This document shows positions 1-64,000 of a stretch of DNA of 64,000 nucleotides, one piece after another. The notes below the pieces were generated by a model. That model did no database searches. It saw only the letters and a program-made list of their open reading frames with translations, and had not been told where the DNA came from. How positions within the stretch are numbered: the stretch's first letter is position 1; the number at the start of each line of letters is the position of its first letter. Made by a program: the position numbers and the translations under genes. The DNA is taken from the NCBI GenBank assembly GCA_046160485.1, contig JBJXGV010000070.1, positions 13,154 through 77,153 on the forward strand. The letters run 5' to 3'. This stretch comes from a bacterium (lineage in GTDB: Bacteria > Orphanbacterota > Orphanbacteria > JBJXGV01).

Positions 1-258
1 CCCGGCACCGTGATGCCGCGCGCGAACGCCGAGTAGAGGTGCAGATGCGCGTTGACGAAGCCGGGGAGGATGACGCATCCGCGTGCGTCGATTGCGGGCG
101 TCTTCGTGTGCCGCGCCGCGAGCGCCGCCGCGCCCGGAGCGCCGACCACCTCGTCGACGGCACCGTCGCGAATCGATAGCGCGCCGCCATCGAGGACGCG
201 GCCCGATTCGTCGAGCGTGACGATCGTGCCGCCCGTCACGAGCAGGTCCGCGCTCATC
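1..258 (-). CDS. Amidohydrolase-family deaminase/chlorohydrolase (MtaD/guanine-deaminase-like), N-terminal 86 aa only; 3' end lies beyond window start
   Basis: Reverse-strand translation from ATG at 256-258 reads MSADLLVTGGTIVTLDESG...ILPGFVNAHLHLYSAF, the classic amidohydrolase N-terminus with metal-binding HxH. Short unlisted frame found by hand. Confidence 0.6.
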
Positions 259-270
259 GCCGCATCGCCT

Positions 271-1431
271 CTACTGAAACGTCGCCTTCTCTTCGAGGTA
301 GGAATCGTCGTCGAGGTCGAAGTACTCGCCGATCACGCGATCCATCTCGACGATCGCCTTCTTGAGCAGCTCGCGCTTCTCCTGATAGCGCAGAAACGCG
401 CTTCGATAGCCATTGATGACAATATGCCGCAGCTCGTACGGATTCAGGTCGAACGCGCGCGTCGCCAGATGCAGTTCCTTCGTCATCGTCGTGTCGGAGA
501 TCAGCCGGTTGTCCGTGTTGAGCGTCACGCGCAATCCTGCCTCGTGGTAGATGCGAAACGGATGTTCCTCGAGGTTTTCGACGACGCGCGTGTGCACGTT
601 CGACGAGAGGCAGATCTCGAGCGGAATGCGATGGTCGCAGACGAACGCCATCAGGTCGCGATCTTCATGAAGAAGCGTGCCGTGGCCGATGCGGTGCGCG
701 CCGCAATAGTGCAGCGCCTGGTGAATCGACTTCGGCCCGAACGCCTCCCCCGCATGCACCGTCGTGTTGATGTTGTTGTTCAGGATTCGGTAAAACGCCT
801 CGCGATGCTTCTTCGCGGGGTAATCCTTCTCTTGTCCCGCGAGATCGAACGCGACGACACCGGCGTTCTTGTAAGCGATCGCGAGCTCCGCAAGCTCGAG
901 CGAAACGTCGGGCGAGATCTGGCGAATGCCGCAGATGATCACGCCGGTGCGAATTCCCGTCTCCGCCTCGGCGCGCTTGAGCCCCCGCAAAACAGCGTCG
1001 ACCGAATCCGCGGTCTCCATCTTCCGCTCGAGGTGCAAGACCGGCGAGTAGCGCACCTCCATGTACCAGATGTTCTCGGCGGCCGCGTCGATCCCGAGTT
1101 CGTACGCCGCGCGCTCGAGCCCCTCCGGCTCCTGCAGAACCTTGAGCGTGATATCGAAGATGCGCAGGTAGTCGACGAGACTCTTGCAGTCGTCGCCGAC
1201 GAGGAGCATTCTCGCGAGCTCCGCCTGCGACCGCGCGCCGAGATCGACGCCCTGCTGCTTCGCCAGGTCCCAAATCGTCGGGATGCGCATCGATCCATCG
1301 ACGTGCACGTGCAGGTCCGTCTTCGGAATCCGCGCGATCATCTCCATCGGGAGCCCGCGCACTTTTCCGCCCGCCCCTTTCTTCGTGTTTCCTTTCTTGT
1401 CGCCGCCCGAGCGCGCTTTCTTGTCCGGCAC
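271..1431 (-). CDS. add: Adenosine deaminase
   Basis: 386-aa ORF with DLHVHVDGS metal-binding motif near N-terminus and TLNTDN motif near C-terminus, typical of adenosine deaminase. Lys-rich N-terminal 28 aa; true start may be the internal Met near 1347. Confidence 0.8.
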   Translation of the reverse strand: MPDKKARSGGDKKGNTKKGAGGKVRGLPMEMIARIPKTDLHVHVDGSMRIPTIWDLAKQQGVDLGARSQAELARMLLVGDDCKSLVDYLRIFDITLKVLQEPEGLERAAYELGIDAAAENIWYMEVRYSPVLHLERKMETADSVDAVLRGLKRAEAETGIRTGVIICGIRQISPDVSLELAELAIAYKNAGVVAFDLAGQEKDYPAKKHREAFYRILNNNINTTVHAGEAFGPKSIHQALHYCGAHRIGHGTLLHEDRDLMAFVCDHRIPLEICLSSNVHTRVVENLEEHPFRIYHEAGLRVTLNTDNRLISDTTMTKELHLATRAFDLNPYELRHIVINGYRSAFLRYQEKRELLKKAIVEMDRVIGEYFDLDDDSYLEEKATFQ

Positions 1432-1448
1432 GAATTCCTCCTCGCGGC

Positions 1449-2045
1449 CTACGCCGTGGTTCCCCGCTCCTCGATTGCCATGATCTTCGCAACGCGCCGC
1501 TCATGCCGCCCGCCCGCAAACGGCGTCTCGACGAAAATACGCGCGATCGTCCGCGCAAGCCCGCGCTGAACACTCCCCGCGCCGAGCGCCAGCACGTTCG
1601 CATCGTTGTGCTCGCGCGCGTTTCGCGCCGTACGTTCGTCGTGGCAGAGCGCCGCGCGCACGCCGCGCACCTTGTTCGCCGCCATCGTCGAGCCGATCCC
1701 CGCGCCGTCGATGAGAAGCCCGAAGCGCGCCTCGCCGCTCGCCACGGAGCGCGCGACTGCGAGCGCCAGATCGGGGTAGTCGACGGCCTCCTCGGAGTGC
1801 GTTCCGTGGTCGATCACGCGCCAGGCGAGTTCTTCCTCGAGGAATCTCCGGAGCGTCTCCTTGAGTCGGTAGCCTCCGTGGTCGGCGCCGACGGCGATCG
1901 TCTTCGCGGGCGGCGCGGACGCGGCGTGCGGCGCGCGCGCCGCGGGCGCTGCGGCGGCACCGCGGCTCGGCGCTGCGCCGGCGGCCTCGGAGAGCGCCTC
2001 GATCACGAGTCGCCGGATCTCGCCGCGGTCGATCTCGCGCGTCAT
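1449..2045 (-). CDS. rpiB: Ribose-5-phosphate isomerase B (RpiB/LacA/LacB family)
   Basis: IAVGADHGGYRLKE and GLLIDGAGIGSTMAANKVRGVRAALCHD motifs; start 5 nt from the stop of the upstream kinase gene. About 45-aa Ala/Pro-rich N-terminal extension of uncertain reality. Confidence 0.75.
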   Translation of the reverse strand: MTREIDRGEIRRLVIEALSEAAGAAPSRGAAAAPAARAPHAASAPPAKTIAVGADHGGYRLKETLRRFLEEELAWRVIDHGTHSEEAVDYPDLALAVARSVASGEARFGLLIDGAGIGSTMAANKVRGVRAALCHDERTARNAREHNDANVLALGAGSVQRGLARTIARIFVETPFAGGRHERRVAKIMAIEERGTTA

Positions 2046-2049
2046 CGCT

Positions 2050-2688
2050 CTACGTCCTCGCCTCGGGCGCGCGCACGCTGCGCGGCAGCGCCGCCGCGAT
2101 CCAATGCCACGCCGTCTTGTTCGTCAGGAAATCGACCTCCTCCGCGGGAACGTGCACGACGTGCGTCTCGCGAGCGACGCGCTCAATCCACGTGTCGTAC
2201 GCGTCACCGAGCCGCGCGAGGTAGTCGCGATCGATCCGCTTCTCGTAATCGCGTCCGCGCGAACGCACACGCTCGAGCAGGAACTCCGGAGAGGCGCGCA
2301 GGTAGACGATCATGTCCGGCCGCTTCAAGTGACTCGTCAGAATCGCGTAGAGCCGCTGATACATCTGGTGGTCGACGTCGCTTAAGAGCCCCTGCGCGTG
2401 GAGCGCCGTCGCGAAGATCTCGCCGTCTTCGTAAATCGTCCGGTCGACGATGTAAAAACGCTCCTCGCGGCCGAGTTGTTCGAGCGCCTCGTAGCGCCGC
2501 GTGAGGAAGTAGATCTGCGAGTGAAACGCCCAGGCCTTCGGGTCGGCGTAGTACTTCTCCAAATACGGGTTCTCGATCGTCGGCTCCAGATAAGCGCGCC
2601 AACGGAGATTCTCCTCGAGGATCCGCGTGAGAGTCGACTTGCCCGCGCCGATGTTGCCCGCGATGCCGAGGAAGAAGCCGGAAGCCAT
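2050..2688 (-). CDS. Deoxynucleoside kinase (dAK/dGK/dCK family)
   Basis: Start placed at internal Met (MASGFFLGIAGNIGAGKSTL P-loop); conserved E-P and DRTIYED motifs. The listed 261-aa ORF carries an Arg-rich shadow extension. Confidence 0.8.
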   Translation of the reverse strand: MASGFFLGIAGNIGAGKSTLTRILEENLRWRAYLEPTIENPYLEKYYADPKAWAFHSQIYFLTRRYEALEQLGREERFYIVDRTIYEDGEIFATALHAQGLLSDVDHQMYQRLYAILTSHLKRPDMIVYLRASPEFLLERVRSRGRDYEKRIDRDYLARLGDAYDTWIERVARETHVVHVPAEEVDFLTNKTAWHWIAAALPRSVRAPEART

Positions 2689-2696
2689 CGGCCGCC

Positions 2697-3149
2697 TCAG
2701 CCCGGGCTCTTGAATCGGAAGCTGTCTGGGAGCAGTACGTCGAGTGTTTGCACGTCCACACGGCCCGCAAGATCGGACATGATCACGCGCAGCGCGCCGC
2801 CGAACTCGGAGAGCGCCTGGCGGCAGAGCCCGCACGGCCGGACGGGGCCGTCCGTGTCCGCGACGATCGCGATGGCGTCGAACTCGAGTTCGCCCGCTGT
2901 CACCGCCGCGAAGAGCGCCGCGCGCTCGGCGCAGACTGTCACGCCGTACGATGCGTTCTCGACGTTGACGCCGCGATACACACTGCCGGATCGCGCCAGA
3001 AGCGCCGCGCCGACAGGGAATCGTGAGTATGGCGCGTAGGCGTTCGCCCGAGCCGCCGCCGCCGCCGAGACGAGCGCGTTGTCATCCAACGGAGGCGCTC
3101 GCGTCGATCGGCTGAAAGCACGCGCGGCAGCGCGGCTCGTAGATCGCAC
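2697..3149 (-). CDS. cdd: Cytidine deaminase
   Basis: [11 protein letters not shown] and PCGLCRQ zinc-binding motifs. Maximal ORF overlaps tdk; the true start is probably a non-ATG codon near 3090. Confidence 0.75.
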
Positions 3150-3663
3150 CGCCGCCGATGACGACGCGCTCGTGCGATTCGATGAGGCGCTGCGATTTCG
3201 TCGCGGGGCGCCCGCACACGACGCATATCGCCGTCACCTTCGTGATCGAGTCGGCGATCGCGAGGAGCTGCGGAATCGGTTCGAAGGGCTTGCCGAGGTA
3301 ATCCTGGTCCAGTCCGGCGACGATGACGCGCACGCCGCGCGCGGCGAGCGCTTCGCAAACCTGCACGAGCGGCCCCGCGAGAAACTGCGCCTCGTCGATT
3401 CCGACGACGCGCGTGTCGGCGTCGACGAGATCGAGAAGTTCGTCAGCCCGCGAAACGGCGACGGACTCGACGGAGCGCGCATCGTGCGAGACGATCGTGT
3501 CCTTGGAGTAGCGCGTGTCGATCGCCGGCTTGAACGCCTGCACTTTTTGCCGCGCGATCGCGGCGCGGCGAAGGCGCCGGATCAGTTCCTCGCTCTTCCC
3601 GCTGAACATGCATCCGCAGATCACCTCGATCTGCCCGGACGACGAATCGATTCCTTCGATCAT
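3082..3663 (-). CDS. tdk: Thymidine kinase
   Basis: [17 protein letters not shown]-loop, VIGIDEAQF, and C-terminal CxxC...CxxC zinc ribbon (CVVCGRPA...PRCRAC). Confidence 0.85.
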
Positions 3664-3747
3664 GCGGCGATGCTATCAACCGCGGGCGCGCGGTGCAATC
3701 GCGAAGCCCGCGCCCTCGCCCGGGGATCTTCCGCGGATGCCCGCGAC

Positions 3748-5418
3748 TCACCTCTGCCGCGCCGCGGCCTTGTAGAGCTGCACGAAACCCGTTCCCGGCG
3801 AGACGAAGATCCTCTCGTACCCATACGAAAGCTGCTTGAGAATCCCCTTCGCGGCCAAGTTGTGCTCGTGCTCGGGGCCGAAGCCGCTGACGAGAATGTA
3901 GTCGACGCTCGCTCCGGTGCGCTTCGCGTAGTTGATGAAATCGACCCGCGGCGGCTCCGCCTCCATGTCGGGATCGGACCCGAATGCGCGGAACGGGTTC
4001 CGCTCGAACCGGTATCGGACCGGGAATACCGAGGTGTTCGCTTCGTAGTTGCGCACGTCGATTGCGCCTCGCTCCGCTGCGATGGCGGCGCCGGTGTGGA
4101 GAAATGGCTTGATGCGAGTCGAGAGCGGGCTTCCGTCCGCCGAGCGTCCGCGATGCGAGAAGCCGAGCGAGAGAATCGTTGAGTTCGGCGCAACCAGAGG
4201 CGCTGCGGTCAGACTCTCCGCGAGCAACTCGCCGGCGGCGAGGATCGTCGGCTGCCGCGCCAGCAAGAAGGCGATCCCGAACGCGAAGCCCGAGACGGCG
4301 GCGGTGCGCGCTATCCACGGCCGTAACGGCGCGCTTCCGATCGCGATGATGAGGGCCAGGACGGCGAACACCAGGATGCGGCCATTGACGTACCAGCATC
4401 CTCCGACTCCGGACGGCGCCGCGAAGTAGAGAGCGAAAAGGCTCGCCGCCGCCGCGAACAGACCCGCCGAGGGGACGCTGTCGGAATCCCGGCGGCGGAC
4501 GATCAACGCGAGTGCGAAGAGAAGCGCGAGGCAGGCTGCGTACGCAATTCCGAAGGGACGCTCGTTTTCGTTGAGCGCCACGAGCGGATCCATCGTCATG
4601 AGCTCTCGCGTCAGTTTCGCCGTTGAGACCCAACCCACTCCATGCGACTCTCCGTTGCGCTGATAGATGGCGAAGAGGGCGATCGCAGGGAGTGCTGCGA
4701 CGAGTGGCGCCAAAAGCCGGGCGCGCAGCGATCCGGGCGGCGAAGTTTCCGCGGCCCCGTTCGCCGGCCGGCCCCGATGCCGGATGCGATCAGACACCGT
4801 TGTCCAGAGGGTGACCGCTCCGATCACGAGGCCGAGCGCCCCGAGCGCGATGAGATGGCTCGCGTAGAGAAGCAGGCAGAACACCATGAACAGGCCGATC
4901 TGCCGCCAGGTCCGAAGGCCGCCGCGACGGAGCCAATAACCGAACGCCACGCACCAGACGACCACGCCGAGGCAGAAGTTGTAGAAGCCCATCTGTAGGT
5001 GCCAGCTCAGAATGAACGGGGTCGACAGAAGCGCTAGCGACGCGGCGCTCGTCCGTGTCGAGCCCAGGGCGAACCGCACTGCGAGCGCGAACGCGATGAC
5101 GTAGGTCGAGAGGAATACTTTTTCGGCGACGACCGGGGAGAACATCGTCAGAAGAAACGCCAGTGTGGCGTGGCCGAGCCAATTCGGACTTGGCGTGGCG
5201 TTCACCTCGTAGTACTCCCCGAACGCTGGCGATTCCGGATCTGAGATTCGAAGCAGGGCATCGGCGTTGTGAAGGTGCGCGGGCCCATCTTGGGTTGGGA
5301 AGCGCGCAGGCCACCAGATCAGCGCCACGTGAAGCAGGATGATCGTCGCAAGGCCGATGTCCGGCAGGGCGAGGAAGCGACTCGCCCCCCGGGGGTTCAC
5401 GGACTCACTTCCATTCAT
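3748..5418 (-). CDS. Polytopic membrane protein of unknown function embedded in the nucleoside operon
   Basis: Many hydrophobic helices ([26 protein letters not shown] etc.) and a C-terminal soluble domain. Start set at internal ATG 5416-5418 (MNGSESV) to avoid deep overlap with deoB. Confidence 0.5.
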
Positions 5419-6628
5419 CGAGAAAGCTGCGCCCTGGGCCGGGGTTCCTGACGGCAAAGAAGTCCGCGATGGTCGCAGCCAGGTCGGCGAACGTGTCGCG
5501 CAAACCGAGGTCGCGCCCGATCGGCGTCGAAGCGCGTGCGCTCCCATCCTCGATTCCTCGCGGCGTGGCCGCTCCGCCTATGAAAAGCAGCGGCACGAGT
5601 TCGCGCGAATGGTCCGTCGACGGCGTCGTGGGATCGCAGCCGTGGTCCGCGGTAAAGACAAGGCGGTCGCCGGGGCCGAGCGCGTCGATGAGCGCGGGAA
5701 CACGCGCGTCGATCTCCTCGAGAGCGCGAGCGTAGCCGGCGGTGTCGTTGCGATGGCCCCACAACATGTCGGTCTCGACGAGATTCGTGAAAAGAAATCC
5801 GCGCTCGAGTTCGGCGAGCCCGTCGAGCGTCGCGTCGAGGCACTCGGCGTTCGACTTCCCTCCGAGCGAACACGTTATGCCGCGCCCCGCGAAGATGTCG
5901 GGAATCTTGCCGACGCCCCAGACGGGAACGTGTGCCGCCTCGAGGACCTCGCAGATCGTCGGCGAAAGCGGCGGGAGCGAGAAGTCGTGGCGCCGCGGCG
6001 TGCGCGCGTACGCGCCGCTCTCCCCCGCGAAGGGCCGCGCGATCACACGGCCCACGGCGTGCGGGCCGGTGAGAATGCCGCGCGCCGTCTGACAGATCGC
6101 GTACAACTCCTTGACGGGAATCACCTCTTCGTGAGCTGCGATCTGGAAGACGCTGTCCGCCGACGTGTAAACGATCGGCTTGCCGGTGCGGCGATGTTCG
6201 TCGCCGAATTCCTCGATGATCGCGGTGCCTGACGCCGCGCGGTTCGCGAGCACGCCGCGGCCGATCGCCGCCTCGAACGGCTCGAGCACCTCGCGCGGAA
6301 ATCCGTTCGGGTACGTTGGAAACGCGCGATCCACGACGCACCCCGCCATCTCCCAATGCCCGCTCGTCGTGTCCTTCCCGTGGCTCCGCTCGCGCATCCG
6401 GCCGAACGAAGCACGCGGCGCGAGCGACGGCGGAACGCCCGCGATGTCGAGCAGATTCCCGAGCCCGAGCGATTGAAAGTTTGGAAGCCGCAGCCCGCCG
6501 ACAACGCGCGACAAATTACCGAGCGTGTTCGATCCGAGATCGCCGTACTCCGCCGCGTCGGGCGCCGCTCCAGCGCCGACTCCGTCGAGGACGATCACGA
6601 CGAACCGAACAGGAGGGCGCGAACTCAT
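5405..6628 (-). CDS. deoB: Phosphopentomutase
   Basis: N-terminal [13 protein letters not shown] and C-terminal TADHGCDPT motifs of the DeoB/alkaline-phosphatase superfamily; 407 aa. Confidence 0.85.
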
Positions 6629-7383
6629 CGGCGCGCGCTCCGTGCGGCGTCGACGAGCCGCCGCACGCGCGCCGCATCGACGGGGTTCGATGTGATGCCA
6701 CCCTGCTTCACGCTCGTGCCGACGATCGCCGCGTCGACGAATGGCGCGAGCGCCGCGGCATTCCCTTCGGCGAGGCCGCTTCCGAGGACGAGGCGCGCGC
6801 CGGGCGCGGCGTGACGAACCGATGCAAGGTACTCCGCGTCAGGCGCCGAGCCTGTGGCGGCGCCGGAGACGACGATCGCATCCGCGCCGGCGCGCCCCGA
6901 CAGCTCGGCGAGTTCCACCTTCGCATCGCGCTCGCCGAGCGGCGCGGCGTGCTTCGCGCGAAAGTCGGCCCACACCTCGACTCGGGCGCCGATCGCGCGG
7001 CGCCGCCTCATGATGGCGTGCGACTCGCCGCGCAGAAGCCCCTCGCCCGCTACCGCCAGCCCCGCGAACACGTTGACTCGAATAAACCGCGCACCCGTCG
7101 CCGCTGCGATGGCGAGCGCGGAGAGCGCGTCGTTCCGAAGCACCTGCACTCCGACCGGCGCCGGGCTCAGCGCGACGATGCGCGCGACGATCACCGACAT
7201 CGCTGCGACGGTGATTGCGTCGACGCGCCGCGGAACGAACGGCGTGTCGCCGTAGTTCTCGACAAGAAGCGCCGCGACGCCGCCGTCCAACAAGGCGCGG
7301 GCGTCCGCCACAGCAAGCTCGGCGATCTCGTGCACGGAGTGTTCAGCGCGCGGGCTTCCCGGCAGCGGTGCCAGGTGCACCAT
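6625..7383 (-). CDS. BtpA/SgcQ-family TIM-barrel protein
   Basis: Start at internal Met ([11 protein letters not shown]..., ATG at 7381-7383); the upstream 228 codons of the listed ORF are Arg-rich shadow. 4-nt overlap with the deoB start. Confidence 0.65.
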
Positions 7384-7436
7384 CCCGATGATCGGAAACA
7401 CCTCGGCGTCGAGTGACCACGGCGTCGCGTGCGCCA

Positions 7437-8696
7437 CTACGCCCGCTCCCCATCGCCGGCGCCGTCGCACCGAGATCCACGCAGCGCCGCCCCTTCGCCG
7501 CGCCCGCGCGGTGCCGCCGCGATCCCCTTCGTCTGCGCAAGAGACGCCGCGATGGCCGAGTGCGCGCGCCGTTTGACCGCGATCATCTCGGCGACGATCG
7601 ATACGGCGATCTCTTCGGGCGTCACGGCGCCAATATCGAGCCCGATCGGTGCGTGAAGCGCCAAGAGCCGCGCTTCGGGAATACCGCGCGCGAGCAACTG
7701 CGCCGCGGCGCGCTCGTGCTTTCTGCGGCTGCCGATTACGCCGAGGTAGCGAGTCGGCGGCAAGCGCAAGAGTCCCTCGAGCACCTGCTCGTCGTACTGG
7801 TGGCCGCGCGTTGCAAGAACGACGAAGTCGTGCGGCGCGAAGTCGACGCGCTCCGAAAGCTCCGCATAACCGGGAAGGACGATGCGGCGCGCGCCCGGAA
7901 AACGCTCGGCGGCGACGTACTTCTCGCGGTCGTCGACGACTGTGACTTGAAATCCCGCAGCGGTCGCGGCGGCGTGCACCGCGCGCGATACGTGCCCGGC
8001 GCCGATCAAGACAACGCGCGGGCGACCCACGACCGGTTCGAGATAGATCGCGCCGCCCGCCGCCCATGCAGAGCGTTCGTCGCGCACGGCGCTCATGGCA
8101 GTCGAGTGCAGCGCTTGCGGAAGCACCGCCAGACCGAGCAGGGGTTCGCCCTCTTCGCCGAGAACGATCCGCGCGGGAGCAGACGCGCCGCTCGCGCGAT
8201 CGCGCGGTGCCGCCGGTTCCGCGCGTGTTCCGATGAGCGGCGGCCCGCCATCGGAGAAAATTCGCGCGAGCACGCTCGTCGTTCCCAACTCGGTGCGGCG
8301 CTCGAGCAACTCACAAAGCGCGATGTCGCCCAATTCGAGCCGTTCCAGGAGAATCTCGACGGTTCCTCCGCAAACCATCCGCAATTCTTCTTCGGTTTCG
8401 GTCAATGTGAACACAACGCGCGCCCACCCTCCGGCCGCGCGCAGCTTCTGCGCCTCGCGCTGCACCTCCGCTTCGAGACAGCCGCCGCCAACGGTACCAA
8501 TCGCTTCGCCCGTATCGGAGACGAAGAGGCGCGACAGCACGGGCGCGGGCGTCGAGCCATGCACCGACGCGATCGTCGCCATCACGCCGCCGCCACACCG
8601 CGCCAATTGTTGCGCGCATTCACCAAAATGATTTCGAGAAGACACCGCGTCGCACTCCTCTCTGACGAGATCTGGTATCATGATATCACTTCGCAC
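7437..8696 (-). CDS. XdhC/CoxI-family accessory protein
   Basis: N-terminal VMATIASVHGSTPAP...TVGGGCLEAEV and central Rossmann-like VVLIGAGHVSRAV motifs typical of XdhC. Start may be 8681 or 8696. Confidence 0.65.
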   Translation of the reverse strand: MRSDIMIPDLVREECDAVSSRNHFGECAQQLARCGGGVMATIASVHGSTPAPVLSRLFVSDTGEAIGTVGGGCLEAEVQREAQKLRAAGGWARVVFTLTETEEELRMVCGGTVEILLERLELGDIALCELLERRTELGTTSVLARIFSDGGPPLIGTRAEPAAPRDRASGASAPARIVLGEEGEPLLGLAVLPQALHSTAMSAVRDERSAWAAGGAIYLEPVVGRPRVVLIGAGHVSRAVHAAATAAGFQVTVVDDREKYVAAERFPGARRIVLPGYAELSERVDFAPHDFVVLATRGHQYDEQVLEGLLRLPPTRYLGVIGSRRKHERAAAQLLARGIPEARLLALHAPIGLDIGAVTPEEIAVSIVAEMIAVKRRAHSAIAASLAQTKGIAAAPRGRGEGAALRGSRCDGAGDGERA

Positions 8697-8745
8697 AGTG
8701 CGAAGATCGACCCCCGTCGAACGCCATCAACCTCGGAGTCACAAG

Positions 8746-10995
8746 ATGAGCTGCACGCGCACCGCTTGCTTTGCATCCGCTCTCGTCTTCGCCGTACTGC
8801 TTGCGCCGTCCACCCCGAGCGCGCAGGTCGTCCTCAACGAAATCCTACCGAACCCCGCCGGCGACGACGTCGGCACAGAACGCATCGAAATCGTGAATGC
8901 TGGGCCGACATCCGTCGACGTGACGGGATGGGCCATCGATGACGCCGCGACGATCGATGAAGTGGGCGTGCGCTGCCGGATCCCTGAAGACTTCGACACC
9001 TCGGTCTGCTCGGGAAGTGCCATCCTCGCGCCGGGAGAGTTTCGCGTCGTGAAGGGAACATCCACGGCCGCGTTTCTCAACAACAGCGGTGACGACGTCT
9101 ACCTCATCAAAGATCGCACGCTCGCGCCGGTCGTCGCCGACCTCGTTACGTATCCGAGCGCGGCTCTGCAAGTCGACATGACGTGGGGCGCGATTCCGAA
9201 CGGGTCCGAGAACTTCGCGTGGCGAACGAAGACGCTCTGCGGGTCGAACGGCGGAGCGGGCGACTTCATCGCGCCCTCGACGATCGCGGATCTCGCCGCG
9301 GTGTCGGGTGCGTACTCCGGCGAAGTGCGCCTCACGTGGACCGCGCCCGGCGACGACGGCATGACCGGCACCGCGAGCGCATACGAATTCAAGGTTGCCC
9401 TCTCGTCGATCAACGCGGGGAATTTCGACACCGCGACCGATCTCGAATTTTGGATCAACGCGCCGCTGCCGCAGGCCGCGGGCACCGCGGAAACGCTTGT
9501 TGTCTTCGGGCTCGATCCCGCGTTCACGTGGCACTTCGCGGTGAAGGCGGTCGATGACGCGGCGAACCTCGGCGCCGTCTCGAACAGCCCGAGCGCGCTG
9601 CCGCTTGCAGGCGCGCTCCCCGATCCGAATCTTGGCGGCAACGTCTACTTCGGAAATCTGCATGCGCACACCGGATACTCGGACGGGCAGCTCACGCCCG
9701 CCGACGCCTACAGCTTCGCGCGGAACACGGCGCCGACGCCGCTCGACTTCCTCGCGGTAACCGATCACAACCACGCCGGCGCGGGAATGTCGCTGCCGAA
9801 CTATTCGCTCGGGCTCGCGCAAGCTGCCGCGGCGAACGATGACGGCAACTTCGTCGCGATCTACGGGCAGGAGTGGGGATTCGCTTCGAACGGACACGTC
9901 AATATTCTGGAAGCGCCCGTGCTCTTCGGCTGGGAGGCCGGCAACTACGACGTATTCGTCGCGGAAGGCGACTACCCGAGCCTCTACACCGCCGCGCTCG
10001 CGAACCCGCCCGCTTCCTATCCGGTGGTTCTGCTCTGGTGTCATCCTGCGGCGAGCGACTTCGACAACCTCGCCGTCACGAGCGATGGATTGGCGGCGGT
10101 TCATCTCATGTGTCTTGTGAACGGTCCCGCGTTCTCGACCGCGACCGACGAAACCGACGTCGGCAACACGGGCTTCGACGATGTTTTCCACGAAGCGCTC
10201 CGCAAGGGATACCGCGTTTCGCCGACCGCCGACCAAGATAATCACAACGTTACGTGGGGTGCGTCGTCGCAGAGTCGTACCGCGGCGCACGCGAGCACCA
10301 AATCGAAGGCCGCGATTCTCGGCGCGCTCGCGGCCGGCAACAACTACGCGACTCAGGATCACAACGCGCGTGTCGACTTCACCGCGGACGGGCACGGAAT
10401 GGGCGAGGCGTTCACGGCGACGAGCGGCGTGCGAATCGCGGTGCGCGTGACGGACCCGGATGTCGGCGAGACGGTGTCGCTCATCGAACTCTTCCGCGGT
10501 ATCCAAGGTGTTTCATCCGCGGTCCGCGTCGCGTGGAACGCCGACAACAACGAGCTGCATTGGCGCGAGCTCGAAGAGTTCGCCGACGGGACCGAGGTGC
10601 ACTACACGCTGCGGATCCGTCAGGGCGACAATCACAGCATTTGGACCGGACCCGCGTACATCACCTATCAATCCGCGACGGGCGTTGCGGACGGAGCGAG
10701 CGCTCCGGCGTCGGCCATTCGCCTCGCTTCCCCCACGCCGAATCCGACGCGCGGCGCAACGCGCATGGCGTTCGCCTTGCCGCGCGACGTCGCCCGCGTG
10801 CGCGCGACGTTGTTCGACGTCGAGGGACGGTTGACGCGTGTCCTTCTCGACCGGCCGCTCGGCGCGGGCAATCACGAGGTCAGGTGGGACGGCGGCCTCG
10901 CGTCGGGCCGCCAGGCGCCGCCGGGCATCTACCTGCTCCGGCTCGATGCGGGCGACGAAGGATCCGCCACCGCGAAGATTCACCTGCTTCGCTAA
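8746..10995 (+). CDS. Secreted multidomain protein: signal peptide, lamin-tail domain, Fn3-like domain, PHP phosphoesterase domain, C-terminal FlgD-like/sorting-type beta-sandwich tail
   Basis: Start at internal Met (MSCTRTACFASALVFAVLLAPSTPSAQ signal). LTD motif VVLNEILPNPAGDD...ERIEIVN...VDVTGWAIDD; PHP motif YFGNLHAHTGYSDGQ...VTDHNH; C-terminal tail PPGIYLLRL. Confidence 0.75.
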   Translation: MSCTRTACFASALVFAVLLAPSTPSAQVVLNEILPNPAGDDVGTERIEIVNAGPTSVDVTGWAIDDAATIDEVGVRCRIPEDFDTSVCSGSAILAPGEFRVVKGTSTAAFLNNSGDDVYLIKDRTLAPVVADLVTYPSAALQVDMTWGAIPNGSENFAWRTKTLCGSNGGAGDFIAPSTIADLAAVSGAYSGEVRLTWTAPGDDGMTGTASAYEFKVALSSINAGNFDTATDLEFWINAPLPQAAGTAETLVVFGLDPAFTWHFAVKAVDDAANLGAVSNSPSALPLAGALPDPNLGGNVYFGNLHAHTGYSDGQLTPADAYSFARNTAPTPLDFLAVTDHNHAGAGMSLPNYSLGLAQAAAANDDGNFVAIYGQEWGFASNGHVNILEAPVLFGWEAGNYDVFVAEGDYPSLYTAALANPPASYPVVLLWCHPAASDFDNLAVTSDGLAAVHLMCLVNGPAFSTATDETDVGNTGFDDVFHEALRKGYRVSPTADQDNHNVTWGASSQSRTAAHASTKSKAAILGALAAGNNYATQDHNARVDFTADGHGMGEAFTATSGVRIAVRVTDPDVGETVSLIELFRGIQGVSSAVRVAWNADNNELHWRELEEFADGTEVHYTLRIRQGDNHSIWTGPAYITYQSATGVADGASAPASAIRLASPTPNPTRGATRMAFALPRDVARVRATLFDVEGRLTRVLLDRPLGAGNHEVRWDGGLASGRQAPPGIYLLRLDAGDEGSATAKIHLLR

Positions 10996-11004
10996 CGTAT
11001 CGCG

Positions 11005-12519
11005 TTGCCGCCGCTCGACACCATCACGCGCGAGCCGAAGGCGTCCGATCTCGACGCGGGCGCCGCGGGGCTCGTCCAGCGGATGCACGCCGTGATCGAG
11101 CAGCTTCACGTCGCGCGCGCGGAGCTCTCGCCCGATGCCGTGCACGACCTCCGCGTTGCGCTTCGCCGATGCCGATCGATCGCCGAAGGCGCCGGGGCGA
11201 TCGACTCGCATCGAAGCTGGCGGCGCCTTCGCCGTGCGAGCCGGTCGCTCTTCCGGCAGCTCGGCGCGCTGCGCGACGCTCACGTGATGGCGGAGTGGAT
11301 CGAGAAGCTTGCGCCCGCCGGCGATACCGCGCGCGAACGCCTCTCCGCGCAGATTCACGCACGCGAAGCCCAGCTCGCTCGGTCGGCGCGCGACGCCGTG
11401 TTCGAGTTCGACGACGCCGCGTGGCGCGCGCTCGCCGCGGTGGTCGCCGCGCGCGCGGAGAGGCTGCGCCCTGGCAGCGCCGTCTTCCGCCACCTTGCGC
11501 TCGAGCGCTGGACCGAGGCGCGTGCGCTTCACGATGCCGCCCTCGAAAGCGGCAGCGGTGAGGCGTTCCACGCGCTGCGCATCGGCGTGAAGCGATTTCG
11601 CTACACCGTCGAAAACTTTCTTCCTCGGAAATACGAGGTGTGGGCGAAGCAGTTCAAGCGCGTTCAGGACTCCCTCGGCGAGATGCACGACCTCGACCTG
11701 CTCTGGGGCGCCATCGCCGCCGCCGAGCCGCCGCTTTCCGACGAGGAGCTGGCCGAGTGGCGCGACGTGCTCAGCAACGAACTCGAATCGCGTCTCTCCG
11801 ACTACCACGAACGCATGAGTGGCGATGATTCTCTCTGGGCGGAGTGGCGGGACGGGCTGCCGGACGAAGGCGCGCTTCCCGCCGTTTCGTTCGCGCGCGT
11901 TGCGGCCTGGGCCGCGCTCCGCGACCCGGCTCCGCGCCACGCGCGCCGTGTCGCGAGGCTCGCCGTGGAAATCTTCGACGGCCTCGGCGCGCTCGAGCGA
12001 GCACATCCGTTCGGCGATCGACGATCCCGGCGGTCTCTGCGCGGGGCGGCGCTCGCGCATCACATCGGACGCGCGGGCGGCCGCAGCCGCCGCCACAAGC
12101 GCACCTATCGATTGCTCACCGAACTGCGCGCACCGCTCGGTTGGGAAGAAGATGAGATTCGCGCGGTGGCGATCATCGCGCGCTACTATCGCGGGTCAGA
12201 GCCGCATGCGTCCCATGCGGGCTTTCGCGATCTCGACGCCGCGGGCCGCACGGCGGTCTCCGCACTCGCGGGCGTCCTGCGCATCGCAGACGCGCTCGAC
12301 AGCCGGCACGACGGCGCGGTCGCGCATGTGCGCGTCGAGTCGGCGCCCCCCGCGATTCTCGTTCGAGCGTTCGGATACGAAGAGGACCAACGCACCGCGG
12401 CTCGCATGGGCGGCAGAAAGCGACTTCTCGAGTCCGTTCTCGGCCGTCCGATCGTGGTCTTGGGCGCGCAGCGCGACGAGTCGCCTGCCATTCGCGCCGG
12501 AGCGCGCCCTCCGCGCTAA
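11005..12519 (+). CDS. CHAD domain protein fused to a Ppx/GppA C-terminal (HD-like) domain
   Basis: CHAD signatures (VHDLRVALRRCRS; FHALRIGVKRFRY). C-terminal 200 aa align block by block with the C-terminal domain of the neighbouring Ppx (HARRVARLAVEIFDGL vs HAEHVRSLALSLFDQL; AIIARYYRGSEP vs ACLVRYHYKAEP). Confidence 0.75.
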   Translation: MPPLDTITREPKASDLDAGAAGLVQRMHAVIEQLHVARAELSPDAVHDLRVALRRCRSIAEGAGAIDSHRSWRRLRRASRSLFRQLGALRDAHVMAEWIEKLAPAGDTARERLSAQIHAREAQLARSARDAVFEFDDAAWRALAAVVAARAERLRPGSAVFRHLALERWTEARALHDAALESGSGEAFHALRIGVKRFRYTVENFLPRKYEVWAKQFKRVQDSLGEMHDLDLLWGAIAAAEPPLSDEELAEWRDVLSNELESRLSDYHERMSGDDSLWAEWRDGLPDEGALPAVSFARVAAWAALRDPAPRHARRVARLAVEIFDGLGALERAHPFGDRRSRRSLRGAALAHHIGRAGGRSRRHKRTYRLLTELRAPLGWEEDEIRAVAIIARYYRGSEPHASHAGFRDLDAAGRTAVSALAGVLRIADALDSRHDGAVAHVRVESAPPAILVRAFGYEEDQRTAARMGGRKRLLESVLGRPIVVLGAQRDESPAIRAGARPPR

Positions 12520-13013
12520 CGCGCCAACGCGCGCAGCATCTTTCCGGTAAGCAGCCAACCGATCGTCGCCTGCGGCGGGACGGCGGATTTCATTTCGAGG
12601 CACGCGATGCCGGCTTTCTTCAACGCGGTCGCCGCGCCCTTGGCACCCAGCGCGAGGGAGATCATCTCGTCGAGGTGCGTGGCATGGCCGAAACACGCGA
12701 CATCCTTGCCGTTGAGCTTCGCGATCTCCTGAAAGATCGCGCGCGGATTCGCGCACGGCTTGAGCGCCGCGGTCTTGCGAAGTGCCGACTTCGAAACGTC
12801 GAAGGCTGCGGCGAAAAGCTCGGCCGTCTCGAGCGCGCGCGTGTAGGGACTCGTAAGAAAGACCTCGGGCGCCGCGCCGAGCGCGCGGAAGCCGCGCGCT
12901 GCGGCTTGCGTTTTGAGGATTCCGTCCGCCGTCAACGCACGCGCCGGATCGGCGGGCGAAGCGGGGTCGTTCCGATCGATCGCGATTCCATGCCGCACGA
13001 CGTAGAGCCTCAT
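12516..13013 (-). CDS. sixA: Histidine phosphatase family protein (SixA-like phosphohistidine phosphatase)
   Basis: MRLYVVRHGIA N-terminal RHG motif, about 165 aa, conserved late His (CFGHATH). Confidence 0.7.
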   Translation of the reverse strand: MRLYVVRHGIAIDRNDPASPADPARALTADGILKTQAAARGFRALGAAPEVFLTSPYTRALETAELFAAAFDVSKSALRKTAALKPCANPRAIFQEIAKLNGKDVACFGHATHLDEMISLALGAKGAATALKKAGIACLEMKSAVPPQATIGWLLTGKMLRALAR

Positions 13014-13037
13014 GATTTCTGAAAATCCCCCTCGAGC

Positions 13038-14579
13038 CTAGTGGGCCGCCGCCGACTCGACGCGCACGACCACGCCGAATTCTTCTTCGAAGAGGCTCGC
13101 ACGCCGCGCAGCCTCATCGATCGATCGCCTTTCGGCTTTCGCCGGCGTCACGCGAATGACCACTTCGCCGCGAACGAACGCGACGTCGACCCGGCGAACG
13201 GCGCGACCCATGTCGACGTCGAGCGCGGACGCGAGGCGAAGAATCGCGGTGAGCCCGCGCACCTGATGTTGCCGCTCCGTATCGAGCCCTCCGTACACCT
13301 TGTGATCGGGCACCGGTTCCGCTTTGTAGTGATAGCGCACAAGACACGCGAGCATGTCGCGCCGCCATCCGTTGATGCCATCGATCTCGCCGTGGCGCAC
13401 GAGATATTCGCCGTGTTTGTGATGATCGCGATGGTTGACGAAGTGCCCCGCGTCGTGAAGAAGCGCGCCGAGCGACAAAACGACGCGCTCGTCGCGGCCC
13501 ATTCCGTGCAGCGGGCGGAGCTGATCGAAAAGCGAAAGCGCGAGCGATCGCACGTGCTCGGCGTGTTTCATGTCGCAGTGAAGCCGCCGCCCGAAGGCGC
13601 GCGCCTTCTCGAGAAGCAACCGCGAACGCGCGTCGTCCGGCCCGATCGCCGGCAGCGCGAAGTGGCCGCTTACGAGGTCGTCGAGCACGCCTTCGCGAAC
13701 GCCGACGCCGGGCACGAGCAACTCGCGCAGCGAGAGCATCCGCCCGAGAGTCGTGAATATGATCGCGGCGATTCCCATCACCTCGGCGCGGTCGCGGCGC
13801 ACATCGAAGAGCCGCATCCGTCCGCGAACGTCGTTCGAGAGAATCTGCGGGAGGCGGTTCGTCAGCACGCGAAGGCTCAGCGACGGGATGCCGTGCGGCC
13901 GCCGGCCCGGCGCGATCTGCGCGAGCGCTTCCGCGTTTCCGCCGCAGGCCACGACGACGGCGCGCGACAGGTCGCCTGCGCGAGAAAGATTGCGTCCGAT
14001 CTTCGCGACGATGCGGCGCTCGAGCGCGGCTCGCATCGCCGCGTCGATTTTGCCGGACACGTCGAACGTTTCCATAAGGCGCACGGTCCCGACCGGAAGC
14101 GTGACGCTCCGCTCGACGTCGCCGCCGCGCATCAGGTTCAGCTCCAAGCTCCCGCCGCCGAGATCCACGATCAATCGCGGCGCAAGATCTTCCCCCAGGC
14201 TCGCGCGCACGGCCGCGCGCACCAGGCGTGCTTCGTCATTGCCGCCGATGACCGTAAGCCGGATGCCCGACTCGCGCTGAATCCGGCGTAGGAGCGCGGC
14301 GCGATTCTTCGCCTCGCGCGTCGCCGAGGTCGCCACCGCGCGGTACTTCGTGACGTGATACCGGTTCATGAGCGCGCGGAAGTGGCAAAACGCCTTCGCT
14401 GCCGCGGCGATCGTCGCGCGGTCGAACGCACCATCCGTGAAGACGTTGTGCCCGAGCCGAACGGGGACGCGCTCCGTCTCGAGCACGCGGACGCGAAGCG
14501 GCGACTCGGCGCGGGCGATCAACAAGCGAATCGCGTTCGATCCGGCGTCGATCGTCGCGAACTGAACCGGTGCGTTCAC
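13038..14579 (-). CDS. ppx: Exopolyphosphatase / guanosine pentaphosphate phosphohydrolase (Ppx/GppA)
   Basis: GTG start at 14577-14579 (VNAPVQFATIDAGSNAIRLLIA); IVDLGGGSLEL actin-like fold motif; C-terminal LLHDAGHFVNHRDHHKH HD-like domain. The listed 747-aa ORF has a long shadow N-terminus. Confidence 0.8.
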   Translation of the reverse strand: MNAPVQFATIDAGSNAIRLLIARAESPLRVRVLETERVPVRLGHNVFTDGAFDRATIAAAAKAFCHFRALMNRYHVTKYRAVATSATREAKNRAALLRRIQRESGIRLTVIGGNDEARLVRAAVRASLGEDLAPRLIVDLGGGSLELNLMRGGDVERSVTLPVGTVRLMETFDVSGKIDAAMRAALERRIVAKIGRNLSRAGDLSRAVVVACGGNAEALAQIAPGRRPHGIPSLSLRVLTNRLPQILSNDVRGRMRLFDVRRDRAEVMGIAAIIFTTLGRMLSLRELLVPGVGVREGVLDDLVSGHFALPAIGPDDARSRLLLEKARAFGRRLHCDMKHAEHVRSLALSLFDQLRPLHGMGRDERVVLSLGALLHDAGHFVNHRDHHKHGEYLVRHGEIDGINGWRRDMLACLVRYHYKAEPVPDHKVYGGLDTERQHQVRGLTAILRLASALDVDMGRAVRRVDVAFVRGEVVIRVTPAKAERRSIDEAARRASLFEEEFGVVVRVESAAAH

Positions 14580-14581
14580 CC

Positions 14582-15349
14582 CTAGCGCCAAAGAGGAGCG
14601 AGCGCGGCCGAAGGCTGGTAGCGTGTTCTGCGAATGCCGAGGTGCTGCGCGATGCGGCGGCGAAGCCCGTTGTTGATCGCGCGAATCCCCAGCTCGCCGT
14701 CCATCTCCTCGAACTTGTGGCGCCGCGAGAGCGACTGGAACTGCGTGCGGACCAACTGCTGGTAACGGATAAACGAGCGATACAGATCGTTCGAGAGCGA
14801 CATATCGCGCCCCGCTTCCCAATAGCTGATGACGCTCGACTTCTTGAACTCGCGTTCGAACGCGGCTTGCGGGCCGACCTTGAGCCAGAACGTCAGGTCG
14901 GGGCGAAGCGCCATCGCGTAGAGGCCGTGCAGGTATTCGCGCGAAAGCCCGCGCACCGCGCTCCGCGCGATCAGCGAGTAGATGTAGCGGTCGGCGAGCA
15001 CGACCATTCCCGATCGAAGGGCCGGAATGATGCGGTGCTCGAGCTGATCGAAGAAGTCGGTGGCGTACATGAGCGCGAGCGTCAGGCGCGTGACGGCGTT
15101 TTCCGCGAGAAGGTTGTCGATGTCGCGCGCCACGAGATTCGAGCGCCGCAGTCCCATCGTCTGGACTGGAAACCCCTCGGACTCGAGCCACTCTTTCAGA
15201 AGCGCGATCTGGGTCGACCGCCCGGAGCCGTCCGTCCCTTCGATGACGATCAGAGAGCCCGACAGCTCTTCGGGTGCGCACCCGGGAAGCACGGTTCCGT
15301 AGAAGCGTGTCGCCTCGACCGACGCCGCCTTTCGCTTTCGCGTCGTCAT
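14582..15349 (-). CDS. Thymidylate kinase-like P-loop kinase (paralog 1)
   Basis: Start at internal Met (MTTRKRK); LIVIEGTDGSGRSTQ P-loop and VLADRYIYS (DRY) motif. Confidence 0.7.
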   Translation of the reverse strand: MTTRKRKAASVEATRFYGTVLPGCAPEELSGSLIVIEGTDGSGRSTQIALLKEWLESEGFPVQTMGLRRSNLVARDIDNLLAENAVTRLTLALMYATDFFDQLEHRIIPALRSGMVVLADRYIYSLIARSAVRGLSREYLHGLYAMALRPDLTFWLKVGPQAAFEREFKKSSVISYWEAGRDMSLSNDLYRSFIRYQQLVRTQFQSLSRRHKFEEMDGELGIRAINNGLRRRIAQHLGIRRTRYQPSAALAPLWR

Positions 15350-16077
15350 CGGCGCGGACCGAACCGGCTCAGATCGATTCGCGTTGCGACCTTCGCCCGC
15401 ATATCTTCTTGCAGTTTGTTCACGGGCAACGTGCCGTCCATCAGCACGAAATTGTCGGTTGCGATCATCTGCTCGTACTCGTCCATGATCATTCCCTGGA
15501 AGCGGCGGAAACTTTCGCCGGGATCGAACGACAATCCCAAGTCCATCCCCGCCTCGTAGTGTTTGAGTTTCGGGCGCCCGCCGAGGATGCGATTGACCGC
15601 GACGTCGAGCGGCGCGCGGAAATAGAACGTGATATCGGGAATCGGCGCGAAGCCGTAGAGATTGCGAAGCCACGCCGTCGAGCAGCCGCGAGCCGAGTCG
15701 CGCGCGAACGCCGTGTAGATGTAGCGGTCCGCGAGCACGAGGTAGCCGCTCTGCAACAGCGGGAGAATCTGCCGCTCGCACCGGTCCGCGAAATCGGCGG
15801 AGTGCAGAAGCGAGAACGTGACGGGCGTCAGGAGCCGGCGGCGTTTTCCGCGCCGCGTCGCCGCCTTGACGAGCAGCGACGAATTCCACTCGGTGAAGTG
15901 AATCCGGTACCCCGAGATCTCGAGCCAGCGCTTCAGAAGATAAAGCTGCGTGCTCTTCCCGGAGCCGTCGATTCCTTCGACGACGATGAGCGCGCCAGGA
16001 TAGTCGCGGCCGCCCGTGTTCCGCGCACTGGCGCGGAGCGCCGCCGCGCGCGGCTCTTTTGCGAGGACGCGTGTCAT
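15346..16077 (-). CDS. Thymidylate kinase-like P-loop kinase (paralog 2)
   Basis: LIVVEGIDGSGKSTQ P-loop and LVLADRYIYT motif; 4-nt overlap with paralog 1. Confidence 0.7.
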   Translation of the reverse strand: MTRVLAKEPRAAALRASARNTGGRDYPGALIVVEGIDGSGKSTQLYLLKRWLEISGYRIHFTEWNSSLLVKAATRRGKRRRLLTPVTFSLLHSADFADRCERQILPLLQSGYLVLADRYIYTAFARDSARGCSTAWLRNLYGFAPIPDITFYFRAPLDVAVNRILGGRPKLKHYEAGMDLGLSFDPGESFRRFQGMIMDEYEQMIATDNFVLMDGTLPVNKLQEDMRAKVATRIDLSRFGPRR

Positions 16078-16213
16078 GACGGTGAGATTACACGCTGCAC
16101 AGCGAACGAGGGAAGCGATGAACGCGCCCCGAGTGTGACAATTCCGTGGTGGTGCGTGGCACCACGAGTGTGCAGAGGAATCGCGACGCGAGCGGCCATG
16201 GAGGCGAGCGCGG

Positions 16214-17419
16214 CTAAAGGCCGACGCGCGCGCGCTTGGCGAGAACGGATTCGGAAAGACACGGGCAATCTTGCAGGACCGAAAGCGTCACGGTCCTCCC
16301 GGAAGCAATCGTCGCAACGACCGTCACGGGCGCGCCGCTCCCGAGCTCGCGCGCCAGCTCCACGTCGCCTGTGGCCGTCGGCCGGAACGTCAGCGTCGCA
16401 ACGCCGCCGGAGAATCGCCCCTCGTCGATCGGGATCGGGCCATAGCGGATGTCGTCGTTCTCGAGTGTCACGCTGCCGTCGAGGATCGAACCTTCCTGCT
16501 CCGTGGCGATTCTCAGATCGTAGCTCTCGCCGGCGATCGTCGCGGGAATCGTGATCTCGAATTCGTCGTAGACACGCGCGGCCGTCCAGGACGTTCCGCC
16601 GGTGAAGCAGGTATCGATCACTCCGGCAACGTTCGTCTCCTGCCAGATGAAGAAGCGCACGACGCTCCCCTGATCGAGACGACCCGCGTAGCGAATCGGC
16701 GCGGCGCAACCGAGCGACTCCGCGAGCGCGCCCGTCGGATCGTCGGCGGGATCGACGATGAAGAAGATGGTGCTCGTGTCGGAGACGCCGCCTGTGACCA
16801 GCGGGAGCGTCGGCCCGATCGTCCCGCCCTGCGCGTTCCCGTACGTGATCTGAATGTTCCCGGTAAGCGACGCACCGTCTTGGATGAGGGAGAGCTCGCC
16901 GAGCATTCGCGAGCGCCCGAGCGGGCGGTCGAGCGGGCCCCGCGCGGTGAAGACCGGCGTTTCCAACGCCGCCGCGCCCGAGGCGACGAGGCACTGCTCG
17001 CTCGCGCAGTTCTGCGACACGCTCAAGAGCATCGTTTCGCGGTTCACGAGCGCGCCGTCGAATCGAACGGGCGCCGCGTTGCCGAACGCGTCGATCACCG
17101 CGACGATCGGCGGCGAGAACGGATCGATCGTGAACGAGAACCCAGCATCCGAGAGCGAACCCTGCGCGAGCGCGTACTCGCCGACCGGTTCGCGATTCTC
17201 GAGGACGATCAGTCGGCCGCCGATCGAGGTGTCGCGTTCCTCGAGCTCGAGGATCGCCTCCGTGCCATCGAGGTCCGTGATTTCCCAGCGGCCGGTGATG
17301 GAGTTCGAGGACTGCAGCGGGTCGCCGCTCTCGCCGCAGCCGAAGAGAAGCATGGCGACCGAAAGGACGAGAGGCGCGCGGATCGATCGCGCATTCGATG
17401 AGGACGCTCGCCAGATCAC
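16214..17419 (-). CDS. Hypothetical lipoprotein
   Basis: N-terminal signal with lipobox (LVLSVAMLLFGCGES); Thr/Gly/Ser-rich non-shadow composition; no recognised catalytic motif. Confidence 0.5.
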   Translation of the reverse strand: MIWRASSSNARSIRAPLVLSVAMLLFGCGESGDPLQSSNSITGRWEITDLDGTEAILELEERDTSIGGRLIVLENREPVGEYALAQGSLSDAGFSFTIDPFSPPIVAVIDAFGNAAPVRFDGALVNRETMLLSVSQNCASEQCLVASGAAALETPVFTARGPLDRPLGRSRMLGELSLIQDGASLTGNIQITYGNAQGGTIGPTLPLVTGGVSDTSTIFFIVDPADDPTGALAESLGCAAPIRYAGRLDQGSVVRFFIWQETNVAGVIDTCFTGGTSWTAARVYDEFEITIPATIAGESYDLRIATEQEGSILDGSVTLENDDIRYGPIPIDEGRFSGGVATLTFRPTATGDVELARELGSGAPVTVVATIASGRTVTLSVLQDCPCLSESVLAKRARVGL

Positions 17420-17481
17420 GGCGGCAGTCTACAAGGCGGGCGCGCCGCCCGCAATAACGAAGGTGCGCGCGCCGGGCCGAA

Positions 17482-19023
17482 CTAACCCGGAAGCTTCACG
17501 TCGATCATGAGGAGGCTCCCCTTTGCAACGAGCGAGAACGCGAATTGGAGCGCGAGAATCGCGATGAGGCCGCGCGTGCCGCCGGGCACGCCGCCGCGCG
17601 TCGCGGCGATCACCACGGGCGCAACGAGAAAGAGCCACACGCGCGAAGTCTCCGCGGGGATGAGTCCCGAGAGGTCGAGCACCGCGAGGAACGCGAGCAC
17701 CGCGAGCGTGAAAGGCGCCTCGATGCGGCGTGCGCGAAGGTCGCGAACGGCCGCGAACACCTCGCGCGCGAAAAGCACCGCCACGGCGGGCCCGAGGAAA
17801 ATGAAGAAGTCGGGGAGATTCCAGAAGACCCACGTGAGCCACTCGCGCCGCTGCTCCGGAATCAGAACCTCGTGCTGGATCTTGTAGGCGGCAAGGAAGA
17901 CGCGCGGAATCGAGCAGCCCGTCGCGAGCTGGAACAGCGCGAGGACCGAGGCGAATCCAGCGCCGAGGGCGAGCAGACGCCGCAGGCGCCAGCGCGGCGG
18001 CGGCCGCGTCCCCGCGTCGTCCGCCCGAGCAAATCGCGTGATCGTAATATCCACAATGCCAACAAGTAACAGAAAGAAGCTCGCCACGAACGTAAAGAGG
18101 CAGAGCACCCCGCACAGCGCGCCGGCGGCCACGAGCGACCGGAGTCCGCGCCCGCGGCCGACAAGGAGGAACGCAGCGAGGATCAGAAGCGGATACGCGG
18201 CATCGAACTCCCCGGCGAAGAGGAGGTGCGACGGGATCACGGCTAGGAGGAGCACGGCGGCGCGAGCAGCCGGCGCGCCGCTCAGTCGACGCGCGAAGAA
18301 GAACGCGGGAATCAGCGCCAGGCGCGAGCAGATGACGACGGCGAGCCCAACGATGATCAGGCTCGCGAGCTCGGCCGGAGCCGCGCCCGGAAGATCGCCC
18401 TCGGAGATCCCGAACGCGCGCGCCACGCCGAGCACGCCATCGGTCGCGCCCGCCGACCCGCGGAAGAACTCGAGAATCTGGTGATTGACCGCAACGAGTC
18501 CCGGCGGATGCGTGCGCGCGTGATGCGGCAGTCCCGCCACGATTTCGTGGAACGACGTCAGCATCTCGGGCAGCGACGTGACGGAGCGCGCGGTCCAGAA
18601 GTAGCCGGTCACCCATGGCACGACGTGAATGAGCGGCAGCGTCACGGGCCCGAGCGGCGAGAGTCCGAGAAACGACAGCTCGAGCGCGATCGCGATCAGA
18701 ACGACGAGTGCGAGCATCGCCGCGTCGCCGCGAGGGCGCGAGTCGCGCCGGCGAGTCCACGTCGCGGCCGCCCCCGCGAGCAGGGCGAAGAGGAGTGTCG
18801 TCCCGAGCGCACGCGGCCAAAGCGACGTCGCGACGTACGGCCATCGCCAAGAAGGCGGGCCGACGATCCACGGGAACCGGACCAGAAGAAGAATCGCAAT
18901 CGCCACGGTCGCGGCCGCGGCAGCGATCAGAACGCGCCGGTCGCCGCGAGCGCCGTCGTGCGTCGCGTTCGCGCCATCCTCGCTCACGGTGCGTCCCCGA
19001 TCATGCCGTTGCGCGAAATCCAA
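17482..19023 (-). CDS. Polytopic integral membrane protein, unknown function
   Basis: More than 10 hydrophobic segments (LIAAAAATVAIAILLLV, FTFVASFFLLLVGIV etc.). Start uncertain: the listed start overlaps the upstream SGNH gene by 40 nt. Confidence 0.5.
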   Translation of the reverse strand: MDFAQRHDRGRTVSEDGANATHDGARGDRRVLIAAAAATVAIAILLLVRFPWIVGPPSWRWPYVATSLWPRALGTTLLFALLAGAAATWTRRRDSRPRGDAAMLALVVLIAIALELSFLGLSPLGPVTLPLIHVVPWVTGYFWTARSVTSLPEMLTSFHEIVAGLPHHARTHPPGLVAVNHQILEFFRGSAGATDGVLGVARAFGISEGDLPGAAPAELASLIIVGLAVVICSRLALIPAFFFARRLSGAPAARAAVLLLAVIPSHLLFAGEFDAAYPLLILAAFLLVGRGRGLRSLVAAGALCGVLCLFTFVASFFLLLVGIVDITITRFARADDAGTRPPPRWRLRRLLALGAGFASVLALFQLATGCSIPRVFLAAYKIQHEVLIPEQRREWLTWVFWNLPDFFIFLGPAVAVLFAREVFAAVRDLRARRIEAPFTLAVLAFLAVLDLSGLIPAETSRVWLFLVAPVVIAATRGGVPGGTRGLIAILALQFAFSLVAKGSLLMIDVKLPG

Positions 19024-20018
19024 TCGAAGATGGCGCGCGCCGCGATCGCGTGGCCGGCGGCGTTCATGTGGTTATCGAGCGGCGTGACGGAGAGCGCCGA
19101 GGCGGACTTGCCGAGGAAGGCCGGGAGAAGGTCGAGATGCTCGATAGCCGCGCTCGCGCAGAACGCGACGACTTGCTCGTGCGCCGCGCGAAGCGGATAC
19201 GAATCGTCGAGGCTCACAATAAACGGGAGGACGACGACGCCGAAGCGGCCGCCGCTTGCGCGCACGTCGGTGGCGAGCGTACGAATCCCCGCTTCACACG
19301 CGAGCCAGCCCGGGGCGCGCGCGGCGAAGGTGTCCGCGTAGCGCCCGACGGCGGAACCGCGCGGGGCGATCCCGAATCGCCGCGCGAGCGCCGCGCCGCG
19401 CGACTTGACGAACTGCACCGTGCGGAGGGGCGGAACCCGAAGCCGAGACGCGCGCCGCGGCGCGGGCGCGATCCCCGCGGCCGGAGCGGCCGTTTTCGCC
19501 GCGGCCGCGAGCACCGGCGGATCGACGTCGTTCATGAAGAATCCGACAAGCACCAGATCAGGCGCGCGGGGCGCGACATCGAGCGCGAATGCCTCCGCTT
19601 GCTGCGCCGTATTCGACCCGATCATCGCGAAATTCTCGACCTCCCAGCGGCGATCCGGAAACGCGTCGGCTAGCATTTCCGCGAGCTGCACCGCGAAGGT
19701 TTCCTCATCGCGCACGCCCCAACCGAATGTCATCGAGTCGCCGAGGAGCGCGATTCGAAAGGTGCCGGGCGCCTTCGCGACGTCGAGTTCTGCGCCGCGA
19801 TAGCCCGAGGCGTTCGTGCGCACCGGAACGCCGGCGATCACACCCGTCGCGCTCGGCGGCAAACACGCAAGCCGCGGCGAAGCGGGGTGCGGCACGAGCG
19901 CCATCCCCCACGGGCGGTCGAACGAGCGGAGCCAGAGTTCGCAGCACGCGAGCGCTACGATGAGCGACAGCGCGATGAGCAGTAGGCGTGCGGCCCACTC
20001 GCGAGAGCGTGATATCAT
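18984..20018 (-). CDS. Membrane-anchored SGNH/GDSL-like hydrolase family protein
   Basis: N-terminal TM helix; block I FRIALLGDSMTFGWGV; block V-like DNHMNAAGHA. Confidence 0.7.
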   Translation of the reverse strand: MISRSREWAARLLLIALSLIVALACCELWLRSFDRPWGMALVPHPASPRLACLPPSATGVIAGVPVRTNASGYRGAELDVAKAPGTFRIALLGDSMTFGWGVRDEETFAVQLAEMLADAFPDRRWEVENFAMIGSNTAQQAEAFALDVAPRAPDLVLVGFFMNDVDPPVLAAAAKTAAPAAGIAPAPRRASRLRVPPLRTVQFVKSRGAALARRFGIAPRGSAVGRYADTFAARAPGWLACEAGIRTLATDVRASGGRFGVVVLPFIVSLDDSYPLRAAHEQVVAFCASAAIEHLDLLPAFLGKSASALSVTPLDNHMNAAGHAIAARAIFDWISRNGMIGDAP

Positions 20019-20026
20019 CCGGCGCG

Positions 20027-22141
20027 ATGACCGCCGCGAAAACCTCGGCCGCCGCGCGCGCCGCGCTGATACTCGTCGGCCTTCTTCTCTTCGCGGCGCT
20101 CGAAGGGTTGCTCGCGCTCGCCGGTCTCGGCGGTGCGCGCGATCGCGGCGACCCGTTCCTCGGGTTCAGCCAGGAGTACGCGATCTTCGTTCCCGATGCG
20201 ACGGGCGCGAGGCTCGTCACCGATCCCGCGAAGCGCGAGTCGTTCAACGAGCAGGCGATCGCGCGCACGAAGGCCGAGGGGACGATTCGCATCTTCTGCC
20301 TCGGCGGCTCGGCGACGTACGGGTTTCCGCGCGGCGCGGCCGGCGCGTTCCCCGCGATCCTCGGCGAGAAACTCGCGCGCGCGTTCCCCGCGCGGCGCTT
20401 CGAGGTCGTCAATCTCGGCGGGCTCTCGTACGCGGCGTTTCGCTGCGTCAACGTCGCGCGCGAGGTCGCGCGTTACGAACCCGACGCGATCCTCTACTAC
20501 GACGGGAACAACGAGTACGTCGAGCGGCGCTTCTTCGCGGAGATGCTCGCCGAACCCGCGTGGAGGCGAAACCTGCGCGCGCAAGCGAGCCGCCTTCGAA
20601 CGTACACGCTGCTGAAGAAAGCGATCGATCGCGGCCGCCCCCAGCGCTGGAGCGGCGACGAGTCGGAACTCTTCGGCGTGCGCGTTCTGCGCGAGGACAA
20701 CGAGTCCCTTCCGAGAAGCGATGCGGAGGATCGGGTCATCGAGGAGAGTTTCGCGGCGTCGCTCGCGCAGATGCGCGCGATCGCGCGCGAGGCCGGCGCG
20801 GCCTTCGTCGTCGGCGTCGCCGCTGTGAACGAAGCCGATTGGCCGCCGGGACTTTCGCTTCACGATCCCTCCAAGGACTCGGCGGCGATCGCCGCGTTCG
20901 ACGGGCGCATGCAGGAGGCCGCGCGGCTTCGCGCCTCGGGCGACATCGCGGGCGCCGCGCGCGCGTTCGAGGCCGCGATCGCAATCGATTCGCGTTACGC
21001 AGCCGCTCACTTCGAACTCGGCGGATGCTATCACGCGCTCGGAGAGAGTCACAAGGCGCGCGCGGCGTTCCGCGCGGCGATCGCGTCGGACGGGCTGCCG
21101 ATTCGCGCGACGCCGCGCATTCAGAATGCCGCGCGCGCGTTTGCGGACGCGTCCGGCACGCCGCGCGTCGACATCGACAGCCTCTTCGCGAGCATCTCAC
21201 CGGGCGGCATCATCGGCCGCGAGTTGTTCATCGACTATTGCCACCCGACGCGCGATGGCCACGAGCGGATCGCGGACGCGTTCTTCGCGGTAATCGCACG
21301 CGATCTGCTCGACGCGCCGGGCGCGCCGCCGCCCGCGATCGGCCCGGACGAAGCGCCGAGCGATACGTCGTCCGCGTTCGGCATCGCGTGGGAGGGGCAG
21401 ATGTTCATTCGGCAGGGACGATTCGCTGAGGCCGAGGAGCGCTTTCGCGCCGCGCTCGCGCTCGACGCGGAGCTCTCCTACGCGCTCGAGGGAATGGGCC
21501 GCTGCCTGATCGCGCGCGGCGACTCCGCGGGCGCGGTTTCGTTCTACGAGAGCGCCGCTCGCGTGAACCCGGGCAATCCGACGATCCTCACGAATCTCGC
21601 GAACACATATCTCGCGGTGGGACGCATGGCGGAGAGCGAAGCGGCGATACGCAAAGCAATCGACGCGGATCCGAACTCGGCGAGCGCGCGGCTACTCCTC
21701 GCGCGGCTCCTCGCGCGCAGCGGGCGCGCGCCGGAAGCGCGCACCACGCTCGAGGCCGCGGTCGCGGCGAGCCCGGCGAACGCGGACGCGCGCAAGCTCC
21801 TCGCGCGCCTCCTCGCGGACGCGGGCGAGACCGCCGCCGCCGAGGCGCACTATCGCGAAGCGCTTCGCCTCGACCCGAGCGACGGAGCCGCCGGCTACGC
21901 GCACGCGATTCTCTTGATCAAGCTGGAGCGACCCGACGAAGCGCTCGCGATACTCGACGCGGCGATCGCGCGGAATGCCGACTTCTACCCCGCCATCGGA
22001 GCGGCCGGAGTTCTGCGCATGAACCGCGGAGAGCGCGACGCCGCCGTGCGCCACTTCCGGCGCGTGCTCGAGCTTCACCCTGGCGATCAACTCGCCTCGC
22101 GCTATCTCGCGGTACTCGAGAGTCCGGGGGGCGTGCCGTAA
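20027..22141 (+). CDS. SGNH-like domain protein with C-terminal TPR repeats
   Basis: Start at internal Met (MTAAKTSAAARAALILVGLLLFAAL). IRIFCLGGSATYGF block I variant, DYCHPTRDGH block V; C-terminal half is TPR-like (AEAEERFRAALALD, AEAHYREALRLDP). Divergent from the 18984-20018 gene. Confidence 0.7.
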   Translation: MTAAKTSAAARAALILVGLLLFAALEGLLALAGLGGARDRGDPFLGFSQEYAIFVPDATGARLVTDPAKRESFNEQAIARTKAEGTIRIFCLGGSATYGFPRGAAGAFPAILGEKLARAFPARRFEVVNLGGLSYAAFRCVNVAREVARYEPDAILYYDGNNEYVERRFFAEMLAEPAWRRNLRAQASRLRTYTLLKKAIDRGRPQRWSGDESELFGVRVLREDNESLPRSDAEDRVIEESFAASLAQMRAIAREAGAAFVVGVAAVNEADWPPGLSLHDPSKDSAAIAAFDGRMQEAARLRASGDIAGAARAFEAAIAIDSRYAAAHFELGGCYHALGESHKARAAFRAAIASDGLPIRATPRIQNAARAFADASGTPRVDIDSLFASISPGGIIGRELFIDYCHPTRDGHERIADAFFAVIARDLLDAPGAPPPAIGPDEAPSDTSSAFGIAWEGQMFIRQGRFAEAEERFRAALALDAELSYALEGMGRCLIARGDSAGAVSFYESAARVNPGNPTILTNLANTYLAVGRMAESEAAIRKAIDADPNSASARLLLARLLARSGRAPEARTTLEAAVAASPANADARKLLARLLADAGETAAAEAHYREALRLDPSDGAAGYAHAILLIKLERPDEALAILDAAIARNADFYPAIGAAGVLRMNRGERDAAVRHFRRVLELHPGDQLASRYLAVLESPGGVP

Positions 22142-22180
22142 CGAACGTCGCCGTGCGGATCGCGCAGCGGCCCGGCGCGA

Positions 22181-23329
22181 CTAGCGAACGCGGCGGCGGC
22201 GGTTCTCGACGAAGTCCATGAGGATGTATTCGCCGAGCTTGTTGAGCGAGGAGAAGTACGCGCGGCCGCGATTGAGCTCGGTGAGTTGCGTGACGAAATC
22301 CTGGAAGTGCGCGTCGCGCGTCACCATGAACGTCGTGATCGGAATCCGCTTGCGCCGGCAGACGACGGCTTCGTCGAGCGTGCGATTGATGATCTTCGGA
22401 TCGAGGCCGAACGTGTTGCGGTAGATCGTGCCGTCGCTCTCGCGAATCACGGTCGGCTTGCCGTCGGTGATGAGAAAGATCTGCCGGTTCGCCGCCTTCC
22501 GCCGTTCGAGAATCTTGCGCGCCATTTGCAGCGCGGCCTTCGTATTCGTGTGGTACGGCCCGACCTCGAGGTACGGGATGTCGCCGATGGCGATCTCGAA
22601 CGCGTCGTCGCCGAACGCGATCACGTCGAGCGTGTCCTTCGGGTACTTCGTCAGAATCAGTTCCGTCAGCGCAAGCGCGACACGTTTCGCCGGCGTGATC
22701 CGGTCCTCGCCGTAGAGAACCATGCTGTGCGAGATGTCGATGAGGAGCGCGGTCGCGCACGACGACGAGTGTTCGGTCTCGAAGACCTCGAGGTCTTCCT
22801 CCTTCAATCCGCCGCCGAGTAGTCCCGTGCCTTCGAGGCCCGTCAAACTCACCTGCGTTTCGTCGGCGCCGGTCGCGCTCGCGCGCCGAAACGAATTCAG
22901 GAGCGACCCCCTAAAGTCGATGTTGTTGACCTCGTCGCCGAAGCGCCACGGCCGCCGCTCCGAGAGCATCTCGCGGCCATCGCCTTCGCGCGGAACGCGG
23001 TGGTCCCCCGACTCGCCTTTGCGCAGCGCCGAAAACACGTACGAAAGCGCGCTCTTGCGAATGCCGCGCTCCCCTTTTCGCGTCAGCCGCGCGCCGTCGT
23101 CGGAGACCTCGATGTACTCCTCTTCCTCGAGACGCTTTGCAAACTTTTCGACGTCGAAGCCATCGGGGAGATAGCCCTGCTTCGCGAGATAACGCAGCAT
23201 CTCGAGCGCCTCGTCGACATCGCCGTCGCTTTGCAGCAGCAGATGATTGAACAGATCGAGGACGTTCTGGAATTCGGCGAGATCGCGCAGAAGCGCTTCG
23301 TCGAACCGGAAGTAGCGAAAGCGCGACAC
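22181..23329 (-). CDS. VWA domain protein (partner of the ChlI-like ATPase)
   Basis: MIDAS motif LLIDISHSM (DxSxS) followed by a typical von Willebrand A fold region ending FLITDGKPT; about 170-aa N-terminal domain of unknown function. Confidence 0.75.
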   Translation of the reverse strand: MSRFRYFRFDEALLRDLAEFQNVLDLFNHLLLQSDGDVDEALEMLRYLAKQGYLPDGFDVEKFAKRLEEEEYIEVSDDGARLTRKGERGIRKSALSYVFSALRKGESGDHRVPREGDGREMLSERRPWRFGDEVNNIDFRGSLLNSFRRASATGADETQVSLTGLEGTGLLGGGLKEEDLEVFETEHSSSCATALLIDISHSMVLYGEDRITPAKRVALALTELILTKYPKDTLDVIAFGDDAFEIAIGDIPYLEVGPYHTNTKAALQMARKILERRKAANRQIFLITDGKPTVIRESDGTIYRNTFGLDPKIINRTLDEAVVCRRKRIPITTFMVTRDAHFQDFVTQLTELNRGRAYFSSLNKLGEYILMDFVENRRRRVR

Positions 23330-23338
23330 GAGAGCCGG

Positions 23339-24811
23339 CTAGCCCTTCATGTTCTTGAACATGTTCGCGAGCATGTCGCTGTAGCGGACGCGTTGATCGA
23401 GCGCTTCCTTCGCGACGAGCGAGTTCTGGTGCAACCCGTCGAGAACGAACTCCATGACCGTCGCCATTTCTTCTTCGTCCGCGGGCCGCATTTGCTTCTT
23501 CGCGATCGCCTTGAGGCCCGGCACCTTCGACAGCTCCGCGTAGTAGTCCGCAAACGGCATCTCGTCGCTGATCTCGATCCGGCCGCCGCCCGCGAAGTGA
23601 TCGGAGATTTCCTTGTACGGCCCGGGCCCCTTCCCCGGCTCCTCTTTTCCGTCCTTCGACTTGTAGACCGCCGGAAAATGCCGCTGGAAGACCTTGTTGA
23701 TCGCCTTGCCGATGAGCGTGAGCGAAACGATCGTCGGTCCCTCCTGCTCGCCTTCGTAGACCAGCTCGATCTTTCCGGTGATCGCGGGGAGCGCGGAGTA
23801 GAGATCGCACATGCGCGGCGTCCAGCGTTCCTCGCCGGTCAGCAAGACGCGCCGCTCGATGTTCGAGAGCAGGTTCTCGTATGCGGAGATCGGAAGCCGC
23901 GCCGAAACGCCGCTCGATTGATCGACGAACTCGCTCTTCCGCGCCTCGAACGCGATCTCCTCGACGATCTCTTGGATGAAACGCGGCATGCGAAACGGCT
24001 GGCCGCGATCGACCCACGCCTCTTGAGCGGTGATCGCGATCGCGTCGTCGACCGTCTGCGGGTAGTGCGTGATGATCTGCGAGTCGATGCGGTCTTTGAG
24101 CGGCGTGATGATGTTCCCGCGATTCGTGTAGTCCTCGGGATTCGCCGTGAAGACGAGCAACAGATCGAGCGGCAGCCGAATCGGAAATCCGCGAATCTGC
24201 AGATCCTTCTCCTCGAGGATGTTGAGGAGCCCGACCTGAATGCGCGGCTGAAGATCCGGCAGCTCGTTGAGCGCGAAAATCCCGCGATTCGTGCGCGGCA
24301 CGATGCCGTAGTGGATGACGCCTTCGTCGGAGAGGTCGAGCCTCTCGCGCGCGGCCTTGATCGGGTCGATGTCGCCGATCAGGTCCGCCATCGTCACGTC
24401 GGGCGTCGCGAGCTTCTCCTGATACCGCTCCTCGCGCGTGATCCATCGAATCTCGATCTGCTCGCCGAGTTCGGAGGCGAGCCGCCGGCAACGCGAACAG
24501 ACGGGATGAAGCGGATCGTCGTTGAGCGCGCAACCCTCGATCGCGGGAACGCGCTCGTCGAGAAGCGACGTCAGCGCGCGAATGATGCGCGTTTTCGCCT
24601 GACCGCGAAGGCCGAGGAGGATCAGGTCGTGTTTCGCGAGCAGCGCGTTTTCGATTTGAGGAATCACGGTCCGGTCGTAGCCGACGATTCCGGGGAAGAC
24701 CGGCTCCTTGGCGCGGATCTTCCGCGCGAGGTTGCGCCGGATCTCATCCTTTACGGAGAGCGCGGCATAACCGGTCTTCTTCAGTTCTCTAAGCGTCTTC
24801 GGGTGAGGCAT
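23339..24811 (-). CDS. Mg-chelatase ChlI-like AAA+ ATPase
   Basis: FPGIVGYDRTVIPQIENALLAKHDLILLGLRGQAKT Walker A-region variant typical of ChlI/BchI-like ATPases; GIFALNELPDL Walker B-like. 10 nt upstream of the VWA gene. Confidence 0.75.
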   Translation of the reverse strand: MPHPKTLRELKKTGYAALSVKDEIRRNLARKIRAKEPVFPGIVGYDRTVIPQIENALLAKHDLILLGLRGQAKTRIIRALTSLLDERVPAIEGCALNDDPLHPVCSRCRRLASELGEQIEIRWITREERYQEKLATPDVTMADLIGDIDPIKAARERLDLSDEGVIHYGIVPRTNRGIFALNELPDLQPRIQVGLLNILEEKDLQIRGFPIRLPLDLLLVFTANPEDYTNRGNIITPLKDRIDSQIITHYPQTVDDAIAITAQEAWVDRGQPFRMPRFIQEIVEEIAFEARKSEFVDQSSGVSARLPISAYENLLSNIERRVLLTGEERWTPRMCDLYSALPAITGKIELVYEGEQEGPTIVSLTLIGKAINKVFQRHFPAVYKSKDGKEEPGKGPGPYKEISDHFAGGGRIEISDEMPFADYYAELSKVPGLKAIAKKQMRPADEEEMATVMEFVLDGLHQNSLVAKEALDQRVRYSDMLANMFKNMKG

Positions 24812-24945
24812 TCACGACTCCAAGGGGGCGAGGACGATGTTCTGTTCGGCGATTTTGTCGGCGAATGATAGCAGCGCAAGGGAAGCCGGGCAAACAGGGC
24901 GCGCACGGGAGCGCGACGACGCGCGATCCGGCGATGCTCGCGCTG

Positions 24946-24975
24946 TTGACGCGGCGGCGCGACGCTGTCTACTCT
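24946..24975 (+). promoter_or_regulatory. Candidate sigma70-like promoter for PolX (TTGACG-N18-TACTCT); implies a leaderless or near-leaderless transcript
   Basis: -35-like TTGACG at 24946-24951 and -10-like TACTCT at 24970-24975, 9 nt upstream of the ATG at 24984. Hexamer matching by eye in GC-rich DNA is weak evidence. Confidence 0.3.
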
Positions 24976-24983
24976 GTCGCTCG

Positions 24984-26780
24984 ATGAGCGACGCCCGGCC
25001 GCAACCGATCGACAAGACGAACGTCGCGCGGATTCTGCGTGAGATCGCGGCGCTTCTCGAAATCCGCGGCGAGAATCCGTTCAAGGCACGCGCCTACGAG
25101 AACGCGGCGCGCGCGATCGAGGGAACGACCGAGGAGTTCGGCGCGCTCGTCGCGAGCGGCGCGTACAAAGAGATCGCCGGCATCGGCCCTGCGCTCCGCG
25201 AAAAACTCGAGGAGTTGGCCGCGACGGGGCGGCTCGAATACTACGATGCGCTGCGTGCCGAGCTTCCCGCGACGATTCTCGAACTGACGGCGATTCCCGG
25301 CCTTGGGCCGAAGAAGATCCACTCGCTCCACACGAAGCTCGGCATTGCATCGATCGAAGCGCTCGAAGCGGCCGCGCGCGACGGCCGTCTCACGACGCTT
25401 CCTGGCTTCACCGCGAAGACCGCGGCGAAAATACTCGAGGGGATCGAGTTTCTCCGCGCGAACGCAAGCCGCAGGCTCCTCGTCGAGGGCCTCGATGAAG
25501 CCGCGCGGGTCGTCGCCGCGCTCGGACACGTCGTTGCGCTCCCGGGCGCAACCGCGCCCGCGGGAAGGGCGCTCCCGGTCGTGACATCGTTCGCCGTCGC
25601 GGGGAGCCTGCGCCGTTTCAAGGAGACGGTGAAGGACGTCGACATGGTCGGTTGCAGCGACGAACCCGAAGCCGTGATGACGGCGTTCCAATCGCTGGGG
25701 CTCGCGGCGCGCGTCGTCAATCGCGGCGCGACGAAATCGACGATCGTTCTCGACTCCGGCATGCAGGTCGACCTGCGGCTCGTCGCGCCCGAAGAGTTCG
25801 CGTACACGCTTCTCCATTTCACGGGAAGCGCCGAGCACAACACGGCGATGCGGGCGCGCGCGAAGGAACGCGCGCTGAAGCTCAACGAGTACGGTCTGTG
25901 GAGCGGCGAAGAACGGATTCCCGCCGCGAGCGAGGAGGAGATCTTCGCGACGCTCGGGCTCGCCCCGATCGCGCCGGAGCTGCGCGAGGCGATGGGCGAG
26001 ATCGAGGATGCCGAGGCCGGCGCCATTCCACGGCTCGTCACCGCGTCGGATCTTCGCGGGGTCCTTCACTGTCACTCCACCTGGAGCGATGGACGCAACA
26101 CGATCGCCGAGATGGCGGAGGCGGCGCGCGACGCCGGCTACGAGTACATCGGCATGAGCGATCACAGCCGCACGGCCGCGTACGCGGGCGGCCTCACGCC
26201 CGAGCGGGTCCGCGCGCAGTGGGACGAGATCGACGCGCTCAACGCGCGCCTCGCGCCGTTTCGCATCTTCAAGGGAATCGAATCGGACATTCTCGGCGAC
26301 GGCGCGCTCGACTACGACGATGAACTTCTCGCAGGTTTCGATTTCGTCGTCGCGTCGGTGCACTCGCGAATGACGATGGAGCTCGAGGAGATGACGGCGC
26401 GAATCGTGCGCGCCGTCGAACACCCGCGCACCACGATTCTCGGGCATCCGACGGGGCGGCGGCTTCTCACGCGCGACGCCTACGCCGTCGACATGACTCG
26501 AGTCATCGACGCGGCTCTGGCGAACCACGTCGTCGTCGAACTCAATTGCAACCCGGAGCGGCTCGACATCGACTGGCGCGTGTTGCGCGGCGCGCTCCCC
26601 CGCGGACTGACGACGAGCATCAATCCCGACGCGCACGCGACGGCGCACTTTCGGTTCTTGGAGATCGGCGCGGGCGTCGCACGGAAGGCGCGCACCGAAG
26701 CGCGTCACGTTCTGAACACGCGATCCGCGAGCGAGATCGCCGACTACTTCGCGGAGCGGAAGCGCCGTGCCGCGCGCTAG
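24984..26780 (+). CDS. polX: DNA polymerase X family protein with C-terminal PHP domain
   Basis: Start at internal Met (MSDARPQPIDK). Helix-hairpin-helix motifs (IAGIGPALREKL; IPGLGPKKIHSL), pol-beta-like palm (VAGSLRRFKETVKDVDMV), C-terminal PHP (GVLHCHSTWSDG). Confidence 0.8.
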   Translation: MSDARPQPIDKTNVARILREIAALLEIRGENPFKARAYENAARAIEGTTEEFGALVASGAYKEIAGIGPALREKLEELAATGRLEYYDALRAELPATILELTAIPGLGPKKIHSLHTKLGIASIEALEAAARDGRLTTLPGFTAKTAAKILEGIEFLRANASRRLLVEGLDEAARVVAALGHVVALPGATAPAGRALPVVTSFAVAGSLRRFKETVKDVDMVGCSDEPEAVMTAFQSLGLAARVVNRGATKSTIVLDSGMQVDLRLVAPEEFAYTLLHFTGSAEHNTAMRARAKERALKLNEYGLWSGEERIPAASEEEIFATLGLAPIAPELREAMGEIEDAEAGAIPRLVTASDLRGVLHCHSTWSDGRNTIAEMAEAARDAGYEYIGMSDHSRTAAYAGGLTPERVRAQWDEIDALNARLAPFRIFKGIESDILGDGALDYDDELLAGFDFVVASVHSRMTMELEEMTARIVRAVEHPRTTILGHPTGRRLLTRDAYAVDMTRVIDAALANHVVVELNCNPERLDIDWRVLRGALPRGLTTSINPDAHATAHFRFLEIGAGVARKARTEARHVLNTRSASEIADYFAERKRRAAR

Positions 26781-27435
26781 CTCAACGCGGAAGCGCGCTG
26801 CGGCCGCGGAGATTCTCGAGCGCCTGCGCCGCGCGATCCCCGACGCGACGATCGCGCTCGACTTCGCCGACCCGCTGCAGTTGACCGTCGCCACGATCCT
26901 CGCCGCGCAATGCACGGACGCGCGCGTCAACATCGTCACGAAAGATCTCTTCCGGCGCTACAAGACCGCGGCGGATTTCGCGGCGGCGGATCCCGCGCGG
27001 CTCGAGAAAGAAGTTCACTCGACGGGATTCTTCCGCGCGAAGACGAAGTCGATCCTCGGAATGGCGAACGCGCTCGTCGAACGCCACGGCGGCGAGGTGC
27101 CGCGCACGATGGAAGAACTCACGGCGCTACCGGGAGTCGGGCGCAAGACGGCGAACGTCGTGCTCGGAAATGCATTCGGCATTCCGGGAATCATCGTCGA
27201 CACGCATTTCCTGCGCGTGACGCACCGGCTCGGGCTCACGAAGCATTCCGAGCCCGAGAAGGTCGAAGCGGACCTCGCCGCACTCGTGCCGCAACCCGCG
27301 TGGACCGAGTTCTCGCATCTCATCACGCATCACGGCCGCCGCACGTGCGACGCGCGCAAGCCGAAGTGCGATGCGTGCGCGCTTCTCGATCTCTGCCCCG
27401 CGGGGACGCGGTGGGCGAAGCTCGCACGCGCGTAG
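26767..27435 (+). CDS. nth: Endonuclease III
   Basis: HhH-GPD motif LTALPGVGRKTANVVL, catalytic region, and C-terminal 4Fe-4S cluster loop CDARKPKCDACALLDLC. Confidence 0.85.
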   Translation: MPRASSTRKRAAAAEILERLRRAIPDATIALDFADPLQLTVATILAAQCTDARVNIVTKDLFRRYKTAADFAAADPARLEKEVHSTGFFRAKTKSILGMANALVERHGGEVPRTMEELTALPGVGRKTANVVLGNAFGIPGIIVDTHFLRVTHRLGLTKHSEPEKVEADLAALVPQPAWTEFSHLITHHGRRTCDARKPKCDACALLDLCPAGTRWAKLARA

Positions 27436-27445
27436 AGCCTTCGCG

Positions 27446-29251
27446 CTACCGGCGCGACGCCGCGACGTGCGCGCGAATCGCATCGATCGCGGGGTCGGTC
27501 CCCGACTCCCAGGCCTCCATCGTCGGCGGCGCGGCAATGTGCGGCCCGATCCAAGTCCGCGTATCGGTTGATTCCGTGTTCTGGTGGTACCGCGACGAGA
27601 TACTGACGCGAACGCGGCTGTACGGAAGTGTGACGGGCGAAGACTCTCCGACGAAATTCGGCCGCGAGCCGGTGGGTTCCCCGACGAAGAGCGCGTTTGT
27701 TCGAGCCTCGAGTTCGGCGGCGCCGCACATCGCCGCGGAGAACGTGCGGCGCCCGATGAGTACGAAGAGATGATCGCGACGATTGAGGCGCTCGGATCGA
27801 GCGATCCCGTCGACGAGCGCTCCGAAGAGCGCCTTGTTCCCTCCAGGATTGTTGCGCAGATCGATGATGAGACCCTCGGACGCGTCCGACGAGGCGGCCG
27901 CCAGCACGCGCGCGCAGAAATCCGCGAACGGCTCTGCGGGGTCGTCTCGAGTCTGATTGAATTGGAGGTAAACAAGGGGCGGCTCGTCGAGTGTCGCGAA
28001 CCAGTACGGCCGATTCCGGTCGCGAAGCGTCGGCGCCAGCGCATCGCGCTGCGGTTCGACAGATACCCATTCGGAAGCGTGGCCCTCGGTCGCGAGCGCG
28101 CTGATCCGCGCGTGCACCGGGCGACCATCGCGATCGCCGGCGAATTCCACGACTCCGGCGGAATCGGCGAGCCCCGTGACTCGGAGTACCTCGGGACACC
28201 CGAGGAGCCACGCGTTCCAGAGCAGCTCGCCCATCGCGTTGTCGACCGAGCGAAACGGCGCCAGGCGCGCGACCGCGTCGTCGATGGGTATTCCGCCAAC
28301 CCGTGTAAGACGCGCACCGAGAATGTCGGCCGAAGCGGAGGACGCGCGCACGACGTAGTACCCGCCTTCCGCGACCGCGATCGCGATGGGAAGCCGCGGC
28401 GAACTCGCACCGGCGTGCCCGGCTGCGGACAATCCCGTCAACGGATCCTCGAGCACCGCGCCAGCGTCCACGCCGAGGAGAGTGTGCCCGGCACCAAGCT
28501 CGGCAAGGAGGCGCCGCAGCTCGACGAGAATCGCGTCATCCGAGAGCGACTCCGCGCTTGCGGCAAGCGTATTGAACGAGTCCAAATATTGGGCGCGATC
28601 AACGATGGCGAATGGACTCCAATGCGTTGCGACGATCCGATCGCGAAGGAACAGGATATCGCGGCGCCAGCGCTCGGAACGCGAGCCGACCGGCGCGAGG
28701 CCGACTCCGGTGATCTCCGCGAACCGTGCGTCGGCGCGAAGCGGCGCCAGATCGGCGTCCTCCGCGAACGCGGTCTCGTCCCAGTAGCCGTGTTCGATCG
28801 CCGTTCGGAGATGATCGAACGCGCGATCGACGCGCCCTAGGGCCGCGTCGGCGCAAGCGCAATTGAAGTAGCAGTCCGCGCGCCGGTGCCCGAGCCGCGC
28901 GCATTCCATCCAGATTTCAATCGCCTCTTCGTCACGCCCGACGTGGTGAAGCGAGTACGCGTACAGATCGAGATGGCTGCCGCGGCTGCGATTGACGCTC
29001 ACGGCTTTCTCGTAGTGGCGGACGGCGCCCTCCCAATCCTTCGCGTTGTAGGATTCGATGGCCAGCCGCGCTTCGGCGAACGCGGCTGCACCCGGCGACA
29101 CCGCCGGCGGCGACGCCGCGCCCGCATCGACGACGGGAACGGTGCCGAACGCGACGAGCGCCGCGACGAGCGCCCCGCGAAGATCAGCCCGGTAACGCAA
29201 GCCACGCCACCCGCTCGGCGCCACCTCACTCGCAATGCGATTCCTAACCAC
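27446..29251 (-). CDS. S41-family peptidase (C-terminal processing/tail-specific protease-like) with N-terminal TPR-like region
   Basis: LIIDLRNNPGGN and IGRRTFSAA S41 active-site region motifs; N-terminal signal-like segment. Confidence 0.7.
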   Translation of the reverse strand: MVRNRIASEVAPSGWRGLRYRADLRGALVAALVAFGTVPVVDAGAASPPAVSPGAAAFAEARLAIESYNAKDWEGAVRHYEKAVSVNRSRGSHLDLYAYSLHHVGRDEEAIEIWMECARLGHRRADCYFNCACADAALGRVDRAFDHLRTAIEHGYWDETAFAEDADLAPLRADARFAEITGVGLAPVGSRSERWRRDILFLRDRIVATHWSPFAIVDRAQYLDSFNTLAASAESLSDDAILVELRRLLAELGAGHTLLGVDAGAVLEDPLTGLSAAGHAGASSPRLPIAIAVAEGGYYVVRASSASADILGARLTRVGGIPIDDAVARLAPFRSVDNAMGELLWNAWLLGCPEVLRVTGLADSAGVVEFAGDRDGRPVHARISALATEGHASEWVSVEPQRDALAPTLRDRNRPYWFATLDEPPLVYLQFNQTRDDPAEPFADFCARVLAAASSDASEGLIIDLRNNPGGNKALFGALVDGIARSERLNRRDHLFVLIGRRTFSAAMCGAAELEARTNALFVGEPTGSRPNFVGESSPVTLPYSRVRVSISSRYHQNTESTDTRTWIGPHIAAPPTMEAWESGTDPAIDAIRAHVAASRR

Positions 29252-29360
29252 GATGCCTCCTCAGTTTGATTGTCCCGATTCATAGACGCGTCAGAGCGCC
29301 GCCGCGTTCACGTGATACGGCGCCGGCGTCGCACGGTTACGGAGATCGTGGAGAGAGCCC

Positions 29361-31251
29361 CTAGAGAAGCGGCTTGCCGTCGAGGTCTGGCGGTATCGGC
29401 ACGCCCAACAACTTCAAGATCGTCGGCGCCAGATCCATGATCGACGGCGTCGCACCCGCGAGCGGCAGCGCACGGTTGCAGAGCAGCGTTCCGCACGTGA
29501 TCTCGGGGTCGAACGAGCAGTGATCCCCGCTCCACTTGCGCGCGTTGTCGGTGAAAACCTCGGACGGGATTCCGCCGAGCGCCGTCTGCCAAGAGACGCG
29601 GTAGCCGTCGACAAAGCCGACAATCAGATCGCCCGATTTGTGGACGTACTCGCCGGAGAAAATTTCCTCGGGGCGATAGACCTTGCGCACGACGTTCTCG
29701 GGCGGGCGCCCGTTCGGCGTGTCCTTCAGACCGTAGATTGCCTTCTCGATCGACTCGCGCAACTCGCGCGCTTCCTTCCCGTGCCCGACGATCCCCTCGG
29801 CTTCGCGTCCCGCGAGATTGAGATAGACCTTGCCGAGCCCCATCGAGTACGCGCGCGTCTTCGACCAGTCGACGTTCGGCCAAAACGTGCCGCCGCCCGT
29901 CAGATCAGAAAGCGTGAATTCCTTGTCGGCCACGCCCGGATTCTTAAGCGCAAGCCAACCGTTCTGGTGCAGCCACGTGTTGATGTTGACCGCGCGCCGG
30001 AACGAATGGAATCCGTGATCCGAGAGCACGAACAACGTCGTGTCCTCGCCCATGAACTTCATCACTTCGCCGAGGAGGCGATCGAACTTTTGATAGACCT
30101 TGAGAATCTCGCCGCCCCAGAGCCGCTCTCCGTCGGCGGAGTAGAGCGGGTGCTCGCGATCGAGGAAGCGCCAGAACATGTGCTGCACGCGATCCGTCGA
30201 GTTCATGACCGAGATCACGAGATCGGAATCCATTTTGCGCAGCGCCGAGAGCGTGATGTCGATCCGCTTGTCGAACGCGTAGTGCAAATCTTCGAGGAAC
30301 GCCTTCTCGTCGAGGCGCCCTTCGTTCAGGCCCCACGTGTCGGTCGCCCAGCCGAGCGTCTTGAACAATCCGATCTCGTCGGCAAGTTCGCCGGACCATC
30401 CCGCGGGATACGTGATCGCAAACGGCGGGTTCTTCGGATGAAAGTTGATCGCGCTCTGGTAGACGCGCAGATGCGGGCGGATTGCACGCGGGTAAAAGCG
30501 AACGATCCCGCGCGCCGAGAAGAGCGGATTGACGGGGAACGCGACCTCGAACCACTCGCTCCACGTTTCGAGCGCGACAACGCGATCGGTTCCGCCCGCC
30601 GAAATGCGAATATGCGTATCGTCCACGACCTCGAAACGAAGCCCGAGCGTGATCTCGCGCGGCCCGAGGAGCTTCAGCTCCGCGCGCCCGTCGTTGAGCA
30701 CGAGGCGCACGTTGCGCCCGCCGAGCTCCGTCGACGAGTCGGACTCGAGGTCGGTCGCATAGTAGAAAGACGTCCCCCACGAACCGCGCAGATCCGGAAC
30801 GCCGAGCCCCGACATCATTCGGCCGCGCACCTTCTCCGGCGGAAACGTGACGGGTACTTGGATGATCGACACGGTGCGGCCGGCGCGGCTTAGGTAATCC
30901 CACAACGCGCCGCCTTTGCGGTTGTTGATCACCTCAGGCTTGCCGATCGCGGACGGCTTTACCGACGTGATCGACAGCCGCGGCAGATAATCCTCCGGCG
31001 ATCGCTCGAGGAAATCGAAGATCGACGTCTTCCCCGGATTCTTGCCCGAGATAAACGACGACCACGCGACGGGAGATTCGGCGGGCACGGTGGTGCCGAG
31101 ATGCGAGTGGTGCCCCGAGGCGCGCAGGCGCGCGAAGTTCGGCAGATCGCCGGACGCGATCCACTTCTCGACGAGGCTCGGCTCCATGCCGTCGCCGCCG
31201 AGGACGATCACCTTCGGGTGGCGCTTTCCCCAGCGGCCGAAGAGCTTCACG
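29361..31251 (-). CDS. Type I phosphodiesterase / nucleotide pyrophosphatase (alkaline phosphatase superfamily) protein
   Basis: GTG start at 31249-31251 preceded by GGGAG. KVIVLGGDGMEPSLV N-terminus and LFVLSDHGFHSF motif of the Phosphodiest family. The listed 918-aa ORF is extended by an Arg-rich shadow. Confidence 0.7.
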
Positions 31252-32269
31252 CGAGTAACTCCCGCGATCGAGCCATCAGGTCCGATTCGAGCTGCTTGGC
31301 GGACGCGCCGTTCGGTATCGGCACTTTGCCTCCGGCCATCGTTCCGTGTCCGCCGGCCTTGCCGTGCGCGCCGACGATTCGACGAACCATCTGGCCCGCG
31401 CCGCGCGCGCGCGTCGTTCGCACGGAAAGGTAGATCGCGCCCTCGAAGCGTCCCATCACGACGACCCATTCGACCCCTTCGAGGCGGATCGCCATATCGG
31501 CGTATTCCGCGACGCGATCGGGATAGTCGAGATCGCCGAGCCGCGCGAGCGCAAGCCGTCCCTCGAGCGATGTCCCCGTTATCGCGGTCTTGAGCCACTC
31601 GAGGTAGTCGCGCGACAGAGGCGCGTTCTCGATACGCGACAAGAGCACGCGATCGACGCGATCGAACAGCGAGCGATGAAACGCGATGTCGCGCGCGGTG
31701 GCTTCGCGCGAAAAGTCGAGCGTCTCCGATTTGATGCCGAGGAAGAGCGCGGTCGCGAGAGGCCGTTCGATGCGGATCTTCGCGGCGTCGAGGTACTCGC
31801 CGACGATCGTCGCCGTCGCGCCGATCGTCGGGCGGACATCGTAGTACGCGACCGCGCGTGTCTCGTCGCGCAGCGGGTGATGATCGATCACGACGTCGGG
31901 AACACGGTCGGCGGGTATCGAGTTGTTCCCCGTCTCCGGCTGGGAGTCGACGAGCGCGAGCCGCTCGTAGCGCTCGAACGCGATCTGGTCGAGCGGTACG
32001 AGCGGATACCCGACCAGCGTCGCCATCGCGCGATTCTCCGGGCGTCCGATGATGCCGCCGTAGGCGACGTCGACGACGCGGCGCGTGCCGGCCTTGAAGA
32101 GCGCGCGAAGAGCCCAAGCACTCGAGAGCGCGTCCGGGTCGGGATTGTCGTGCGTAATGACGAGGATGCGCTTCGCGTTGCCGAGAGCGCGCGCAAGGCG
32201 CGCGAGCCGCTGCCGCGCGGCGTTGCCACTCACCGGCACGCCGCGCTCCCAGTCGCGCGCGAGCGCCAC
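31247..32269 (-). CDS. nrnA: DHH-family phosphoesterase (NrnA-like oligoribonuclease / pAp phosphatase)
   Basis: ILVITHDNPDPDALSS and VVIDHH DHH motifs, C-terminal DHHA1-like GGGHxxAAG (GGHGTMAGG). Confidence 0.75.
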   Translation of the reverse strand: MALARDWERGVPVSGNAARQRLARLARALGNAKRILVITHDNPDPDALSSAWALRALFKAGTRRVVDVAYGGIIGRPENRAMATLVGYPLVPLDQIAFERYERLALVDSQPETGNNSIPADRVPDVVIDHHPLRDETRAVAYYDVRPTIGATATIVGEYLDAAKIRIERPLATALFLGIKSETLDFSREATARDIAFHRSLFDRVDRVLLSRIENAPLSRDYLEWLKTAITGTSLEGRLALARLGDLDYPDRVAEYADMAIRLEGVEWVVVMGRFEGAIYLSVRTTRARGAGQMVRRIVGAHGKAGGHGTMAGGKVPIPNGASAKQLESDLMARSRELLA

Positions 32270-32287
32270 CGCACTGCCGGCGGAGGT

Positions 32288-32776
32288 TTAGCCTTCACCC
32301 AGTCGAGAGAGCTCGCCGCGAAGCCATGAGGCGTGCTTCCGCTCCTGCTGGATGAGTTCGTCGATCGCCCGGCGTGCTTCTTCCCGCTCGGCGAACGGCA
32401 AGAGCCCTTCATAGAAGCGAATGGCGTCCTCTTCCATGCGAATCCCGAGCCGCAGTGCGTCGGCGTCGGAGGTGATCGTTGCCATCTGCTCCCGAGGAGG
32501 GTTCTTACTTCCGAAAATTGTCCCCTGATAGAGCTTCTCTAGCGCGTCGAGAGATTTCGCTTCGCCGGGAGTCTCGGGCGCGTCGCCGCGGCTCGAGAAG
32601 TAGATGTCCTCGAAATCGTGGACGTGTTTTTCTTCGTCGGCCGCGATTTCCGCGAAGACGCGCATCACCCCGGGGTTGAGGTTGAGCTCCCGCCCGCGCC
32701 GGTAAAATGCGAGTCCGTCTTGCTCGAGTTGGACGGCCACTCGAAAGACATCAGCGAATGTCCAGGCGTAACCCAA
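32288..32776 (-). CDS. Rubrerythrin/ferritin-like diiron protein
   Basis: Two E...ExxH diiron motifs (AADEEKHVHDFE; MEEDAIRFYE...QQERKHASWL). Confidence 0.6.
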   Translation of the reverse strand: MGYAWTFADVFRVAVQLEQDGLAFYRRGRELNLNPGVMRVFAEIAADEEKHVHDFEDIYFSSRGDAPETPGEAKSLDALEKLYQGTIFGSKNPPREQMATITSDADALRLGIRMEEDAIRFYEGLLPFAEREEARRAIDELIQQERKHASWLRGELSRLGEG

Positions 32777-32892
32777 CGGTCTCCTCCGGGCGATCCGTGT
32801 CCGAATCGCGTGGCGCCACTCTAGGTGGCTCGCTCTCTCGTGTCAAGTTGAAACACGGCAGCAACCGCAAGCAGCAGAAACAATTGCGAGGA

Positions 32893-33561
32893 TTACTGGA
32901 ACCTCGCGATGCCCTCCGAAAGGAACGGATTCTCGATCCGCTCGCGCCCCACCGTGGTCGCTTCCCCGTGGCCGGACAGCACCGCCGTCTCGTCCGGAAG
33001 CGCCAGAATCTTCTCGCGAATCGAACGAAGCAGAATCGCCAGCGAACCGCCGGGCAGATCGGTCCTTCCGATCGATCCCTCGAAGAGCGCGTCGCCGCTG
33101 AAGAGGAGGTGACCCGCGAGGAACGAGACGCTCCCCGGGCTGTGACCCGGCGTTTCGAGCACCCGGATCGCGTGCGAGCCAAGCGTAAACGTGTCCCCCT
33201 CCGCGAGGCCGTAGTCGACGCGCGGCGCTTCCATCGGCGGGATTCCGAGTGCGTGGCAGAACTCGCCGAGCCCATCGAGCAGGAAAGTGTCGCGCGCGTG
33301 GAGATAGAACGGGATCGCGAGTTCGCGCTGGAGCCGCGCCGCGCCGCCGACGTGGTCCGGGTGCGCGTGCGTGTTGAGGATCGCCTTCGCTGTCCACCGC
33401 TCGTTCGCGAGCAGATCGAGAATCGCGTCCTCTTCGCCGCCGGGATCGATGAGAACACACTCGCGCGTATCGCCGTCGGTTAACACGTATGTGTTCTCCG
33501 CGAACGGCTCGACGACGAACCGATGCACGAGGAGCGCGCCGCGCGGCTCATCCACCGACAT
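32893..33561 (-). CDS. MBL-fold metallo-hydrolase (glyoxalase II-like)
   Basis: NTHAHPDHVGG (HxHxDH) motif and downstream TPGHSPGS; overlaps the moaA stop by 14 nt. Confidence 0.75.
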   Translation of the reverse strand: MSVDEPRGALLVHRFVVEPFAENTYVLTDGDTRECVLIDPGGEEDAILDLLANERWTAKAILNTHAHPDHVGGAARLQRELAIPFYLHARDTFLLDGLGEFCHALGIPPMEAPRVDYGLAEGDTFTLGSHAIRVLETPGHSPGSVSFLAGHLLFSGDALFEGSIGRTDLPGGSLAILLRSIREKILALPDETAVLSGHGEATTVGRERIENPFLSEGIARFQ

Positions 33562-34528
33562 TGACGAAGCTCACCATGTTGCCCCAGCGCCCCTCGCCCA
33601 GGAAGTGCGACGGCGGCTTCTCGACGAGCGTTCGGCGAATCACCGCGGCGATCTCGCCGCGCCAATTCGGCGACGCGAGGTGCTGTGCGAGCGCCACGTT
33701 TTCCTCGGAGAAGAGGCAACTCCGCAATTCGCCGCGCGCCGTGAGGCGAAGCCGGTTGCAGTTCTCGCAGAAATTATGCGAAAGCGGGCTGATGAAACCG
33801 ACGAGGCCTTTTCCGTCGCCGCGCGAGTAGTACCGCGCCGGACCGCCCCGCTCCTCGAGAACCACCTCGCGCCACGTGCCGTTCGCGCGAAGCCGCGCCT
33901 TAATCTCTTCGTTCGAAACGAAGCGGTCGGGCTGAAAGTCGGCGTTGGCCGCCGTCGGCATCAGCTCGATGAACCGGACCATAACGGGAAGCCGCGCGGA
34001 GAGATCAGCGACGCGTTCGATGTCGTCCTCGTTGACGCCGCGCAGGATCACCGCGTTGACCTTGACCGGCGCCATTCCCGCTTCAATCGCCGCATCGAGT
34101 CCCGAGAGGACGCGTCCGAGAAAATCCTCGCCCGCCATGCGCACGAAGAGTTCGGGGTCGAGCGTGTCGATGCTGATGTTGACGCCCGAGACGCCGGCTG
34201 CCTGGAGCGGGCGCGCCAGCTTCTCGAGCAGCACCCCGTTCGTCGAGAGATGAATGGTTCGGATTTGCGGCAGCGCCCGAATCCCCGAGACGATTTCGAG
34301 GATGTCCTTGCGAAGAAGCGGCTCGCCGCCTGTCAGGCGCACGCGCTCGATCCCCATCTCGGCGAACACCGAAACGAGTCGAACGAAGTGGTCCGCGGAG
34401 AGGAAATTATCGTGCGGCGTAAAACCAGTCTTGCCGTCGGGCAGGCAATACGTGCACGCCAGATTGCAGTTCTGCGTAACCGAGACCCGCAGATACGTGA
34501 GCCGCCGGCCAATGCCGTCGATGAGCAT
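33548..34528 (-). CDS. moaA: GTP 3',8-cyclase (radical SAM, molybdenum cofactor biosynthesis)
   Basis: CNLACTYCLP radical-SAM CxxxCxxC motif, GGEPLL, C-terminal CxxCxRxR cluster (CENCNRLRL). Confidence 0.85.
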   Translation of the reverse strand: MLIDGIGRRLTYLRVSVTQNCNLACTYCLPDGKTGFTPHDNFLSADHFVRLVSVFAEMGIERVRLTGGEPLLRKDILEIVSGIRALPQIRTIHLSTNGVLLEKLARPLQAAGVSGVNISIDTLDPELFVRMAGEDFLGRVLSGLDAAIEAGMAPVKVNAVILRGVNEDDIERVADLSARLPVMVRFIELMPTAANADFQPDRFVSNEEIKARLRANGTWREVVLEERGGPARYYSRGDGKGLVGFISPLSHNFCENCNRLRLTARGELRSCLFSEENVALAQHLASPNWRGEIAAVIRRTLVEKPPSHFLGEGRWGNMVSFVNVGG

Positions 34529-34670
34529 GACACGCTCTCCTTTCCAAGAAAGGGAGGCGACGCCGTTTCCGGCGCCACCCTATCGGCCGGTCGCTCGTAG
34601 CTACACGCCGTAGAGCGACGGGCTCGGAGAGTTCAGAATAGAGCGAGGGTAGAACGGCGTGCGGACCGCG

Positions 34671-36041
34671 TCAAGACGAGGCGACAATTTCCTTCGTCGA
34701 GCGGCGCTTGACCGAAGTGAGGACTGGCAGTTCGAGATAGCGTTCGACTTCCTCAGGGCTCTTGAGCGAGTGGTCGAGGTTCTCGAAGAAGAACGCGAGT
34801 CCGATGCCGACGAGAAGCGAGAGGATCGGACCGAGCGAGAGGCGCACGAGGTCGCGCGGGTTCGACGCGCGGCCGTAGCCCGGCTCGCTGATCAAGAAAA
34901 TGTGGTAGTCGGCCATGCTGCGCGCGCTCGCGAGCGCCTGGCCCTTCATGTACGTCAGGTCGCCGAGCGACTTCTTGCTCGACTCGAGGTCCTTGTCGAG
35001 GTCGTTGAGGTCGCGGTCCATCATCGGGAGAATCCGGAGCCGCTCCTCGGCTTCGTTCATGCGGCGCTGCACGACATCGCGCTGCATCTCGATGCGCGAC
35101 AACTCGTCCTTCTTCGCAACGAGAATGCGCGCCCGCTCCGACTCGGCGAACTGTTGAAGCTCCGCGATCTCCTTGTCGACCTGTTCGACCAGCGGATGGC
35201 GATCGGTGTACGTCGCGAGAAGCCGCTCGCGCTCCAACTCGCGGACGGAGAGGTCTTTCAGAACCGAGCCGAGGATTCCCGCGTCGACCCGGCCCCACGA
35301 CATGAAACGCTGCTCGCCCCCAAGCTTGTCGATCTTCTCCTCGGCGCTGATCTCGGCGCGAAGCGCCACGATCTGCGTTTCGAAATTCACGACATCGTTG
35401 CGGAGCTGCGCCAGAACCGCGTACTGAATCCCGAGCTCGCCGGGGATATCCGCCACGTCGTTCTCTTGCTTGATCTCGAGCCGGCGGTTGAGGAGGTCCG
35501 TGACCTTCGCGCCCGTGCGCTGCAGCTCGGCATCGAAGAAGTCGGCGAGGTCCGGGACGGTGAAAAGCTCCTTGTGGTACTCGAGATACGCCGTAGTCAC
35601 GGCCTGATTCACCTTGAACGATTCTTCGGGATCCTGCGACGTGTACGAAATCGAGAGCATGCGCGACTTCGGTATCGGCGCCGGCTTGAGGTTCGCGCCG
35701 ATCACTTTGTATTTCGGCTCGCCCTTCGCGGCGGCGGAGTCGAGAAGCGCCTGAGCGCGCTCGATCACCGGGCGCGACTTGATCAACTCGCACTCGGAGG
35801 ATGACAACTCGTCGGCGTTAAGCGGAACGATGACGCGGTCGATAGCGCTGCCGCGCTGCACGCCCCAGAGCATGATCTTCGAGTCGGAGGTGTAGACGAT
35901 CGGCTGCAAGAGGAGCGCGGACCCGACGACGGTACTCGTCACGCCGACCATCGCCAGAATCAACGCCTTCCTCCGGAAGATGACCATGAGGAAGTCGCGA
36001 AGAGATATCTGTGCTTCTTGACGTTCTGTGTACTCGGCCAC
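34671..36041 (-). CDS. Polysaccharide chain-length determinant (Wzz/GumC-like) protein
   Basis: N-terminal TM and ISLRDFLMVIFRRKALILAMVG signature, long coiled-coil periplasmic region, C-terminal TM; no tyrosine-kinase domain. Confidence 0.7.
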   Translation of the reverse strand: MAEYTERQEAQISLRDFLMVIFRRKALILAMVGVTSTVVGSALLLQPIVYTSDSKIMLWGVQRGSAIDRVIVPLNADELSSSECELIKSRPVIERAQALLDSAAAKGEPKYKVIGANLKPAPIPKSRMLSISYTSQDPEESFKVNQAVTTAYLEYHKELFTVPDLADFFDAELQRTGAKVTDLLNRRLEIKQENDVADIPGELGIQYAVLAQLRNDVVNFETQIVALRAEISAEEKIDKLGGEQRFMSWGRVDAGILGSVLKDLSVRELERERLLATYTDRHPLVEQVDKEIAELQQFAESERARILVAKKDELSRIEMQRDVVQRRMNEAEERLRILPMMDRDLNDLDKDLESSKKSLGDLTYMKGQALASARSMADYHIFLISEPGYGRASNPRDLVRLSLGPILSLLVGIGLAFFFENLDHSLKSPEEVERYLELPVLTSVKRRSTKEIVASS

Positions 36042-36210
36042 GCGTTTACCTTCCAGACCCCGTAATTGACGAACGGCAGGTTCACATCGATGAAACTTCT
36101 CTGAATTGCTTATCGGGCGGGGCGGCGATCGAGATTAGGGAACATTTCGCCAGGAACGACGGAGGCCACTATAAGAGCGTCCCCATAGGCCGTCAAGGCG
36201 CGCGGAACAC

Positions 36211-38271
36211 TCAGGGCGCGGGAGCCGCCGGCGCGACCGCGTAGACGCGATACCGCGGAGACTCGTACGCCACCGGCAGATCGAGGAGCCCTCGCGCGCG
36301 CGCCGCCGGGCCCGCGGCGGCGGTTGCCTCCAAATCGTGGACGACGAACAGCGGCCCACCGCTTGCCGGGCCGGCAAGATCAGCCCGAGTCACGACGCCG
36401 CGAGCGAAGAGCGAGTCCTCGATCGCAGCGCGGCGATCGATCTCGGCGCGCGGATAGCCCCACTCGCGCGCGAGGTGATCGGCCCCGGCGAAAACGCGGC
36501 GGGGAGCCAAGACCGAGAGTCGCATCCGCTCGTGGACATCCGCGTCGCGGCACTGCAAGAAGATCGCATCGCGCGGTGTCGCGCGGCGCACCCATTCGTA
36601 GAGAGCCCGCTCCTCGGGGCCGACGCCGTAATCGTTCGGCAGCGCGAGGTAACCGAAGAGCATCGCGGCATTCGCGGGGACGAGGATCGCGGAAGCCAGA
36701 AGGAGGCGACGAGCGCCGGGGCGGAATCGCCGCGTCCAATCGGCCAGCGCCCAGCCGGCCGGAAGCGCGAGGCCGAGCACGAGGAAGTAGGGGTTCTTGT
36801 CCATCGTCTGCGCGCGCTCGCTCCCAGGAAGCCGCAGGAGCATTGCGAGAAGCACGAGCGCGACACCAGTGAACAATACGAATCGCCCCGAAGGCTCGGC
36901 GTGCCGGAAGAGATCACGGAATCGAAACGGCGCGAGTAGGAAGAAGGCGCTGCCGACGGCGGCGATGGCGACCGCACGCCGGACGTTGACGTCGAGGAGT
37001 TGAGAGAGCACCTCCTCGCGGCCGCCGACGCGCAGAAGGTACGGTGCGAAGAGCGCAGTGACCGCGACCGTCGCCAAAACCGGCAGCACGACGCGCCGAA
37101 GAGGAACGAGTCGAACGCGGGAATCGCCGAACGCGATCGTCGCGGCGAGACCGAGCCCCATTGCGGGCGCCAGGAAGAGCGCGACATCGGGATGGAATGC
37201 CCACACGCCCGCGAGCGCGATTGCGGCGAGCGGCGCAGCGGAGCGCGACTCCCCCGCCACGGCGCGAGCGAAATAGAGCATCAAGAACACGGCGAGCGCG
37301 AGGCCGATCGAGAACGCGCTCCCAACGTAGAACTTCGAGAGAAAGAACGGCTGCGCGCCGTCGAGCGGCGAGAGAAAGTCGATCCAGCGGAGAAGGTCGA
37401 TCGGGAACTGATCGTAGATGCGCGCGAGTTCGGCGCCACCCTTTTCCGAGCCGATGAGCGCGCGCACCGCTTTGAGAGGCAGGAAGAGCCAGAAGAGCGC
37501 GTTCAATCCAAGAATGCCCATCAGCACGGCGAAGCGGTTCGACGCGGCGTCCGCACGGAATCGCGCGGAGAGCAGATGCAGGCCGAGTACGAGCGCAACG
37601 AGCGCCTGCACGTTGATCAAGACGAAGAACGGGAACGGCGACGACCCGGCCAGTTGCGACAGGCCCGCGAGGTACAGGTGGAATAGCCAGAAGTAGTGCA
37701 GCGGCAGGCCGGCGAAGAACGGATCCTGGGGCGGTATTCCGAAGTCGAGAATCTCGATGGCGAAGGCGGCGTGGAACCAGGCATCGGAGCGAACCCGCCA
37801 CCATTCGCTCGCAATCGGCAGCGACGCGATGAGCGGCACGAGCGCCGCGAGCAGCGGCGCGACCGATCGCCAGTCGCGCGCGCGTTCATCCGCGGCCGGC
37901 GGCCGGATGCGGCGCGCGAGAAGCAGCGCGGCGGCGAGCGATACGGTCGTGCACGGAACAAATACCGCGCGCGGCGAGGATGCGACGGCGACGCCTGCTA
38001 CATAGAGAAGGACCGACACGACGGGGCCGAGCGCCAGGGCAATGAGGACGCCGTCGATGGAGCGCGCGTGCGGCGCGAAGAGCGCCCACAAGAGGATCCC
38101 GGGGATGACGGCCGCCAGCAGATAGGCGCCGAGTATCCGAGCCAGGACGAATGCGGGGACGAGCGTGCCCGCGCCCCAGAGGAGCAACGCCGCGAGCGAC
38201 GCAACGGTTGCGACCATGCGCGCGCTCGGAAAGCGGCGCGACTCGAGAGTTGCGTCGACGGTGCGGACCAT
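36211..38271 (-). CDS. Large polytopic membrane protein, unknown function (polysaccharide locus)
   Basis: 686 aa with numerous hydrophobic helices and a C-terminal soluble region; start 5 nt from the stop of the O-antigen-ligase-like gene. Confidence 0.5.
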   Translation of the reverse strand: MVRTVDATLESRRFPSARMVATVASLAALLLWGAGTLVPAFVLARILGAYLLAAVIPGILLWALFAPHARSIDGVLIALALGPVVSVLLYVAGVAVASSPRAVFVPCTTVSLAAALLLARRIRPPAADERARDWRSVAPLLAALVPLIASLPIASEWWRVRSDAWFHAAFAIEILDFGIPPQDPFFAGLPLHYFWLFHLYLAGLSQLAGSSPFPFFVLINVQALVALVLGLHLLSARFRADAASNRFAVLMGILGLNALFWLFLPLKAVRALIGSEKGGAELARIYDQFPIDLLRWIDFLSPLDGAQPFFLSKFYVGSAFSIGLALAVFLMLYFARAVAGESRSAAPLAAIALAGVWAFHPDVALFLAPAMGLGLAATIAFGDSRVRLVPLRRVVLPVLATVAVTALFAPYLLRVGGREEVLSQLLDVNVRRAVAIAAVGSAFFLLAPFRFRDLFRHAEPSGRFVLFTGVALVLLAMLLRLPGSERAQTMDKNPYFLVLGLALPAGWALADWTRRFRPGARRLLLASAILVPANAAMLFGYLALPNDYGVGPEERALYEWVRRATPRDAIFLQCRDADVHERMRLSVLAPRRVFAGADHLAREWGYPRAEIDRRAAIEDSLFARGVVTRADLAGPASGGPLFVVHDLEATAAAGPAARARGLLDLPVAYESPRYRVYAVAPAAPAP

Positions 38272-38275
38272 GCGA

Positions 38276-39730
38276 TCAGGCCGCGGCGCGCTTCCGCCGG
38301 CGTTCCTCGTCGACGAGGCGCATGCAGACGAGTGTGAGCCCGAAGATTACCCACATCATGTAGACGTAGCTCGGCGATCGCTGATAGTCGGTGCGGAGCT
38401 GGACCACGACGAATGTCGCGATCTGAACGTGCAACACCGTGAGCAATCCGGACGCGAAACCTCCTCGTTCCAGATTTCCTCGCATCCGCTTGCCGCTCTC
38501 CCAAAGCAGTTTGATCAGAATAAGGACGAATGGAATTGTCCCCAATATGCCGACCGTGATCAGCGACCAGAGATAGCCGTTGTGCGGCTGCGCGATGACC
38601 CGGTAGTCGAAATAGAGTCCGTGACCGACGAAGATGTGCTCCTTAAACGCCGCCCATCCGAGCGCCCACACCTCGGTGCGCGTATCGGGAACCAGGTTCG
38701 TTCCGACTTCCGTCGCCGCCATTCGATTCAGAATCGAGTCGCCGTCTCTGTACGTGGATAAGTAAAAATCGAAGATCGGCAAGATCGTGAAGAGGGCCAG
38801 GAAGACGAATGTGTACCGAACGATCTTGAATTCGCGGCGCGTCAGCCACAGGAGATACCCGATGGCAATCGCCAGACCGATGAGACCCCCGCGATTCGCG
38901 GTCGAGACGAGCGCGAAGATGTCGAGAATGAGAATCGCCGTGTAGAGCACGCGTCGCGTCACCGTCGTCGCGCGGTAGAGGCGGAATAAGAGCAGAGGGA
39001 ACAAGATCGCGCACATATCCGCAAGGGAGTCGTGGCCGCCGACGACACCCGCCATACGCCGCACGCTTCCCGCGCCATATGTGTAACGCACTCCGATCCA
39101 GCCCGGAATGATCGTCGCGTACGGAAAGAAGACCTCGACGATCACCGTGACGAAAACAAGAAGCCCCATGATCGTCAGCGCGAAGGTCACGCGATCGAGG
39201 TCGCGTTCGTCGTTGACGAGGTTGTAGGTGAGGTACATCACCATGTAGGCGCTGATGTAGAAGAACATGTTCAGCATCCCTTCGCGGAACCACTGCACGT
39301 TGGGAGCGTTGTACTGCGAAACCACAAGCGTGATCACCGTCGCCACCAAGAGTCCGTCGAGCATCGTCTTGCCGCGAACGCGCAACTCGCCCGTCGAGAT
39401 TCGCAAGAACCAGAACATCGTGATGAGGAACACGATCATCGTGTTCGTGCTGCCGAAGCTCGTGTACGCGGGGAACGGGAACATGATGATGAAGAACGAG
39501 AGACCGAACGCCGGAGGCGCAAGCAGAAGAAGCGTCACGAGCCCCACGCCGAGAAGGCCCTTGATGCCGCGTTTATTCGGACTGACGATTTGCCCGCCGA
39601 GGATGTAGGCGACAGCGAGCCCGACGAGCCAGAAGACGTGAGTGCGAAGAAACTCGACGCCGCTCGACACGCCGGCGAGGGCGCGCCGCACCGGCGACCG
39701 TGGCGGACGTGTGGCGATCGCCCGGTCCAT
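38276..39730 (-). CDS. O-antigen ligase/polymerase family (Wzy_C-like) membrane protein
   Basis: Start at internal ATG 39728-39730 (MDRAIA), overlapping the upstream stop by 1 nt (TGATG). STANRGGLIGLAIAIG and FVGHGLYFDYRVIAQPHNGYLWSLI motifs. Visibly lower GC than flanks. Confidence 0.7.
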   Translation of the reverse strand: MDRAIATRPPRSPVRRALAGVSSGVEFLRTHVFWLVGLAVAYILGGQIVSPNKRGIKGLLGVGLVTLLLLAPPAFGLSFFIIMFPFPAYTSFGSTNTMIVFLITMFWFLRISTGELRVRGKTMLDGLLVATVITLVVSQYNAPNVQWFREGMLNMFFYISAYMVMYLTYNLVNDERDLDRVTFALTIMGLLVFVTVIVEVFFPYATIIPGWIGVRYTYGAGSVRRMAGVVGGHDSLADMCAILFPLLLFRLYRATTVTRRVLYTAILILDIFALVSTANRGGLIGLAIAIGYLLWLTRREFKIVRYTFVFLALFTILPIFDFYLSTYRDGDSILNRMAATEVGTNLVPDTRTEVWALGWAAFKEHIFVGHGLYFDYRVIAQPHNGYLWSLITVGILGTIPFVLILIKLLWESGKRMRGNLERGGFASGLLTVLHVQIATFVVVQLRTDYQRSPSYVYMMWVIFGLTLVCMRLVDEERRRKRAAA

Positions 39731-40947
39731 CAGCGACTCGCCGCCGGCAACGCCGCCGCGCTCGCACCGTTTGTCGCGACGCCTTCGGCCTCGCGCGCAT
39801 CGAACGCGATGAGCGATTCCGGGAGCGCGGCCGCGACGAAACGCGCCATCTTCGCCGCGCCCTCGTCGGTCCAGTGACAGTAGTCCGCGAAATCGGTGTC
39901 CGCGGTGGCCAGATTCGCGGCGACATCGACAAGAGGCGCTTCGAGCGAGTCGGCGACCTCGCGAGTGATTGCGTTGTATCGCGCCATGCCGGCGATCATC
40001 CCATCCACCGTCAAGTAGGGCAACCAACGATGCGCGGAGATGGAATCCGCGAGTGTGATCGGGCGATCCGGTCCGAAGCGAATCTGCTGCGTCACGAAGA
40101 CGACGTCGGCGCCGCGCGCGCGAGCGACGCGAGCGATCTCTCCTAAGCGCTCCCGGTAGACGGCTTCGGCTTCGGGAAGCGTGCGATCGCTGCGCGGCGT
40201 ATCCGGCATCTCGGGCGGCGTGTCGCCGAGCTTCGCGTGGATCTTCGCGAGGAGAAGGCTGCGTGCAAGCAACGCGGGAGGCCTCGATTCGAAACCGAGG
40301 AATCGCCGCTGAATTTCCGCGTGTCCAACGGTGTAGTCGGCGCGAAACCCGGGCGCCGCGCTCGGCTGAAGGTCGTTGAGTCCGGCGAACACGACGACGA
40401 CATCGGGCTGCACGATGTCGAGGTCGATGATCTGAAGTTTCAAGAGCATCTCGATCGTCGTGTAGCCGGGGTGGCCGCCGTTGACGACCTCGATCGTCGT
40501 CCCGGGAAATCGCTGCGCGAGAAATTTCTCGAGCTGGCGCGGCCACATCGCGTCGTCGTTGGTCACGCAAACATCGAACGTCGTGGAGCCGCCGATCGCG
40601 AGAACGCGAACGACGCCGGGCGGCTTCGGGCTCGCGAACTCGGCGCCGCGATAACCGTGCGAGTTGACGCCCGCGCCGCGGCCGCGAGCCGCCGTCGCAC
40701 CGCCGGGCCGCAGCACGCCGATCAGATACGGATGCGGCATGACAATCTCCAGGAGCCTTCGCGCTTCCACGTAGCGTTCGACGGCGGGCGTGACCATCCA
40801 GCGGCCGAAGCGAATGCGATCGCGCACTCGCACCGCGGCTTCGAGAACGCCGAAGAGCGCCAACGCGATCGCGAACATCGCGGCCGCGGTCGCAACTCGT
40901 CTCATGAGAGTCCGGCTCCCCTGCTCACTCCGCGGCGTCGCTGGCAT
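39730..40947 (-). CDS. Membrane-anchored SGNH-like hydrolase family protein (paralog of the 20027-22141 N-domain)
   Basis: RVLAIGGSTTFDV block I variant, GGHPGY block II, NDL block III, DYCHWTDEGA block V. Start may be the internal Met at about 40905. Confidence 0.65.
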   Translation of the reverse strand: MPATPRSEQGSRTLMRRVATAAAMFAIALALFGVLEAAVRVRDRIRFGRWMVTPAVERYVEARRLLEIVMPHPYLIGVLRPGGATAARGRGAGVNSHGYRGAEFASPKPPGVVRVLAIGGSTTFDVCVTNDDAMWPRQLEKFLAQRFPGTTIEVVNGGHPGYTTIEMLLKLQIIDLDIVQPDVVVVFAGLNDLQPSAAPGFRADYTVGHAEIQRRFLGFESRPPALLARSLLLAKIHAKLGDTPPEMPDTPRSDRTLPEAEAVYRERLGEIARVARARGADVVFVTQQIRFGPDRPITLADSISAHRWLPYLTVDGMIAGMARYNAITREVADSLEAPLVDVAANLATADTDFADYCHWTDEGAAKMARFVAAALPESLIAFDAREAEGVATNGASAAALPAASR

Positions 40948-40996
40948 CCGACCAGATCATCGGCCAGCCGGAGCGATTTCGCGATGCCGGGGCGCG

Positions 40997-42181
40997 CTAG
41001 ATGATCCCAAGCTGGCTTCCGGCGCGCTGGAACGCGTCGAGCGCGCGCTCGACATCGGCGCGCGTGTGGGCCGCCGAGAGCTGGACGCGGACGCGCGCCT
41101 CACCCTTCGGAACAACCGGGAACGAGAAGCCGATGACGTAGATCCCCTCGCCGAGCAAAACGCGCGCAAGCTCCGCGGCGAGGCGTGCGTCGCCGATCAT
41201 CACCGGTACGATCGGGTGCGATCCGGGCTTGAGTCGAAACCCGCGTTCGGCCATGCCTTCGCGGAAGAGGCGCGCGTTGTCGTTGAGGCGCTGGCGCAGA
41301 TCGTTGGAACCGGCGATGAGTTCGATCGCCTTGCGCGCGGCGGCGACGACCGCCGGTGCGAGCGAGTTCGAGAAGAGATAGGGCCGCGATCGCTGGCGGA
41401 GAAACTCGACGACCTCGCGCGCACCCGTTGTGAAACCGCCGAGCGCCCCACCCATCGCTTTGCCGAGCGTAGACGTGATGATGTCGACGCGCCCCTCGAC
41501 GCCGAGAAGCTCCGGCGTGCCGCGACCCGACGTGCCGACGAACCCGGTCGCGTGCGAATCGTCGACCATCACGATCGCGTCGAACGTCGCCGCGAGGTCG
41601 CAAATGCGGCCGAGCTTCGCGAAATCGCCGTCCATCGAGAAGACGCCATCGGTTGCGATCATGCGAAGGCGCTTACCGCGCGTCGCCGCAAGGTGCCGCT
41701 CGAGTTCGTCCATATCGCCGTGCGCGTAACGGAGCCGCTCGGCTTTGCAGAGCCGCACACCATCGATGATGCTCGCGTGGTTGAGCGCGTCGGAGATGAT
41801 CGCGTCCTCTTCCGTGAGCAGCGTTTCGAACAGGCCGCCGTTCGCGTCGAAGCACGACGAGTAGAGAATCGCGTCCTCCATCCGAAGAAAGCTCGCGACC
41901 TCGGCCTCGAGGCTCTTGTGGATGTCCTGCGTGCCGCAGATGAACCGCACGCTCGACATACCGAAGCCTCGCTCGTGCAACCCCGCCGACGCGGCCTCGA
42001 CGATCGCCGGATGACTCGAAAGCCCCAGATAGTTGTTCGCACAGAAATTGAGAACATCGCGGCCGCCGACGTGAATCGACGCGCCCTGCGGCGACGCGAT
42101 GACGCGTTCCTCCTTGTAGAGCCCGGCGTCACGAATCTCCGCCACAGCCTTCGTCATGATCTCGCGAAGATTGCCGTTCAT
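40997..42181 (-). CDS. kbl: Glycine C-acetyltransferase (2-amino-3-ketobutyrate CoA ligase)
   Basis: PLP-dependent alpha-oxoamine synthase motifs ([10 protein letters not shown]; TLGKAMGG Schiff-base Lys region); adjacent to tdh. Confidence 0.85.
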
Positions 42182-42218
42182 CGCGCTTCGACCTCCCGCC
42201 GCACGCCTTCCACGAAGG

Positions 42219-43409
42219 CTAGAACTTGATGAGGAGTTTCGGATGCTCGAGGAGCTTCTCCTCGAATCGCGCGGGGTCGAAGCTGTCGGCCTCGACGACC
42301 GTGTCCGTGGCCCCGCGAAGAATCACGTCGTAGATCTTCTGCTGAATGCCGTTCGAGCGATCCTCGAGAAGACCGCGCGTCACATACCACGTACGGAAAA
42401 CCTGTCGCCCGATCACGGAGTGCATCGTGATGCCGTTGACGATCACTCGATCGAATCCTTCGACGGTGAAGTCGCCGCTCTTCAGGCCGAAGAGGACGAC
42501 GTCGCCGCCGCGCCGGACCGATTGAATTGCGCTATTCACCGACGAGTTGTAGCCCGCCATCTCGACGGAGACGTCGACGCCCGTTCCACCAGTCGCCCCG
42601 CGCAGCGCCTTGACGACTTCGCGATCGGCCGCCCACGTCGCCGCGTGCGCCGCGGCGTCTGGGCGCGCGGTTCCCGGCGCGAAGACTTCGTCGGCGCCGA
42701 GTGTCATCGCCATTTCACGCTTCGCCGCGTCGGGCTCGATCCCGAACACGCGCGATGCCCCGAGCACGCGCGCGATCAGAATCGTGAAGAGGCCGATCGG
42801 CCCGCAGCCGAAAACCGCGACCGTCCGCCCGCGCATGTCGACCTTCGTGCACGCATGGACGGCGTTTCCGAACGGTTCCTGCACGGCCGCGACCTTCAGG
42901 CTGATCTTCTTCTCGTCCGTCGGCCAGAGGACGCGCGCCGGCAGCTTGATGTATTCGGCGAAGCACCCGTCGCGCGAGATGCCGATGATGCGGTCGTCGT
43001 CGCAAACGTGCGTCTCGCCGAGGCGGCACTGATAACACCGGCCGCAGATGATGTGCGACTCGGCGGCGACGATGTGCTTCTCGCGAAAACCGTAGTGGCT
43101 GCGCGCGTACGATCCGAGCGCGACAATCTCCCCCACCATCTCGTGGCCGATGACGCGGCACGTTTTCTTCTCCGCGCGAAGCGACTCGAAGATCATTCCC
43201 TTGAACGACTGCCGAAACCAGATCCCGCGATCGGAGCCACAAACGCCGGCGTAGATCACTTTGACGATCGTCGCGGCGGCGTCCTCCGGATCGGACTCCT
43301 GCTTGAGCACGGGCCGCGGCACCTCCATCTTGCGGAAGCCCTTCGTGGTATCCCAGTCGTCGCGGGCCTTGTCGTAGACGAGGGCGAGCATGCCGTCGCC
43401 AGAACTCAT
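42219..43409 (-). CDS. tdh: L-threonine 3-dehydrogenase-like zinc-dependent dehydrogenase
   Basis: Start at internal ATG 43407-43409 ([14 protein letters not shown]); GVCGSD zinc motif, GHEMVGEIV, Rossmann GCGPIGL. Upstream 66 codons of the listed ORF are shadow. Confidence 0.8.
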
Positions 43410-44383
43410 GTCGGTTCCTCCAGGAGAAATCGTGCGTTGCGGCGAAGTCCGTCGCGGCGCGCGCGTGTCAGCGCGGTGCCGGCGAATCGGTCGCGATATT
43501 CGTCTTTCGTCAGATGGGCAACAGCCTCGAGCGCGAGCCCCGATAGGCCCGGGCGCGGCAGAAAATCGTCGGTCGACGTCTCTTGCTCGAAGCGATTCCA
43601 CGGGCAAACCTCTTGGCAGATGTCACAGCCGAAGAGCCACCCTTCCATTTTTCCGCGGAACGCGTCGGGAATCTTGCCGCGATGCTCGATGGTCGCGTAC
43701 GAGATGCAGCGCGTGGCATCGAGCTCGTACGGCGCGGTGATCGCCTGCGTGGGACACGCCTCGATGCACCGCACGCAGGTGCCGCAGTAGTCGAACGCGA
43801 ACGGCTCATCGAAATCGAGCGGGATAGTCAAGAGGATCTCGCCGAGCAGAATCCAGGAGCCGTACGACTGCGTGATGAGGTTCGTGTGTTTGCCGATCCA
43901 ACCGATCCCCGCGCGCTCGGCGATCGCTTTCTCGAAGAGCGGGACCGCGTCGGCGGAGACGCGACCCTCGCACCCCGGCGACATCTCGATGATCGCCCCG
44001 AGAAGAGAGGTGAGCCGCTCGCGCAGGACGGCGTGGTAGTCGCGCCCCCACGCGTACCGCGCGACCGCCCCGCCCGCGGGCCCGACATCCGACGCGTCGC
44101 GCTTCCCGGTAAAATAGTTCATCGCGACCGAGACGATCGTCCGCGCGCCCGGAAAGAGCGTGCGCGGATCGCGCCGCGCGTCGGCGGCGTCCGCCATGTA
44201 GCGCATCGTGCCGTGGCGCCCGGCGGCAATCCACTCGGAGAGCCGCGCCGCCTCCGCGTCGAACGGGTCGGCACTCGTCACGCCGACGCAATCGAATCCG
44301 AGCGCGAACGCGCGTTCCTTCACGCGCCGCGTCAACTCCGACTGCGAGATCACGAACTCAGAGGTTGACGTACTTGGGGCCAT
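43406..44383 (-). CDS. queG: Epoxyqueuosine reductase
   Basis: Two 4Fe-4S ferredoxin-type motifs (CGTCVRCIEACP; CDICQEVCP) in the QueG arrangement. Confidence 0.8.
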   Translation of the reverse strand: MAPSTSTSEFVISQSELTRRVKERAFALGFDCVGVTSADPFDAEAARLSEWIAAGRHGTMRYMADAADARRDPRTLFPGARTIVSVAMNYFTGKRDASDVGPAGGAVARYAWGRDYHAVLRERLTSLLGAIIEMSPGCEGRVSADAVPLFEKAIAERAGIGWIGKHTNLITQSYGSWILLGEILLTIPLDFDEPFAFDYCGTCVRCIEACPTQAITAPYELDATRCISYATIEHRGKIPDAFRGKMEGWLFGCDICQEVCPWNRFEQETSTDDFLPRPGLSGLALEAVAHLTKDEYRDRFAGTALTRARRDGLRRNARFLLEEPT

Positions 44384-46049
44384 CGCCGCCTTCGGGCGTC
44401 GTCCATGTGATCAGCTCGTACGGATCCATGACGTCGCACGTCTTGCAGTGAACGCAATTCGAGAAGTTGATTTGGAGCTTCTTTCCGCCCCGCGCGTCGT
44501 CGTCGACCATTTCGTAGACGGCCGCGGGGCAGAAGTGCTGGCACGGGTTGCCGAACTCTTCGGCGCAGCGCGTGCGGCAGACGTCGAGGTCGGCGACCTT
44601 CAGGTGCGACGGCTGGTGCTCGTCGTGCGTCGTCCCCGAATGAAACACGTCGGTGAGTTTGTCGACGGTCAGCTTCCCGTCGTACGCGGAGAGATGGCGC
44701 ACCGGCTCGCCCGCGTCGCGGCGTTTCCGCATGTGCGTGAAATCCGGAGTGAGCTTCGAGTCGACGCCGGGCGCCCAGCCGCCCGTAACAAGCCCGATAC
44801 CCGCGTAGACCAACCCCGGGTACATCCCCTTCGCGAATCCCTGGCGGAAGTTTCGCACCTTGTAGAGTTCGTCGCGCACGTACGACTTCTCGACTCGCGC
44901 CTCGAATCCGGCGAGCGACGCGTCGCTCGTGTCGCCGCGCACGAGCGCCTCGAAGATCGTCTCGGCGGCGAGCATGCCGGTCTTGATCGCGAGGTGAATT
45001 CCCTTCAGCCGCTGGGCGTTGAGGTACCCGCCCGAATCGCCGACGACGAGGAAACCGTCCCCGTGGTTTTTCGGGATCGAGTACCAACCGCCCTCGGGAA
45101 GCGTCTTCGCGCCGTAGTGAAGCAGCTCACCGCCCTCGAGCGCGCGCGCGACAAACGGATGCGCCTTCCATTCCTGAAACGAGCGATGCGGATCGAACGC
45201 AGGATTGCGGTAGTCGAGGCCGACGACGAATCCGAGCGAGAGCAGATCGTCCTTCATCGGGTAGATGAAACCACCGCCGTACTCGCGGCTCGAGAGCGGG
45301 TAGGCCATCGTGTGGACCACGCGCCCGGCCGGCCATGAGCCCGGCCGAACTCGCCACACTTCCTTCACGCCGGTGGCGTAGATTTGCGGGTTCTTCCCGT
45401 CCGCAAGGCCGAGGCGCGCCGTGAGTGCCTTCGCGAGGCTCCCGCGCGGCCCTTCGGCGAATACGGTGACGTCGGCCTTTACGTCCGGTCCGGGCTCGTA
45501 ATTCGCCTTCGGACTCCCGTCCTTGTCGACGCCGCGATCCATCGTGCGAACGCCGGCGACGCGGCGTCCGTTAAGAAGCGTCTCGCTCCCGGGAAAGCCC
45601 GTGAAGACCTCGACTCCGCGGGCCTGCGCCTGGGCTCCCATCCAACGCACGACCTTGTGGAGCGACACGATATGATTCCCGTCGTTGCGCAGGGGCGGCG
45701 GCGTGAACGGAAACGGGATCGTGCCGGTTCGAGTCATCATGAGGAGCGCTTCCGAATGAACCTTGCCCTCGGAGGGAAACCCTTGCGCCTCGAAGTCCGG
45801 GATCAGTTCGGTGAGCGCGACCGGGTCCATCACCGCGCCGGAGAGCGTGTGAAAACCGAGTTCGGCGGCCTTTTCGATCACGACGATCCCGGACTCGCAG
45901 ACGGGCTTGCCTCCCGGCACGAGCCCAGCGGAGACGCGCTCGTTGTGCGATTTACAGAGATCGGAGAGGCGGATCGCCGCGGCGAGTCCGGCGGGCCCGG
46001 CGCCGACGATGCAGACGTTCACGTCGAGTGTTTCGCGCTCGCGCGGCAT
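44358..46049 (-). CDS. Electron transfer flavoprotein-ubiquinone oxidoreductase
   Basis: Start at internal Met (MPRERETLDVNVCIVGAGPAGLAAA FAD-binding GxGxxG); C-terminal 4Fe-4S region (CQHFCPAAVYE...CVHCKTCD). Confidence 0.8.
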   Translation of the reverse strand: MPRERETLDVNVCIVGAGPAGLAAAIRLSDLCKSHNERVSAGLVPGGKPVCESGIVVIEKAAELGFHTLSGAVMDPVALTELIPDFEAQGFPSEGKVHSEALLMMTRTGTIPFPFTPPPLRNDGNHIVSLHKVVRWMGAQAQARGVEVFTGFPGSETLLNGRRVAGVRTMDRGVDKDGSPKANYEPGPDVKADVTVFAEGPRGSLAKALTARLGLADGKNPQIYATGVKEVWRVRPGSWPAGRVVHTMAYPLSSREYGGGFIYPMKDDLLSLGFVVGLDYRNPAFDPHRSFQEWKAHPFVARALEGGELLHYGAKTLPEGGWYSIPKNHGDGFLVVGDSGGYLNAQRLKGIHLAIKTGMLAAETIFEALVRGDTSDASLAGFEARVEKSYVRDELYKVRNFRQGFAKGMYPGLVYAGIGLVTGGWAPGVDSKLTPDFTHMRKRRDAGEPVRHLSAYDGKLTVDKLTDVFHSGTTHDEHQPSHLKVADLDVCRTRCAEEFGNPCQHFCPAAVYEMVDDDARGGKKLQINFSNCVHCKTCDVMDPYELITWTTPEGGDGPKYVNL

Positions 46050-46120
46050 TGGCTGGCTCCCTAATGGCTTACGATTTCGGGCGGGCGGCGCGGGCGCGCC
46101 GTCCGCCGAGGTATCTCGGC

Positions 46121-46154
46121 AAAAAAAACACCCTGCGCAAGATAGCACAGGGTG
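46121..46154 (-). terminator. Rho-independent terminator (7-bp GC-rich stem, 12-nt loop, T8 tail) on the minus strand
   Basis: Minus-strand read: CACCCTG-tgctatcttgcg-CAGGGTG-TTTTTTTT. Lies 30 nt downstream of the small zinc-ribbon ORF stop; the only clean intrinsic terminator seen in the window. Confidence 0.6.
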
Positions 46155-46184
46155 GGTACCGCCTCAACGAAGAGGCTCGAAGGC

Positions 46185-46349
46185 TTAAACGCGCAGACTC
46201 GGCGCGTGCCGGGCGATCTTCGAACAACAATGCTCGGCGTAATTCTTCACGTTGTAGCGCATTCCGCAGATCGGACATGGGAACCGCCCATCCGGCACGG
46301 AGAACTTCTCAACGTCGGGAAACAGGAGCGCGATCTTCTTCTTCATCAT
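46185..46349 (-). CDS. Small (54 aa) zinc-ribbon-like protein, unannotated in the ORF track
   Basis: ATGATG start preceded by GAGGT RBS. Translation MMKKKIALLFPDVEKFSVPDGRFPCPICGMRYNVKNYAEHCCSKIARHAPSLRV has CPxCG...HCC Cys/His spacing and Lys/Ile/Tyr-rich non-shadow composition; followed by the terminator. Confidence 0.45.
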   Translation of the reverse strand: MMKKKIALLFPDVEKFSVPDGRFPCPICGMRYNVKNYAEHCCSKIARHAPSLRV

Positions 46350-46567
46350 CCGCCTGACCTCGCTTACGGCACTGTTCGTAGGACAATTTTCCCAGGGGCC
46401 TCGGGCAACAACCTTGATTCGTTTTTTCGTTCGGGGGTCCGTCGACTCACGCGTCGTAGGTGAATTGGCAACGCCGACATGGTAACCGAATCCGGCGCGT
46501 GCTTCAAGGAAACTCTTAGGGTCGGAAGCTGTTGCCGCCGGTCCGCCGGGGGTGGTAGCGTCGCCCC

Positions 46568-47368
46568 GTGTCCGCGTCCCCCAACCGCCCGAAAATCATT
46601 GCGGTTATGCCGGCGTACAACGCCGCCGCAACACTCCGCGCCACGGTCGCCGACATCCCCCCGGGAACGGTCGACGAAATCATCCTCGTCGATGATGCGA
46701 GCCGCGATGCGACGGTCGCTATCGCGGAGGAACTCGGCCTCGTCGTGATCCGGCACCCGAAAAACCGAGGCTACGGCGGCAATCAAAAAACCTGCTACGA
46801 CGAGGCGCTCCGCCGGGGCGCCGACATCGTGGTGATGATCCACCCGGACTACCAGTACGACAGCCGACTCGTACCGTACGTGATCGGGTTCATCCGAGAC
46901 GGCGTCTGCGACATGGTTCTCGGGTCGCGCGTTCGCACGCGCCGCGAGACGATCGACTCCGGCATGCCGATCTGGAAGTACGCCGCGAATCGCTTTCTCA
47001 CACTCGTCGAGAACATCGTGCTCGGGCTCAACCTCTCCGAGTTGCACACAGGCTACCGCGCGTATTCGCGTCGCCTACTCGAAACGATCCCCTATCACCG
47101 GAACGCCGACGGCTTCGTGTTCGACTCGCAAGTGATCGCTCAAGCGGCGCGGTTCGGGTTTCGTATCGGCGAGGTTCCAGTGCCGTGCCGCTATATGAAA
47201 GAGGCGTCGTCGGTGAACTTGAGCCAGGGGATCGCCTATGGGCTCGGGACACTCGGCGTACTCGTGAGGTTTATGCTGCACGGGATCGGCGTCTCGCAGG
47301 AACTCTTCGCGCCGAAGCCAGAAGCGCCGCCCGGCGCAGCGAATGCGAGCGAGCCCCGCGTTTCTTGA
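46568..47368 (+). CDS. Family 2 glycosyltransferase (dolichyl-phosphate mannose/glucose synthase-like)
   Basis: [11 protein letters not shown]...[11 protein letters not shown] (DxD region) and GT2 fold motifs. Confidence 0.8.
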
Positions 47369-47401
47369 CCGCGCACGCACGCCCCTGATAGTCTGCGGCC
47401 C

Positions 47402-48775
47402 ATGTCGTCGATCGCCCCAGTTCTTGCGCGCGCCGCGTCGCAGCGCGACCGCCACGTCGCCGAGCTAATCGAGTTTCTGCGAATCCCGAGTGTCTCCGCG
47501 GATTCGCGGCGGCGCGACGACATGGGGCGTTGCGCGGAGTTCGTCGCGGCGAAGCTGACGGCGGCTGGAATGGCCGCGCGCGTCTTCGCGACCGATGGGC
47601 ATCCGATCGTCTACGGAGAGCTGCTCGGGGCGCCAGGCCGCCCCACCGTCCTCGTCTACGGCCACTACGACGTACAGCCGCCCGATCCGCTCGAGCTGTG
47701 GACGAGTCCGCCGTTCGAGCCGCGCATCGACGGCGAAAACGTCTACGCGCGCGGCGCCGCGGACGACAAGGGCCAGGTCTACACGCATATCAAGGCCGTC
47801 GAGGCCTACCGCGATGCGGGCATCCCGCTCCCCGTGAACGTGAAGTTCCTCATCGAGGGCGAAGAAGAGGTCGCGAGTGTGCATCTCGACGACTTCCTCG
47901 AGCGCGAAAAGAAGCGGCTGGCTTGTGATGTCGTCGTCATCTCCGACACCAATCAGTTCGCGCCGGGTATTCCCGCGATCACCTACGGGCTCCGCGGCCT
48001 GACGTACATGGAGATGCGCGTCGACGGCCCCGAGAGAGATCTTCACTCCGGCGCGTTCGGCGGGGCGCTCGTCAACCCCGCGACGGCACTCGCCGCGATA
48101 CTCACGTCGCTCAAAGACGCAGGGGGCCGCATTCTGATTCCCGGCTTCCACGACGACATCGTGCCGCTCGCGAAGTGGGAGCGCGAGATGTGGGCCACGC
48201 TTCCGTTCGACGAAGAGGAGTTTCGGAAGATCGCCGGTTCGCCGCGGCTCACGGGCGAAACGGGGTACTCGACGCTCGAGCGGCGCTGGGCGCGGCCGAC
48301 GCTCGAGATCAACGGGATCTACGGCGGTTACCAGGGCGAAGGCGCGAAGACAGTGATCCCCGCTTGGGCCGGCGCGAAGATCAGCATGCGGCTCGTTCCG
48401 AATCAAGACCCGACGCGGATCGCGGAGCTTTTCGAGCGCGCCGTCGCGGATCGTTGTCCGGAGGGCGCGCGCGTGTCGACGACACGCCTCTCGGGGGGCA
48501 AGCCAGTGTTGGTCGCGGTCGACAGCGCCGAAATGCGCGCCGCAAGCCGCGCGATCGAACGCGGCTTCGGAAAGAAACCCGTCCTCATTCGAACGGGTGG
48601 CTCGATCCCCGTGGTCGCGAGCTTCAAAGAAACCCTGGGCGCCGACTCGCTGCTCGTCGGGTGGGGCCGGCCAGATGACAACTGCCACTCACCGAACGAG
48701 AAATTTCACCTTGGCGACTTCCAAAAAGCGATCGAAACCTCAGCCATCCTCTTCGCGGAACTCGGCGAAGCGTAA
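47402..48775 (+). CDS. M20-family metallopeptidase (dipeptidase-like)
   Basis: VYGHYDVQPP, ARGAADDKG, and C-terminal metal-ligand region of the M20/ArgE/DapE family; 457 aa. Confidence 0.8.
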   Translation: MSSIAPVLARAASQRDRHVAELIEFLRIPSVSADSRRRDDMGRCAEFVAAKLTAAGMAARVFATDGHPIVYGELLGAPGRPTVLVYGHYDVQPPDPLELWTSPPFEPRIDGENVYARGAADDKGQVYTHIKAVEAYRDAGIPLPVNVKFLIEGEEEVASVHLDDFLEREKKRLACDVVVISDTNQFAPGIPAITYGLRGLTYMEMRVDGPERDLHSGAFGGALVNPATALAAILTSLKDAGGRILIPGFHDDIVPLAKWEREMWATLPFDEEEFRKIAGSPRLTGETGYSTLERRWARPTLEINGIYGGYQGEGAKTVIPAWAGAKISMRLVPNQDPTRIAELFERAVADRCPEGARVSTTRLSGGKPVLVAVDSAEMRAASRAIERGFGKKPVLIRTGGSIPVVASFKETLGADSLLVGWGRPDDNCHSPNEKFHLGDFQKAIETSAILFAELGEA

Positions 48776-49427
48776 GGGCTGGGTTCGCTCGTCCGGCAGC
48801 GAGCCCTCGTCCGACGCTTGGGCCGGCGACTATCGCTTCTGCCCCGCTTGCGGCGGGCGTCTGACGATGGCGACCGCATCCGCGTCTGCGACCGCGAAAA
48901 CGACCGGGCCGTCGCGGCCGACGTGCAAAGCGTGCGGATTCGTCCACTGGAGCGAGCCCAAGTTGGCGGCGTGCGCGGTCGTTATCCTCGGCGGCCGCGT
49001 GCTTCTCGCGCGGCGCGGCATCGAGCCATCGATCGGCAAGTGGGTGATCCCGGGCGGGTTTGTCGAGCGCGGTGAGACGGTCGAGACTGCAGCCGTCCGC
49101 GAAACGCGCGAGGAGACAGGGCTCGACGTCAACCTCGTTGCGCTCCTGAACGTCTATTCGTATCACGGCGTCGGCGTCGTGCTTGTCGTGTTCGTCGCCG
49201 AGCCCACAAACGACAAACCCCCTGAGGCGCTCGACGAGACTCTCGAGGTGCGTTATTTCGCGTTCGACGAAATCCCGTGGGATGAAATCGGATTCTCGAG
49301 TTCGCACGACGCGCTGCGCGAGATCATCGAACTGGGCGTACCAGCTCGGGAACCGTTCCACTCCTCGATCTCGTCACAACCGCGTGCGAGGCGCTCTCGG
49401 CGCCTGGCGCGTTCCGGGAGCCGCTAA
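48675..49427 (+). CDS. Nudix hydrolase with N-terminal zinc ribbon (NudC-like)
   Basis: Zinc ribbon FCPACGGRL...CKACGF followed by Nudix box GGFVERGETVETAAVRETREETGL. Start uncertain: first in-frame ATG at 48675 overlaps the M20 gene by 100 nt. Confidence 0.65.
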   Translation: MTTATHRTRNFTLATSKKRSKPQPSSSRNSAKRKGWVRSSGSEPSSDAWAGDYRFCPACGGRLTMATASASATAKTTGPSRPTCKACGFVHWSEPKLAACAVVILGGRVLLARRGIEPSIGKWVIPGGFVERGETVETAAVRETREETGLDVNLVALLNVYSYHGVGVVLVVFVAEPTNDKPPEALDETLEVRYFAFDEIPWDEIGFSSSHDALREIIELGVPAREPFHSSISSQPRARRSRRLARSGSR

Positions 49428-49429
49428 CC

Positions 49430-50269
49430 GTGCTGGCTGATCTGCCCAATCTGAAAATCGTTCCGACGGCGAGCATTCACTTGCACGAGGAGTTCGACGA
49501 ACAGCGCGCCGTCGGACTCGGCGCCAAGATGCGAAAGGCCGGCATCCTGACGAATCCGCCGATCGTCGCGGCGATTCCGCGTAAACGCGAGTATGTCGTG
49601 CTCGACGGCGCGAACCGCGTGACGGCGGCGGCGCGAATCCGCCTGCCGACCTTGCTCGTTCAACTCGTCGACTACGACGACGCGGAGATCGTGCTCTCGA
49701 ATTGGGCGCACGTCGTGAGGGGATTTCCCGCGGCGAAGTTTTTCAGCGAGGCGCAGGCGCTCTACGGCGCGCGAATCGACGCCGCACCCTTCGCCGACGC
49801 GCGCCGCGAACTGGCGAATCGCCGCATTTCGTGCTTCTTCCATCACAAAGATCGCGGCACGTTCGTGCTGCGCCGCGTCACGACGCGTGGCTCGGATGCC
49901 ACCGAGGTGAAAGCCCTTCGCGACATCACGGGAATCTACAAGGACCGCGCGTCGATCGTCAGAATCCCGCTCACGGCGGAAAACGCGAAAGACCTGGCCG
50001 TGTACGACGGATTCGTGGTCGCGTTTCCGACGTTCTCGAAGGCGGACATCGTGCGCTGCGCGGTGCGTCCGGACGACCGCCTCCCGACCGGCATTTCGCG
50101 CCACACGATTCCGCTGCGCGCGCTGCGTGTGAATCTCCCGCTGTCGGTGCTCCGCTCGTCGAAGCCGCTCACCGAGAAGAATCGTATCCTCGATGCGTTC
50201 ATCGCGCGCAAGGCGCGCACGAGTTCGATCCGCCTCTACAACGAGCCGACGTTTATCTACGACGATTGA
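49430..50269 (+). CDS. ParB/Srx-fold protein of unknown function (DGxxR motif)
   Basis: N-terminus KIVPTASIHLHEEFDEQR...ILTNPPIVAA...YVVLDGANRVTAA matches the ParB N-domain/sulfiredoxin pattern; starts 3 nt after the Nudix stop. No DNA-binding HTH recognised. Confidence 0.5.
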   Translation: MLADLPNLKIVPTASIHLHEEFDEQRAVGLGAKMRKAGILTNPPIVAAIPRKREYVVLDGANRVTAAARIRLPTLLVQLVDYDDAEIVLSNWAHVVRGFPAAKFFSEAQALYGARIDAAPFADARRELANRRISCFFHHKDRGTFVLRRVTTRGSDATEVKALRDITGIYKDRASIVRIPLTAENAKDLAVYDGFVVAFPTFSKADIVRCAVRPDDRLPTGISRHTIPLRALRVNLPLSVLRSSKPLTEKNRILDAFIARKARTSSIRLYNEPTFIYDD

Positions 50270-50303
50270 TCGCGGTGCCCCACCGCGCGCGGCGGGCGAG
50301 GCG

Positions 50304-51167
50304 TTATGCGCGCGCGCGCGGCGGCGTCTCGACGACGCTGATGAGCCGCGTGAGTCGATCGGCGCGCCCCTTGTCGTTCCCTTCGCGGCAGATGTGCACG
50401 AGGTTGCGGAGCATGCGGCAGAGGATTTCCCGCGGCGGCGACGGAACGAAATGTTCGGGGCGCGGCTCGAATCCCGCCGCCGTAAGAAACCGCGCACAGT
50501 CACTCCGCGAAAGAATGCGGCCGCGGCTGAACGCGTCGACGAAATGCTCTTCGTCGGAGCACGAGAAACGCACGACGAAATGCCCGGGGAAACCGACGCC
50601 TTCCATCTTGAGCCCAACTCGCCGAGCGAGGAACAAGTAGACGAGCGACAGCGTAATCGGAATTCCCGTGCGGCGATCGAGCACGCGGTTCATGTACGAG
50701 TTGTCCGCGTCGTAGTAGTCGAGACTGTTGCCGGAGAATCCGAACTCGTCGAAGAGGGTTTGCGCGAACGCGCCGAGGATATCGCGGCCGCGCCGCAGCC
50801 CGGCGAGCCGTTCGCGCAACGTCGCCGCCATCTCGGCGAGAAGGCGGTCGCAGTGCTCGCGATCGAGATCGGGATACCCGATGCGCGATATCAGGAACGC
50901 GCCCGTCTCGAGGCCCGCCGCGTCGATCGGCGAGCGCGCGAAGACTTCGATGGCGGCTTCCGCTTCGTCCATCGTGATCTCGTCGAGAATCGAGCGGGCG
51001 CGCACGCGGACCGGCTCGATCTGACTCTCGAGCGCGACGGCCAGAAACGGCTTCGCCTCGGGGCCGGCCTCGAGAATTCGTTCGCGAACGATGCGAGCGA
51101 CCTTCTGATTCTCGTCGTCGAGGAGAGAGACCAGCGCCTTCAGCGCGCTTTCCGAAACGGCTTTCAT
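50304..51167 (-). CDS. SirB1/UPF0162-like transglutaminase-like family protein
   Basis: Start at internal Met (MKAVSESALKAL). ITLSLVYLFLARRVGLKMEGVGFPGHFVVRF matches the conserved core of the SirB1-type transglutaminase-like family. Confidence 0.55.
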   Translation of the reverse strand: MKAVSESALKALVSLLDDENQKVARIVRERILEAGPEAKPFLAVALESQIEPVRVRARSILDEITMDEAEAAIEVFARSPIDAAGLETGAFLISRIGYPDLDREHCDRLLAEMAATLRERLAGLRRGRDILGAFAQTLFDEFGFSGNSLDYYDADNSYMNRVLDRRTGIPITLSLVYLFLARRVGLKMEGVGFPGHFVVRFSCSDEEHFVDAFSRGRILSRSDCARFLTAAGFEPRPEHFVPSPPREILCRMLRNLVHICREGNDKGRADRLTRLISVVETPPRARA

Positions 51168-51396
51168 CGATGCCCTCCACTTCGATCCGTCGCGTCGGGG
51201 CGTTGACCAATGACGACGGCGACAAGGATAAACCTCGCTCCGCGACGCGACAAGTGCGGCGGGCGCCCCGCGCGGCGTTCGCGCGCTTGCCGCGCCTTGA
51301 GGGCGTCGAGTAAGATGCGGCCCGCGAGCGATGCGCCACGCGCTCGCGAGAACGAGAAGCGTGCCGCAGCGAGGCACCGCAAGAGGGTAATCCGGA

Positions 51397-51975
51397 ATGG
51401 CCATCGAGCCGTGGAAGACGATTCACCAGAGCGAGCGCGAGTCGTACCGCATCTTTTCGGTGCGGCGGGAGACGGCGGTCTCGCAGACGAGCGGAGTCTC
51501 GCACGAGTTTATCGTGATCGAGGCGCCGACGTGGGTGAACGTGATTCCGATCACGCCGGAAGACGACGTGGTGTTCGTGCGCCAGCACCGTCAGGGGACG
51601 CGAAGCGTGACGCTCGAGATTCCGGGCGGCATGGCCCATCGCGGCGAAACGCCGGAGGAGGCGGGCGCGCGCGAGTTGCTCGAGGAAACCGGCTTCCGCG
51701 GAGACCGCGTCGTGAGCATCGGTAGCGTCTACCCGAACCCGGCGATCCAGAACAACATCTGCCACACCGTGCTGGTCGAGGGCGCGCGCCGCGTCGCGGA
51801 TCCGACGCCCGATCCGTCGGAAGAACTCGAGACGCAACTCATCCCGCTTGCGGATATTCCGCGCCGCATTCGCGACGGCGAGATCACGCACGCGCTCGTC
51901 GTCGCCGCGTTTCATCACCTCGCGATCTTGCGGCCGCCGAATGCTGCGGCCGCGACCGAAACCGGCCGCGCGTGA
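51397..51975 (+). CDS. Nudix hydrolase (ADP-ribose pyrophosphatase-like)
   Basis: Nudix box GGMAHRGETPEEAGARELLEETGF; 192 aa. Confidence 0.75.
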   Translation: MAIEPWKTIHQSERESYRIFSVRRETAVSQTSGVSHEFIVIEAPTWVNVIPITPEDDVVFVRQHRQGTRSVTLEIPGGMAHRGETPEEAGARELLEETGFRGDRVVSIGSVYPNPAIQNNICHTVLVEGARRVADPTPDPSEELETQLIPLADIPRRIRDGEITHALVVAAFHHLAILRPPNAAAATETGRA

Positions 51976-53192
51976 TCCGCGGCGGCAACGGCGCAAGAGG
52001 AGATTCGCTCGCGATCGAGAACTCGATCGTGCGCTCCGCGCGCCATCTCCGCCGCGTCTTCGCGATCCTCGCCACGTTCGCCGCCGCCGTCGGATGCGCC
52101 GACACGCCGCGCGGCGCGGCGAGCGCGAACACGACGCGACCGGGCTCCGCGGCAGCCACATCGGGCGCCGCCGTGGAGTCCGCGCCTCCGGCGCCAGCGC
52201 GCGCGCCTGCGCCCGTAGCGCCGCGCGCACCGGGCTCCGCACTCGAGCCCGAACCCGGTTGGCCGCGCTGGCTCGAAGCGCGAGACCGTCACGCGGACCA
52301 AACCTCCGGGCTCGCATTCGTCGGCCGCGACGCCTCCGGAGCGCGCGTCTTCCTCGTCGCGGACGATGTCGGCGATCTCTGGCGGCTTCGCGTCTTCGGC
52401 TCCGCAGACTCCTTCGCACTCAGCCCGATCGCGTTCGAAGGCGCCGCGGCGGAAACGCTCGCGCGATTCCCAAAGAGCGACCTCGAAGAGATTTCGTTCT
52501 GCCCGATCACGCACCGCGTGATCCTGTCGATCGAGGGGAACGGCCCGAAGGAAGACCCGGCGGACACGACGTTTCGCGAGTGGCTCGGAGTCTTCGAGCT
52601 CGCCATGGCGCCCGACGCGCTCACCGCGACGCGCGTGACGTCGATCGCCCGGCTCGATCTGCCGGAGTGGGCGGCGGCCACGCGCCTTGCGACCAAGAAC
52701 GTGGGCTTCGAGGCCGCTTCGCTCTGCGGCGACACTCTCCTACTCGGCCTCGAAGGCGTCTCGAGCGGCGAGGGGCTCTTCGCCGACTCGACGCTCTTCG
52801 AGGTTTACGACATCGCACGCGGAACACGGCGCGAGATCAGCACGCACGGCCTCTCGATCATGACGGCGACCGGGTTTGCACGGGCGGCCGACGGGCGCTA
52901 CTTCGGAATCGATCGAAATAGTTACCGACTCTTCGCCTTCCGCATCGAACACGGCACGCTGTCGCATCTGCAATCGATTCCGCTTTCGATGCCCGGCGTG
53001 GGAGGCGTCGCGTACCTGATCCCCTCCGCCGAGGCGGTCGCGGTCGACGACGAGGGCTTTGTCTGGGTCGTCGTCGATCCGTGGAAGTACGAGCCGATCA
53101 CGCGCGAGGGACTTTCACCGCGCGACATCTCGAACTACAAGCAGAAGGTGCCGCTCATCTACAAATATCGCGATCCGTTCACATCCGGATAG
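51972..53192 (+). CDS. Hypothetical lipoprotein
   Basis: Signal with lipobox (FAILATFAAAVGCAD), Ala/Pro-rich linker, then a non-shadow C-terminal domain (KVPLIYKYRDPF). No catalytic motif recognised. Confidence 0.5.
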   Translation: MIRGGNGARGDSLAIENSIVRSARHLRRVFAILATFAAAVGCADTPRGAASANTTRPGSAAATSGAAVESAPPAPARAPAPVAPRAPGSALEPEPGWPRWLEARDRHADQTSGLAFVGRDASGARVFLVADDVGDLWRLRVFGSADSFALSPIAFEGAAAETLARFPKSDLEEISFCPITHRVILSIEGNGPKEDPADTTFREWLGVFELAMAPDALTATRVTSIARLDLPEWAAATRLATKNVGFEAASLCGDTLLLGLEGVSSGEGLFADSTLFEVYDIARGTRREISTHGLSIMTATGFARAADGRYFGIDRNSYRLFAFRIEHGTLSHLQSIPLSMPGVGGVAYLIPSAEAVAVDDEGFVWVVVDPWKYEPITREGLSPRDISNYKQKVPLIYKYRDPFTSG

Positions 53193-53211
53193 CAGAATTA
53201 GGAGAGGCTCG

Positions 53212-54246
53212 ATGACACAGGCTGTAACACATCGAATTACGGAGCTCTTGGGCGATGGCATCGGGCCGGAGCTTTCGGACGCGCTTCACACGCTCGCGTC
53301 GGCGCTGCCGGTGCGGATCGAGTTCGTCCCGGTCGATCTCTCGCTCGAAGGCCGCCGAAGCACCGGACACGCCGTCTACAACGAGGCGCTCGCGTCGATC
53401 CGCGCGACGCGTTACGCCGTCAAACATCCGACCGTGACGGCCGAGGAGAGCCCGAACGCCGTGCTCCGCGGTCTCTGCAAGTTCAGCGTCATTCACCGTC
53501 CGGTCGTCTCGATACCGGGCGTGCGCACGAATTTCAACGCACACGTCGATCTCGACATCGTTCGCATCGCGACCGGCGGGACGTACGATGATCCGGGCCG
53601 CATGATCGGTCACGAGGCGGCGGTGTCGCTGCGCATCGTCGAGCGCCGCCCCAGCCGCGACGCGGCGATCTTCGCGTTCGAACTCGCTCGAAAACTCGGC
53701 AGATCCGTGACCTCGTCGTCGAAGTACACGATCCAAAAGGTCACCGACGGTTTGTTCGAAGGGATCGTCAACGACATCAGCCAGTCGTATAAAGACGTCG
53801 CGCACCACAAGGAATTGTTCGACGCGCTACTGGCGAAGCTCGTGATGCATCCGGAGCGGTTTCAGGTCGTGCTCGTGTTGAACGAGTACGGCGACTTCCT
53901 CTCCGACATGGCGTGCGGCCTCGTCGGCTCGATCGGCATCGGCGCAAGCGCGTCGTACGCGTTCGATGAGAATCACGAGATTACGCTCGGGTTGTTCGAC
54001 CCCGTCGGCGGCTCGGCGCCCGACATCGCCGGCAAAGGCGTCGCGAATCCGACCGCGACGTTCCTGTCGTTCTCGCTTCTCTTGGCGCAGATGGACCTCG
54101 TCGCCGAGTCGGCCGCCGTGCGGGAGTCGACGCTCGGGCTCCTCGCGTCGGGGCGGCTCACGCCCGATCTCGGAGGAACGCTGACGACGCGCGAGTTCAC
54201 CACGCTCGTCGCGGGATCCGTGAAGCAGCGGCTCGCGTCCGCGTAG
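53212..54246 (+). CDS. Isocitrate/isopropylmalate dehydrogenase family protein
   Basis: ATG at 53212 preceded by AGGAGAGG RBS; ITELLGDGIGPE N-terminal motif and family-typical length (344 aa). Substrate cannot be assigned by eye. Confidence 0.75.
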   Translation: MTQAVTHRITELLGDGIGPELSDALHTLASALPVRIEFVPVDLSLEGRRSTGHAVYNEALASIRATRYAVKHPTVTAEESPNAVLRGLCKFSVIHRPVVSIPGVRTNFNAHVDLDIVRIATGGTYDDPGRMIGHEAAVSLRIVERRPSRDAAIFAFELARKLGRSVTSSSKYTIQKVTDGLFEGIVNDISQSYKDVAHHKELFDALLAKLVMHPERFQVVLVLNEYGDFLSDMACGLVGSIGIGASASYAFDENHEITLGLFDPVGGSAPDIAGKGVANPTATFLSFSLLLAQMDLVAESAAVRESTLGLLASGRLTPDLGGTLTTREFTTLVAGSVKQRLASA

Positions 54247-54264
54247 CGCGCGTCCGTTGCGCCG

Positions 54265-55308
54265 CTAGACGCGCGCGATCTCGGCGTAGATCGCGGAAAG
54301 ACGCTCGCCGAGAGCTGCGCGCCCGGAATCTTCGCCGGCAATCCCGCCGACTCGCTTCGGCGACTTCATCGCGTAGAGAAGCGCGGCTCCGAGGCCGATC
54401 GCATCGGTCGCGCCGACGTAGTGCGCCGCGTCCGCGAACAGCGCGCGCGCGTACTCGCTCTCGACCGCGACGAGGCGAGTGCGCGACGCAAGAGCCAGAA
54501 GCGCGTACGGCTCGATCGCGCCGGGGTCGGGCACCGCGAAGAACGCCCCGCGCGCGCGATCCATCTGCTCGGCGAGAAACGCAACCGGAGGATGGCCGCC
54601 GAACGTGACGCGCGGCACGAGTCCGCGCGCCGAAACCGCCTTGAGGGCATCCTTCCCGATCGGGTGTCCCATGATGAGCAGGTGGAGCCGCGCGTTGGAG
54701 GCGATCGCGGTATCGAGGCCCGCCAGGCACGCGTCGAGGTTTCCCTCCGCGAGCGGCGCGAAGACGAGGAGAAAATCGCGATCCGCGGGAAGCATGATCG
54801 TCTCCCCCGGCGCCGGGGCGAGGTCGTCGTGATCGAGCGATCCGCGGAGGTGAACGATGCGTCGCGTGTCGCCGCCGAGTGTGGCGAGCTGCGCGGCAAC
54901 CGATGCGGCCGGCGTAACGATACGATCCGCAAGGGAGAGCACGTTCGCATCATGACGTCCGCGCGCAAACGGCTCGATCACTTCGACGACAAGCGGCGCG
55001 CCGATATCCTTCGCGACCGCGTGGCCGGTGCGAATCGCATCCCACCCGTGCGCGTGAATCACGGAAGGCCGGGCCTTCGACGCCGCGGACATGACGCGAT
55101 CCGCCAGACTCGCGCCGGAAAACACGGCGAGCGGCCCACGGCCGCGCGCAGGGCCGGCGTCGGCGCCGCCGAACTCGGCGAGCCCAGGCGCGCCGAAAAC
55201 AAGCGACGGATGCCCAGCGTCGCGCAGCGCGAGCAGTTCTTCGCGGATTCGATGTTCGGCGAGCCCGCCGGATGCGATCGTGCCCGATGTGATGTGAAAC
55301 GAAATCAT
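54265..55308 (-). CDS. Putative GT-B fold glycosyltransferase-like protein
   Basis: Weak resemblance to GT4 N- and C-terminal regions (VIHAHGWDAI...; C-terminal E-x7-E-like region). Divergent. Confidence 0.45.
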   Translation of the reverse strand: MISFHITSGTIASGGLAEHRIREELLALRDAGHPSLVFGAPGLAEFGGADAGPARGRGPLAVFSGASLADRVMSAASKARPSVIHAHGWDAIRTGHAVAKDIGAPLVVEVIEPFARGRHDANVLSLADRIVTPAASVAAQLATLGGDTRRIVHLRGSLDHDDLAPAPGETIMLPADRDFLLVFAPLAEGNLDACLAGLDTAIASNARLHLLIMGHPIGKDALKAVSARGLVPRVTFGGHPPVAFLAEQMDRARGAFFAVPDPGAIEPYALLALASRTRLVAVESEYARALFADAAHYVGATDAIGLGAALLYAMKSPKRVGGIAGEDSGRAALGERLSAIYAEIARV

Positions 55309-55386
55309 AGGAGGGTGTCCGTGGCCGCTGCACTCGTTGGCGTCACGAGCGAAGTTCGCGCAAAGTAGCAGACGCCTCCGTGCGCG

Positions 55387-55899
55387 TCAAGGAAGCGGGC
55401 GCTGAGCGAGCTGGCGCGCCGCGAGCGCGATCGCGGCAGCGACCACGACGATGACGATCGCGAAGACGCCAAACCGGCCGCGAGCGGACGGCGAAGCGTG
55501 CGGCGGCTGCATCGGAGGCGCGGACGAAGGCGAAGGCGCCTGATGGCTCGCGCCCGGGGCGGCGTAGGGACGCGGCGCCTCACCCTTCAATCCGCCCGCC
55601 CAGAATTGGAAAAGCGCACCGCCGAATGCGACCTGGTCGCCGTCGTTGAGCAACCCGCCCGGGAAGTCTCGGCGGTTGACGACGACTCGCGCCCCCGGCA
55701 TCGGCGCAAGACGGAACGTGGCCCCCTCGCGCCGCAGCTCCGCGTGGCGCTCGAGAATATCGGGAGCATCGATCGCAATGTCCGGAGCCGCGCCGGCGCT
55801 CGGTCGCCCCACCACGAGCGAATCGCCTTTCAAGACGTACTCGCGGCGCCCCTCGAGACCGCGGAGGACGATGAGCCGCATCGCTTCTTCATGAGCCAT
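55387..55899 (-). CDS. FHA domain protein with C-terminal transmembrane anchor
   Basis: ATG at 55897-55899 preceded by GGAG. FHA core (LKGDSLVVGRPSAGAAPDIAIDAPDILERHAELRREGATFRL...NGT-like) and C-terminal hydrophobic helix FGVFAIVIVVVAAAIALAA. Confidence 0.65.
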   Translation of the reverse strand: MAHEEAMRLIVLRGLEGRREYVLKGDSLVVGRPSAGAAPDIAIDAPDILERHAELRREGATFRLAPMPGARVVVNRRDFPGGLLNDGDQVAFGGALFQFWAGGLKGEAPRPYAAPGASHQAPSPSSAPPMQPPHASPSARGRFGVFAIVIVVVAAAIALAARQLAQRPLP

Positions 55900-56026
55900 G
55901 TTTTCTCCGTGACGAGTCTGGCGGGGAGCGTGTTCGCCGCTTAGGTATACCGGAGCGCACGCGCCATTGCAATTGTCCGCTCGCGCCGATAAGGTTGCGC
56001 TCGTGCCGCGGCCCATCGCCACATTC

Positions 56027-57172
56027 ATGAGAACTGCCTTCGTCGCCGCGATTCTTCTCGCCGCGTTTGCCGGTTGTTCCGACCAAGACCCGATCGACAC
56101 GCCGCCCCCCGACACGAAATCGCTCTGGACCGTACGCGCGAACGGCGGCGGAGACTTCACCGACTTGCAAGAGGGGATCAACGCAGCGGGCGACGGCGAC
56201 ACCGTGATCGTGGGCCCGGGCCGCTACGCGACGATTGGACAACGCATCGTCGGCGGCATCCCTCGCGTCTACGCACTCCACATCGGCGCGTCCACGCGTT
56301 CGAACGCGAAGTCGCTGACGATTCGCTCGGAAGCGGGGCCCGACTCCACGATCATCGGCGACGAAACGATCGTCGACTTCGCCGTCGTACTCCAGAACAC
56401 GCCCGGCGTCACGATCGAAGGATTCGAGATCCGCGGCGGCGGTAACCGCGGCGTGTTTCTATACCGGGCCGACGCGACGCTCACGCGCAATCGCATCACG
56501 GGCTCGACGTTCGCCGTCCGCGCCGAGGAGAGCGAGATCACGCTGCGCTCGAATCACATCATCGAGAACCAGACCGGCCTCGAGGCGAACGCATCGACGA
56601 TTACGACGATCGAAAATCTCTTCGATGAAAACACGAGCGACGGCATCGTGCTGATCTCCGCGACGACCGCGACGCTGCGAGGCGACACGATTCGCGCAAG
56701 CGGCGCGACGGGGATCGTGCTCGCGCTCTCGGGCGCGACGGTCGAGCGCGCGCTCATCTCGCATTCTGCTGGACCCGCGTGCGACCTGACCGACTCGCGC
56801 CTGTCGATTCGCGAAAGCACTCTCGTCTCCAACGGCCGCCCGGCGATCGGCGCGTTTCGCGACGCTATCAGCGTGACGGGAGTTTCGTCGGTGCTCAACG
56901 CGGAGCGCGTCATCATCGCGTATTCCGGCGGGTGCGCGGTGCGCAATCGCCAAGGCGCCGTAACGCTCTCGTGCTGCGATTTGTGGGAGAACCTCGGCGG
57001 TGACGGAGGGGCCGATTGCTCGGCCCCTGGAACCAACGGCACCTTCGCGATCAATCCATCGTTTTGTAATCTCGACACGCGCGACTACTCGCTCCGCGCC
57101 GATTCCCCGTGCGCGTCCGAAAACTCCGGAGCGTGCGGCCTCGTCGGCGCGTTCCCCGTTCGCTGCGAATAG
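56027..57172 (+). CDS. Right-handed parallel beta-helix repeat lipoprotein
   Basis: Start at internal Met with lipobox (MRTAFVAAILLAAFAGCSD); repeated beta-helix motifs (NRGVFLYRADATLTRNRITGS; ITLRSNHIIENQTG). Confidence 0.65.
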   Translation: MRTAFVAAILLAAFAGCSDQDPIDTPPPDTKSLWTVRANGGGDFTDLQEGINAAGDGDTVIVGPGRYATIGQRIVGGIPRVYALHIGASTRSNAKSLTIRSEAGPDSTIIGDETIVDFAVVLQNTPGVTIEGFEIRGGGNRGVFLYRADATLTRNRITGSTFAVRAEESEITLRSNHIIENQTGLEANASTITTIENLFDENTSDGIVLISATTATLRGDTIRASGATGIVLALSGATVERALISHSAGPACDLTDSRLSIRESTLVSNGRPAIGAFRDAISVTGVSSVLNAERVIIAYSGGCAVRNRQGAVTLSCCDLWENLGGDGGADCSAPGTNGTFAINPSFCNLDTRDYSLRADSPCASENSGACGLVGAFPVRCE

Positions 57173-57202
57173 CCGGCACTCGCAAACCGACCGCGGCGTT
57201 CT

Positions 57203-57727
57203 CTACGAAACGAGCTTCTTAAGCGCCGCGATCACCGCGTCGTAGTTCGGCTGGTCCGGCATGTCCAGTACGTACTCGACGTGCCGAATCACGCCGCCTG
57301 CGTCGACTACGAAGACCGCGCGCGAGTCGACTCCCAACTCCTTGACGTACGCTCCGTACGCGCGCCCGAAGTTGGCGTCGACGTGGTCGTGGAGCGTCGT
57401 CACGGTCGTAAGACCCGCATCGGCGCACCAGCGCTTCGCGGCGTACGGCAAATCACGGCTGAACGTGTAGAACGCGACCCGGTCTTCGAACTTCACCGCC
57501 TCGTCATTGAAGCGCTTCGTCTGCGCGGAGCAGACGCCGGTATCGAGCGACGGCACGACGGAGAAGAGCCGCACGCGGTTCCCGGTCGCTGCGAGATTTA
57601 CGGGCGAAAAAGTCTGGTCGAGGACGGTGAAGTCCGGTGCGCGATCGCCGGCCTTCAGTTCCGGCCCGACGAGAGTGAACTGTTTGCCACGCAGCGTAAA
57701 AGCATTGGCGCGTTCGATGGCTGACAT
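57203..57727 (-). CDS. tpx: Thiol peroxidase
   Basis: ATG at 57725-57727 preceded by GGAGG RBS. MSAIERANAFTLRGKQFTLVG N-terminus, peroxidatic Cys context (PSLDTGVCSAQT), resolving Cys (AAKRWCAD). Confidence 0.85.
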   Translation of the reverse strand: MSAIERANAFTLRGKQFTLVGPELKAGDRAPDFTVLDQTFSPVNLAATGNRVRLFSVVPSLDTGVCSAQTKRFNDEAVKFEDRVAFYTFSRDLPYAAKRWCADAGLTTVTTLHDHVDANFGRAYGAYVKELGVDSRAVFVVDAGGVIRHVEYVLDMPDQPNYDAVIAALKKLVS

Positions 57728-57761
57728 GAAGACTGCCTCCATACTGGGAGCGTTGCCCCGC

Positions 57762-57787
57762 GTGTGATTTGTCGTGATGTGATCGTG
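57762..57787 (-). promoter_or_regulatory. Triple GTGAT (ATCAC on the coding strand) direct repeat 35-60 nt upstream of tpx; candidate operator
   Basis: GTGAT at 57764, 57774 and 57779 within tgtgatttgtcgtgatgtgatcgtgg, in the tpx/hypothetical divergent intergenic region. No known box matched with confidence. Confidence 0.25.
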
Positions 57788-58024
57788 GAAGAACGTAGAG
57801 TTTGCGAACCCGAGCCCCGCCAATCTAGCAGAGCGGGCGAAAAAGAAAAGGGCGCCGCAAGAGCCGCGCCGGTCGCCGCGTCCTTCGCTCGACGAGCACC
57901 CGGCCCCGCGTCGCGTATGCGCCCTGGACCGCGCCCGCACGGCACGTTATCCTCTACGCTCGACACGGAATGCGCGCCGTCGTACCGCCGCACGCGCCGC
58001 GAAAGCTGACCGAAGAGGAGTGCG

Positions 58025-58441
58025 ATGCCCTGCGAAGAGATCAGCGCCGTCGTGACCGTCGTTCTCGACAAGGACGAGCGCCTGCGCTACTACACGTTCG
58101 AAAAAATCACGTGCGGGAAGATCATCCCCCTCTCGCAAACGCTACAGGCCCACTGTAAGGGGATGACGCTCGACGCGCTCGCGTCGCTTCGACTCGAGGA
58201 ACTCGTGCGTGCCTTCGACGTTCGCGACGAAGACTCGTTCTTCGTGCTCGACAAGGAACTCGACGCGTTGCAGAGCGCGGTCGCGAACTACCGCGGCTCC
58301 GACGCCGGGCTCGACTTCGAGCGATACAAGATCGAGAGCATCGAGTACGGCGACGACTCGATCCGCATTCAACAAGTCATTCTCGAGCCAAAGCCCGACG
58401 CGGCAGTTCCGTCGTGCCGGGTCGTCTTCAAGTCGCGGTGA
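58025..58441 (+). CDS. Hypothetical protein (138 aa)
   Basis: Preceded by GAGGAG RBS; Lys/Ile/Glu/Tyr-containing composition (MPCEEISAVVTVVLDKDERLRYYTFEKITCGKIIPL) unlike Arg-rich shadow ORFs. No family recognised. Confidence 0.5.
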   Translation: MPCEEISAVVTVVLDKDERLRYYTFEKITCGKIIPLSQTLQAHCKGMTLDALASLRLEELVRAFDVRDEDSFFVLDKELDALQSAVANYRGSDAGLDFERYKIESIEYGDDSIRIQQVILEPKPDAAVPSCRVVFKSR

Positions 58442-58466
58442 CGCGCGCGCGCCACGACGGCCGGCG

Positions 58467-60083
58467 ATGACGCGGTTCTTTCTCGTTGGAGCCGAGCGCG
58501 ACGTCCCGATGCGTTTCGCACTGCGCGAAGGCCCGCAGACGATCGGCCGCGCCTCCGATTGCGACATTACCCTCGCGAGTTCCTCGGTGTCGAAACGCCA
58601 CGCCGAGATCGACGTCTCCGGCATGGATGTCGTCGTTCGCGACCTCGGCAGCAAGAACGGAACGTTCGTCAACAAGACGCCGGTCAACAAGACCACCCCG
58701 CTCGTGCACGGCGACTCGCTCGCGCTCGGCAGCCTCCAGCTTCAGCTCGTCGACAACCAGGATCGCCCCTCCACGCGGCTCACACCCGAGGACAACGTCC
58801 GCACGCCCTACAGCACGTCGTTCGTCGAGGCGTGGACGGCGATGGAGTCGCGCCAACCGAAGCGCGCGCTCGAGGCCGTGCACGAGGCGGGGCAAACGCT
58901 CGCGCAGACGCTGACGCTCGACGGCCTCTACGAAAGCGTGCTCGCGCTCTTGGCGCGCCATTTCACGGCCGATCGCATTCTCATCCTCACGCACGGCGTC
59001 GCCGGGAGCGAACCGGTCGTCGTCGCGTCGCATCTTCAGGGGCGATCCGCGACGGACCCGCTTCACCTCAGCCAAACCCTGCTTCAAGAAGTGCTCGTCA
59101 AGGGCCGCTCCCTTCTGACCGAAGATGCAGCAGCGGACGATCGATTCGCGGGCCATCAAAGCATCATCATGTCGGGCATTCACTCCGCGATGGCCGCGCC
59201 GCTTCTCGACAAGGGCGTCATCCTCGGAATGATCTACCTCGACTCGCTGCGGCGCGCGATCGTCTACTCGCACGACGAGCTGCGCCTCCTGACGCTGCTT
59301 GCCAACATGACCGCGGTGAAAGCGACGACGTGCCGTCTCGACGAGGTCGAGAAGGAGCGCGCACGGCTACGCGGCGAACTCGATCTCGCGTCGCGGATCC
59401 AGCGGCGCCTCGTGCCCGACGAAATTCCGCACATTCCCGGCTACACCGTTTTCGCGGAGATGACGCCGTGCCACGAAATCGGCGGCGACCTTTTCGACAT
59501 ACGGCCGCGCTCGGACGGACGCGTTTGGCTGGCGGTCGGCGATGTCACGGGGAAAGGCGTCGCCGCGGCGCTTCTCATGTCGAACGTGATGGCCGCGCTC
59601 CGCTTTCTCGAGGACGACGTCGACGATGTGCTCGTCCTCGTCGACCGGCTGCAGGCGCGGCTCCTGCAGAACCTCGACATCGGGCAGTTCCTCACGCTAT
59701 TCGTTGGGCTGCTCGACCCGGCGACGGGGCGGCTCACGTACGTCAACGCGGGGCACGCACCGCCGCTCTGGATCGGCGTCGATTCTTGCGAGTCGCTGGC
59801 CTCGACGGCGCCGCCCGTCGCGCTCGTGCCGTCGATCGTGCCCGAGGTCGCAGAGATCGTTCTCGCGCCGAACGAGACGATCGTGATCTTCAGCGACGGA
59901 CTCAGCGAGGCCTCCGAAACGGACGAGCAATACGACGAAAAGCGGCTGGGCGATTTCGTCGGCGCACACCGGGGCGAGAGTGCCGAAGTTCTCGGGCGAG
60001 GACTGCTCGCCGACGTCGAGGCGTTTCGCGGTGCGTCGCCCGTTGCCGACGACCTGACGATTCTCATCGTTCAGCGACTGTAG
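58467..60083 (+). CDS. FHA-GAF-PP2C (SpoIIE-like) serine phosphatase
   Basis: Start at internal ATG 58467 (MTRFFLVGAE). N-terminal FHA (QTIGRASDCDITL...SKRHAEI...RDLGSKNGTFVN), central GAF-like region, C-terminal PPM/SpoIIE motifs (GGDLFDI; AVGDVTGKGVAAALLM; IFSDGLSEA). Confidence 0.8.
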   Translation: MTRFFLVGAERDVPMRFALREGPQTIGRASDCDITLASSSVSKRHAEIDVSGMDVVVRDLGSKNGTFVNKTPVNKTTPLVHGDSLALGSLQLQLVDNQDRPSTRLTPEDNVRTPYSTSFVEAWTAMESRQPKRALEAVHEAGQTLAQTLTLDGLYESVLALLARHFTADRILILTHGVAGSEPVVVASHLQGRSATDPLHLSQTLLQEVLVKGRSLLTEDAAADDRFAGHQSIIMSGIHSAMAAPLLDKGVILGMIYLDSLRRAIVYSHDELRLLTLLANMTAVKATTCRLDEVEKERARLRGELDLASRIQRRLVPDEIPHIPGYTVFAEMTPCHEIGGDLFDIRPRSDGRVWLAVGDVTGKGVAAALLMSNVMAALRFLEDDVDDVLVLVDRLQARLLQNLDIGQFLTLFVGLLDPATGRLTYVNAGHAPPLWIGVDSCESLASTAPPVALVPSIVPEVAEIVLAPNETIVIFSDGLSEASETDEQYDEKRLGDFVGAHRGESAEVLGRGLLADVEAFRGASPVADDLTILIVQRL

Positions 60084-60142
60084 ATCGCGCCGCGCCGAAA
60101 CTCGTCCGCCGTGCTGAATCCTCCGCGGGCTATAATCGCGGC

Positions 60143-62980
60143 GTGACACTGCAACGTGACCATCACGAAGCACACCGTGTCCTAACCCGGCTTCGCACAC
60201 GCAGACACGCCGCGGGCCTCGCCGCGATTTCCGTGTCGGCATCGCTTCTTCTCTCATTCGCCGGCCCCGCGTTAGCGCACGAAGAACCAGGCGCGCAAGT
60301 TCACGCGCTCTCGGAAGCGATCGCAAGCAGCCCCGGGGACGCCGGGCTCCTCCTCCGCCGCGCCGCGCTCTACCTCCTCGATCATGAGTGGGACGCGGCC
60401 GGAATCGATCTCGATCGCGCGGAGCGGATCGCTCCTGGGCTCGACGGGGTCGCGGTTGCGCGCGCCCAGCTTCACCTCGGCACCGGCGACCCCGCGCGGG
60501 CGGTTGCGAGCGCGAATCAGCACCTTGCGCGTCACCCCGGGAGTGCCGAAGCACTGCGGCTGCGCGCCCGTGCGCACCTGGCGCTCGGCGACGCGAACGC
60601 GGCGGTGCGCGATCTGGGCGCCGCGATCGACGCGTCGCCTCGGCCGGCGCCCGAGATCTACATCGAGCGCGCGAACGCGATCCTCACCGCAGATGCGAAC
60701 GACGCGCACGACGCTCTTCGAACGCTCGACGAAGGCGAGGAACGTCTCGGTGTCAGCGCTCCGTTGTCACTTCGTGCGATCGAAATCGAACTCGCGCGCG
60801 GCGACACGGCGGCGGCGCGCCGGCGCGCCGATCGGCTCGACGAGGCACCGTCGCGCGCCGTTTCCGCGGGATCGCGAATGGACGCGTCGAGCGTGTCCGT
60901 CGCCGCCCCCGGGGCGCAATCCTCCGCCGCCGACCCGGTCTTCGTGCCCGCGGGCGCCGTGTGGCGCTACAACGCGACCGGCACCGACCTCGGCATCGCG
61001 TGGCGCGATCCTGCGTACGATGACGCCGCGTTGCCCGCGGGCGCCGCGCCGCTCGGATACGGCGAGCCCTACATCGTTACGACCATCCCCTCCGGCTCGC
61101 CGGCGCGCTATCCGACGAGTTACTTCCGCACCGAATTCACGCTCCTCAACGCGACCATCGACGTCGGCCGGTTGACGCTGCGCGCGAACTACGACGACGG
61201 CTTCGTCGCGTACCTCAACGGCCGCGAGATTCTCCGGCGCATGATGCCGGATGGGGAGATCACCTACGCGACGTTCGCGGCGGGCCAACACGAGGGCGGC
61301 GCTCTCGAGACTTACGACCTCTCGCAGTTCGTCGGATACCTCTCCGCCGGAACGAACGTCCTCGCGGTCGAAGCGCACCAGGTCAACGCGACGAGCAGCG
61401 ATCTGGTGATGGACATCGAACTCTCGGGTTCGACGGAATCGGCGGTCGTCACGCGCGGCCCGTATCTGCAAGTCGGCACCCCGACGAGCGTCGCGGTTCG
61501 CTGGCGCACGGATGCGGCGGTCGTCGGACGCGTGCGATACGGCGCAAGCCCGAACGCACTCGATGCTTTCGTCGAGGAGGCGGGCGCGACGACGGAGCAC
61601 ATCGTCACGCTCGCCAACCTCTCCCCCGACACCAAGGTGTACTACGCCGTCGGAACGGGAAATGAAATCCACGCGGGCGGCGACGCCGATCACTTCGTCG
61701 TGACGCCGCCCGCGCCCGGCGCCGCGCGGAGCGCGCGCATCTGGGTCATCGGCGACTCCGGGCGCGGCAACGCCGGTGCGCGCGCCGTGCGCGATGCGTA
61801 TTTCGATTTCGCGGCGGATCGCGACACGGATCTATGGCTCATGCTCGGCGACAACGCCTACAACAGCGGGACCGATGCCGAGTACCAAGCGGGCGTCTTC
61901 GACGTCTACGGCGATATTCTGCGCAACTCGGTGCTCTGGCCGACGCGCGGCAATCACGACGGCGTCTACCCCGGCCCGAACAACGACTACTACGACATCT
62001 TTTCGATGCCGACAGGCGCCGAAGCCGGCGGCGTGCCATCCGGAAGCGAGGCGTACTACTCGTTCGACTTCGGACGCGTCCACTTCGTGTGCCTCGACTC
62101 CGAGGGCTCCGACCGTTCTCCGAGCGGGGCGATGCTCACGTGGCTCGATGCGGACCTCGCCGCGAACACGCAAGACTGGACGGTCGCGTTCTGGCATCAC
62201 CCGCCCTACACGAAGGGCTCTCACGATTCCGACAACCCGTTCGACAGCGCCGGACGAATGAAAGACATGCGCGAGAACGCACTGCCGATTCTCGAGGAGC
62301 ACGGAGTCGATCTCGTCCTGACCGGGCACAGCCATTCCTACGAGCGATCGTTCCTCATCGACGGACACTACGGGACATCGGACACGTTCGCGGACTCGAT
62401 GACGATCGACGGCGGCGACGGAAGCATCCTCGGCGATGGCGCGTACACGAAGCCGACGCTCGGACCGGGTGCGCACGAGGGCTCGATCTTCGCGGTCGCG
62501 GGAAGTTCAGCGACAATCAGCGGCGGCTCGCTCGATCATCCGGTCATGATTACGTCGCTCAACATTCTCGGATCGATGGTCGTCGACGTGAACGGCAATC
62601 AACTCGACGCGATCTTCCTCAGCGACACAGGCGCGATCCTCGACGAGTTCACGATCGTCAAAGACGCGATGACCGGAGTCGCCGCGCCGGTGCGCGGCGC
62701 GGGTGCGCTCGCGATCCGATCGATCGAGCCCAACCCGGCGCGCGACACCGCGCGCATTCACTACACGATTCCCTCGACGGGGCCGGTGACGGTCACGGTG
62801 CACGATACGTCGGGGCGGCTCGTCGCCACGGTCGAGGATGGCGTGCGCGGTGCGGGCGCGCATGTGGCGACCTGGGATGGCCGCGGCGCCGATGGCCGGC
62901 AAGCGGCTGCCGGCGTCTACGTCGGCCGCGTCCGGTTCCTCGGCGCGGAGCGCGCGCACAAACTCGTCATCATGCGATGA
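60143..62980 (+). CDS. Secreted TPR / purple-acid-phosphatase-like metallophosphoesterase with C-terminal FlgD-like/sorting-type tail
   Basis: C-terminal part of a 1473-aa shadow-extended ORF; GTG start proposed at 60143. Signal-like AAISVSASLLLSFAGPALA; metallophosphatase motifs (WVIGDSG; LMLGDNAYN; TRGNHD; LTGHSHSYER); tail ends GVYVGRVRF. Confidence 0.7.
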   Translation: MTLQRDHHEAHRVLTRLRTRRHAAGLAAISVSASLLLSFAGPALAHEEPGAQVHALSEAIASSPGDAGLLLRRAALYLLDHEWDAAGIDLDRAERIAPGLDGVAVARAQLHLGTGDPARAVASANQHLARHPGSAEALRLRARAHLALGDANAAVRDLGAAIDASPRPAPEIYIERANAILTADANDAHDALRTLDEGEERLGVSAPLSLRAIEIELARGDTAAARRRADRLDEAPSRAVSAGSRMDASSVSVAAPGAQSSAADPVFVPAGAVWRYNATGTDLGIAWRDPAYDDAALPAGAAPLGYGEPYIVTTIPSGSPARYPTSYFRTEFTLLNATIDVGRLTLRANYDDGFVAYLNGREILRRMMPDGEITYATFAAGQHEGGALETYDLSQFVGYLSAGTNVLAVEAHQVNATSSDLVMDIELSGSTESAVVTRGPYLQVGTPTSVAVRWRTDAAVVGRVRYGASPNALDAFVEEAGATTEHIVTLANLSPDTKVYYAVGTGNEIHAGGDADHFVVTPPAPGAARSARIWVIGDSGRGNAGARAVRDAYFDFAADRDTDLWLMLGDNAYNSGTDAEYQAGVFDVYGDILRNSVLWPTRGNHDGVYPGPNNDYYDIFSMPTGAEAGGVPSGSEAYYSFDFGRVHFVCLDSEGSDRSPSGAMLTWLDADLAANTQDWTVAFWHHPPYTKGSHDSDNPFDSAGRMKDMRENALPILEEHGVDLVLTGHSHSYERSFLIDGHYGTSDTFADSMTIDGGDGSILGDGAYTKPTLGPGAHEGSIFAVAGSSATISGGSLDHPVMITSLNILGSMVVDVNGNQLDAIFLSDTGAILDEFTIVKDAMTGVAAPVRGAGALAIRSIEPNPARDTARIHYTIPSTGPVTVTVHDTSGRLVATVEDGVRGAGAHVATWDGRGADGRQAAAGVYVGRVRFLGAERAHKLVIMR

Positions 62981-62990
62981 CGCCCCGCGC

Positions 62991-63932
62991 CTAAGACGGC
63001 GGGGTGAATAGAAACGGCGTCTTGAACGTCACGCTGCCTTCCGGGATGGCGGGGAACTTCCAGCCGCGCACTTGAGTCAGCACACACGTCGCGAGGACCG
63101 GCGAGCCGACCGTGTCCTGCATGATCTTCGCGTCGGTCACTTCGCCGCCCGGCGCAACGGTCATGCTCACGACGAGCCGCCCGCCGAGCCCACCGCTTTT
63201 TGCCAGTTCGTTCTCGTAGCAGAACTGAATGCCTGTGGCGTAGCGGCGTATCACAGCGAGGAGCGACGCGTTGCTGCGCGCATCCGACGCGAGCGCGATG
63301 CGATCCCCCGTCGCGACGCCTTCTCCCGCTACGCCGTCCCAGATCGCGCCGCCGGCGGAGCCGCCGCGAACGCCGCGTCCGCGCGAACCCGCCTCCCCGC
63401 CGCCGCCCACGGGCGCCAATTCCGCCGACGCGAGGAGCGGCGCGCTGCCGGCCCCCGCGCCACCGCTCGCGCTATGCGCCGCGGCGGGCATCGCGCCGAT
63501 CTCGTCGCCCGTGCGCGCGGAGCGCACGCTCGCGCCGCGCGCGCTCGCGGTGCTTCGCGATGACGGCGCGGAACTCGTCGTTCGCGTTTCCGTCGCGGAG
63601 GCGAGGCCGCCGAGAACATCGTCGAGCGACGACGTGATTCCGGCGAGCGATTCCGAGACCTTCGCGCGGGCGGCGCTCGCCTCCGCGTCTCGTGCCGCTT
63701 GCGCGCGCGCGGCGGCGGCCTCGGCCAGCGCGGCCTGCGCGGCGCGAGCGTCTTCCGCGGAAACTTCGGCCACGACCACCGGCGCGGGTGCTTCGCGCAC
63801 GGCGCGCGCCGGCGCCGGTGCCGCGGTCGGCGGCGCCTCGACGCGCGCGGGCAATGCGACCGGTCCCGGCGCCGGAGGCTCGGGGGTTTCGATTCGCGCG
63901 GCGATGCGCGCCTCGGGCTCGATTCGCGGCAA
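62991..63932 (-). CDS. Pro/Ala-rich protein with TonB-C-like (AgmX/PglI-type) C-terminal domain; 5' end may lie beyond the window
   Basis: C-terminal IRRYATGIQFCYENELAKSGG...ATCVLTQVRGWKFP resembles TonB C-terminal/AgmX-PglI domains (Cys pair); N-terminal low-complexity linker. Start not established. Confidence 0.45.
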   Translation of the reverse strand: MPRIEPEARIAARIETPEPPAPGPVALPARVEAPPTAAPAPARAVREAPAPVVVAEVSAEDARAAQAALAEAAAARAQAARDAEASAARAKVSESLAGITSSLDDVLGGLASATETRTTSSAPSSRSTASARGASVRSARTGDEIGAMPAAAHSASGGAGAGSAPLLASAELAPVGGGGEAGSRGRGVRGGSAGGAIWDGVAGEGVATGDRIALASDARSNASLLAVIRRYATGIQFCYENELAKSGGLGGRLVVSMTVAPGGEVTDAKIMQDTVGSPVLATCVLTQVRGWKFPAIPEGSVTFKTPFLFTPPS

Positions 63933-64000
63933 CTCGACAACGACCGGCGTCGCATCTTCACGTGCGAGTTTGCCCGGCGCATCGAGACCGCCGGCCCCAG

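Follow-up and report, generated by a model that had tools for sequence, protein, structure and literature searches.

According to our analysis, the interval from 55,387 to 60,083 of the window (the whole stretch of 64,000 nucleotides of DNA that was analysed) holds three separate units brought together by lineage-specific synteny rather than one phospho-signalling cluster, a reading to which we give a probability of about 0.7. These units are an FHA-GAF-SpoIIE sensor phosphatase, a small protein resembling IscU, and a membrane protein whose FHA-like domain is degenerate and whose gene is paired with a glycosyltransferase gene. An earlier note on the same DNA had described one coherent Ser/Thr-phosphorylation cluster. 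The three open reading frames (ORFs) that it had delimited were all recovered with the same boundaries, but the cluster reading is unsupported because conservation of the 138-amino-acid (aa) ORF together with the phosphatase is confined to close relatives; in addition, the membrane FHA domain is degenerate and paired with a GT4-like gene.

A putative IscU/NifU_N-like protein encoded upstream of the phosphatase

The small ORF (58025 to 58441, plus strand) has GC3 and GC2 values of 0.83 and 0.38, like the surrounding genes, and the ribosome-binding site previously ascribed to it is present as GAGGAG, 6 nt upstream of the ATG. Its start codon can be considered fixed, since the M-P-C N terminus is conserved across the family, being kept in 56 to 60 of 60 members. 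This family comprises about 240 sequence clusters, and the members whose names were checked are all annotated as hypothetical proteins. The 138-aa product is IscU/NifU_N-like but divergent, and its signature is Cys-x-Asp...Cys...Cys. The family profile matches ISCU with an E value of 3.4e-7, and IscU and SufE lead the fold matches. The window protein alone scores 16.3 bits against NifU_N (PF01592; E=0.011), below the threshold of 22, and matches TIGR02000 with E=0.02. Residues of ligand type are found at Cys3 (60/60), Asp/Glu5 (58/60), Cys30 (60/60), and Cys131 (56/60), and Cys3-x-Asp5, Cys30, and Cys131 are likely to serve as the binding site of an Fe-S cluster or a metal ion. In a first AlphaFold model, pLDDT is below 50 at both Cys3 and Cys131, and in a model built from a deeper alignment it is still below 50 at Cys3. 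Considered as a phospho-substrate, this three-Cys protein is not recognisable as one.

The homologous core and the fold matches are shared with IscU/NifU_N, and the small protein carries the equivalents of IscU C37, D39, and C63, with a CxD motif followed by a second Cys 27 residues later, as in the CGD...GCG arrangement of IscU. Unlike IscU, however, the family begins at the first ligand Cys (Met-Pro-Cys), so that some 35 residues of the IscU N terminus are missing; Phe73 stands where IscU has its third Cys (C106, in LPPVKLHCS); the LPPVK chaperone-binding motif is absent, the region aligning to unrelated residues; and a near-invariant new Cys131 follows an added C-terminal beta-hairpin. In no locus seen does the small gene lie beside a cysteine desulfurase gene (IscS/NifS/SufS). 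Its neighbors were the phosphatase, nadC, or an aminotransferase of class I/II, and never an Aminotran_5 gene. Recurrent neighbors are nadC in Nitrospinota and, in this clade, an aspartate-aminotransferase-like gene, which would hint that the small protein is linked to aspartate and to NAD synthesis by the de novo route. NadA, an enzyme of de novo NAD synthesis, carries a labile 4Fe-4S cluster. It is conceivable, although we hold it to be rather doubtful, that the gene represents an undescribed IscU/NifU_N branch with a relocated third ligand Cys, acting as a dedicated cluster- or metal-binding donor or sensor and not as a general scaffold, and that in the lineage of the window the protein may have come to convey a redox or iron signal to the phosphatase.

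Genomic context of the small gene and the phosphatase

As the earlier note had it, the phosphatase gene begins 26 nt past the stop codon of the small ORF (25 intervening bases) on the same strand. The corresponding gap in the relative L012 is 10 nt. The small ORF is probably co-transcribed with the phosphatase in the window lineage, since the gap is this short and no terminator-like site was found between the two genes. The two adjoin each other only in the window, in L010/L011 (identity to the window of 93% for the small protein and 99% for the phosphatase), and in L012/L013 (75% and 71%, respectively). Five or six more distant lineages keep the upstream synteny yet have another gene after the small ORF. 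An aspartate-aminotransferase-like gene follows directly in L003, L006, L050, and L051; in L001, a 686-aa ORF is inserted between the small ORF and that gene, and in L009 the next gene is YgaP-like. Around the phosphatase orthologues L014 to L016, L048, and L049 (39 to 48% identity), no gene of the 138-aa family was found within 6 to 7 kb, where the contig extends that far, and no phosphatase gene was present in 31 loci of the small protein's sister subfamily. Across divergent genomes, the adjacency is absent in L001 to L009, L014 to L016, and L017 to L051, within the 6 to 10 kb inspected around each relative; the phosphatase could lie further off in L001, L003, L006, L050, and L051. The comparison indicates that the juxtaposition is evolutionarily young and that the small protein is no conserved partner or substrate of the phosphatase. 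The co-conservation expected by the earlier note is thus limited to close relatives, and the partner or substrate role that it had proposed for the 138-aa protein is not upheld, given that the pairing is absent in divergent relatives and that the protein is IscU-like.

Alternatively, the IscU-like protein could have become a regulator of the phosphatase in this lineage alone, for example as an Fe-S or redox sensor that controls the enzyme through the state of its cluster, a partnership gained when the operon formed. The common strand, the short gaps in the window and in L012 without a terminator-like site, and the retention of the pair in three sampled relatives would agree with this, and three conserved Cys residues plus an Asp would suit a labile cluster. 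However, the five or six other lineages of the small-protein clade, the 31 sister-subfamily loci, and the phosphatase orthologues of five lineages all lack the pairing; identity between L010 and the window is 93% for the small protein and 99% for the phosphatase; and none of the domains of this enzyme is known to bind IscU-like proteins. We therefore deem this partnership unlikely and prefer the explanation by three separate units. The spacing of 10 to 26 nt and the shared strand, kept in two lineages at about 71 to 75% identity, fit an operon and count against that explanation. Operons often encode interacting proteins.

The FHA-like membrane protein and the interleaved genes

The gene at 55387 to 55899 (minus strand) encodes a 170-aa, tail-anchored membrane protein, which matches the FHA profile (PF00498) with E=2.1e-6 and 28.5 bits (cut-off, 20.7) and is strongly hydrophobic in one C-terminal segment, FGVFAIVIVVVAAAIALAA (mean Kyte-Doolittle score, 2.95), with a transmembrane stretch at residues 143 to 161. 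Among four orthologues, the Arg position of the GR motif reads R/R/S/H, the Ser position of SxxH reads L/E/L/L, and the S-x-N loop is replaced by P-x-P-x-A; none of the phosphothreonine (pThr)-binding Arg, Ser, and Asn residues is conserved in these four. Since these residues are missing, we assign an FHA domain to this protein at the level of the fold only. Of the FHA membrane protein described before, then, the fold match, the transmembrane segment, and the coordinates stand, but the signalling role does not. The protein weakly matches both FHA and the YscD/SctD cytoplasmic domain (Yop-YscD_cpl, PF16697), and it resembles the non-pThr-binding FHA-like domains of YscD/SctD in being membrane anchored and devoid of canonical pThr-binding residues; it differs from them in its single C-terminal transmembrane anchor, its GT4-like partner, and the absence of secretion-system genes around it.

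This downstream partner (54265 to 55308, minus strand) is a GT4-like glycosyltransferase gene whose match to Pfam Glyco_transf_4 (1.5e-5) is below the cut-off. The same-strand pair of FHA-like and GT4 genes also occurs in L001, L003 (with a 4-nt overlap), and L012 and is kept with or without an adjacent phosphatase. As part of the three-unit explanation, and with the same likelihood, the tail-anchored protein would belong functionally with the glycosyltransferase.

The genes interleaved with the three ORFs were identified as previously described, all of them by profile matches. A beta-helix (NosD-like) lipoprotein with an AFAGC lipobox (55967 to 57172, plus strand; Pfam Beta_helix, 4.9e-25), placed outside the signalling unit, has orthologues in conserved synteny in L001, L003, and L012. 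The thiol peroxidase Tpx (57203 to 57730, minus strand; NF001808, 3e-48, above the cut-off) is likewise syntenic, with orthologues in L001, L003, L006, L012, and L051. Downstream of the phosphatase lies an exported protein with TPR and a purple-acid-phosphatase-like metallophosphoesterase domain, which ends in a tail of the FlgD_ig/T9SS type (60143 to 62980, plus strand; Metallophos, 4.8e-16; Pur_ac_phosph_N, 7e-9; FlgD_ig, 8e-10; TIGR04183 above the cut-off). Starting from the GTG at 60143, it counts 945 aa, the length of its L012 orthologue, and its adjacency to the phosphatase is confined to the lineages of the window and of L012.

Consistent with the earlier statement that no cognate Ser/Thr kinase is encoded in the window, its six-frame scan returned no Hanks kinase motif, and Pfam scans of its main predicted genes (about 48 ORFs from a crude caller, which left out a few short or low-scoring ones) returned no Pkinase, STAS, or HATPase domain. 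No RsbW-type gene was found among these main predicted genes, and no STAS or HATPase gene of an RsbU-RsbV-RsbW partner-switching module was found either among the scanned genes of the 64-kb window or beside the orthologues of the phosphatase.

These results bear on the possibility that all three products work in a single Ser/Thr-phosphorylation module, in which the membrane FHA protein would be a second reader of pThr and the 138-aa protein would be a partner of the phosphatase or its substrate. Two FHA-type Pfam matches do fall within 4.7 kb, and the synteny of the whole block is shared by the window and L012. Yet the membrane protein is without the pThr-binding Arg, Ser, and Asn and stays beside GT4 in lineages with no adjacent phosphatase, the 138-aa ORF and the phosphatase are not conserved together, the block is broken up by unrelated genes on the two strands, and kinase, STAS, and RsbW-type genes were not found among the scanned window genes. 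Such a module is thus very improbable, and the division into three units is retained.

A predicted sensor phosphatase of the RsbU/SpoIIE branch

The predicted product of the gene at 58467 to 60083 (plus strand) is a soluble sensor phosphatase that falls, among the PPM (PP2C) enzymes, in the RsbU/SpoIIE branch. Pfam matches for all three domains agree with the FHA-GAF-SpoIIE/PP2C architecture attributed to this 538-aa protein earlier. The N-terminal FHA domain (residues 25 to 88; 58539 to 58730), matched with 75.1 bits (PF00498; 5.9e-21), is a putative canonical pThr reader which aligns to the FHA domains of GarA/OdhI (E about 1e-11), and its residues G27, R28, S42, H45, and N64 (Gly-Arg, Ser-x-x-His, and Asn) are invariant in 30 homologues. 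The GAF domain (residues 151 to 284; 58917 to 59318) is matched with 52 bits against a cut-off of 22.4 (PF01590; 1.4e-13), besides a GAF_2 match (1.2e-9). It is followed by a presumably helical linker (residues 285 to 348; 59319 to 59510), in which R290, E295, E304, A308, I311, L316, and P317 are nearly invariant in the same homologues and which, in alignments with Rv1364c and RssB, falls on their linker and the beginning of their PPM domain. The catalytic domain (residues 349 to 537; 59511 to 60077) accounts for the SpoIIE match (PF07228; 2.1e-40), with 139.2 bits (cut-off, 25) over profile positions 1 to 191 of 192. The catalytic Asp residues, whose loss would have spoken against a PP2C enzyme, are all intact: D341, D359, D477, D528, and D529, in the metal-binding motifs GGD(341), GD(359)VTGKG, SD(477)G, and D(528)D(529)LT, are invariant in the 30 homologues (33 to 71% identity). 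The best solved relative is the phosphatase domain of Rv1364c (3ke6; E=1e-12), in an alignment that covers residues 319 to 483 and brings the first three motifs, GGD, GDVTGKG, and SDG, onto their counterparts; the phosphatase domains of RssB and SpoIIE align as well. Because the pThr-binding residues of the FHA domain and the four metal-binding Asp motifs are invariant across the 30 homologues, the enzyme is predicted to be catalytically active. Pseudo-phosphatases such as the Escherichia coli RssB, which is among the matches of the 538-aa protein, occur in the PPM family (PMC12143880), but the full-length SpoIIE match and the invariance of all the metal-binding Asp motifs leave a role as a non-catalytic adaptor of this kind with a negligible likelihood.

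Other PPM phosphatases are controlled via linkers by GAF, PAS, REC, or RsbU-N domains (PMC12143880). In the window enzyme, the FHA domain would dock on phosphothreonine produced by a Hanks-type kinase whose gene lies elsewhere, while a small ligand would be bound by the GAF domain; via the linker, both inputs would reach the PPM domain, which would be dimeric, in the manner described for RsbU, RsbP, RsbZ, and RssB. The PPM domain would then dephosphorylate a pSer/pThr protein, also encoded elsewhere; the most likely candidates are the FHA-docked protein itself and a STAS-type anti-sigma antagonist. With the RsbU/RsbP/RsbZ-type phosphatases, among them Clostridioides difficile RsbZ (tandem GAF-PPM) and Mycobacterium tuberculosis Rv1364c (PAS-PPM-...), it shares the order of N-terminal sensor domain, linker, and C-terminal PPM domain and the metal-binding motifs GGD, GDVxGKG, SDG, and DD(L)T. 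It differs from them in the extra N-terminal FHA domain, which would add a pThr input to the GAF input, and in having no adjacent STAS or RsbW-type partner genes.

Homologues number 738 at E<=1e-20, and more than 100 of the 120 matches listed have the same architecture. Relatives of the same length, more than 100 among the matches listed, come from Eisenbacteria, Latescibacteria, GN15, and Acidobacteria and are annotated as "SpoIIE family protein phosphatase" or SpoIIE/RsbU phosphatase. The gene neighborhoods of the orthologues vary, with no conserved partner. Our literature search found no experimental paper on the exact FHA-GAF-SpoIIE architecture; FHA-SpoIIE and GAF-SpoIIE fusions in Sorangium are merely listed (PMC2887360).

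Implications

As a signalling cluster, the interval is an ordinary finding of little import. Relying on gene adjacency alone would have led to the wrong partner or substrate being assigned to the phosphatase, and it is the comparative context that points to a recent pairing. The phosphatase appears as one more member of a large, annotated, and experimentally untouched FHA-GAF-SpoIIE architecture, whose kinase and substrate would be encoded elsewhere. The small IscU-like family, unannotated and with a rearranged set of putative ligands, is a modest by-product of this analysis. It is found in Nitrospinota, Omnitrophota, Latescibacterota, Sumerlaeia, and the present lineage, and, if it binds a cluster or a metal, poorly studied phyla would prove to hold a wider variety of Fe-S scaffold-like proteins than is known so far.

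The FHA-GAF-SpoIIE/PP2C phosphatase

The ORF at 58467-60083(+) encodes a 538-aa protein and starts 26 nt 3' of the 138-aa ORF, and its assignment as a three-domain phosphatase in the earlier note was correct, since the FHA (25-88), GAF (151-284) and SpoIIE (349-537) domains all match well above the Pfam threshold. At E<=1e-20, 738 homologues were retrieved from a large protein collection; of the 120 that were listed, over 100 agree in length (~535-570 aa) and carry an identical set of FHA, GAF and SpoIIE Pfam domains. Where a name was given at source, it is "SpoIIE family protein phosphatase" or "RsbU", and the hosts include Candidatus Eisenbacteria, Latescibacteria, GN15 and Bryobacteraceae, among others. 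When 30 homologues with 33-71% identity to the window protein were aligned, the phosphothreonine-binding FHA residues G27, R28, S42, H45 and N64 were invariant, as were the PPM metal-binding Asp residues D341 (GGD), D359 (GDVTGKG), D477 (SDG) and D528/D529 (DDLT). The FHA domain aligns with those of GarA/OdhI, and the phosphatase domain of Rv1364c aligns with the first three catalytic motifs. The phosphatase call thus survives a check for missing PP2C catalytic Asp residues and, since all of them are present, the protein is predicted to be active; judged by its sequence, it is deemed a credible active enzyme.

The GAF and PPM domains are connected by 64 residues, among which R290, E295, E304, A308, I311, L316 and P317 are nearly invariant. 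This stretch is the counterpart of the linker that, in RsbU, RsbP, RsbZ and RssB, lets GAF, PAS, REC or RsbU-N domains control PPM dimerisation/activity (PMC12143880), and by homology we infer that the PPM domain of the window phosphatase would be controlled through its linker. Our literature search found the FHA-GAF-SpoIIE architecture in genome surveys only, and no functional study of it.

The gene context of the phosphatase orthologues varies by lineage: L014 and L015 have Pyr_redox/radical SAM genes nearby, L016 and L048 have QueG and a Na/H exchanger or PorV, and L049 has an RND pump and a small PAS-like gene. As no conserved partner gene is visible in these five neighbourhoods, we refer to the protein as an "orphan" sensor phosphatase. 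Two small genes found there, of 142 aa (L016) and 114 aa (L049), were tested as members of the IscU-like family and ruled out; the latter looks PAS-like from its sequence.

The 138-aa IscU-like protein

The small ORF at 58025-58441(+), which the earlier note described as having its own ribosome-binding site, is a real gene: it is preceded by a GAGGAG Shine-Dalgarno sequence, its codon-position G+C is gene-like and it has homologues. Its product had no Pfam match at E<=0.01 in a first scan and a sub-threshold match to NifU_N at a looser cut-off, while single-sequence searches gave mere hints of NifU/IscU (TIGR02000, E=0.02; PDB 4eb5, E=0.7). Sixteen close homologues share 54-100% identity, and a pattern-based locus search with the alignment of this close family found no relative in genome contigs and only two loci in metagenome contigs. 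The family grew to 241 clusters at E<=1e-3 when 1.84 billion representatives were searched with a profile, and most of the listed ones are stand-alone proteins of ~120-150 aa; all the named members that we checked are called "hypothetical protein".

Of 60 diverse members, all have Cys3 and Cys30, 58 have Asp or Glu at position 5 and 56 have Cys131; Met1-Pro2 is nearly invariant, which fixes the start codon of the ORF. The family profile matches ISCU/IscU chains from human and bacteria (E=3.4e-7 to 1e-5), with Cys3-x-Asp5 aligned to the CGD motif and Cys30 to GCG, and 26 of the 60 have a Pfam NifU_N match at E<=0.1 (best, 7.4e-7). Unlike IscU, however, the family lacks the ~35 N-terminal residues, has the LPPVK-His-Cys segment replaced, with Phe73 at the position of the third IscU Cys, and bears an extra C-terminal beta-hairpin and a tail carrying Cys131; moreover, a cysteine desulfurase gene never adjoins it in the loci inspected. 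In our view these are divergent IscU-like proteins with three Cys, so far unannotated, which, on their residue pattern, probably bind a cluster or metal.

Two genes recur beside members of this family. An aspartate-aminotransferase-like gene lies just 3' in the wider clade of the window, not in the window itself (L003, 8481-9725; L006, 8439-9725; L050, 5439-6722; L051, 5461-6732), and nadC lies directly 5' in 23 of the 31 loci of the sister subfamily (L017-L047, around position 6000), mostly in Nitrospinota. Both functions are tied to aspartate and de novo NAD synthesis, a pathway in which NadA is a 4Fe-4S enzyme; a link of the IscU-like family to this metabolism is speculative. The class I/II aminotransferase of the window (40997-42322) was considered as a displaced orthologue of the relatives' aminotransferase and rejected for want of significant similarity.

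Conservation of the gene pair

The order of small ORF and phosphatase was seen in the window, in L010/L011 (GCA_031388265.1; 93% and 99% identity to the window proteins, respectively, gap of 26 nt) and in L012/L013 (75% and 71%, gap of 10 nt). When the window (58025-60083) is compared with L010 (514-2119), identity reaches 99% for the phosphatase (388 aa compared) but only 93% for the IscU-like protein. More distant members of the clade retain the upstream synteny of phytase-like, GT4, FHA-like, beta-helix, Tpx and then IscU-like genes, but the gene 3' of the latter varies: it is the aspartate-aminotransferase-like gene, at 9-60 nt, in L003-5, L006-8, L050 and L051, the same gene beyond an inserted convergent 686-aa ORF in L001, and a YgaP-like small gene in L009. 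Conversely, the small-family profile has no match within 6-7 kb of the phosphatase orthologues at L014-L016, L048 and L049, as far as the contigs extend, and the phosphatase profile has none in the 31 sister-subfamily loci (Nitrospinota, Omnitrophota and Latescibacterota). The proposal that the 138-aa protein is the partner or substrate of the phosphatase thus failed on co-conservation and, judged from these gene orders, the two genes became neighbours recently and do not form a conserved partnership.

The two genes are probably co-transcribed; promoter and terminator counts in 55200-60400 did not exceed those of shuffled sequence and are uninformative on an operon either way. The main rival explanation, that the IscU-like protein was recruited in the window lineage to feed redox or iron status into the phosphatase, would fit the tandem order, and we consider it improbable given how narrowly that order is distributed.

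The FHA membrane protein

The 170-aa product of 55387-55899(-) has a weak FHA match above the Pfam threshold (E=2.1e-6, 28.5 bits), a sub-threshold match to Yop-YscD_cpl and a strongly hydrophobic 19-residue segment at its C-terminal end. In an alignment of four orthologues with the canonical FHA domain of the window phosphatase, the Arg of the GR motif varies (R/R/S/H), the Ser of SxxH is replaced by Leu or Glu, and a Pro-rich loop takes the place of the Ser-x-Asn loop; nor does the protein match the full-length phosphatase profile, which contains the FHA region. In the loci compared, the gene for this tail-anchored protein always lies directly 5' of a GT4-like glycosyltransferase gene and shares its strand, with or without the phosphatase in the vicinity, at a spacing of 78 nt in the window (54265-55899, -), 50 nt in L001 (163-1774) and 74 nt in L012 (1610-3218), and with a 4-nt overlap in L003 (251-1869). 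Since the binding residues are not kept and the GT4 pairing is independent of the phosphatase, a role as phosphothreonine reader in the phosphatase pathway is not supported, and the protein is best regarded as a putative degenerate, YscD-like FHA fold that would work with the glycosyltransferase.

Other genes of the window

All the ORFs named in the earlier note are present in the window (G+C, ~66%), including the interleaved genes for a beta-helix lipoprotein, Tpx and an exported TPR/purple-acid-phosphatase-like protein with a FlgD_ig/T9SS tail. The reported absence of a kinase was confirmed by a six-frame motif search, which found no Hanks-kinase catalytic loop, and Pfam scans detected no Pkinase, STAS or HATPase domain in the ~48 genes that a crude gene caller predicted, with a few ORFs passed over as short or low-scoring.

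The gene for the purple-acid-phosphatase-like protein most likely starts at GTG 60143; a perfect TATAAT hexamer stands 7 nt upstream (60130-60136), and transcription of the gene may start from a promoter of its own and give a very short leader. Several large exported proteins (window 8632-10995 and 60143-62980; L001, L003, L006 and L050) terminate in sorting tails of the FlgD_ig or T9SS type: an LTD and FlgD_ig protein, the TPR-purple-acid-phosphatase-like protein and, in relatives, FlgD_ig proteins of 1000 aa. These tails suggest that this unclassified lineage has a type IX-like route of secretion. A polyphosphate/nucleotide group (10996-15281) encodes a CHAD and Ppx-GppA_III/HD protein, a histidine phosphatase and a 747-aa Ppx/GppA protein; 5' of it, at 271-3672, are the nucleoside salvage genes for adenosine deaminase, deoxynucleoside kinase and thymidine kinase. 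A gene for an AAA_5 (MoxR-like) ATPase adjoins one for a VWA-domain protein (22181-24811, -). The 406-aa ORF at 51972-53192 has no Pfam match in the window, and its L001 and L003 orthologues have precomputed Phytase-like (PF13449) matches. Five ORFs of 327-609 aa with gene-like codon bias (3748-5577, 16214-17428, 17482-19071, 34671-36134 and 49286-50269) have no Pfam match at E<=0.001, nor do three of them at E<=0.01.

Interpretation of the locus

The single Ser/Thr-phosphorylation signalling cluster put forward earlier is not upheld, and the region is instead a synteny block of unrelated genes. With a probability of roughly 70%, we interpret it as an orphan sensor phosphatase of FHA-GAF-PPM architecture, the kinase and substrate of which would be encoded elsewhere, together with a recently juxtaposed IscU-like gene and an unrelated FHA-like/GT4 pair. 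The phosphatase is a further member of an already known kind, and the sole mildly novel element of the locus is the IscU-like family, a new variant of a known superfamily.
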